Origin: Thermofilum pendens Hrk 5
GTDB lineage: Archaea; Thermoproteota; Thermoprotei; Thermofilales; Thermofilaceae
Length of the DNA: 32,000 nt
NCBI RefSeq assembly: GCF_000015225.1
Contig: NC_008698.1
Coordinates: 1,740,001-1,772,000, forward strand
Direction: 5' to 3'
The first letter of the stretch is position 1, and each line of letters begins with the position of its first letter. Positions 1 to 32,000 of the stretch are shown here, one piece after another. The notes beneath the pieces are model-generated. The model was not told the origin of the DNA. It saw nothing but the letters and a program-made list of their open reading frames with translations, and ran no database searches. A program made the translations under genes and the position numbers.

Positions 1-2
1 CC

Positions 3-155
3 GCTACCCGCGCGAAGCCCCGGGAACAGCGCGGCAGCCTCCAAGGCTACCTCGGGGTGACCGACGGGAGCCCTGGGAGGCCGGAGGAGCCCCCGAGAAA
101 GGGTAACAGTGAAATACTCCACAGGAAAAACCTTATCGACGACCTGTTACCCTGA
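3..155 (+). CDS. 3' end of an unidentified ORF that continues beyond the left window edge
   Basis: Frame 3 is open from base 3 to TGA at 153-155 (...GSLQGYLGVTDGSPGRPEEPPRKGNSEILHRKNLIDDLLP*). The other two forward frames stop at 58-60 and 104-106. It ends 11 nt before the TTG start of the next same-strand gene. Confidence 0.35.
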   Translation, partial: ATRAKPREQRGSLQGYLGVTDGSPGRPEEPPRKGNSEILHRKNLIDDLLP

Positions 156-166
156 GGTGTAGCTAC

Positions 167-1576
167 TTGGCCGGCAGCCTCGACGAGAAGGTTAAGAGTA
201 TATTCGGCATGGTGGCTATAAACAAGGCCGTTGCGAACAACGTGGCTATTTCCCGCGTGCCTAGGTTCATCTCCGAGTACTTGATAAACTTCAAGTGCGG
301 GGAGAGCCAGGACGCCGAGTGCGTTTCGAGGTTGTCGAGGTACATAAGCGAGCTCTACCCTGATCCCTCCGACAGGGAGCTCTTCCTGAGCAGGCTGAAG
401 GAGAGGGGCTCCCTGAAGCTTCTCGACGAGTTCAAGGTTAGGGTAGACCTCAAGAGAAACACGTACCTACTGGAGATCCCCTCTCTGCAGATAGCCGACG
501 CCTTCGTAAACGAGGATATAGTGAGGGAGAATGCGAGGCTTTTCTCCGGGCTGTGGGGGGTCGGGCTCCTCTACTACAAGCCTGAGCTCTCGAGAAGCAA
601 GAACAGAACCCCCGTCGTGCTACACGACTACAGGCCCTTCCAGGCGTCCTACGTGGATCTCAAGCTGTTCGTGGAGAGCCGGTCTAAGTTCACGTTCGAG
701 GAATGGGTAGACCTGCTGGTCACGAGCATAGGGCTAAACCCCAAGGCGTACACGCTTGGGCAGAGGCTACTCCTACTGTCCAGGCTGATCCCCGTCGCGG
801 AGCCAAACGTGAACATCCTGGAGCTAGGGCCCAGGGCTACGGGTAAGACCTCGCTGTACCGCAACGTGGCCTACTACTCGAGGATCTACGCCGGGGGGAC
901 TATAACCCCGGCGAGGCTGTTCTTCGACGCCAGGCTATCCGTACCAGGGGACCTGGCGCTACACGACGTGATAGTATTCGACGAGATAAGCCGGGTAAGG
1001 CTTTCGAACCCCGACGAGCTCGTAGCCAAGCTGAAGGACTATATGGTCGACGGCTTCTTCGAGCGCGGAGCCCTCAAGAGAGCCCACAGCACCTGCTCGC
1101 TGGTATTCCTCGGAAACGTCGACGTGGAGAGAATAGCGGACCCGAGCCACATCCTCGAGTACCTTCCAAGCTTCATGAGGGACTCGGCATTCCTGGACAG
1201 AATCCACGGGTTTATCCCCGGGTGGAGGTTGCCGAAGATTATGAGGAGCGAGGAGTCCCTCGCGAGCGGCTACGGGCTAGCCTCAGACTACCTAGCGGAG
1301 GTGTTGCACAGGCTCCGAGACGTAGCCGCCGAGAGCGTGGTAGCCGACCATGTGGAGTTCGTCGGGAAGTACACCATCAGGGACGAGAAAGCCGTGAAGC
1401 GCCTACTCTCGGGAGCCGTGAAGATACTCTTCCCGAACTTCGAGTTCGACAACGCGGAGCTTGCGAGGGTGGCTAGGGGCATAGTAGGGCTTAGAAACAA
1501 CGTGTCTAGACTGCTGACAGCCATCTCGCCCTCCGAGTTCCCCCCGAAAAAGCTCGAAGTAAAGGTTAGAGGGTAA
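167..1576 (+). CDS. BrxL-like AAA+ ATPase lacking the Lon-protease-like C-terminal domain (TIGR02688-like architecture, recalled from memory)
   Basis: TTG start at 167; 469 aa. These segments match my recollection of the BREX BrxL N-domain plus ATPase core: RVPRFISEYLINFKCG, FTFEEWVDLLVTSIGLNP, Walker A ELGPRATGKTS (nt 827-850), Walker B VIVFDEI (nt 968-988), DSAFLDRIHGFIPGW and SGYGLASDYLAEVL. The ORF stops before any protease-like domain. Confidence 0.85.
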   Translation: MAGSLDEKVKSIFGMVAINKAVANNVAISRVPRFISEYLINFKCGESQDAECVSRLSRYISELYPDPSDRELFLSRLKERGSLKLLDEFKVRVDLKRNTYLLEIPSLQIADAFVNEDIVRENARLFSGLWGVGLLYYKPELSRSKNRTPVVLHDYRPFQASYVDLKLFVESRSKFTFEEWVDLLVTSIGLNPKAYTLGQRLLLLSRLIPVAEPNVNILELGPRATGKTSLYRNVAYYSRIYAGGTITPARLFFDARLSVPGDLALHDVIVFDEISRVRLSNPDELVAKLKDYMVDGFFERGALKRAHSTCSLVFLGNVDVERIADPSHILEYLPSFMRDSAFLDRIHGFIPGWRLPKIMRSEESLASGYGLASDYLAEVLHRLRDVAAESVVADHVEFVGKYTIRDEKAVKRLLSGAVKILFPNFEFDNAELARVARGIVGLRNNVSRLLTAISPSEFPPKKLEVKVRG

Positions 1577-1584
1577 AAAGGGAC

Positions 1585-1989
1585 CTATTTCTTCTGGGAA
1601 GCCCTCCCCAAGGCCTTGAGAACCTCTATCGCGACTCCTAGGCCTCTTTGAACCTCGGGGTCGGACAAAGCTCGGAGTAGCCCGGCTAGCCCCACGGGCT
1701 TCGGCTCTTTTTGAAGCGCCTCTAGGACTGCCTTCAGAGTCCCCACGTTGCTCTTAACGGCGTCCACGTCTACTTCGCCCAGTAGGCCCACCAGCTCGTC
1801 TACGCGGTCTAGCAACTTCAGGGTGGAAGGCGTTATCAGTATCTCGGCGAGCCTACCTATGAGCTCCGGGTCCACAAGCCCGTTAACAGCGTCCAGCAAC
1901 CCGTACTCGTCCAGCTTCACCAGCGTGTCCAGGAACTTCTCGAAGGCCGCCCTCCTCTCCGGCGTGAACAGCTCTTCCACTCCTACCAC
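1585..1989 (-). CDS. DUF1641-family protein
   Basis: 134 aa, helical, with repeated ...LLD.V..LV.L... segments (LDEYGLLDAVNGLV, LKLLDRVDELVGLL, LAGLLRALSDPEVQRGLG) typical of DUF1641. GTG start overlaps the upstream flavoprotein stop by 7 nt and is preceded by GGAGG. The flavoprotein-DUF1641 pairing is common. Confidence 0.8.
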   Translation of the reverse strand: MVGVEELFTPERRAAFEKFLDTLVKLDEYGLLDAVNGLVDPELIGRLAEILITPSTLKLLDRVDELVGLLGEVDVDAVKSNVGTLKAVLEALQKEPKPVGLAGLLRALSDPEVQRGLGVAIEVLKALGRASQKK

Positions 1990-3161
1990 CCCTCCCCCCT
2001 CCTTATAAACTCGTCCGTCGCCTCGAAGTAAGCCCTGAATATGGGGCTCCAGAGCTCGGGGCTTCTCACAGCGCTCCAGTAGGTAGCCACGAAGAAGTCC
2101 TCCATGAGCCGCTTGAACTTCGAGAGTCTTACGGGTATCGGCGGGTGGTCGTAGTCGCTTATAACGAACAACCCTTTACCGTCGGTTATCAGGGGGCAGT
2201 TCGTCCTACCGCTGTACCTGGCATCGATCCCCTGAAGCCTCGCGGCTACGACTTCTGCCTGTAGGTGGGCCGTGACGCCACTCTTAGAGGTAGGCGCGTT
2301 TGTACAGTCCCCTATGGCGTAGGCATCGTCGAAGCCCTCCACCCGGCTAGTGTACTTGTCTATCTTTATGTAGCCACTCCCGTCCTTAACCTCCGCCGGG
2401 TTAACGGCGTAGCTAGGACCCCTGTGCGGCGGAACTACGGCTGCCACGTCGAAGGAGAGTTCTTCGCCTTCAAGGCTGACTATCCTCTTGTTCGCCACGT
2501 CCACCTCGTTCACAGTGAAAAACGTGTGCAGCTCTATACCGCGAGAGTTCAGCTCGGGCTCTATTATGTCCGCGATCGTTTTAGACGGGTACGCGTGGGG
2601 TACTGGCACGGCGAGGACAACCTTCACCTTGTCACTTAGACCCCTCCTGGCGAAGAACTCCCAGGACAAGAAGGCCGCCTTGTGCGGCCCCGGAGGGCAC
2701 TTGTACACAGGATCCGCTATCCCTATCACGAACCTACCCTCCTTTAAGCCTCTCAGCGAGGCGTGCAGCTTCTCGGCGTTCTCGGGCGTGGAGTAGAAGT
2801 CCCCGAACCTCTCGAGTAGCTCTCTGTGGCCGGGCACGGAGCCGTAGTCCAGCTCCGCCCCGCTGGCGAAAACCACGTAGTCGTAGCTCAAGCTTTTCCC
2901 GGAGGCCGTCTTCACAACCCTCTCGTTGAGATCCACGCTTACGACCTCGTCGTGGACGAATTCTACCCTGGGTTTCAGGAGGGAGCGTAGAGGCCTGAGA
3001 AACTTCTCCTTCCTAACCCCCTTGAACGCTATCCAGAGGTTGCCCGGCTGGAAGAAGTGTACCTCGCTTTTATCGACGACCGTTACCTTGAACTCCTCCG
3101 GGAGAAGGTTGGCCAGTATGGCTCCTCCTCCACCGCCTCCTATGATGACTACACGCTCCAT
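1983..3161 (-). CDS. FAD-dependent pyridine nucleotide-disulfide oxidoreductase, sulfide:quinone oxidoreductase / NDH-2-like
   Basis: ATG at 3161; 392 aa. N-terminal Rossmann motif VVIIGGGGGGAILA, plus YKCPPGPHK and AIGDC motifs resembling SQR-type flavoproteins. Lies in an operon with dsrE-like, tusA-like and DUF1641 genes. Confidence 0.85.
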   Translation of the reverse strand: MERVVIIGGGGGGAILANLLPEEFKVTVVDKSEVHFFQPGNLWIAFKGVRKEKFLRPLRSLLKPRVEFVHDEVVSVDLNERVVKTASGKSLSYDYVVFASGAELDYGSVPGHRELLERFGDFYSTPENAEKLHASLRGLKEGRFVIGIADPVYKCPPGPHKAAFLSWEFFARRGLSDKVKVVLAVPVPHAYPSKTIADIIEPELNSRGIELHTFFTVNEVDVANKRIVSLEGEELSFDVAAVVPPHRGPSYAVNPAEVKDGSGYIKIDKYTSRVEGFDDAYAIGDCTNAPTSKSGVTAHLQAEVVAARLQGIDARYSGRTNCPLITDGKGLFVISDYDHPPIPVRLSKFKRLMEDFFVATYWSAVRSPELWSPIFRAYFEATDEFIRRGEGW

Positions 3162-3185
3162 ACAAAAGCACCGGTATAAAAAAGG

Positions 3186-3431
3186 CTACTTTTTAGCAGT
3201 TACCTTTATAACGGCCTTTATGACGTTCCCGTCTACCTTGGCGAGCTCGACGAGCTCGTTCTTGGTGCGCTCCACCCAGGCCTTGACGTCAGGCTCGAAG
3301 CCCGGATCCGTCGCCAGCACAATGATTAAGTCCCCGTTTTGGGCGTTGCGATAAGCCCGCGTAAGAGCGGAGATTGGCCCTGGGCACGCCATCCCACGGG
3401 CATCTACGGTGATTTCAGGCATCGCCACCAC
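3186..3431 (-). CDS. tusA: TusA/SirA-family sulfur carrier protein
   Basis: CPxP active-site motif in VDARGMACPGPISAL; about 80 aa. The true start is probably ATG at 3422, preceded by AGGTGG. The track start (GTG 3431) abuts the dsrE-like stop. Confidence 0.85.
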   Translation of the reverse strand: MVAMPEITVDARGMACPGPISALTRAYRNAQNGDLIIVLATDPGFEPDVKAWVERTKNELVELAKVDGNVIKAVIKVTAKK

Positions 3432-3839
3432 CTATATGAATATTACCTCGTATTCGGCGGTCTCCTTCATGAAGAACGTCGCTCCGACTATGTCGTCTAC
3501 TATCGGGTCTAGGTCCTCCTTCTTCAGGCCTAGGGCTTCGGCTATCAGGCTACACACGTAGACTTTCACGTCGCCTACCTCCTTCGCCTCGCGAACCATG
3601 TCGTACCAGCTCGGAGCCTTCATTTTTTCGAGCCCTTTGAGGAGCCCGGGTACCATGTCTTCAAATTCCTTGGGGAACCTGGGTTGAGGCTTGTTCTTGG
3701 TGAAGTAGGGAGTAGCGAAGCCTGTCACGAAGATCCTTACGGGGACGCCTAGGTTAGCGGCTGTCTGCGTGAGGACGCCTAGGGGTATGAACTTGTCCGC
3801 TGTCCCTGAGAACATTATTATTGCTAGACCTTTCGACAT
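3432..3839 (-). CDS. DsrE/DsrF-family (DsrE3-like) sulfurtransferase
   Basis: 135 aa with a DsrE-fold pattern (LAIIMFSGTADK...) and a conserved Cys in VYVCSLIAEALG. ATG at 3839 has AT-rich TATA-like sequence upstream. Immediately followed by tusA. Confidence 0.8.
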   Translation of the reverse strand: MSKGLAIIMFSGTADKFIPLGVLTQTAANLGVPVRIFVTGFATPYFTKNKPQPRFPKEFEDMVPGLLKGLEKMKAPSWYDMVREAKEVGDVKVYVCSLIAEALGLKKEDLDPIVDDIVGATFFMKETAEYEVIFI

Positions 3840-3905
3840 TGTTGGTCGAACATGTCTATATTCGCATACTTAAATGTTTTTATGTAAAAGTTTAGATACT
3901 TGTTT

Positions 3906-3924
3906 TGTTTTTCGCGAAAAAACA
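3906..3924 (-). terminator. Palindromic T-rich element downstream of the creatininase-family gene (candidate archaeal terminator)
   Basis: Perfect 14-bp palindrome TTTTTCGCGAAAAA at 3908-3921, extendable to 3906-3924 with one bulge. On the minus strand it reads TTGTTTTTTCGCGAAAAACAA and lies 32 nt after the stop at 3956. Confidence 0.4.
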
Positions 3925-3955
3925 ATCATTAAGGTGGACAGAAAACCCGGAAAAC

Positions 3956-4705
3956 TCAGAAAACGGTGCCTTCCAGGCTCTTCTTGTAGCGTAGGAATAC
4001 TTCCGCTACGAGGTCTGCAACCCTCTCGAAGTACCTCCGCGCCTCACCGGGCTTAAACTCAACATCGCCCTCGCCCTCCGAGTAGTTAATCACGGTTCCA
4101 GGGTAGGGGTAAGCCTTGACGGCCGCCGAGTATACGTACACCGCGCTAGGCGTGTAGAGGTTTCTCTTCACGAGCTCTGGTCGTATAGCGAGAACCATCG
4201 CAGTCTCGTCGGTAGCGGCGTGTCCACCCTCCTTGCCGAGAACCTCCCGCGTGACCCCCTTTTCGCGTGCAAGTATCCACCAGTCAACGACCATGACTGC
4301 CAGCTTGTTCCTAAGCCAAGCCTTCTTGGCGGCGTTGTCTAGTGCCTGGGTGTTCCCGCCGTGCCCGTTGAGTATCAGCCCGTACCTGAAGCCGTGAAGA
4401 CTCATGCTTTCCAGTATCTCGTAGACCAGTGCCTCCAGCGTTTCCGGCTGTACGCGCACCGACCCGAAGTAGCCGTGAAGACCCGTGGTGACACCGTAGT
4501 GCACTGGGGGGAGTAAAACGGCGTTAACCTTCTCGGCGACGTACTCTCCAAGCGCGCTCGGTATGAGCGTGTCCGTGCCTAGAGGGAGGTGTGTCCCGTG
4601 GGGCTCCACCGTGCCAACAGGCAGAACGAAGGAGTCGATCTTCCTCTTCTCTACCTCCTCCTTCAGCTCGACGTAAGAAAGCTCTTCCAGTTTCAGTACC
4701 GTCAT
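3956..4705 (-). CDS. Creatininase-family amidohydrolase (possible ArfB-type formamide hydrolase)
   Basis: Family metal-ligand motifs VEPHGTHLPLGTD, LNGHGGN and GGHAATDETA; 249 aa. A TATA-like TTTAAGATAA lies about 37 nt upstream of the ATG. The ArfB assignment is only a family-level possibility. Confidence 0.85.
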   Translation of the reverse strand: MTVLKLEELSYVELKEEVEKRKIDSFVLPVGTVEPHGTHLPLGTDTLIPSALGEYVAEKVNAVLLPPVHYGVTTGLHGYFGSVRVQPETLEALVYEILESMSLHGFRYGLILNGHGGNTQALDNAAKKAWLRNKLAVMVVDWWILAREKGVTREVLGKEGGHAATDETAMVLAIRPELVKRNLYTPSAVYVYSAAVKAYPYPGTVINYSEGEGDVEFKPGEARRYFERVADLVAEVFLRYKKSLEGTVF

Positions 4706-4745
4706 CCCTATCGAGTGAGAAAGAGTGCAGCCTTATCTTAAACCT

Positions 4746-5816
4746 TTAGACGGGTATCGCTATAACGTTCCTCCAGGGCGCCGAGAGCTCGAGCTCCTCG
4801 CCTACCTGCGGGTAGTACGTGTTCGGAAGGTACGCTATCAGGGACGCCTTCCCAACCTTCAGCCTGACCTCCGTCCTGTCGCCAAGGAACATCACGAAGT
4901 CCACGGTTCCCTTCACGGTGTTTGGCTCTCCCCGCTGCCCCCCAACGGTGAACACTTCCGGTCTTACCACGACGGCAACCTTCCCGACGAGGTTCTCAGC
5001 TACGGGTACCGCTTTGACGTCAATGCCTAGCTCCTCTACTCTCACCACCACGTATCCCTCCCCCCTCTCGACGACTTCTCCCTTGTAGATGTTGCTCCTG
5101 CCAAGGAACTCCGCCGTGAAGAGGTTCGTAGGCCTGAAGTAGACCTCCCTCGGGTGTCCGTACTGGAGGACCCTGCCCTTGTCCATCACTGCTATCTTGT
5201 CGCTTATGCTCATCGCCTCTAGCTGGTCGTGAGTGACGTACACAGTGGTTATTCCGAGCGATTTCTGGATGCGCTTTATCTCTTCCCTCATCTCTATCCT
5301 CAGCTTCGCGTCAAGGTTGCTGAGAGGCTCGTCGAGAAGGAGTACTTTCGGCTGCACGACTAAAGCCCTTGCAAGCGCTACCCTCTGCTGTTGTCCGCCG
5401 CTTAGCTGGAGCGGGTACCTGTCCTCGAGTCCTTCAAGCCTAACGAGGCTCAACGCCTCCTTTACCCTTCGCTCGATCTCCTCGTCCGTCAGCCTTAGCT
5501 GCTTCTTCCTTATCCTCAGACCGTAGGCAACGTTCTCGAAGACGGTCATGTGGGGCCAGAGCGCGTAGTTCTGGAAGACCATCGCGGTTTCCCTCATGTA
5601 CGGCTTGAGGAACGTTACGTCCTCGTCGTCGAAGTACACTCTCCCCTCGTCGGGGACCTCGAAGCCCGCTATTATCCTGAGGGTCGTCGTCTTACCGCAA
5701 CCGCTGGGCCCGAGAATGGTGAATAGCTCGCCGTCGTTTATCTCCAGGTTCACGTTGTCGACGGCTTTTACCGCGCCGTAGACTTTCGTGACGCCTTTAA
5801 GGGTTATCCTGGTCAT
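4746..5816 (-). CDS. ABC transporter ATP-binding subunit (FbpC/PotA/MalK type with C-terminal regulatory beta-domain)
   Basis: Walker A GPSGCGKTT, signature LSGGQQQR, Walker B LLLDEPLS, H-loop YVTHDQ. About 120-aa C-terminal TOBE-like extension. Confidence 0.92.
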   Translation of the reverse strand: MTRITLKGVTKVYGAVKAVDNVNLEINDGELFTILGPSGCGKTTTLRIIAGFEVPDEGRVYFDDEDVTFLKPYMRETAMVFQNYALWPHMTVFENVAYGLRIRKKQLRLTDEEIERRVKEALSLVRLEGLEDRYPLQLSGGQQQRVALARALVVQPKVLLLDEPLSNLDAKLRIEMREEIKRIQKSLGITTVYVTHDQLEAMSISDKIAVMDKGRVLQYGHPREVYFRPTNLFTAEFLGRSNIYKGEVVERGEGYVVVRVEELGIDVKAVPVAENLVGKVAVVVRPEVFTVGGQRGEPNTVKGTVDFVMFLGDRTEVRLKVGKASLIAYLPNTYYPQVGEELELSAPWRNVIAIPV

Positions 5817-5828
5817 CCCATCACCACC

Positions 5829-8030
5829 TCACACCCCTATAAACGCGTACCTCTGCTTAAAGATTTTAACCACGATTAGTATTGCGACCAGCTGTATCAG
5901 TATCAGCAGGACACCCATAGCCGCCGCCACCTGGACGCCCACGGGGGATCCGCCCTTGTAGACGTTCATCATATAGTAGGTCATCGGGGCCTGCGACGGG
6001 TTGAAGTTCCCTATCGTTATGCTCGTACTCACTTCTGTGGCCATGTAAATGAAGCCGAGGACAGCCCCCGAGAATACGTAGGAAATTATGTACGGGAGGA
6101 CGACTCCGAATATAACCTTCGAGCGGCTGGCGCCCAGGTTCAGCGCCGCCTCCTCTAGCCCCTCGTGTACCTGCTGGAAGCCCGCGAAGACGGAGCGCAC
6201 GACGTACGGTAGCTTCCTGATGCTGTACGCTACCACGAGGACGACCCAGGCCTGGAAGGCTCCTATGGACGCGGGGTCCAGCGGCGTACCCGCGAAGAAC
6301 GTCGTGAAGAAGTAGTAGTAGCCGAGTGCTATGACGAGCCCGGGGATCGCCAGCGGTATCGTTGCGAGGGTGTCGAGCACGTTTGAAAGCCACGAGACCT
6401 TAACCCTGCTCACGCTGTAGCCCACCATTATCGCGAGTACGACGGCTACGAGCACGGATATCGTAGCGTACATCAGCGTGTTCCTTATGTAGGTGAATAT
6501 GCCGGGGTCGAGGAACAGCTTCTCGAAGTAGTCCAGGGTGAAGCCAGCGAGGCTTAGGGAGAAGCCCCTCGGAGGCATCACGTTGAAAGCTAGGAGGAAA
6601 ACCCCAATCTGGGGGAAGACAGTTACCAGGACGAAAGGCACCACCAGGAGGTATATCGCCGCGAGTGCCAGGGGCCCGGCGGGCCTCTGCCTGGAGACGA
6701 GACGACCACCCCTGCTTATCATGGCGTAGCTCCTCATCCCCACGTAGTTCCTTATCGCGAGGAAGCCCAGGACAGCGATGAAGAGCATTACTAGCCCGAG
6801 TGCCGCGGACTCCGGGGAGACTATGCCGGTCTGGGTCACGAAGCCCTTGAAGATCTGCGCGCTCATGAGGTTCCACTCCTGGAATATCAGAGGAGCTCCT
6901 ACGTCCTCCAGGCTGAATATGTACACTATTATCGCTCCAGCGACTATGCCGGGGAGCGCTAGGGGGAAGGTCACCGTCCTGAAGAGCAGGAAGCCCTTGG
7001 CTCCCAGGTTCTCGCCTTGCTCCTCCGTGCTCGGGTCAACGTTGAGAAAAGCGCTGTAGGCGTTGAGGTATACTATTGGGTAGAAGGAGATTATCTGCGC
7101 CAGCGCCACCCCCACGAGGCCGTCTACCCTCACGCTCCACCCGAACAGCTTCGACGTGATCATTGATATCGGGCCGTACTCGCTGAAGAGAATCTTGACG
7201 ACGTAGGAGTTCACGAATGGCGTTACGAACAGGGGTATCATCGAGAGTATGCGGAGGAGCTCTTTTCCCGGGAAGCTGTACCTAGCGATCACGAACGCCA
7301 CTGCGACTCCGAGCACGGTTGCAACCACCGTTACTACGAGCGCGTTGAGGAGGCTGTTGAGCAGTATACCGTAGTTCAGGCCCTTCACCACGTAGAGCGT
7401 CCCCTCGCCGTAGGGTAGCTGGAAGACCGCCTGCTCCCCGGGTAGCGTCTCCAGCCTGACGTAGTCCCTCGACGTGAATATCCGCTGAAAGTTGGCGTAC
7501 CATGGTAGCCCCGCCGGGGCCTGGAAGGCGTGTAGGAGCACCAGGAGTATCGGTACCACGAGGAACACTACGAGGGCAACCGAGCTGAAAACCATGAAAA
7601 ACCACATTACCGGGTCCAGCTGGTAGAAAAGCGCCTTCAGCCTCCTCGACAACGGCAGCGCCCTGCCCCTCGCCCTGCGGGCTTCCCGGAGGTACCTAGC
7701 CTTTTCGAGCGCGTAGCCCGCGATGGAAGCTCCCAGGAGTGGTGCCAGGAAGATCCCCACGGCTCTCGGCAGGGACGGTATCGACGCCAAGGCTACGAAG
7801 AGGTTGTAGAGGAGCGAGAACACGGAGAGAAAGCTGAGCCCGGAGCTGAACTTAATCCACCTGTAGTCGTAGCCCAGCGCCACTAGGAGCAAGCCTACCG
7901 CTAGGCCGAGCGCGGTGAACAAGTTGTCTACCAGTACGTTCGCGAGCGAGAAGTTGTAGAGCACGATGTACACCACTGCGAGGGCTATCCCGGACACCCA
8001 CACGCTTTTCTTCGAAACCCTTTTCACCAA
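5829..8030 (-). CDS. ABC transporter permease, fused double-domain (FbpB/ThiP type) with an extra N-terminal membrane region
   Basis: 733 aa and highly hydrophobic. Two EAA-loop-like segments (TEEQGENLGAKGFLLFRTVTFP and LEEAALNLGASRSKVIFGVVLP) indicate two tandem permease domains. About 140 additional N-terminal residues contain about 4 predicted TM helices. TTG/GTG start at 8030/8027. Confidence 0.9.
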   Translation of the reverse strand: MVKRVSKKSVWVSGIALAVVYIVLYNFSLANVLVDNLFTALGLAVGLLLVALGYDYRWIKFSSGLSFLSVFSLLYNLFVALASIPSLPRAVGIFLAPLLGASIAGYALEKARYLREARRARGRALPLSRRLKALFYQLDPVMWFFMVFSSVALVVFLVVPILLVLLHAFQAPAGLPWYANFQRIFTSRDYVRLETLPGEQAVFQLPYGEGTLYVVKGLNYGILLNSLLNALVVTVVATVLGVAVAFVIARYSFPGKELLRILSMIPLFVTPFVNSYVVKILFSEYGPISMITSKLFGWSVRVDGLVGVALAQIISFYPIVYLNAYSAFLNVDPSTEEQGENLGAKGFLLFRTVTFPLALPGIVAGAIIVYIFSLEDVGAPLIFQEWNLMSAQIFKGFVTQTGIVSPESAALGLVMLFIAVLGFLAIRNYVGMRSYAMISRGGRLVSRQRPAGPLALAAIYLLVVPFVLVTVFPQIGVFLLAFNVMPPRGFSLSLAGFTLDYFEKLFLDPGIFTYIRNTLMYATISVLVAVVLAIMVGYSVSRVKVSWLSNVLDTLATIPLAIPGLVIALGYYYFFTTFFAGTPLDPASIGAFQAWVVLVVAYSIRKLPYVVRSVFAGFQQVHEGLEEAALNLGASRSKVIFGVVLPYIISYVFSGAVLGFIYMATEVSTSITIGNFNPSQAPMTYYMMNVYKGGSPVGVQVAAAMGVLLILIQLVAILIVVKIFKQRYAFIGV

Positions 8031-8118
8031 AGGGCGACCCCCGACTAAATGCCCATAGATATCGCAAAAACCGAATTTATTTCTTTCTGGGACGCTTTAC
8101 TACCTTCGAAACCAGACA

Positions 8119-8134
8119 GGAAAAAAGGAAAATA
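8119..8134 (-). terminator. Oligo-T tract after the SBP gene (candidate intra-operon terminator/attenuator)
   Basis: The minus strand reads TATTTTCCTTTTTTCC beginning 14 nt after the SBP stop (8148). A 117-nt gap precedes the permease gene. Confidence 0.45.
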
Positions 8135-8147
8135 CTAGCACGCGAGG

Positions 8148-9707
8148 CTAGCCTCCGGTCATCTGCTTTAGCAACGACTGCACCTTTAGGTACTTTGCCC
8201 TCGCCGCGCTTGTCCAGTCGTTCATCAGCCTCTGGTATATGGAGGGGTCGCTGGCGAGCTTCGGGCTTATCTTTATAGCGTAGTCGAGCGTGAAGGTCGT
8301 CTGTTGCCCAGTAAGCGGGTCCGTGAACGTAACGAAGTCTGTCAGCTGCGTGACTAGTTGTTGGAACTGCGCCTCGGTTATCTTCTTATCCCTGTAAGCC
8401 TTCACTATCTGGGCCCAGACGGGCTGAAGGTCGTCGTGCGCGTTTACGAGCGTCGCCTTGAAGTAGTCTACAACGGCGGTAACCCACGCGGAGGAGAGTG
8501 ACTCGTTGAACGCTATACCCCCGGCGTTGATAACGTCCTCAAGTGCTTTCTTCAAGTCGGGTCTCCGGGCGCCCTGCGGCGTGTCGAAAACCCTCGGGTT
8601 TATCGGGAGCCTGTTTATGTTCGGGTCAAGCCACACCAGCTGTCCTCCCGTCTCGTTGAGAACCCAGGCCACGAAGGCGGCGGCCGCTTCGGGGTGCCGC
8701 GAACCCTTAAGGATCGCTATGGGGTCTGCGTTCACTATGCTCTCGCCTGGCGGTATTATGTAGAGGCACGAGGGGTTCTGCTGCTGCGCCGTGTAGCCGT
8801 AGAAGTCTATCGTAGTACCTATCGCGATATCCCCGCGTATGACAGCGTCTCTTACGTCGCTACTACCGCTGAATATCTTGGAGTTCGCCGCGATGAGCGT
8901 GAGTGTGCGCCAACCCTTATCCCACCCGTACGCCTGGAGTATAATCTCGAATATCCTGGTATTGCTCGTGCTCATCGTGGGGTCTGCTATTCCTACGAGC
9001 TGTAGCGCGGGCAACGTCACGGCGTACGCGGGGTTCCCGAGATCCGCCCAGCGCTGAGGCATTGGTAGCTTATACCTGTTGAGAAGATCCCTGTTTACCG
9101 TGAAGCCGAAGCTACTCACGCTCGCGCCTATCCAGTGTATCTTTCCGTCACTTCCAACCTTGTACGTCTCCGCCCCTGCAATCGTCTTGGGTAGCTTGGC
9201 GACCTCGTCCATCACTATCTTGAACTCTGGGTGCTTGTCCAAGTCTATCGGCTCGATCAAGCCCATGTCGTCTATCAGGTTGAACAGCGTTGGTCCACCT
9301 CCCCAGGCGACGTCTATACCCTGCCCCTTCTGGGCGGCGTTCTTGATATAGTCGGGCCACTGCTCCGCGTTTATAGGCAGGAAGACTATGTTCTTGATGT
9401 TGTACTTTTTCGCCACGCTACTACTAAGGAACATTGTTCTCGTCAAGTCTTGGATTGTCTGCTCGTGCCGTGTTATAACGTAAAGGGTTATACCCTCACC
9501 CGCGGGTGGCTGCTGGGTCTGGTTAGCCGGCGGCTTCGTGGAAGGCGTTTGATTAACAGGTCCAGGGGAAGGCTGCTGGGTCTGGTTAGCCGGCGGAGCG
9601 CTCGGAGGGGCTTTCTGCTGTAGGACTACCAGAGCTACTCCCAGGGCTACGAGTACGAGTACTGCTAGTACCAGGAGAACCTTGCTGTTCATCCGACCAC
9701 CTGACAA
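8148..9707 (-). CDS. ABC transporter substrate-binding protein (Fe3+/thiamine/polyamine-type class), N-terminally membrane-anchored
   Basis: N-terminal TM helix KVLLVLAVLVLVALGVALVVL, then a Pro/Gln/Thr linker with two PPANQTQQP units, then an approximately 430-aa solute-binding-like domain (ITLYVITRHE..., IDVAWGGGPTLF...). Sits directly upstream of the cognate permease and ATPase genes. AGGTGG lies 7 nt upstream of the ATG. Confidence 0.88.
   Translation of the reverse strand: MSGGRMNSKVLLVLAVLVLVALGVALVVLQQKAPPSAPPANQTQQPSPGPVNQTPSTKPPANQTQQPPAGEGITLYVITRHEQTIQDLTRTMFLSSSVAKKYNIKNIVFLPINAEQWPDYIKNAAQKGQGIDVAWGGGPTLFNLIDDMGLIEPIDLDKHPEFKIVMDEVAKLPKTIAGAETYKVGSDGKIHWIGASVSSFGFTVNRDLLNRYKLPMPQRWADLGNPAYAVTLPALQLVGIADPTMSTSNTRIFEIILQAYGWDKGWRTLTLIAANSKIFSGSSDVRDAVIRGDIAIGTTIDFYGYTAQQQNPSCLYIIPPGESIVNADPIAILKGSRHPEAAAAFVAWVLNETGGQLVWLDPNINRLPINPRVFDTPQGARRPDLKKALEDVINAGGIAFNESLSSAWVTAVVDYFKATLVNAHDDLQPVWAQIVKAYRDKKITEAQFQQLVTQLTDFVTFTDPLTGQQTTFTLDYAIKISPKLASDPSIYQRLMNDWTSAARAKYLKVQSLLKQMTGG
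9508..9533 (-). repeat. 26-nt coding repeat, copy A (encodes PPANQTQQP)
   Basis: GGCTGCTGGGTCTGGTTAGCCGGCGG, identical to copy B 63 nt away. Its reverse complement translates to P-P-A-N-Q-T-Q-Q-P within the SBP linker. Confidence 0.95.
9571..9596 (-). repeat. 26-nt coding repeat, copy B (encodes PPANQTQQP)
   Basis: Perfect copy of 9508-9533. Confidence 0.95.
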
Positions 9708-9746
9708 CTTCTTTCTACTTGGCAGTATATTTTCATTTCGATGGAG

Positions 9747-9762
9747 AAAGAAAACGAAAAAA
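9747..9762 (-). terminator. Oligo-T tract after the 396-aa surface-protein gene
   Basis: The minus strand reads TTTTTTCGTTTTCTTT starting 5 nt after the stop at 9767. Confidence 0.45.
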
Positions 9763-9766
9763 TTCT

Positions 9767-10957
9767 TTACTTAGACGCCGCTTTCGGCTTCTTGAGGAAG
9801 AGCAGGGCTATCAGCGCGATTATGAGGATTGCCTCTACTATCACGAGTACTGTCAGCAGGTTAACGGTGCCTGTAAGCGCGTCTACCGAGGCTTTGAGTG
9901 TGTTCACGTCGCTTTTAACGGTTTGCAGATCTCCCTGCATCTTCTGGATTAGACCTCCCTGGGAGGACACCTGGGAGCTTACCTGGTTGACCGTGCTAGT
10001 CAGGGAGGAGACAGTGTTCGACAGGTCGACGACTTTCCTCTCGATAGGTCCCGTCGTGAGCAACTTTATCCACCACTTCACCAGGTTCTGGACGAAGAGG
10101 GGTCCATCGAGCTGGACGCCGTAGTAGTAGGAGGACCAGGCCGGCTCGTAGTCTCCGTAGAGGGACTCACCGGCCACGACGACCAGGCTGTTAACGTCGC
10201 TGAAATACTCGGCCGCGTACATCACGAAGTCGTGGTCCCCGGTTCCCTTACCGTAGGTCATCGGGTCGTACACGTAGGGTAGGGGCGGGGTGTTATCGCC
10301 TATATAGGCCTTGTGGGCCCAGACTATTCTGATAAGCCCTGGGAAGGTCTCCTTGACGGGGTCGTGGTACTTCCCCTGCGCGTCCTGCCATATAACACAG
10401 CCGGGGCCGTGCATTATGATTGGCCTCGTGATGCCCTGCTTGATGATGTTCGTGAAGAGCCCTGGAACATTGTCTGGTTCCACGAAGGCGAGCATCCTGT
10501 AGTACGCTTTTGCAGTCATGTTAGGATTATCGCTGTATACAGCGCCGTGCTCGAGCCTGAGCTTCGTGCCTATACCTGCGAGCAAGTCGTTGAGCTGCAG
10601 GACGGTCTTCTGACCGGGGCCGTAGTCGCTGTCTCCTCCAACGTATAGAACCTTGTTGCCCGAGAACAGCCAGTTCTTGATCGCCTGTATCTCGTCGGGG
10701 GAGAAGGCGACCGTGGGCTGCCCTAGTAGCAGGATGTCCACGCCTTTAAGTACGTCCGGCGTTATTGTTCCGTTGATAACTTTCCACTGGACGTAGGTTA
10801 TGTTCCCCATGATATACTTCAGGTACTTGTTACTCTCGCCGTGCCCTAAGTCTACAGCGATCGTAACTGGCTGGGCGGCAACGTTGCCTGCGAGGGCTAC
10901 GAGAACGAACAAGGCTACAAGTACCAGCAGGAGGTTCCTGTTGCTCATGCTTATCAA
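9767..10957 (-). CDS. Secreted, C-terminally membrane-anchored protein: DUF4350-like domain plus coiled-coil stalk
   Basis: Signal peptide LLLVLVALFVLVALAGNVAA|QP. DUF4350-like segment IAVDLGHGESN...GVDILLLGQPTVAFSPDEIQAIKNWLFSGNKVLYVGGDSD. Ser/Thr/Gln/Val-rich heptad-like region (nt 9860-10045), then TM helix VLVIVEAILIIALIALLFL followed by KKPKAASK. Start is TTG 10957 or ATG 10948. Confidence 0.8.
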   Translation of the reverse strand: MISMSNRNLLLVLVALFVLVALAGNVAAQPVTIAVDLGHGESNKYLKYIMGNITYVQWKVINGTITPDVLKGVDILLLGQPTVAFSPDEIQAIKNWLFSGNKVLYVGGDSDYGPGQKTVLQLNDLLAGIGTKLRLEHGAVYSDNPNMTAKAYYRMLAFVEPDNVPGLFTNIIKQGITRPIIMHGPGCVIWQDAQGKYHDPVKETFPGLIRIVWAHKAYIGDNTPPLPYVYDPMTYGKGTGDHDFVMYAAEYFSDVNSLVVVAGESLYGDYEPAWSSYYYGVQLDGPLFVQNLVKWWIKLLTTGPIERKVVDLSNTVSSLTSTVNQVSSQVSSQGGLIQKMQGDLQTVKSDVNTLKASVDALTGTVNLLTVLVIVEAILIIALIALLFLKKPKAASK

Positions 10958-10973
10958 GAAGAAGACTCCCGGG

Positions 10974-10989
10974 GTATATATAAATAAAA
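10974..10989 (-). promoter_or_regulatory. TATA box for the 396-aa surface-protein gene
   Basis: The minus strand reads TTTTATTTATATATAC, centred about 25-33 nt upstream of the TTG/ATG starts. Confidence 0.55.
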
Positions 10990-11004
10990 CGCTTTATTTT
11001 ATAG

Positions 11005-13125
11005 CTACTCCCTGCGCCTCCTCAGCAACGCCACTACAAGGATTGCCGCCGCGACTACAACTAGCGAAGCCCCCACGAGTAGGAGTGGCGATAAGGGTTG
11101 CGCAGGCTTCACCTCCTGTGCAGGCGGTTGCTCGGCTACCGGTGGTTGTTGCGTCTGCGGAGGAGTGGACGGTTGCTGGGTCTGGTTAGCCGGAGGCTGC
11201 TGGGGCACCTGTTGCTGTGGCGGAGCTTCGTAGCTCACGGTGTACTCTCCGGCCGCCTGGTTCCCGCTCCAGTCGTAGGCCGTGAACTTTAGCTTTACGC
11301 TCTGCACGTTTTCGAGGGGCGGGATTGTCAGCTTGTAAACGTAGGAAGTCACGGGCGCCGCGATCGTCGTGGGAGAGTAGAGCTGAGGCGTTAGCTGGTA
11401 CTCCTTGCCTCCCGCGGTGTAGCTAGCCGTGAAGTTCTTTACGCCCCACCCTTGGTCGCTCACCTCTACGAAGAGGTTGACTGTGGAGCCCGGCTGGGGC
11501 TTCTCTGGGAGCATCATCTTCACCTTTATGCTCGGCGGTTGCGTGTCGGGAGAGTTGTAGACAGCTACTTCGAGCCTACCCTTGTACGGCAGCTTTACGT
11601 GGAGAGCCAGGTAGACTTTATCGCGGACTACGAGCTTGTCGAGAAGCTGGAGGTCCGCCCCTCCCTCGGCTCTCAGAACCTTGACGTTGACGTCCCCGGC
11701 CCACGGCAGGCACCACACGACGTTGTTCTCGAGGTTGAGGTACGGCAACCTGTTCTCCACGGTGAAGACGTACGCGTTCCCCGACTGCAGGAACACTGCA
11801 GGCGTGAATACCTGGTTCGATACGCCGTAGTTGTTCCTAGGCGGGTATATGCCCACCGGGATAGAGTTCTGCGCGAGCTTTCTCGTGTCGTTGGCAAACC
11901 CTATGAACGTGCTCGGCTTTACCGGGAAGTCGAGTGCGCCGCTCGAGAGGTCTAGCACGTAGTAGTCGAGCCCATCGTATATCGCTGAACCCATTCCGAG
12001 GGTGGTTATCGTGATGAAGTACGTCGTAGAGCCCGTCCTCGTGCTAGTATACTTGACGAAGAGATCCCTGTGGACGTGCCCCGAGAACACGTAGTTGACC
12101 CTGTAGTCCTCCACCATTCTGAGGAAGGTTCTAACGGCCTCCATGTTCGTGCTCCAGTACGAGGATACCGGCGAGTTCGGGTTCTTCTGGGGGTCGTAGG
12201 GAGCGATGACGTTTTGGTCGTCGTAGCGCGTCTTCAGCTCTCCCTGGAAGTAGAACACGGGGTGGTGGACTAGGACTATCTTCACGGGGACCGCCTTGTT
12301 GCTCTCGAGAACCTGCCCCGCCCACTGGAGTTGCTCCATGGGCGGGTAGCCCTGCTCCGGCGAGAAGAGTCCTACCACGAGGAGCTTGTCGCCGATGAGC
12401 CTGTACCAGTAGGTGTCCCCGTAGTATTTGTAGAAGTTGTCGGGCGGGTGGTCGTGGTTGCCGGGGACGGCGAATATCGGGAAGCTGTAGAGGAACGCCT
12501 GCTCGTACGAGACCGCCTGCGCGTACTGGTCCTCCGAGGCTGTGTCGGCTATGTCCCCCGTATCTATTACCAGGTCGGGCCCGAGGAGCGATGCCACTAG
12601 GTAGCCGGCGAAGCGGTTCATGTCCCCGGTTATCACGTCTGGTTGCCCGGCTCCGTAGTGCTGGTCGCTTACGTGGACTATTCTCAGCTTCGTGGGGGTG
12701 CTCGGAAGCACCCAGACGCTTCTAGGCATCTCCACGGTAGACTGCCCCTTAATCACCAGGTCGTAGAGCCCTCCCTCGACGTTCGAAGGCAATGTAACGG
12801 TATACGTAGACCCGGACCCGCTGACGCTCACGGTGTAGTTCCTTATCTTCAGGCCGGAGTCGTAAACCACGGTGTATATGTAGGCAGAGGCTACTGCTCC
12901 GGGCTGGTACCCATCCTTGAAGACTACCTGGAAGGAGCCACCCGGGAAGACAACCGCCGGCTTCCCGAGGCCGACGTTCTTAGCCGGGGCTACTGTGGAG
13001 AGCTTGAGAATACCCGGTAGCTGTGGTTGAGCCCAGGCTATCGGCGCCGCGGGGAGTAGTAGAACTACGAGGATGAAGGCGATGAGGAGTCCGCAGGTTT
13101 TTCTAAGGGCTTTTTCGCTCCTCAT
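11005..13125 (-). CDS. Extracellular, C-terminally membrane-anchored calcineurin-like metallophosphoesterase
   Basis: Signal peptide ...LLLPAAPIAWA|QPQ. Metallophosphoesterase motifs VHVSDQHYG, DTGDIAD, VPGNHD, VLVHHP, SGHVHRD. Beta-rich N- and C-terminal flanking domains. Linker PQQQVPQQPPANQTQQPSTPPQTQQPP, then TM helix followed by RRRRE. Confidence 0.88.
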   Translation of the reverse strand: MRSEKALRKTCGLLIAFILVVLLLPAAPIAWAQPQLPGILKLSTVAPAKNVGLGKPAVVFPGGSFQVVFKDGYQPGAVASAYIYTVVYDSGLKIRNYTVSVSGSGSTYTVTLPSNVEGGLYDLVIKGQSTVEMPRSVWVLPSTPTKLRIVHVSDQHYGAGQPDVITGDMNRFAGYLVASLLGPDLVIDTGDIADTASEDQYAQAVSYEQAFLYSFPIFAVPGNHDHPPDNFYKYYGDTYWYRLIGDKLLVVGLFSPEQGYPPMEQLQWAGQVLESNKAVPVKIVLVHHPVFYFQGELKTRYDDQNVIAPYDPQKNPNSPVSSYWSTNMEAVRTFLRMVEDYRVNYVFSGHVHRDLFVKYTSTRTGSTTYFITITTLGMGSAIYDGLDYYVLDLSSGALDFPVKPSTFIGFANDTRKLAQNSIPVGIYPPRNNYGVSNQVFTPAVFLQSGNAYVFTVENRLPYLNLENNVVWCLPWAGDVNVKVLRAEGGADLQLLDKLVVRDKVYLALHVKLPYKGRLEVAVYNSPDTQPPSIKVKMMLPEKPQPGSTVNLFVEVSDQGWGVKNFTASYTAGGKEYQLTPQLYSPTTIAAPVTSYVYKLTIPPLENVQSVKLKFTAYDWSGNQAAGEYTVSYEAPPQQQVPQQPPANQTQQPSTPPQTQQPPVAEQPPAQEVKPAQPLSPLLLVGASLVVVAAAILVVALLRRRRE
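11171..11196 (-). repeat. 26-nt coding repeat, copy C (24/26 identical to copies A/B; encodes PPANQTQQP)
   Basis: GGTTGCTGGGTCTGGTTAGCCGGAGG shares a 20-nt perfect core (TGCTGGGTCTGGTTAGCCGG) with 9508-9533 and 9571-9596. It lies in the C-terminal linker of the phosphoesterase gene. Confidence 0.9.
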
Positions 13126-13155
13126 ACAAACCTATAAGCGCTTTGCAACATTTAT

Positions 13156-13803
13156 TCATTGCTTTACAATCTTCTCGAGCGCTATCCTTGAAACTGAAAA
13201 CGCTAGACCCTCGGGGTCTACCCATACGGGGTACACGCTGCTCCTCCCGAAGGCGTAGTCGCCGGTAAGCCTGGAGACGTACGGCTTTACGAGGGGGAAG
13301 CTGTCCCCCAGGAGTCTGGCTACCCCTTCTCGTATCCCTGCGGGAACCCTTTCCCTCGGGATCTCCTCCAGGAGGTTACCTAAGACAGACCTCAACCTCG
13401 CCGTCCAGACATCCGCGACGAAGCCGTTGTACAGCTCGCCCGGCGAGGAGAGGTAGCCCGGGATCGCGCCTATGTCCAGGCTTACCTCGCCCTTCTCGGA
13501 GACGTAAGCTACCCTACCGCAGTCCACCGTGTATACTCTTAGGCATACGATGTAGCCTCCCGAGAGGTTCCTGGCGGCCGTTACTCTGAAGTAAGCCCTC
13601 CTACCCTCGTATAGCACCGAAACCGTCCTGCTACCCGTCTTCACAGGGGTTATGGGGAGCCCTGCGAGCGCGGCTTTCACGAGCGCCTCCACGGCTATCT
13701 CCGACAGGCTTCTCCCAACGATGGACTCTACGAGACCCGCTACGTCGTCGCCCGAAGCCTGCACACCTTTCCAGGTAACCCTCAAAGCTTTATCTTTTCC
13801 CAT
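13156..13803 (-). CDS. Hypothetical protein, coupled to xpd (no recognisable domain)
   Basis: 215-aa ORF with coding-like composition. ATG 13803 overlaps the xpd stop (13782) by 22 nt. An alternative GTG at 13764 would leave a 17-nt gap. I recognised no motif. Confidence 0.6.
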   Translation of the reverse strand: MGKDKALRVTWKGVQASGDDVAGLVESIVGRSLSEIAVEALVKAALAGLPITPVKTGSRTVSVLYEGRRAYFRVTAARNLSGGYIVCLRVYTVDCGRVAYVSEKGEVSLDIGAIPGYLSSPGELYNGFVADVWTARLRSVLGNLLEEIPRERVPAGIREGVARLLGDSFPLVKPYVSRLTGDYAFGRSSVYPVWVDPEGLAFSVSRIALEKIVKQ

Positions 13804-15635
13804 GGAGGTTCAACAGAGTCGAGATCCTGCGACTTTACCTCCACCGCGAGCTCCCGCACGTAGTCCGGAAGCAACCCCATGTAGTTCCTATACCTTGAAT
13901 CGCCTAGAACTATGACCGCTTGGTCCCTCGGGCTTCTCAACGCCCTCCCGATAGCCTGGCTAGCCCTCCTCAGGGCTGGGTACACGTACGCGTAAAGCCT
14001 CCCCTTCTCGGGGCCGTAGAGCTCCTCGTAGTACTTTATGTATAGGTTTGTCTTCGTCGTAGGCTTCTCGAACGGGATACCCGCCAGGAAGACGCACATT
14101 AGCTCCTCTCCCGGGAAGTCCGCGCCCTCTGCGAACCTGCCTCCCATCGGGGCCAGGAGGAGCCCCCTCCCCTCCGCGGCGAGGTTTTTGAACTTCTCGA
14201 GAGCTGCGCCTGCCTCCTGCCCGGACATATCCCTCCGCTCAACGACAACCTCGTAGCCGAGCCTTTCGGCCTCCTCCTTTAAGCCAGCCTCGAGAAGCCT
14301 CTGCAGAACCCTGTAGCTAGCAGTGAACACGGCGCTGTTCCTCTTAACCCTGCCTAAAACCCTGCCGACAGCCGAGACGTACCTCTCGGCCATCTCCTCG
14401 GAGAGCTCCTCACCCCGCGTCGTCAGGTCCTTTACGAGGTAGACAGAGGCGTTTGTCTCGTCGTAGGGGCTCGGAACGGTTACCGGGGTGTAGTCGCTTA
14501 ACCCCACAGTCTCGGCGAAGGCTTCGATCGGCGAGAGAGTCCCGGACATGAAGATCACCCTTCTAAACCTCCTCCAGACGCCCGAGAGTATCTCCCCGGA
14601 CCTCATGTCCCATATATTGAGGTGGACTCTGCCGTCGACCTTCTCGGCTATGAGCGCTATGCCCTTCACGCCTTCGAGGTCGACGGCCTTCCGGAGGAAT
14701 TCCGCCAAGTGGTGGGCGCTACTGCGGGGCCTCGCGCCGCTCCTGTACCTCTTCTCCCTGACAAGTTCGCCGAGCCGCAGAGTCTTTTCGATGATGTCTT
14801 CGTCGAAGCCGTCGAGGAGGTCCTCCGCACGGAAGACCTCGGACCCCTCCTCCGGTAGGGAGCCGTACTTCTCCCTAACCTTCGCCTCGAGCGCCTCCAC
14901 GAACCCGTACACCTCTTCGTCCCCCATCTCGGCGGCTTCCTCCTTGGCCCTCGCGATAGTCCCCTCCGTCACGGTGTCTCCGCCGAGGTTGAGTTCTTGG
15001 AGGTTGTGCGCCTCGTCGACTACGAGTATGGACTGGCTAGTCGGGAAAGCTCCTCTAAGGGTCCACGAGAGATCTTCGTCCACGACGTAGTTGTAGCTCA
15101 GGGCGACGAGGTCCGCGACTTTGAGCAACTCCCGCTGGAGGAAGTACGGGCAGACCCCCTCTCTTCTCGCCCACTCGAACACATCCCTGTAAGTTAGGGC
15201 GCCCCTCTCAAGGAGCTCGGAGTAGTCCACGCCTTCCTGCAGCCTCCTGTAGTACTTGCACCTCCTCCTTTCGCGGCTACATATGTACGATACCTCGCTG
15301 TAGTCGAGTTGCCCGCCCCTCTCCCCGGCCAGCAGGCACATGTCCTTCTTCCCGCGCAACCCGACTGCGACGAACCTCGCGCCCGACTTCTCCCTGAAGA
15401 CCCTGAACTCCTCGACCGGCCTGTCGGTCTCGCTACCCGTCCTCACCGCCCATACGACCCTCCCCCCGCGCTCCATGAATGGTAGAAGGGCGTAGATGAC
15501 GACCGGTGTCTTGCCGAAGCCCGTAGGCGCCTCCAGCACGACGTTCCCGCGTTTCAACAGCTCTACGATCTTCTCGGCAACCTCCAGCTGGTGCCTCCTG
15601 GGCTTGTAGGGAAACGCGTACCTGCCGGTAACCAA
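13782..15635 (-). CDS. xpd: XPD/Rad3-type 5'-3' DNA helicase with FeS domain
   Basis: Walker A EAPTGFGKT; DEAH box VVDEAHNL; four FeS-domain cysteines (KDMCLL, YICSRERRRCKYY, GVCPYF); C-terminal helicase motif QAIGRALRSPRD. 617 aa. TTG start has a TATA-like GTTTTTAAGG about 30 nt upstream. Confidence 0.93.
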   Translation of the reverse strand: MVTGRYAFPYKPRRHQLEVAEKIVELLKRGNVVLEAPTGFGKTPVVIYALLPFMERGGRVVWAVRTGSETDRPVEEFRVFREKSGARFVAVGLRGKKDMCLLAGERGGQLDYSEVSYICSRERRRCKYYRRLQEGVDYSELLERGALTYRDVFEWARREGVCPYFLQRELLKVADLVALSYNYVVDEDLSWTLRGAFPTSQSILVVDEAHNLQELNLGGDTVTEGTIARAKEEAAEMGDEEVYGFVEALEAKVREKYGSLPEEGSEVFRAEDLLDGFDEDIIEKTLRLGELVREKRYRSGARPRSSAHHLAEFLRKAVDLEGVKGIALIAEKVDGRVHLNIWDMRSGEILSGVWRRFRRVIFMSGTLSPIEAFAETVGLSDYTPVTVPSPYDETNASVYLVKDLTTRGEELSEEMAERYVSAVGRVLGRVKRNSAVFTASYRVLQRLLEAGLKEEAERLGYEVVVERRDMSGQEAGAALEKFKNLAAEGRGLLLAPMGGRFAEGADFPGEELMCVFLAGIPFEKPTTKTNLYIKYYEELYGPEKGRLYAYVYPALRRASQAIGRALRSPRDQAVIVLGDSRYRNYMGLLPDYVRELAVEVKSQDLDSVEPPWEKIKL

Positions 15636-15765
15636 GCCTACCGGCTATCCCGTGCACGCCACCTTAAAAACGTAACGAACTCGTTGAAAGCCTCCGACTG
15701 CCAAATTCTTAGCACAAGGTTTTTACACTTTGGGGAGATGCGTTTTTCGCGCGTCGGGGAGGAAC

Positions 15766-16830
15766 GTGAAGGCTAAGGTTTGGCGAGTGGATCCCTCGGA
15801 GCCTGATGCTAAGAGCATCGAGGAGGCGGCGTCCATACTCAGGAAGGGGGGCGTGGTAGCCTTCCCCACGGAGACCGTGTACGGGCTTGGCGCCGTGTAC
15901 CATATGCGTGACGCGGTTATCAGGGTGTTCAAGGTTAAGAGGAGGCCCCCCGACAACCCGCTCATACTGCACATTTCGAGCTTTTCGCAAATATACACGC
16001 TGGCATCCGAGGTCCCCGAGGCTGTGCACAGGCTCGCAGAGAAGTTCTGGCCCGGACCCCTGACAGTGGTCCTCCCGAAGACGAGCAGGGTTCCCTACGA
16101 GGTTACCGGGGGCCTCGAGAAGGTTGCCGTCCGGATGCCGGCGCACAACGTCGCGCTGAGGCTGATAGAGGCTGTCGGAGACCCTATCGCGGCTCCCAGC
16201 GCGAACCTATCCGGGAGACCTTCGCCGACCACAGCCCAGCACGTTCTAGCCGATCTAGGCGACGAGATAGACGGCGTGCTCGACGCCGGGGAGACACTGT
16301 ACGGCGTTGAAAGCACGGTGATAGACCTCACCGCCGACCCCCCTGTTCTCCTGCGCCCCGGGGCGGTGCCATTAGAGGAGGTCGAAAAGGTTCTAGGCAA
16401 GGTGTGCGTGCCGGCCTTCGCGCGGGGGCTTGGCGAGGCTGAAAGGGCTCTCGCGCCCGGCACGAGGTACCGCCACTACTCCCCGAGGGCCCAGCTGGTG
16501 CTCGTCGAGCTGAAGGACTACTCGGACCTATCCAAGTTGGTAGACAGGGTTAAGAGGCTGGTTGCGGAGAACGCTGGCAGGGGGTTAAGAGTCGGCGTGC
16601 TCTGCACGGACGAGACCCGGGAGCACTACTCGGGGCTGGGTGCTGTCGTCCTGAGCCTCGGGTCTCGGAGAGACCCCTTCGGCATAGCTAGGAGGCTGTA
16701 CTCGTCCTTTAGGGAGATGGACTCACTAGGCGTGGACGTAATCGTCGCGGAGGGGGTCGACGAGAGGGGGCTGGGGCTAACCATCATGAACAGGATGCGG
16801 AAAGCCTCGACGAAGAGAGTGGTGGTCTAG
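15766..16830 (+). CDS. sua5: L-threonylcarbamoyladenylate synthase Sua5/TsaC (YrdC plus Sua5 domains)
   Basis: Motifs VVAFPTETVYGLG, RPPDNPLILHI and SANLSGRPSPT, plus a C-terminal Sua5 domain. I prefer GTG 15766 as the start because GGGGAGG lies at 15756-15762 and a TATA-like GGTTTTTACAC lies at 15718-15728. That TATA position would put the track start (TTG 15730) upstream of the likely transcription start site. Confidence 0.9.
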   Translation: MKAKVWRVDPSEPDAKSIEEAASILRKGGVVAFPTETVYGLGAVYHMRDAVIRVFKVKRRPPDNPLILHISSFSQIYTLASEVPEAVHRLAEKFWPGPLTVVLPKTSRVPYEVTGGLEKVAVRMPAHNVALRLIEAVGDPIAAPSANLSGRPSPTTAQHVLADLGDEIDGVLDAGETLYGVESTVIDLTADPPVLLRPGAVPLEEVEKVLGKVCVPAFARGLGEAERALAPGTRYRHYSPRAQLVLVELKDYSDLSKLVDRVKRLVAENAGRGLRVGVLCTDETREHYSGLGAVVLSLGSRRDPFGIARRLYSSFREMDSLGVDVIVAEGVDERGLGLTIMNRMRKASTKRVVV

Positions 16831-17519
16831 CCGCCCCTCCTCTCCGGAGACCTCCCCAGCGCCCTTAGGACGTCGCTGTCCGTTACCTCGGAGAAGTCTC
16901 GGTAGAACTCGCCCACCGCGTAGAGAATGAGCGGAACCGTGACGGCGACAACCTTGTCCGCGTACCTGGACACGACGCCCAGCACGTCCCGGGCGATAAC
17001 GGGCGTAGCTACTACCACCTTCTCGGCTCCCGCCTTCCTGGCGGCAATGCTGGCAGCGATCACCGTTGCACCGGTGGCCACCCCATCGTCTACGACTACC
17101 GCCGTGAAGCCTCTCAGGTCGAGGGCGGTTCCGCGGAACTTCTCGACGTAGCTGGCAACGACCCTTCTCTGGTACTCTACCTCGCTCCTTATGTAGTCCT
17201 CGCCGATGCCTAAAGCATCGACTATCTCCCTGTTGATGTAGACCGCGTCTAGCTCGGCGACGGCGCCTATGCCTAGCTCGGGGTTCCCGGGCGCTCTGAG
17301 CTTCCTCGAGACAACGACATCCAGCTGTACGCCCAGAGCCTCGCTCACGGATTTAGCGACCACAACCCCTCCCCTGGGAATGCCTAGAACCTTCACGTCG
17401 GGACCGCCTACCCCCTCCGCGAGGAGCTTCTCGGCCAGTTGCTTCCCGGCGTCCTCCCTGTTGCGAAAAACCCTAACCACAATAGTCCACCTTGGGGTTT
17501 CCCGATAAACGTTTCGCAC
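16827..17519 (-). CDS. Predicted phosphoribosyltransferase (COG1926-like)
   Basis: PRPP-binding loop VVVDDGVATGATV; N-terminal FRNREDAGKQLAEKL. The likely true start is GTG 17480, preceded by AAGGTGG; the track start is GTG 17519. There is a 4-nt convergent overlap with the sua5 stop. Confidence 0.85.
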   Translation of the reverse strand: MRNVYRETPRWTIVVRVFRNREDAGKQLAEKLLAEGVGGPDVKVLGIPRGGVVVAKSVSEALGVQLDVVVSRKLRAPGNPELGIGAVAELDAVYINREIVDALGIGEDYIRSEVEYQRRVVASYVEKFRGTALDLRGFTAVVVDDGVATGATVIAASIAARKAGAEKVVVATPVIARDVLGVVSRYADKVVAVTVPLILYAVGEFYRDFSEVTDSDVLRALGRSPERRGG

Positions 17520-17610
17520 ATCATGCAGGAGAAGGGGGAACCGTGCGGTCAGCGACGGAGTTGTAGCTCACCAATCGCTACGAACCCCGAGACTTCATCA
17601 CGCAACCCGT

Positions 17611-17632
17611 AAAAAGTGGTTATTCAGAAAAA
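17611..17632 (-). terminator. Two T5 tracts after the CBS-protein gene
   Basis: The minus strand reads TTTTTCTGAATAACCACTTTTT starting 3 nt after the stop at 17635. Confidence 0.4.
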
Positions 17633-17634
17633 GT

Positions 17635-18762
17635 TTACTCCAGGATCTTCCTGAGCCTTGCTAGCGAGATCCTCTTCTCCCTCTTCTTTTCCTTCGACTT
17701 CGAGAAAACCTTGTACGCCGAGTCTAGCGCTTCGTACACTGTCTCGACAGCGTCCCACCCAGAGGACCTCGCGCTATAGCTGTCGACGTCGAGCTTGATG
17801 GATACTATCGCGTCGTACCTCCTCCTGTTCCCCGACTTCTCCCTAGACTTTAGCACTACGCTCATTTCGAGTAACCTAGCCCTCCTCGAGACCTCCGAAG
17901 CTATATCCAGGCTCTTCCTGTATATGAGGTTCCTCTGGATGAAGTCCAGCTCGTCCACCCCTTCTACCCTTAGAGGGACCTTTGCTTCCTCGATCGCGGG
18001 CAGAAGCCTCCTCAGTAGCAGGTAGGGCGATATGATCCCGTAGACCTTCCCGGAGGAGTCGACGACGACAGACCCCTCGGCTATGTCTTCCACCGAGGGG
18101 TAGCCGTCTACGTGAACCGTCCTAAAGTTCGCTGTAGCTATTTTCGCGACCGGCTGTTCGAGGAAGTAGGAGGTCTCGCCCTTCACCTCGCCCAGCCTCT
18201 CACGCCTCAGGGGAGTATTGTACACGAAGTTCACTAGATCGTAGACTCTGACCACCCCCACGGCCTTCCCGTCCTCGGCTACCGGTACGAGCCTCAAGCC
18301 CAGGTCCACGATGAGCTTCCTAGCCTTCTCCAAGGGATCGCTGGGGGCCAGTGGGTCGAGCCTGTAGGCAATATGCCTCGCGGTAACCCTCGAAGAGAGA
18401 CCCATACCTGCGAGCAACCTTCTCGCCGAGACTATCCCCACGACCCTTCCACCCTCCACTACTGCTAGCCCGGGTTGCCCCGTCTTGACGAGCATCCTCG
18501 CTACCTCTGTCAAGGGGAGGGACGGCTCCACCACGGGCGCCTTTTCGAGGACACTCCCAAGCTTCGTGCCCGCTTGGTACCTTGTCCTCAAAAGCGAAAA
18601 GATAGACACTATCCCCGCGTACCTCCCCTCCCCGTCGACCACGGGCACTGCGGGGAGCTCAAACCTCCACATGCGTTCAGCGGCAACAGAAACGGTGTCG
18701 TTTAAGCCTAGGGGGTCTATCTTCGTGAAAACCCCCTGGGAAGGGGGCCCAGTAAAGCTCAT
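17635..18762 (-). CDS. Four-CBS-motif (two Bateman modules) protein with a C-terminal HPF/RaiA-like domain
   Basis: CBS-type segments: AVPVVDGEGRYAGIVSIFSLL, GLAVVEGGRVVGIVSARRLL, LVPVAEDGKAVGVVRVYDLV, VVVDSSGKVYGIISPYLLL. C-terminal aa 262-362 (nt 17677-17979) follow a strand-helix-strand-strand-strand-helix pattern ending WDAVETVYEALDSAYKVFSKSKEKKREK. ATG start has the TATA box TTTTTATATC 33 nt upstream. Confidence 0.85.
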   Translation of the reverse strand: MSFTGPPSQGVFTKIDPLGLNDTVSVAAERMWRFELPAVPVVDGEGRYAGIVSIFSLLRTRYQAGTKLGSVLEKAPVVEPSLPLTEVARMLVKTGQPGLAVVEGGRVVGIVSARRLLAGMGLSSRVTARHIAYRLDPLAPSDPLEKARKLIVDLGLRLVPVAEDGKAVGVVRVYDLVNFVYNTPLRRERLGEVKGETSYFLEQPVAKIATANFRTVHVDGYPSVEDIAEGSVVVDSSGKVYGIISPYLLLRRLLPAIEEAKVPLRVEGVDELDFIQRNLIYRKSLDIASEVSRRARLLEMSVVLKSREKSGNRRRYDAIVSIKLDVDSYSARSSGWDAVETVYEALDSAYKVFSKSKEKKREKRISLARLRKILE

Positions 18763-18785
18763 AGCATGTTAGGATTTGCAGGAGA

Positions 18786-18795
18786 GATATAAAAA
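18786..18795 (-). promoter_or_regulatory. TATA box of the CBS-protein gene
   Basis: The minus strand reads TTTTTATATC; its 5' end lies 33 nt upstream of ATG 18762. Confidence 0.55.
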
Positions 18796-18892
18796 CCTGA
18801 GCATGCAGTGCGTGAGTATTGTGCACGGCACTTACCTTGGTCTTTGTGCGCGAGCGTCGTGGCGCGGAATAATTTTCTGTACACAATAAGGG

Positions 18893-18904
18893 TTTTTTAT
18901 TAAG
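18893..18904 (+). promoter_or_regulatory. TATA box of the ferredoxin-aor operon
   Basis: TTTTTTATTAAG begins 29 nt upstream of GTG 18922, a spacing consistent with a leaderless or short-leader transcript. Confidence 0.55.
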
Positions 18905-18921
18905 TGAACTGTTGGTAAGGT

Positions 18922-19317
18922 GTGCCTAGGCTGGTAATAGTAGACGTGGATAAGTGCGTGGGATGCATGTCCTGCATGTTCGCATGCTCGAGGAGGTTTG
19001 GCGAGGGTGGGCTCGCGAAGTCCGCGATACACGTTTCGAGCATAGGGGGCGTGGAGAGAGGGTTTAAGGTCGTCGTGTGCAGGGCTTGTGAGAACCCTCC
19101 CTGCGCGGCTGTATGCCCTACGAACGCCCTGGTTAGGAGGGAGGGAGGGGGAGTCGTGTTAAACCCGAGTAAGTGCGTGGGATGCGGTAACTGCGCGAGG
19201 GCTTGCCCCATAGGGGCCGTGCAGTGGGACTACGAGAGCATGAAGCCCATAATATGCGTTCACTGTGGCTACTGCGTCAACTACTGCCCGTACGGCGTTT
19301 TATCCCTTTCGAGGTGA
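18922..19317 (+). CDS. Polyferredoxin-like protein with four [4Fe-4S]-type motifs (AOR electron-transfer partner)
   Basis: CVGCMSCMFAC, CRACENPPCAAVCP, CVGCGNCARACP, CVHCGYCVNYCP. 131 aa. The stop lies 6 nt before the aor ATG, and GAGG overlaps the stop codon. Confidence 0.9.
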   Translation: MPRLVIVDVDKCVGCMSCMFACSRRFGEGGLAKSAIHVSSIGGVERGFKVVVCRACENPPCAAVCPTNALVRREGGGVVLNPSKCVGCGNCARACPIGAVQWDYESMKPIICVHCGYCVNYCPYGVLSLSR

Positions 19318-19323
19318 GGCGGG

Positions 19324-21111
19324 ATGTCGGAGCCTATACCTAGGAAGGTGCTCTACATAGACCTTTCCTCGAAGAGATACTGGGTGGAGGACAGGCTGGA
19401 CCTCTTCGAAGAGTACCTAGGCGGGACCGGCGTCGCCACGAAGCTCCTCGAGGAGGAGCTCCCCAGGAACGTTGACCCGTTGGGGCCGGAGAACGTCATC
19501 GTGTTCGCGGTGGGGCCTTTCAACGCGCTGTACCCGACGGCCTCAAAAACAGTTGCGATGTTTAAGAGCCCGCACACGGGTAACCTCGGCGAGAGCCACG
19601 CGGGCGGTAGGAGCGCGGTGGCGATAAGGCTCGCTGGGTACGGCGCCATAGTGATCAAAGGGGCGAGCGACCTGCCCGTGTGGGTGTCGGTTCACGGGGA
19701 CAAGGTGTACTTCAGGGATGCGAGAGCCATATGGGGCATGACTAGTAGCCACACGGTTGGGCGGATTCTGCGCGAGGTAGAGCCCGGGTCCGGAGTAAGG
19801 ACGATAATGCGCATAGGTAGAGCCGGGGAAAGGATGATCAGCTACGCGAACGTGATCACGGAGACTTACAGGCACTTCGGCAGGCTGGGGCTGGGCGCCG
19901 TCTTCGGAAGCAAAAAGCTGAAAGCACTAGTTGTGAGCGGGAAAGGCTCCGTAAGGGTGGTGGACAGAAAGGCCTACAGGGAAGTCTACGACAAGATCTT
20001 CAAGCTGATAGTAGACAGTCCCCTCATGAAGAAGTACCACGAGATAGGGACACCTATAAACGTTAGGGTTCTGAACGCCCTCGGAGCTCTACCCTCCCTG
20101 AACCTCCAGAAGGCGAGCATAGACTCGGCTGACGCGATCTCCGGAGAGTACATCGCGACGAACTACCTTGGGAGGAGGGTCTCGTGCGCACACTGCCCGG
20201 TTGCGTGCATACACTTAGCCGTGGTGAGGGAGCCGTACGAGGAGGAGCCGTACTTCTACAAGACCACGTTCATCGGGTACGACTACGAGCCGATATACGC
20301 GCTCGGCTCGATGCTCGGCGCCGGCGAAGCCAGAGACGTGTTGAGGCTTATAGACCTCGTGGACTCATACGGCCTAGACGCTATGACCACGGGAGTCGTG
20401 CTCGCATGGGCCACTGAGGCGCTCAGCAGGGGGATAATCAGCGAGAAAGACCTCGCTGGGGTGAAGCTACGATGGGGCGACTACAACGCGTACATGAAGG
20501 CCGTTCAGTACATCGTCGAGCAACCGACCGAGCTGTACAGGGACCTCGCTAGGGGTGCCTTGTACGCGGCCAGGAAGTGGGGTGGAGAAGACTTCGCCCT
20601 CTCCTTCGGCGGAAACGAGATGGCCGGGTACCACACGGGCCCCGCCGCGTACGCTAACTTCGCGTTCGGGGCTAGGCACAGCCACCTCGACAGCGCGGGC
20701 TACGACCTGGACCAGGAGACTATAGGGAGGACCCCGGAGCCCGGCGAGCTCGTTAGGAGGCTCTACGAGGAGGAGTCCTGGCGCCAAGTCCTGACGAGCT
20801 TAGTCGTCTGCCTATTCGCCAGGAAGGTGTACAAACCCGAAGTGGTCTCCGAGGCGTTGAAGCCTCTGGGGATAGAGATGAGCGTAGACGACCTTTACAG
20901 CCTGGGCAGAAAGATCTACAGGGAGAAGTACAGGCTGAAGCTCAGGGAGGGCTTCAGGCCAGAGGACGTCTCCTTCCCGAGGAGGATCTTCGAGACGCCG
21001 ACCCCCCACGGGCTCCTAAGTCCGGAGTACATGGAGAAAGTCAAGCTCGAATACGTGCGCCTAATCAGGGAGGTAACCGGGGAAGGCGCGTCAGGGCACC
21101 ACGACGGGTAG
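19324..21111 (+). CDS. aor: Aldehyde:ferredoxin oxidoreductase family (tungstopterin enzyme)
   Basis: AOR N-terminal domain pattern (YLGGTGVATKLL, GPFNALYPTASK, GNLGESHAGG). [4Fe-4S] ligand motif CAHCPVAC plus a distal Cys (VVCLFAR). 595 aa. The subfamily (AOR/FOR/GAPOR/WOR) cannot be resolved by eye. Confidence 0.92.
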   Translation: MSEPIPRKVLYIDLSSKRYWVEDRLDLFEEYLGGTGVATKLLEEELPRNVDPLGPENVIVFAVGPFNALYPTASKTVAMFKSPHTGNLGESHAGGRSAVAIRLAGYGAIVIKGASDLPVWVSVHGDKVYFRDARAIWGMTSSHTVGRILREVEPGSGVRTIMRIGRAGERMISYANVITETYRHFGRLGLGAVFGSKKLKALVVSGKGSVRVVDRKAYREVYDKIFKLIVDSPLMKKYHEIGTPINVRVLNALGALPSLNLQKASIDSADAISGEYIATNYLGRRVSCAHCPVACIHLAVVREPYEEEPYFYKTTFIGYDYEPIYALGSMLGAGEARDVLRLIDLVDSYGLDAMTTGVVLAWATEALSRGIISEKDLAGVKLRWGDYNAYMKAVQYIVEQPTELYRDLARGALYAARKWGGEDFALSFGGNEMAGYHTGPAAYANFAFGARHSHLDSAGYDLDQETIGRTPEPGELVRRLYEEESWRQVLTSLVVCLFARKVYKPEVVSEALKPLGIEMSVDDLYSLGRKIYREKYRLKLREGFRPEDVSFPRRIFETPTPHGLLSPEYMEKVKLEYVRLIREVTGEGASGHHDG

Positions 21112-21795
21112 ATCCGGGTCGTCGAGAACTATTTCTGACTGGGACGGGTCGTAGTGGAGGGCGACAGCTCTCAGCACGACTCCCTTTTTCTTAGCCTCTC
21201 CGAGCAGGACCGCTACCTCGGGGTCCCCCTCCCCGTACGGCTTGAACGCCTTTACGCCCGGCAACGCCGCGACGAAAATTATCATAGCCTTGCCGCCGCC
21301 CTCCGCCAGTCTTATCAGCTCGGAGATCTGCCTCCTCCCTCTCAGAGTCGGGCAGTCGGGGTACATCGCGTAGGAATCCTCCCTCAGCACCGCGCTCTTA
21401 ACCTCGACGAAGACCTCCTCTCCGTTGCACACCAGCAGGTAGTCTAGCCTGGACGAGCCAAGCCGCGGAGCCCTAGCCTTCACGCTGCACCCGCTCCACG
21501 GCTCGATACCCTGCTCGAAGAGACTTTCAAGGGCGTTCATCTGCAGGGCGGTGTCTATCAGGGCGGCTGACCCGGCGTCCTCGACCGCGAATAGCCTGTA
21601 AGCCGTCTTGGAGCGCTCCCTTCTGAGGCAGAAAGCCCTGCGCCCAGGGACCAGGAACTCTAGAAGCCTCCCGGTGTTGTTTATGTGGGCGCGGTAGGCC
21701 CGGCCCTCCACCTCTACGAGCACGACGAACCTGTTCTCCCTTCTGATCACCCTGCACTCGGAGGGTTCGGGGAGTCTTACGAGCCTCCAGGTCAT
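21091..21795 (-). CDS. sfsA: SfsA-family protein (sugar fermentation stimulation protein homologue; nuclease-like fold)
   Basis: N-terminal RENRFVVLVEVEGRAYRAHINNTGRL and central FVEVKSAVL motifs typical of SfsA. 234 aa. 4-nt start/stop overlap with the upstream gene. Confidence 0.88.
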   Translation of the reverse strand: MTWRLVRLPEPSECRVIRRENRFVVLVEVEGRAYRAHINNTGRLLEFLVPGRRAFCLRRERSKTAYRLFAVEDAGSAALIDTALQMNALESLFEQGIEPWSGCSVKARAPRLGSSRLDYLLVCNGEEVFVEVKSAVLREDSYAMYPDCPTLRGRRQISELIRLAEGGGKAMIIFVAALPGVKAFKPYGEGDPEVAVLLGEAKKKGVVLRAVALHYDPSQSEIVLDDPDLPVVVP

Positions 21796-22754
21796 CCCTC
21801 TTCGAGACCCCTGCTCGCCTCGACGAGTACCCTCAGCTTTTTCAAGACTATTTCCTCGTACTCTCTGCCCTGAAGGTACCCCTTCATCCCGCCGAACCCG
21901 CAGTCCGGCTTTATGAATGCAAGGCTCTCGCCGTACCTCTCGAGGGCGTCCCTCGCCAGCGCTACCACGTCCTCTAGGCGCTCCACCGAGGTATTCCTCG
22001 AGGATACAACGCCGTATCCGAGAACCTTCCCGGACTCCCTCAGCTCCGACGCCTGGTAGTACGCCCTGTTCTCGGGGATATCGCTGTGCTCGTGGTCGAG
22101 GAAGTTCGCATTGGACAGTTGCAGCAGTACAGTCTTGAGGAGGGGCGGGAGGCGGCTACAGACGTGTACACCCCTCATGGGGCTCCTGAACCTCGCCAGG
22201 ACGGAGTCCAGTGCGCGCGTTATCTCCTCCGCGGTGTAGCCGAACATCACGCTCTTAGACCCCACAATCACCGAGAGTACAGGCTCGTCGACGCAGACAA
22301 TGAACGGGTTGAGAGTGCTGGCAACCTCCCTCGCGGTCTCCACGACATACTCGAGCACTGCTTGGAAGCCCTCCCTGTCTGCCAGCAACGAGGTCCTGAT
22401 GTCCCCTATACGCCCTCCCTCGGGGGTTATGCGTGACGCCACAGTGAAGGGTCCCGTGAACGCCAGCCTATACCTCGCGCCTAGGTCTTCCGCGACGTCC
22501 GCCGCGTAGGACATGTCCTCGGGGGTCTCGGGCTCAACCGAGGATACATCGCCCCGAAGCCTGTAGCCAAGCCCCTCCCTAACGACGACGCCCTTCTTGA
22601 CGAGCGGCTCTATGAACATGTAGACGAAGTCTCTGAGTTGCGGTAGAACGGGGTAAGTTATACCTATATCGACCTGGTCCTTCAGGGCCCTTGCGATGTT
22701 CTCGCGCGAGTAGTCGAGTGGGAAGCTCCCAACGAGGGTCGTCGCGACCTTCAA
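21792..22754 (-). CDS. Cobalamin-independent methionine synthase-like protein (MetE C-terminal-domain family, Meth_synt_2)
   Basis: 320 aa. Zinc-ligand-type motifs GVHVCS (HxC) and IKPDCGFGG. N-terminal TLVGSFP resembles archaeal short MetE homologues. Confidence 0.82.
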   Translation of the reverse strand: MKVATTLVGSFPLDYSRENIARALKDQVDIGITYPVLPQLRDFVYMFIEPLVKKGVVVREGLGYRLRGDVSSVEPETPEDMSYAADVAEDLGARYRLAFTGPFTVASRITPEGGRIGDIRTSLLADREGFQAVLEYVVETAREVASTLNPFIVCVDEPVLSVIVGSKSVMFGYTAEEITRALDSVLARFRSPMRGVHVCSRLPPLLKTVLLQLSNANFLDHEHSDIPENRAYYQASELRESGKVLGYGVVSSRNTSVERLEDVVALARDALERYGESLAFIKPDCGFGGMKGYLQGREYEEIVLKKLRVLVEASRGLEEG

Positions 22755-22760
22755 GGGCGC

Positions 22761-23579
22761 TCACCTCTCGACCCTCAACTCTACACGCGACGGTGAGCTA
22801 CCCACGCCTTTAAGGCTTCCTACAAGCGCGAACACCACGTTCCTGAAGACGTCCTGCACGAACGGGTTAAGCTCTACGGGCTTCCCGTCGACCAGCAACT
22901 TCACCTTAGAGCTGAGCACTGTGCACTCGCCGTGCCCCGCCTCGCCTCGGGCAACGGCCTCCGCGAGGGCCACGCAACTCCCGTAGCGACAAAAGCCGCA
23001 GTTTAGCCCCGGTAGAGGCTCGAACGCCTTTTCAAGCAGGAAGTCTACGAGCCGTTCACCCTCACTCTCCAGGTCGAAGACGGGTACCGGGAGCCCGGAG
23101 TGATCCTCCTTCGCCACTCGCCCCGTGATCGCCACAGTCAGGGGCGTCAGGAGCTCCCTAGCTTCCTCCACGTTCCTCGCAACGGCGAGCCTCACGCCCG
23201 GGAACTCCGACTTGAAGCCTTCGAACACGGCGAAGTCGAACCCCCTCAGCTGCGAGATCACCTCCCAGAGGCTAGCCCTCGACCTCCTATACTCCTCCAC
23301 CACGTCGTCCGAGACGGCTATCACCCTGTCAGCACCGGCGCCGAACAACCTTCCCGAGTCCTCGTCGTTAACGCTTATCCCCCCGTGGGCGTGCTTCACC
23401 GCGGCTACGCGTAGCCCCCTCCTCTTCAACTCGCCCACGATGTAGCTAGCGACGGTCGTCTTCCCAGAACCCTTGAATCCTATGACCGCGACTGCCCGCA
23501 CACGAACCTCACTATCCCACCGCCATATAAACGTCGCGCACAATATGCCCAGCATACATATAAGGTTGCACAAGCCCAA
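22761..23579 (-). CDS. mobB: MobB-like P-loop protein fused to an RnfB-type putative Fe-S domain and a C-terminal domain of unknown function
   Basis: P-loop VIGFKGSGKTTVA, then VKHAHGG (MobB-like). aa 188-220 (nt 22920-23018) read LPGLNCGFCRYGSCVALAEAVARGEAGHGEC. The true start is probably GTG 23501 (MRAVAVIGF...), 30 nt downstream of the TATA box at 23523-23531; the track start at 23579 is likely too long. Confidence 0.82.
   Translation of the reverse strand: MGLCNLICMLGILCATFIWRWDSEVRVRAVAVIGFKGSGKTTVASYIVGELKRRGLRVAAVKHAHGGISVNDEDSGRLFGAGADRVIAVSDDVVEEYRRSRASLWEVISQLRGFDFAVFEGFKSEFPGVRLAVARNVEEARELLTPLTVAITGRVAKEDHSGLPVPVFDLESEGERLVDFLLEKAFEPLPGLNCGFCRYGSCVALAEAVARGEAGHGECTVLSSKVKLLVDGKPVELNPFVQDVFRNVVFALVGSLKGVGSSPSRVELRVER
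23523..23531 (-). promoter_or_regulatory. TATA box of the mobB-like operon
   Basis: The minus strand reads TTTATATGG, 30 nt upstream of GTG 23501. It lies inside the over-extended track ORF. Confidence 0.5.
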
Positions 23580-23587
23580 AAAGGGCG

Positions 23588-24382
23588 ATGGCGCTGAAGA
23601 TAGACCTCTCCGGGAAGCTGTCGCTAACGACCGCTTCTTCTAGGGGCATAGGCTTTGGGGTGGCGAGGGTGCTCGCCCGCTGCGGTAGCGACGTCATACT
23701 GGTTTCGAGGAGCGCGGAGGGGCTTGAGAAGGCTAGAAGCGCGATCCTGAGTGAAAGCCCGGTCGACGTGTTCACTGTTCAGGCGGACTTGACGCGCAGG
23801 GAAGACCTGGAGAGGATGGTTAAAGAGGTGCTCGGCATAGGTGTTCCGGACGTGTTCTTCTACTCGACTGGGGGTCCTAGGCCTGGATCCTTCCTGGAGC
23901 TCTCCATGGACGACTGGGACTCCGCCTACAGGCTCCTCGTCTACCCGGCGGTATACATAACTAGGAGCATTCTGCCCGGGATGGTGGAGAAGAGGTGGGG
24001 GCGCCTAATCTACTTGTCCAGCCTGGCGATAAAGGAGCCGATGCCGAACCTGGCGCTGAGTAACGTTATGCGCATAGCTATTGCGGGGCTCGTGAGAACC
24101 CTTGCGCGAGAGGTGGGCAGGTATGGGATTACGGTGAACGGCATAATGCCTGGTACGATTAAGACCTCTAGGGTCGAGGAGCTTGCCGCAGATATTGCCC
24201 GCAGGCAGGGTGTATCCCTCGACGAGGCGTACAGGCAGCTCGCTAGAGACATACCTGCCGGAAGGCTCGGCTACCCCGAGGAGATCGGCTACCTAGTGGC
24301 GTTCCTGGCCAGCGACTACGCGTCGTACATCAACGGAGCAATGATACCGGTAGACGGTGGCAGGCAGGTCTCCGTCTTCTAG
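23588..24382 (+). CDS. Short-chain dehydrogenase/reductase-fold protein lacking the canonical YxxxK pair
   Basis: Cofactor loop TTASSRGIGFG, NG-like STGG, catalytic-Ser region IYLSSLA, PG motif IMPGTIKT. The position aligned to YxxxK reads SNVMR (Y to S, K to R), and no YxxxK occurs anywhere in the ORF. TATA-like ACATATAAGG at 23546-23555. Confidence 0.85.
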   Translation: MALKIDLSGKLSLTTASSRGIGFGVARVLARCGSDVILVSRSAEGLEKARSAILSESPVDVFTVQADLTRREDLERMVKEVLGIGVPDVFFYSTGGPRPGSFLELSMDDWDSAYRLLVYPAVYITRSILPGMVEKRWGRLIYLSSLAIKEPMPNLALSNVMRIAIAGLVRTLAREVGRYGITVNGIMPGTIKTSRVEELAADIARRQGVSLDEAYRQLARDIPAGRLGYPEEIGYLVAFLASDYASYINGAMIPVDGGRQVSVF

Positions 24383-24396
24383 CCTGTACCCGGCGG

Positions 24397-25176
24397 GTGG
24401 TGCCGTTGAAGGATCTCTCCCCGGAGGAGCTCGAAAGGTACGACAGGCAGATCAGGGTTTGGGGCGTCGAGGCGCAGAAGAAGCTCAAGTCCTCGACCGT
24501 CCTGGTGGTGGGAGCAGGTGGGCTGGGGTCGCCCGTAGCGTTCTACCTGGTAGCCGCCGGGGTTGGAAAGCTCATAATCGTTGACGCAGAAGACGTTGAG
24601 CTGAGCAACCTGAACAGGCAAATACTCCACTGGACGAGTGACCTTGGAAAGGCAAAGGTTGAAAGCGCGAAGGAAAAGCTCGAAAAGCTAAACCCACACG
24701 TAGAGGTAGTAACACTTAAGCAGAAAATTAGGAGCCTCGAGGACGCCTTAAAACTCGTGGAGGATGCCGACGTCGTAGTAGACTGCCTCGACAACTGGTC
24801 CACGAGGTTCCTGCTTAACGAGGCCTGCGTGAAGCTCGGAAAGCCGCTCGTGCACGGAGCCGTAAGGGGGCTCTATGGGCAGTTAACGGTTGTAAAGCCC
24901 TTCGAAGGGCCCTGCCTGAGGTGTATCCTCCCCCGGGAACCGCCCGAGGAGAGACCCTTCCCGGTGGCAGGCCCGACCCCCGGCGTTATAGGGTCGCTTG
25001 AAGCGCTGGAGGTCATCAAGATACTAACCGGCTACGGGGAGCCCATGGTGGGGCGGCTCCTGTTCTACGACGGGGTGAGAAACACCTTCGACGTCGTGAA
25101 AGTAGAGAGAAGGCCCGATTGCCCGGTGTGCGGTGTAAGCGTTCGCAAAGTAGCAAGTGGTGGGAAAACTAGCTGA
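24397..25176 (+). CDS. ThiF/MoeB/UbaA-family E1-like adenylyltransferase
   Basis: RYDRQI, nucleotide loop VVGAGGLGSPVAFYL, SNLNRQ, and zinc-type CxxC pairs (CLRC ... CPVC). 259 aa. GTG start lies 14 nt after the SDR stop. Confidence 0.9.
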   Translation: MVPLKDLSPEELERYDRQIRVWGVEAQKKLKSSTVLVVGAGGLGSPVAFYLVAAGVGKLIIVDAEDVELSNLNRQILHWTSDLGKAKVESAKEKLEKLNPHVEVVTLKQKIRSLEDALKLVEDADVVVDCLDNWSTRFLLNEACVKLGKPLVHGAVRGLYGQLTVVKPFEGPCLRCILPREPPEERPFPVAGPTPGVIGSLEALEVIKILTGYGEPMVGRLLFYDGVRNTFDVVKVERRPDCPVCGVSVRKVASGGKTS

Positions 25177-26359
25177 GAGTTTCCCTCACGCTCCCGGATA
25201 GGAGTAGGGCCGCGAGCGATACGAGCGCGAAGACCACTAGCGGTATGCTCGGGTCTCCTACGACGGCTCCTATCGACTGGTAAACGGCTATCGCCACGAA
25301 GCCGACCATGTTTACGAACGCCAGCGTCGTCCCCGAGAACTCCGGGCTGTACGCCTCGCGGGAGAGGGGAGGTATCACCATGTGGGTTGCCGCCACCACG
25401 CCGAGTAGCAGGAAAATGGCTTCGAGCTCCGCGAGACCTAGGCTTAGCCTGCTAGCCACCAGTAGGCCGACCCACGCTAAGAAGTGTAGAACTATCCCGG
25501 CGAGCAGGACGGGCTTCCTCTTTTTCAGCACGGCGTCGCTGACGTAGCCGACTAGGGGTACGGATACTAGGAAGGCTAGCGCCAGGAGCAGTAGGAGGAG
25601 TGGGGTTTCCCGCCTGTACTCCGGGAAGTACCTAGACACGTAGATCGACGCCCAGAGCGACTGGAACGCCAGCACAGCCGAGTAAGTGCCCGCGAAGGCT
25701 AGCGCTAAAGCGATTGAATGCCGGGATCTAGCGACCACCTTCAACTGCCTGAGCGTCTCCGCGAGCCCCCTCTTCAAGGAGCCGCGGGATATCCCGGGGT
25801 CGTTTATCCCCAGGAAAGCCGCGACGCTTAAGATAAAGGCGGCGACGGCGAGGTACAGGAAAACCGCCCGGAGCCCCACAGCGTCTACGGCCTCCCTGAG
25901 AGGCGCAGTGGCAAAAAGGGCTCCCAGGTTTCCCACCGCGAGGGCAAGCCCTGTGAGCGTTGCTCCGACGTTTTTCTCGGCGTACACGCCTATGACGCGC
26001 TGGAGGGAAACCCACACGGAAGCCGCGCCGACCCCTATCACGAGCCTACCCACTAGAATCAGCGTCGGGTCGCACGTTGAAGCTAACGCTGATCCCAGGC
26101 CGAGCAGGAGCATGCTGGTTCCCACGTACCTCTTCGCCCCGAGAGCGTCCGCCAGAATTCCGGCTGGAAGTTGCATAGCCGCGTACGTGTAGAAGTAGGC
26201 GGCGGCAACGATCGATGTGAAGGCTGCCGGCGGGAGGCCGTGAGCGCTGGCTATCCCTCCAAGCTCCTCCTGGACTACTCCCGTCATCGTCCTGTGGACG
26301 TACACCAGGAAGTACGCTACGTACAGTGAGGTAATCGAGTACAGTAACTTCCTCTCCAC
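25169..26359 (-). CDS. Major facilitator superfamily transporter
   Basis: 396 aa with about 12 hydrophobic segments. MFS motif-A-like GILADALGAKRY. GTG start has a palindromic TATA element about 30 nt upstream. Confidence 0.85.
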   Translation of the reverse strand: MERKLLYSITSLYVAYFLVYVHRTMTGVVQEELGGIASAHGLPPAAFTSIVAAAYFYTYAAMQLPAGILADALGAKRYVGTSMLLLGLGSALASTCDPTLILVGRLVIGVGAASVWVSLQRVIGVYAEKNVGATLTGLALAVGNLGALFATAPLREAVDAVGLRAVFLYLAVAAFILSVAAFLGINDPGISRGSLKRGLAETLRQLKVVARSRHSIALALAFAGTYSAVLAFQSLWASIYVSRYFPEYRRETPLLLLLLALAFLVSVPLVGYVSDAVLKKRKPVLLAGIVLHFLAWVGLLVASRLSLGLAELEAIFLLLGVVAATHMVIPPLSREAYSPEFSGTTLAFVNMVGFVAIAVYQSIGAVVGDPSIPLVVFALVSLAALLLSGSVRETLS

Positions 26360-26383
26360 GCGGAAATAGGGGATGGACTAGTT

Positions 26384-26395
26384 TAAAAATTTTTA
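26384..26395. promoter_or_regulatory. Perfect palindromic AT element TAAAAATTTTTA (TATA box for the MFS gene and T-tract after the upstream reductase gene)
   Basis: 12-bp perfect palindrome in the 70-nt gap between two minus-strand genes. It lies about 25-36 nt upstream of GTG 26359 and 35 nt after the stop at 26430. Confidence 0.5.
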
Positions 26396-26429
26396 GAGAA
26401 CGAACGGGATCCTGCATACCTACGTCAAG

Positions 26430-27839
26430 TCAGTGGTGAGCGTGTCTTCTCCACTCTCCGGGCTCGTGTAGGTGGAAGAAGGCCCTCTCCACGACCTCTG
26501 AGAGGGCGGGGTGTATGTGCATGCCTTCGTATATAGGCTCCGCCGTCCCGTCGCCGGCGTACATCAGGTTCACTATTTCCTGTATCAGTATGGATGCTTC
26601 TGGGCCTATTATGTGGGCTCCCAGGATTCTGAACGTATCCCTGTCTAGTATCACCTTCACGAAGTAGTCGTGAAGCATCATAGCCTCTCCCTTCGCTGTC
26701 TCCTCGTAGCCGGCGATGCCTACGAGTATGTCGTACTTCTTCGCCGCCTCCTCCTCTTTAAGCCCTACGCTCGCGACTTCCGGCTCTGTGAAGACAGCGT
26801 GGGGAACCGCGTGGTACCTCGCCTTTACGTTCTCCCCCCTGAAGGCGTTCCTGTACACTATCACGCTTTCGTAGTTAGCCTTGTGCTTGAACATCATCTT
26901 GCCCGTCGCGTCTCCGAAAGCCCATACACCGTCCTTAGTCGTCCTGAGATATTCGTCGACCAATATCCACCCCTTCTCGTCCGTCTTCACGCCGGTCTTC
27001 TCGGGCCTTGTTATGTCGCTGTAGGACTCCCTGCCGGCGGCCATTAGTATGGCGTCAGCTTCGAACTCCACGTTATCCCCAGTAGCCTTATTCTCAGCTA
27101 CCACTATCTGCCTCTCCCCGCTCCTGCGAAACTCCACCACCTCGTGGAGCGTTCTGATGTCCATGTACCTTGAAAGATCCCTCGCCAGGAGCTCCGAGAT
27201 CTCGGGCTCCTCCTCGGGGAGGATCCTCTCCCTCCTCTGCAGTACGGTGACCTGGCTACCCATCATCGCCAGGAAGAAGCCCAGCTCCAGCCCCACGAAC
27301 CCTCCGCCTATAACGACCGTTCTCCTCGGGAGCTTCCGCAACTCCCTGAAGAAGTTGTCGTTCGTGTAGTACTTAACCTCCTCTACTCCTGGAGCCTTGA
27401 CTACGTGGGGCCTAGACCCCGTGCAGAGGAGTATCGTGTCCCCCTCTATCTCCCTGCCCCCAACGTCCACTGTGTAGTCTCCGACAAACGTGCCGTCAAC
27501 TTGGTAGAGGTCTATCAGCGGGTGGTGTTTCAGCGAGTGCTCTATCTCCTTGCTCTCGGCGTATATCCTCCTCCACACGCGCTCCATGACTCCTGTGAAG
27601 TCAACCCCCGCCAGGCTTACCTGGATGCCGAACTTCTCGGCTTCCTTTATGCGCCTAATGTTCCTGGCGACTTCCAGTAGCATCTTGGAGGGGATACAGC
27701 CCCTCGTTAAGCAGATTCCTCCGACCATGTTGTTCTCTATTACGGCGAACCTCAGCCTTTTTCCCTCGTTTATGAGCTCCGATACAATGTTCATAGCCGA
27801 GCCTGTACCGAATACTATCACGTCGTAGTGTTTTACCAT
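26430..27839 (-). CDS. Class I flavoprotein disulfide reductase (dihydrolipoyl dehydrogenase / E3-like family)
   Basis: FAD motif VIVFGTGSA; redox-active disulfide GGICLTRGCIPSK; NAD(P) motif VVIGGGFVGLE; C-terminal His-Glu motif HIHPALSEVV. 469 aa. Confidence 0.9.
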   Translation of the reverse strand: MVKHYDVIVFGTGSAMNIVSELINEGKRLRFAVIENNMVGGICLTRGCIPSKMLLEVARNIRRIKEAEKFGIQVSLAGVDFTGVMERVWRRIYAESKEIEHSLKHHPLIDLYQVDGTFVGDYTVDVGGREIEGDTILLCTGSRPHVVKAPGVEEVKYYTNDNFFRELRKLPRRTVVIGGGFVGLELGFFLAMMGSQVTVLQRRERILPEEEPEISELLARDLSRYMDIRTLHEVVEFRRSGERQIVVAENKATGDNVEFEADAILMAAGRESYSDITRPEKTGVKTDEKGWILVDEYLRTTKDGVWAFGDATGKMMFKHKANYESVIVYRNAFRGENVKARYHAVPHAVFTEPEVASVGLKEEEAAKKYDILVGIAGYEETAKGEAMMLHDYFVKVILDRDTFRILGAHIIGPEASILIQEIVNLMYAGDGTAEPIYEGMHIHPALSEVVERAFFHLHEPGEWRRHAHH

Positions 27840-27898
27840 ACTACGCTCAAGGAAAATATCCCGTTAGGCTTATTTAACTCATTGGTATAAATTAAGCT

Positions 27899-28822
27899 AT
27901 GTCAGGCCTTAAAGAAGTCCTTCGGAGAAGGCTCCCGCTCCTGCTGATAGTAGCCGTAGTCATTCTCGGAGCCGTCCTGGTGTTGCTCCGCCAGGGAGCA
28001 ACGCAGACCAGGCTGACACCCTATATCGCGCAGATAACGATAAAGGGAACCATAGACTACGCCTCCAGCTCTATATTCGGCGCCACGCCGGGCGTAGAGG
28101 AGTACATAAAGCTCGTAAAGCAGGCCGAGGAGGACCCGATGGCCAAAGCCGTACTACTCGTCTTCGACAGCCCCGGGGGAACAGTTACAGCCTCGGACGA
28201 GCTCTACCAGGCGGTCAAAGAGCTTTCCCAGAAGAAGGTTGTAGTCTCCTACGCAAAGGGGCTACTCGCGAGCGGGGCGTACATGGCTGCCCTCCCGTCC
28301 CGCGCGATACTCGCGAGCCCTACCAGCGAAGTGGGCTCCGTCGGCGTGATAGTGACTGTCCTTAACGTCGGGAACCTCCTCGGAAAGATAGGAGTCACCG
28401 TGTATACCTTCAAGTCGGGAGAGCTGAAGGACGTAGGATCCCCCTACAGGCCGATGACCGAGGAGGACGCCAAGGTCTTGGAGGAGATGGTGAACTACTA
28501 CTTCGGGCTGTTCAAGGGCAGGGTTCTCGAACACAGGGGCAACGTGAGCAGCGAGGTTTTCAGCGGGAGACCTTTCACGCCCGACAAGGCGTTGCAGGCT
28601 GGCCTGATAGACAAGGTGTGCACCTACCAGGAGGCTGTTAACTACACGCGGGCGCTAGCCAACCTACCGGAGACCGCTGAGGTAGTCGAGCTCAAGCCGA
28701 GGACCCCAACGCTCCTCGACCTGCTACTCGGAACTTACTCCGGCGCCGGCAACAGGCTCGTCATACCGAGCATCGTGGTACTCTACATGTGGCCGCCGCC
28801 TGTCGCCGTGATCCTTCCTTGA
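27899..28822 (+). CDS. sppA: Signal peptide peptidase SppA (S49 family, 36K type)
   Basis: N-terminal TM helix, VLLVFDSPGGTVTASDELY, and nucleophile region LLASGAYMAA. 307 aa. Confidence 0.88.
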   Translation: MSGLKEVLRRRLPLLLIVAVVILGAVLVLLRQGATQTRLTPYIAQITIKGTIDYASSSIFGATPGVEEYIKLVKQAEEDPMAKAVLLVFDSPGGTVTASDELYQAVKELSQKKVVVSYAKGLLASGAYMAALPSRAILASPTSEVGSVGVIVTVLNVGNLLGKIGVTVYTFKSGELKDVGSPYRPMTEEDAKVLEEMVNYYFGLFKGRVLEHRGNVSSEVFSGRPFTPDKALQAGLIDKVCTYQEAVNYTRALANLPETAEVVELKPRTPTLLDLLLGTYSGAGNRLVIPSIVVLYMWPPPVAVILP

Positions 28823-30225
28823 AGCTCGGGCATAGGTCCGTCCGCCCTGAAGTAGGCCCAGGCGGAGGAGGCGAGGAACAGGAGGGACAGGAGGACTTGC
28901 ACCGAGTTCTGCATCACTATACCCACAGCCAGAGACGCGGAGAACCACGCGGATAGGTAAACCGGAAGAGCCTCCTTTTTCTCGGCGGCCTCCTTCTTTC
29001 CCTTCGGCGTGACCTCGAAGGAATAGCTAAGCCCGAGCAACCCCCTTACGGACGCGAGTGCGAGGACGGGGACAAGCGTAGCGATTATAGCCGCGAATCT
29101 ACCCAGGTTCACCAGGCTCTCCTTTAAGCTCGACCCTACCCTGACGAGCTTCGAGTAGAGGTAGAGATACAGCGGTACGACGACAACGAACGGTGCAAGC
29201 GCGAGGGACAAAGCCGTGAGGAGACCCCCTAAGCCCACCCGCGGCTCGAGCAACCCTAGAAACGGTAGCACTGCGACGGCTAGCGCCGGCGGAATAGTCA
29301 GCGCCGGTAGGGACATGTAGGCCAGCATTTCTAGCCGCACGTGTAGCGGTAGCCCTCCGTGCTTGAGTACGCGTAGAAACGACCTCCTAAGGACGTCGCT
29401 CGTGCCGTACGACCAGCGCCTCTGCTGTTTCTTGAACGCTCCTAGGGTCGACGGCACCAGGACTTTCAAGCGTGAACCGCTGAGCAGGCGTGTCCTGTAC
29501 CCTCCCAGCGCGAGCTTCACCCCCATCCATATGTCGTCCTGCACGATGCCGTCGCCCCACCCGCCGACGTCCAGGACTACCTTCCGAGGGTAAACCGTCC
29601 CAGAGCCGAGCGGAAATACGTAAAAGCCAGCCCTCGATCTCAGCTCGTAGAGGACCTCCGTCCCTAGATCCGTGAAGAACTTGACGGCCTCCGCGAGCCT
29701 TGTCCTGTAGGCGTAGTACCCCTCCCACGGGACAACCAGCGCGCCGTCGCTTAGCGTGTTGCGGCAGAGCTTCTCGGCAACGCACGGATCCACCACGGCG
29801 TCCGCATCGAGTATCATTAGGTGGCTACTCGAGGAGGAGGCAAAGTAGTCGTCTAGGGCGCCAGTCCTCCCGCCTCTGCGCTCCCTCCTCCGCCACACGG
29901 CTACTCCCGGCGCGTCACTCACGAGCCGGCTCAGCGCCTCCACGTACTCCGCGCTGTCGTCCGAGAGTATCGTTAGACGCGCGAAGCAGGGGGCGCGCGA
30001 AAAGGCTTCGAAGTCCCTCTTGGACACGCTTGCCACGAGGTCCAGCGGCTCGGAGTATACGGGCATGACTACTTCCAGCGACTGGGGTGCCTCGCCCCCC
30101 ACCGGTGGGGCGTCCTCCCTCCTCAGGTAAGCCGCCGCGAAGATAACCAGCTCGTAGAGTAGCAAGAGGAGTAGGGGTACGGCGATGAGTAGGAGGACTA
30201 TGATGCTTGCAAGCAGGGAGACCAC
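28783..30225 (-). CDS. Membrane-embedded family-2 glycosyltransferase with D,D,D,QxxRW signature (processive beta-glycan synthase-like)
   Basis: N-terminal TM; VVMPVYSEP; SDDSAEY; ILDADAV; VQDDIW; QQRRW (nt 29413-29427); then about 5 C-terminal TM helices. GTG start is preceded by two GGAGG motifs and lies 1 nt after the upstream stop. Confidence 0.88.
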   Translation of the reverse strand: MVSLLASIIVLLLIAVPLLLLLLYELVIFAAAYLRREDAPPVGGEAPQSLEVVMPVYSEPLDLVASVSKRDFEAFSRAPCFARLTILSDDSAEYVEALSRLVSDAPGVAVWRRRERRGGRTGALDDYFASSSSSHLMILDADAVVDPCVAEKLCRNTLSDGALVVPWEGYYAYRTRLAEAVKFFTDLGTEVLYELRSRAGFYVFPLGSGTVYPRKVVLDVGGWGDGIVQDDIWMGVKLALGGYRTRLLSGSRLKVLVPSTLGAFKKQQRRWSYGTSDVLRRSFLRVLKHGGLPLHVRLEMLAYMSLPALTIPPALAVAVLPFLGLLEPRVGLGGLLTALSLALAPFVVVVPLYLYLYSKLVRVGSSLKESLVNLGRFAAIIATLVPVLALASVRGLLGLSYSFEVTPKGKKEAAEKKEALPVYLSAWFSASLAVGIVMQNSVQVLLSLLFLASSAWAYFRADGPMPELQGRITATGGGHM

Positions 30226-30226
30226 C

Positions 30227-30886
30227 CTAGTCCTCCGTGTCCTCCGGTAGGTTCTTCTCTCTTTCCAAGCCCGGTTGCCCAGTCCTCACGCGTACGAGCG
30301 CGTCGAGGTATTCGCCGAAGAACGCCCAAGCCGCAAACGCTCCCACCAGGAAGCCTATCCCTATGGCTATTCCAAGGGCCAACGCCAGTTTTATCTCGTT
30401 GCTCAGAGAGGCGAGGTCGACTATGAGCAGTGTTACGACGAGCAGGCTCATCATGACGAAGAACCTCTCCGTCTTCCTCTCCATACGCATCGACTTCACT
30501 AGCGCGTCTATCACGACGAACGAGAACAGCGAGAGAACAGCCACGCTTCCAATCCTGGATATGTAGGATAGTGCCTCGCGGTAGGCCTGAGAGTACTCCG
30601 GCACGAAGACTCTGACCACGAGCGCGGCAGAGGAGGTTAAGATACCCGCGTCCGCGACGAGCACGAGTAGCGTGCTCAGAGGTATCCTGGTGCCCTCGGG
30701 GAGGCTTTTCCTCAAGTACTCGTCCAGCCTGGCGACGCTCACCAGCCACCTTATGCTCTTATTGACGAGCTTTACTACGAGGAGCGTAACGAAAAGTATG
30801 AGCGTAGCCAGGCCTACCTTGGGTGCCAGCGCTGCTATCTCGATTACGACCTGCTGGAAGAGCTGTACCACGTCCCACTCGGGCAT
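30227..30886 (-). CDS. Polytopic membrane protein of unknown function (MscS-N-terminal 'TM helix'-like repeats)
   Basis: 219 aa with about 5 hydrophobic helices (e.g. VGLATLILFVTLLVVKLV, LSTLLVLVADAGILTSSAALVV, FFVMMSLLVVTLLIV, LALALGIAIGIGFLVGAFAAWAF) and an acidic C-terminal tail. ATG lies 2 nt after the upstream stop, with GGTGG upstream. Confidence 0.75.
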   Translation of the reverse strand: MPEWDVVQLFQQVVIEIAALAPKVGLATLILFVTLLVVKLVNKSIRWLVSVARLDEYLRKSLPEGTRIPLSTLLVLVADAGILTSSAALVVRVFVPEYSQAYREALSYISRIGSVAVLSLFSFVVIDALVKSMRMERKTERFFVMMSLLVVTLLIVDLASLSNEIKLALALGIAIGIGFLVGAFAAWAFFGEYLDALVRVRTGQPGLEREKNLPEDTED

Positions 30887-30888
30887 TT

Positions 30889-32000
30889 TCAGCCACCGAT
30901 AAAGAGTGCCTCGAACCTATAAATAGTGTACAGCAAGAGGAGGAGGGCTACCAGCGCCAGGGTCTCGATAAACGTCCTAACGAACTCCCTGGAGGCCTGC
31001 ACCGTGAAGACATAGCCCACCAAGCTTATCGAGTATATCATTCTGCTAAACTCGTAGGCCTTTCTCTCAGGTACTATCGCCGTCTCCGGAATCGCCACGA
31101 GAGCCAAGACTGTTGCGACCAGCTTCAAGGCCGCGGCTAGGAGGAGCCCGAGGAAGGGGCTTCTCGCCAGCGTTAGCGCAACGAGCGATGCTACGAGAAG
31201 GCCCAGGTAGTTCCCCGCGGTCATGTAGGCGCTTGCGCGCACGCGCCCCATGTGCGAGTTTATCTCAGCGAAGATCTGCATTGCGAGGAGGTTTGCAGCC
31301 ATGAACGTTAACGACGTGAAAAACGATAGCCCTACGTGCATGCCCGGCAGGGGTAGAAACGGTATCACGGCTGTTAAGACGGTGTTGGCTACGAGCCCGG
31401 CTACATATGCTTTGTAGCCCTTTATCACCAGGGAGCCGATCACTCCGCCGATGTTACCTGTAATGCTGAGTGCGAGGCTCACGTAGAGAGGGGCTCCCAT
31501 GTCCTTGAGGAGGGGTGCCCAGGAGAGACCTACCAGGTTGCTCCCTGCCAGCATGAAGGTCAGGACGAGGAATGCCTGGCTACCGCGTATCAGAACCTCC
31601 TCGGAGGCCCTTCCTCCCGTTTCCACTATCTGCTTAGGGTAGGCGGGTACGAGTAGCAACGCGACCGAGCTACCCAGGCCAACTACGAATGCCGTCACAT
31701 AGGAGACGTAGTAGCTCTGAGGCGCCGGTAGAACCGCGGAGACCGCGGTCATGTAGATGGCGCCTAGAAGGGAAGCCGCCGTGCCCGCCGCGGACCTCCA
31801 CACAGAGACCTTCATAACTTCCCCCACGTCGCCGAAGTACGAGTATATCAGGGATCCCAGGAATATGCTGACAACGGCGGAGACAGCGTTCCCAAGCATG
31901 TACAGGAACGCTACCACTATGGGCTTCTCCAGGAAGAAGGGCAACGTGAGCCATACGAACCTCTCGGCTATGTGGGTGGCCAGGGACAGGACCTTGAACC
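30889..32000 (-). CDS. Polytopic membrane protein (transporter-like, possibly MFS-type), 5' end probably outside the window
   Basis: At least 351 aa and at least 10 hydrophobic segments. The track start is TTG 31944, but I translated the same frame upstream and found no stop before base 32000, so the gene may start beyond the right edge. Confidence 0.7.
   Translation of the reverse strand, partial: FKVLSLATHIAERFVWLTLPFFLEKPIVVAFLYMLGNAVSAVVSIFLGSLIYSYFGDVGEVMKVSVWRSAAGTAASLLGAIYMTAVSAVLPAPQSYYVSYVTAFVVGLGSSVALLLVPAYPKQIVETGGRASEEVLIRGSQAFLVLTFMLAGSNLVGLSWAPLLKDMGAPLYVSLALSITGNIGGVIGSLVIKGYKAYVAGLVANTVLTAVIPFLPLPGMHVGLSFFTSLTFMAANLLAMQIFAEINSHMGRVRASAYMTAGNYLGLLVASLVALTLARSPFLGLLLAAALKLVATVLALVAIPETAIVPERKAYEFSRMIYSISLVGYVFTVQASREFVRTFIETLALVALLLLLYTIYRFEALFIGG

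Follow-up and report, generated by a model that had tools for sequence, protein, structure and literature searches.

A CBS domain protein of Thermofilum pendens that is very probably orthologous to HibA, a ribosome hibernation factor of archaea

What does an archaeal protein do that carries four CBS motifs and, behind them, a domain resembling the bacterial ribosome hibernation factors HPF and RaiA? Archaeal ribosome hibernation was an open question until 2024-2026, and a 375-aa open reading frame of Thermofilum pendens raises it for this organism. A first-pass annotation, made from the sequence letters, had read the product as a fusion of four CBS motifs with an HPF/RaiA-like fold that could couple energy charge to the silencing of ribosomes. 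In the follow-up described here, which used profile searches, AF2 models, Foldseek searches and comparison with published factors, the observation itself is confirmed and the structural interpretation is supported.

The gene and its characterised homologues

The open reading frame lies at 17635..18762 on the minus strand, begins with ATG and encodes 375 aa followed by a stop codon. It is a real gene, whose product matches, with 100% identity, a protein recorded for Thermofilum pendens as "CBS domain-containing protein". By charge count the protein is basic, with a pI of 9.6, and homologues of 67% identity have been named 'CBS domain-containing protein/ribosome-associated translation inhibitor RaiA' by JGI. 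A TATA-box-like element, TTTTTATAT, was read by eye at 18787..18795 on the minus strand, ~28 nt upstream of the ATG; from the usual geometry of archaeal promoters it is a putative promoter for a leaderless or short-leader mRNA. A scan for sigma-70 promoters found nothing, these being a bacterial promoter type that is irrelevant to archaea. Just past the stop codon, two T5 runs (17611..17632, minus strand) form a putative archaeal termination signal, and the gene is apparently monocistronic. Within the window, by which we mean the whole 32-kb (32,000-nucleotide) stretch of DNA analysed, a phmmer search of the six-frame open reading frames detected no other CBS-module gene. The gene order SfsA-AOR-ferredoxin-HibA-PRTase-Sua5 is common only to T. 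pendens and Infirmifilum and is missing from the other hibA loci that come with flanking DNA, so the context adds no functional clue for the T. pendens gene.

When the PDB was searched with phmmer, the full-length protein matched chain 9sr9_H, the HibA protein of Pyrococcus abyssi (E 4.7e-15), through one uninterrupted alignment of aa 35-366 with residues 33-381 of that chain. The second full-length match (PDB 9l96/9l98/9l9c/9l9v) was a 406-aa CBS protein chain, 9l96_a, at E 1.3e-10. The match to HibA and the Foldseek probability of 1.00 obtained for the C-terminal domain make up a signal far beyond chance.

HibA of P. abyssi (Pa-HibA; Q9UYR4/PAB0961; PDB 9sr9-9srf and 9t7h; Madru et al., Nat Commun 2026, PMC13324472) has been studied by cryo-EM on native and reconstituted ribosomes and by in vitro translation inhibition (PMC13324472). 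In the cryo-EM structures its HPF domain plugs the 30S mRNA/tRNA channel while the CBS module sits on the tRNA sites and the 50S peptidyl-transferase centre (PTC), and the terminal helix and tail, which extend as far as the mRNA exit channel, touch h44, h24, h28, h23, uS7 and uS11 (PMC13324472). Deletion of hibA gives a recovery defect with loss of 70S (PMC13324472). The same architecture was described independently in Haloferax volcanii as AHA (HVO_2384; Souza et al., bioRxiv 2026, PMC12934967). AHA is the HibA family under another name, with an AMPK-gamma-related CBS tetrad, an HPF domain and a loop 3 of CBS3 that inserts into the PTC (PMC12934967). The belief voiced in the first-pass annotation, of an involvement of CBS proteins in archaeal hibernation, is thus borne out, as the fusion of four CBS motifs to an HPF domain (CBSx4-HPF) has been characterised under both names, with cryo-EM, genetics and in vitro translation. 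This architecture was already published in 2025-2026, and the T. pendens gene is an uncharacterised orthologue of a known family.

We consider it very probable that the T. pendens protein is an orthologue of HibA (= AHA) in the functional sense as well, with an HPF/RaiA domain that would bind the 30S subunit and a CBS disc that would lie on the 50S subunit, locking idle 70S ribosomes. The likeness to HibA consists of the full-length alignment and of three details treated below, namely a post-CBS3 segment of equal length, two conserved glutamates and insertions of similar length. The differences are an identity of ~15% in the HPF domain, a length of 375 aa against 392 aa in Pa-HibA, the residue at the CBS4 Asp position, a tail motif LARLRK in Thermofilales, and a host that belongs to the Thermoproteota. 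The haloarchaeal AHA, for its part, is acidic, unlike the basic T. pendens protein.

The family is widespread. With a profile of the C-terminal domain, 268 clusters (50% identity) are retrieved, and among the best 150 of these, 94 are at least 330 aa long with the domain in C-terminal position, 88 of the 94 with a detectable CBS module. In the published work the CBSx4-HPF architecture has been reported for ~47% of archaeal genomes, and the survey set included that of T. pendens. Ribosome binding and translation inhibition are experimentally known only for HibA of P. abyssi and T. barophilus and for AHA of H. volcanii; the literature searched contained no experiment on any HibA from Thermoproteota.

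The CBS module and nucleotide sensing

The four CBS motifs claimed in the first-pass annotation are recovered by Pfam CBS (PF00571) as four stretches with E 3.4e-25 and a score of 88.6 bits (cutoff 24), the best of which covers aa 75-118. The AF2 model likewise has four beta-alpha-beta-beta-alpha units in this module, at pLDDT >90, in keeping with the disc of two Bateman modules that the four tandem motifs of HibA and AHA form. On the minus strand, motif 1 (aa ~12-60; 18583..18729) is placed by Pfam CBS and by AF2 helix 24-34, strands 38-42 and 48-53 and helix 54-60, and motif 2 (aa ~67-120; 18403..18564) by Pfam CBS and AF2 elements. Motif 3 (aa ~128-182; 18217..18381) comprises helix 144-154, strands 158-163 and 166-172 and helix 173-182 of the AF2 model, from whose elements motif 4 (aa ~201-253; 18004..18162) was also placed. 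A Pfam IF3_N match inside CBS3 (aa 144-183) stayed below threshold, at 18.5 bits against a cutoff of 26.9, and was dismissed as spurious.

A Foldseek search of the PDB with the T. pendens model returned SriA (3e-19), SriD (4e-17) and Dri (1.6e-16) as the top matches of the CBS module, followed by MJ1225 and AMPK-gamma, with CBS-tetrad matches spanning ~260-300 columns. Matches to SriA, Dri, MJ1225 and AMPK-gamma structures are a likeness to AHA as well. Dri, from Pyrobaculum calidifontis (PDB 9e7f/9e6q), and SriA-D or ARC-A/P, from Methanosarcina and Methanolobus, are archaeal ribosome hibernation factors built on CBS tetrads, and Dri is the known factor of Thermoproteota. Unlike HibA and AHA, these factors have no HPF domain; the small subunit is blocked instead by a second CBS tetrad (Dri) or by separate proteins (Sri/ARC), and the CBS module of Dri binds the PTC in the orientation opposite to that of HibA/AHA. 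A pattern of mutual exclusion between HibA and such CBS factors (Dri, Sri and CM-1/2/4/5) has been published. An identity with Dri was rejected because in the T. pendens protein one CBS tetrad precedes an HPF-fold domain, in place of two tetrads; the match to Dri, over ~283 columns, covers the CBS module only.

Behind CBS3 lies an extended loop (aa 183-200, TPLRRERLGEVKGETSYF; 18163..18216, minus strand) that is the equivalent of the HibA 'PTC loop' and the AHA 'loop 3'. The loop aligns with Pa-HibA residues 189-205, and pLDDT falls below 50 at aa 188-194. The segment of aa 181-203 measures 23 residues, which is both the family mode and the length found in Pa-HibA. E192 and E196, which are the two most conserved glutamates of the loop, match E197 and E201 of Pa-HibA, where they contact PTC nucleotides, and 7 of the 14 contact positions in the loop are similar to Pa-HibA. 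A linker, LPAIEEAKV (aa 254-262; 17977..18003, minus strand), joins the CBS module to the C-terminal domain; its low model confidence (pLDDT <50 at aa 257-259) fits a hinge of the kind that lets the CBS module of HibA swing.

The four motifs differ in the Asp that binds ribose. CBS1, with the motif G-h-h-S-x-x-S, has S56 instead, and in CBS2 the position is occupied by Arg115. CBS3 keeps the canonical residue as D175, which is near-invariant in the Thermofilales clade; 68 of 96 family members share the Asp. CBS4 reads GIISPYL in T. pendens against GILTVKD in Pa-HibA, with Leu248 where 75 of the 96 family sequences have the typical Asp, and with S245 earlier in the motif; none of the 23 Thermofilales-clade sequences of the alignment has Asp in this column, which holds Leu or another residue. 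Since CBS1, CBS2 and CBS4 are without the Asp, at most one canonical adenosine site is predicted in T. pendens. In AHA, two AMP are bound, at sites 3 and 4, whereas the T. pendens protein keeps the canonical Asp in CBS3 only. The CBS4 Asp position corresponds to one of these two AMP sites.

These residues bear on whether the protein could act as a nucleotide-gated switch, in which occupancy of the CBS tetrad by AMP or ATP would directly control ribosome binding and release, and energy charge would set the hibernating fraction. The CBS module of Pa-HibA binds AMP, ADP and ATP with Kd values of 12 uM, 65 uM and 113 uM (PMC13324472), and AHA on the ribosome holds two AMP at the CBS3/CBS4 junction, beside the loop that inserts into the PTC (PMC12934967). 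Release by ATP has been reported for the related ARC factors, and D175 is kept in T. pendens. Against this, 5 mM AMP or 5 mM ATP left both binding and conformation distribution unchanged in reconstituted Pa-HibA:70S complexes (PMC13324472), and the CBS4 Asp is lost across the T. pendens clade, CBS1 and CBS2 being without it too. We regard direct gating as possible but doubtful, and, judged from these homologues, the link from energy charge to ribosome silencing put forward in the first-pass annotation appears to be backed only partly by published data. The sequence of the clade also allows a less likely proposal, that Thermofilales HibA is a nucleotide-sensing variant. Having lost the Asp of site 4 and retained site 3 (D175), it might take up only one adenylate, with altered selectivity, or else work without regard to energy charge; we hold this to be unlikely.

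The HPF/RaiA-like C-terminal domain

The C-terminal part of the protein comprises an HPF/RaiA-like core of the order beta1-alpha1-beta2-beta3-beta4 (aa 263-337; 17752..17976, minus strand), delimited by AF2, Foldseek and profile matches, and a long terminal helix, alpha2, that carries a basic tail (aa 338-375; 17638..17751, minus strand). In the AF2 model, strand 264-267, helix 274-294, strands 297-308, 314-324 and 328-335 and helix 338-374 follow one another, and a model of the isolated domain (pLDDT 87.5) has the same order. The first-pass annotation had placed the domain at aa 262-362, equated with nt 17677-17979, which is arithmetically correct, and the peptide segments that it quoted are present in the translation and coincide with predicted secondary-structure elements. 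The fold that it had proposed emerged from the Foldseek search of the PDB with the isolated domain, in which ranks 1-32 were all HPF, RaiA, YfiA or pY, with E 2.8e-5 to 1e-3, probability 1.00 and target-normalised TM-scores (TMt) up to 0.76. The match to E. coli HPF (2rql) had TMt 0.74 and an rmsd of 2.6 A. HibA entries were absent among the best Foldseek matches of both the whole and the C-domain model (PDB entries to 2026-04-08).

In sequence, the relationship was seen for the family. A profile of the C-domain family, run against the PDB, reached P. abyssi HibA at E 2e-6 and then E. coli HPF at E 7.5e-4. In this alignment the terminal helix of the T. pendens family falls on alpha2 of E. coli HPF, 'DMYAAIDGLIDKLARQLTKHKDK', a tail that had been quoted correctly in the first-pass annotation. 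Searched one by one, 9 of 17 family members match Pfam Ribosomal_S30AE (PF02482), the best at E 1.7e-7. Neither the whole T. pendens protein nor its C-terminal 114-120 aa in isolation gave a Pfam or NCBIfam S30AE match, the isolated part giving none even at E<=10, so that homology is shown via the family profile and the fold. When the profile was confined to Thermofilaceae, without two distant S30AE-positive sequences, it reached HibA at E 2e-3 and E. coli HPF only at E 0.38, which shows that the HPF match of the wider profile is partly driven by these two sequences. With the T. pendens domain itself below S30AE and the Thermofilaceae profile at that value, the sequence link to bacterial HPF rests on bridging sequences and fold. 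The S30AE signal expected from the first reading was therefore obtained for the family and not for the T. pendens domain itself, which shares the S30AE fold and is homologous through intermediates, with no direct Pfam S30AE match.

Compared with bacterial HPF/RaiA (YfiA, pY; PF02482), the domain has the same fold and order of elements (TMt 0.6-0.76 over ~100 columns), and the sequence of beta3-beta4-alpha2 in the T. pendens family can be aligned to that of E. coli HPF. By homology with HibA, the domain would also bind at the same site of the 30S mRNA/tRNA channel. Bacterial HPFs differ in having no CBS module, the short forms being standalone proteins of ~95-115 aa and the long forms carrying a dimerisation domain instead. 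The T. pendens domain has a beta2-beta3 hairpin 5 residues longer than that of E. coli HPF, at the place of archaeal insertion 2, and its alpha2, which bears a basic tail, is much longer. Both archaeal insertion segments have the modal length of the family, 14 and 21 residues; those of Pa-HibA measure 15 and 22.

A net charge of +8 falls within the last 25 aa. The basic alpha2 positions K351, K355, K359, R361 and R364 follow the family consensus; W336, K357, R361 and R369 are invariant in the Thermofilales clade, whose consensus includes KEKKRERRxxLARLRK. Of the 29 residues by which the Pa-HibA C-domain contacts 16S rRNA, T. pendens has 6 in identical and 9 in similar form, most of these columns being variable in the family. 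With only six identical contacts, the details of binding are not transferable residue by residue from Pa-HibA.

This low contact conservation is one of the points in favour of a different reading, in which the protein is a CBS-tetrad regulator acting mainly away from the ribosome, as an HhpR-like transcriptional regulator or as a protein that is sequestered by, or regulates, partners in DNA replication or recombination, and the HPF-like domain is a diverged relic. It would be consistent with a weak match to NCBIfam HhpR (NF053603; E 1.7e-7, 30.7 bits) and with pull-down experiments, mentioned in the literature, that link HibA of Thermococcales to proteins of replication and recombination. However, the HhpR score is far under the family cutoff of 520, covers only aa 102-195 and reflects generic CBS similarity, and HhpR is a member of another CBS-module family, CM-3. 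The HPF-like domain, moreover, has a confident fold model, and its conservation in the Thermofilales clade, strong also for the basic helix and tail and for the PTC loop, argues for purifying selection on the ribosome-binding parts. We judge a mainly non-ribosomal regulator to be very improbable. Least probable of all is that the C-domain is a generic dsRNA-binding-like alpha/beta fold with a convergent resemblance to HPF, for although the fold search also returns dsRBD structures (Loquacious, Staufen, DHX9), with E 1e-2 to 7e-2, and the T. pendens domain alone has no S30AE Pfam match, the dsRBDs align over ~65-70 columns with lower TM-scores as against ~100 columns for the 32 top matches, the profile search and PF02482 tie the family in sequence to HibA and E. 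coli HPF, and the solved Pa-HibA domain occupies the HPF site on the 30S subunit.

Proposed function and significance

Domain architecture, fold, membership in the HibA family by full-length homology, a PTC-type loop and insertions of archaeal length are established here for the T. pendens protein. As a HibA orthologue, and by analogy with the characterised proteins, it would use the basic HPF/RaiA-fold domain with its long basic helix and tail to bind the 30S subunit at the decoding centre, within the mRNA/tRNA channel, in the manner of bacterial HPF/RaiA. The flexible linker would tether the N-terminal disc of four CBS motifs, which would fill the vacant tRNA sites of the 50S subunit, and from there the extended loop behind CBS3 could enter the peptidyl-transferase centre. 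Both domains may jointly hold the idle 70S ribosome inactive and protected in stationary phase or under stress, and the protein would be displaced on a return to growth. An adenine nucleotide, most likely AMP, is the probable ligand of the CBS module, in the interface between CBS3 and CBS4. For the T. pendens protein, the binding of ribosomes and of nucleotides and the inhibition of translation are predicted from characterised homologues.

The CBS-HPF fusion, in which a bacterial-type hibernation module is combined with an AMPK-gamma-like nucleotide sensor, is an important discovery. Two independent groups have already published it, as HibA and as AHA, with structures, genetics and phylogenomics. 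The first-pass annotation deduced both fold and function correctly from raw sequence alone. What we add is modest: a cultivated hyperthermophilic crenarchaeon of the Thermofilales carries what we take to be a bona fide HibA orthologue, which is still annotated only as a 'CBS domain-containing protein'. The degenerate CBS4 nucleotide site of the Thermofilales clade could inform whether adenylate binding regulates HibA and, if true, altered nucleotide sensing would fall in a phylum for which Dri is the hibernation factor characterised so far.

The hibA-like ORF and its C-terminal domain

The hibA-like ORF lies at 17635..18762 on the minus strand of a window with 55-61% G+C and encodes 375 aa from an ATG start. 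The first-pass annotation had placed it exactly there, its nucleotide positions for aa 262-362 are arithmetically right, and all of the peptide segments that it quoted are present in the translation. The product is 100% identical to T. pendens database entry P0001, a "CBS domain-containing protein", and Pfam detects PF00571 (CBS) in four stretches (E 3.4e-25), in agreement with the four CBS motifs already recognized in the sequence. Neither Pfam nor NCBIfam returned a match to the isolated C-terminal 114-120 aa, even at E≤10. We also observed a sub-threshold Pfam match to IF3_N, the N-terminal domain of translation initiation factor IF-3, inside CBS3 (aa 144-183, 18213-18332, minus strand; 18.5 bits where the cutoff is 26.9, E 0.0022); a precomputed PF05198 label is also found on the homologue entry P0002. 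This match is probably a spurious alpha/beta similarity, though a curious one for a ribosome-binding protein.

From 25 aligned sequences, AlphaFold2 gave a confident full-length model (mean pLDDT 88, pTM 0.80) in which aa 188-194, a loop, and aa 257-259, a short linker, are of low confidence. The model contains four CBS units followed by strand 264-267, helix 274-294, strands 297-308, 314-324 and 328-335, and helix 338-374, which reproduces the strand-helix-strand-strand-strand-helix order predicted earlier. When the C-terminal domain was modelled alone (pLDDT 87.5) and compared with the PDB by Foldseek, ranks 1-32 were all HPF, RaiA, YfiA or plastid pY, mostly solved on ribosomes, which bears out the proposed HPF/RaiA-like fold. 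Examples include 6eri_BV (E 2.8e-5, TMt 0.73), E. coli HPF 2rql (TMt 0.74, rmsd 2.6 A) and Thermus thermophilus YfiA (TMt 0.76), with dsRBD folds ranking below these 32 and giving shorter alignments. In a Foldseek search with the full-length model, the CBS module best matched SriA (3e-19), SriD and Dri, which are ribosome-bound archaeal CBS-tetrad hibernation factors, followed by MJ1225 and AMPK-gamma. The same CBS relationships are given for AHA of Haloferax volcanii (PMC12934967). HibA entries were not among the best Foldseek PDB matches for either model.

Relationship to HibA and to bacterial HPF

When all PDB chains were searched with the single sequence, the protein matched Pyrococcus abyssi HibA (9sr9_H) in one full-length stretch (E 4.7e-15; aa 35-366 on residues 33-381) that extends through the C-terminal domain. 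The second-best match (E 1.3e-10) was 9l96_a, a 406-aa "CBS domain-containing protein" chain that occurs in entries 9l96, 9l98, 9l9c and 9l9v. It aligns with aa 42-199 and weakly with aa 190-348, and the C-domain profile matches it at E 0.018. Presumably this chain is a further HibA/AHA orthologue whose structure was solved on a ribosome; in the literature searched, no relevant paper cites the four entries.

Using the C-terminal domains of 17 sequences, the window protein plus 16 relatives, we made a profile that retrieved P. abyssi HibA from the PDB (E 2e-6) and then bacterial factors, namely E. coli HPF (E 7.5e-4 and 2.6e-3) and, more weakly, HI0257 (E 0.021) and YfiA/RaiA (E ~0.05). The alignment to the bacterial factors spans beta3-beta4-alpha2 and includes the E. 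coli HPF tail to which the domain had been likened. Individually, 9/17 of the profile sequences match Pfam Ribosomal_S30AE (best E 1.7e-7), with the window sequence not among them. In a control profile lacking the two most distant sequences, both S30AE-positive, HibA was still found (E 2e-3) while E. coli HPF fell to E 0.38. In sequence, this clade is thus linked to bacterial HPF only indirectly, by way of HibA and the bridging sequences.

Searching 1.84 billion proteins exhaustively with a profile gave 268 clusters at E≤1e-3. Among the best 150 of these, 94 are at least 330 aa long with the domain C-terminal, a CBS module being detectable in 88 of the 94, and 43 are shorter than 200 aa; these counts agree with the published picture of many fusions and fewer standalone HPF/RaiA-like proteins. 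We aligned the window protein and P. abyssi HibA (residues 33-381, reconstructed from the PDB search alignment) with the 94 full-length representatives, yielding 96 sequences. The segment after CBS3 that corresponds to the "PTC loop" has 23 residues in the window protein, equal to the family mode and to P. abyssi HibA, and both segments holding the archaeal-specific HPF-domain insertions are of modal family length. In E. coli HPF, by contrast, the beta2-beta3 hairpin is 5 residues shorter.

When atom-level contacts of P. abyssi HibA (Supplementary Data 1, PMC13324472) were mapped onto the window protein, 6 of 29 rRNA-contacting residues in the C-domain were identical and 9/29 similar, an identity no better than the ~15% of the domain overall, with most of these columns variable in the family itself. 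Similarity in the PTC loop extends to 7 of 14 positions, and the two best-conserved glutamates are kept (E192 and E196, equivalent to P. abyssi E197 and E201). The protein is basic (pI 9.6), with a net charge of +8 over its last 25 residues. Thermofilales sequences show strong conservation of the HPF domain and tail, with W336, K357, R361 and R369 invariant and a tail consensus that includes KEKKRERRxxLARLRK.

The CBSx4-HPF architecture has already been described, as Hib/HibA (bioRxiv October 2025; Nat Commun April 2026, PMC13324472) and as AHA (bioRxiv February 2026, PMC12934967). It is reported from 47% of 4,026 archaeal genomes, from a database that includes T. pendens Hrk5 (GCF000015225) (PMC13324472), and 3,160 AHA homologues are reported in 2,723 species (PMC12934967). 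Homologues with 67% identity carry the JGI label [quoted passage not shown]. The T. pendens gene is an orthologue, so far uncharacterised, of this published family of known architecture, and the literature searched contained no experiments on any Thermoproteota HibA. The interpretation first made from raw sequence was a good inference, supported by the HibA match, the AlphaFold2 model and Foldseek.

Genomic context

A phosphoribosyltransferase gene (16827-17519, minus strand) lies on the same strand as the hibA-like gene across a 115-nt gap, and the other flank holds a divergent ferredoxin/aldehyde:ferredoxin oxidoreductase pair. The oxidoreductase gene (19324-21111, plus strand) overlaps the convergent SfsA gene (21091-21795, minus strand) by 21 nt at 21091-21111, and Sua5 (15730-16830, plus strand) overlaps the phosphoribosyltransferase gene convergently by 4 nt at 16827-16830. 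Also farther away is a 617-aa XPD/Rad3-type helicase (13782-15635, minus strand; Pfam DEAD_2, HBB, Helicase_C_2) with a called TTG start, whose 5' end is overlapped by an alternative GTG ORF (15433-15657, minus strand). A TTTTTATAT element ~28 nt upstream of the hibA-like ATG and two T5 runs after its stop codon would fit an archaeal transcript that is monocistronic and either leaderless or short in its leader. No second CBS-module ORF, tRNA gene or Rfam match was found in the window.

We compared nine related loci from reference genomes of Thermofilales and near relatives; this neighbourhood is shared by only one of them, the closest, from an Infirmifilum sp. MAG (L001). There the order SfsA, oxidoreductase, ferredoxin, HibA, phosphoribosyltransferase, Sua5 is kept (971-6865 against 15730-21795), with identities of 78% for the oxidoreductase, 84% for ferredoxin and 64% for HibA. 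In the other Thermofilaceae loci with flanking DNA, none of the T. pendens neighbours adjoins the hibA-like gene. With one of nine loci sharing the neighbourhood, there is no conserved operon.

Proposed mechanism and nucleotide sites

The C-terminal domain of P. abyssi HibA occupies the 30S mRNA/tRNA channel like bacterial HPF, and its CBS module swings among three 50S positions, at the PTC, uL5 and the L1 stalk (PMC13324472). In the PTC state the module's long loop is wrapped around A2834 (PMC13324472), a universally conserved nucleotide that is A2602 in E. coli numbering (PMC12934967). HibA inhibits in vitro translation, and deletion of hibA in T. barophilus leads to a smaller 70S pool and delayed recovery from stationary phase (PMC13324472). 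H. volcanii AHA has the same arrangement, and its deletion strain shows reduced viability and depleted ribosomal proteins in stationary phase (PMC12934967). Based on these structures, the inhibition and the deletion phenotypes, we assign the same mechanism to the T. pendens protein, which very probably shares it: the C-terminal domain would sit in the 30S mRNA/tRNA channel and the CBS module on the 50S subunit, with its loop reaching the PTC.

A stronger idea in the first-pass annotation, that ribosome silencing is coupled directly to energy charge by the fusion, may hold but seems less likely than not. The HibA CBS module does bind AMP (12 uM), ADP (65 uM) and ATP (113 uM), but neither AMP nor ATP changed its ribosome binding in vitro (PMC13324472). 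In AHA, two AMP molecules occupy sites 3 and 4 (PMC12934967), and release by ATP is reported for ARC, a related two-protein system.

The T. pendens protein retains the Asp of the canonical ribose-phosphate motif G-h-h-[ST]-x-x-D in CBS3 alone (D175), the motif Asp being missing from CBS1 and CBS2 as well as CBS4. The CBS4 motif, GIISPYL (aa 242-248, within 18004-18162 on the minus strand), has Leu248 at a position that is Asp in 75/96 full-length family sequences, and Ser245 in place of the Thr that most of the family carries. This position is non-Asp (L, M, I, H or S) in 23/23 Thermofilales-clade sequences of a further alignment. Site 2 of AMPK-gamma likewise lacks the motif Asp and stays empty. 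Given this precedent and the Asp kept solely in CBS3, at most one canonical adenylate site is predicted in the window protein. The degenerate CBS4 site is the only lineage-specific point, and the retention of D175 alone points to just one canonical adenylate site for the Thermofilales clade.
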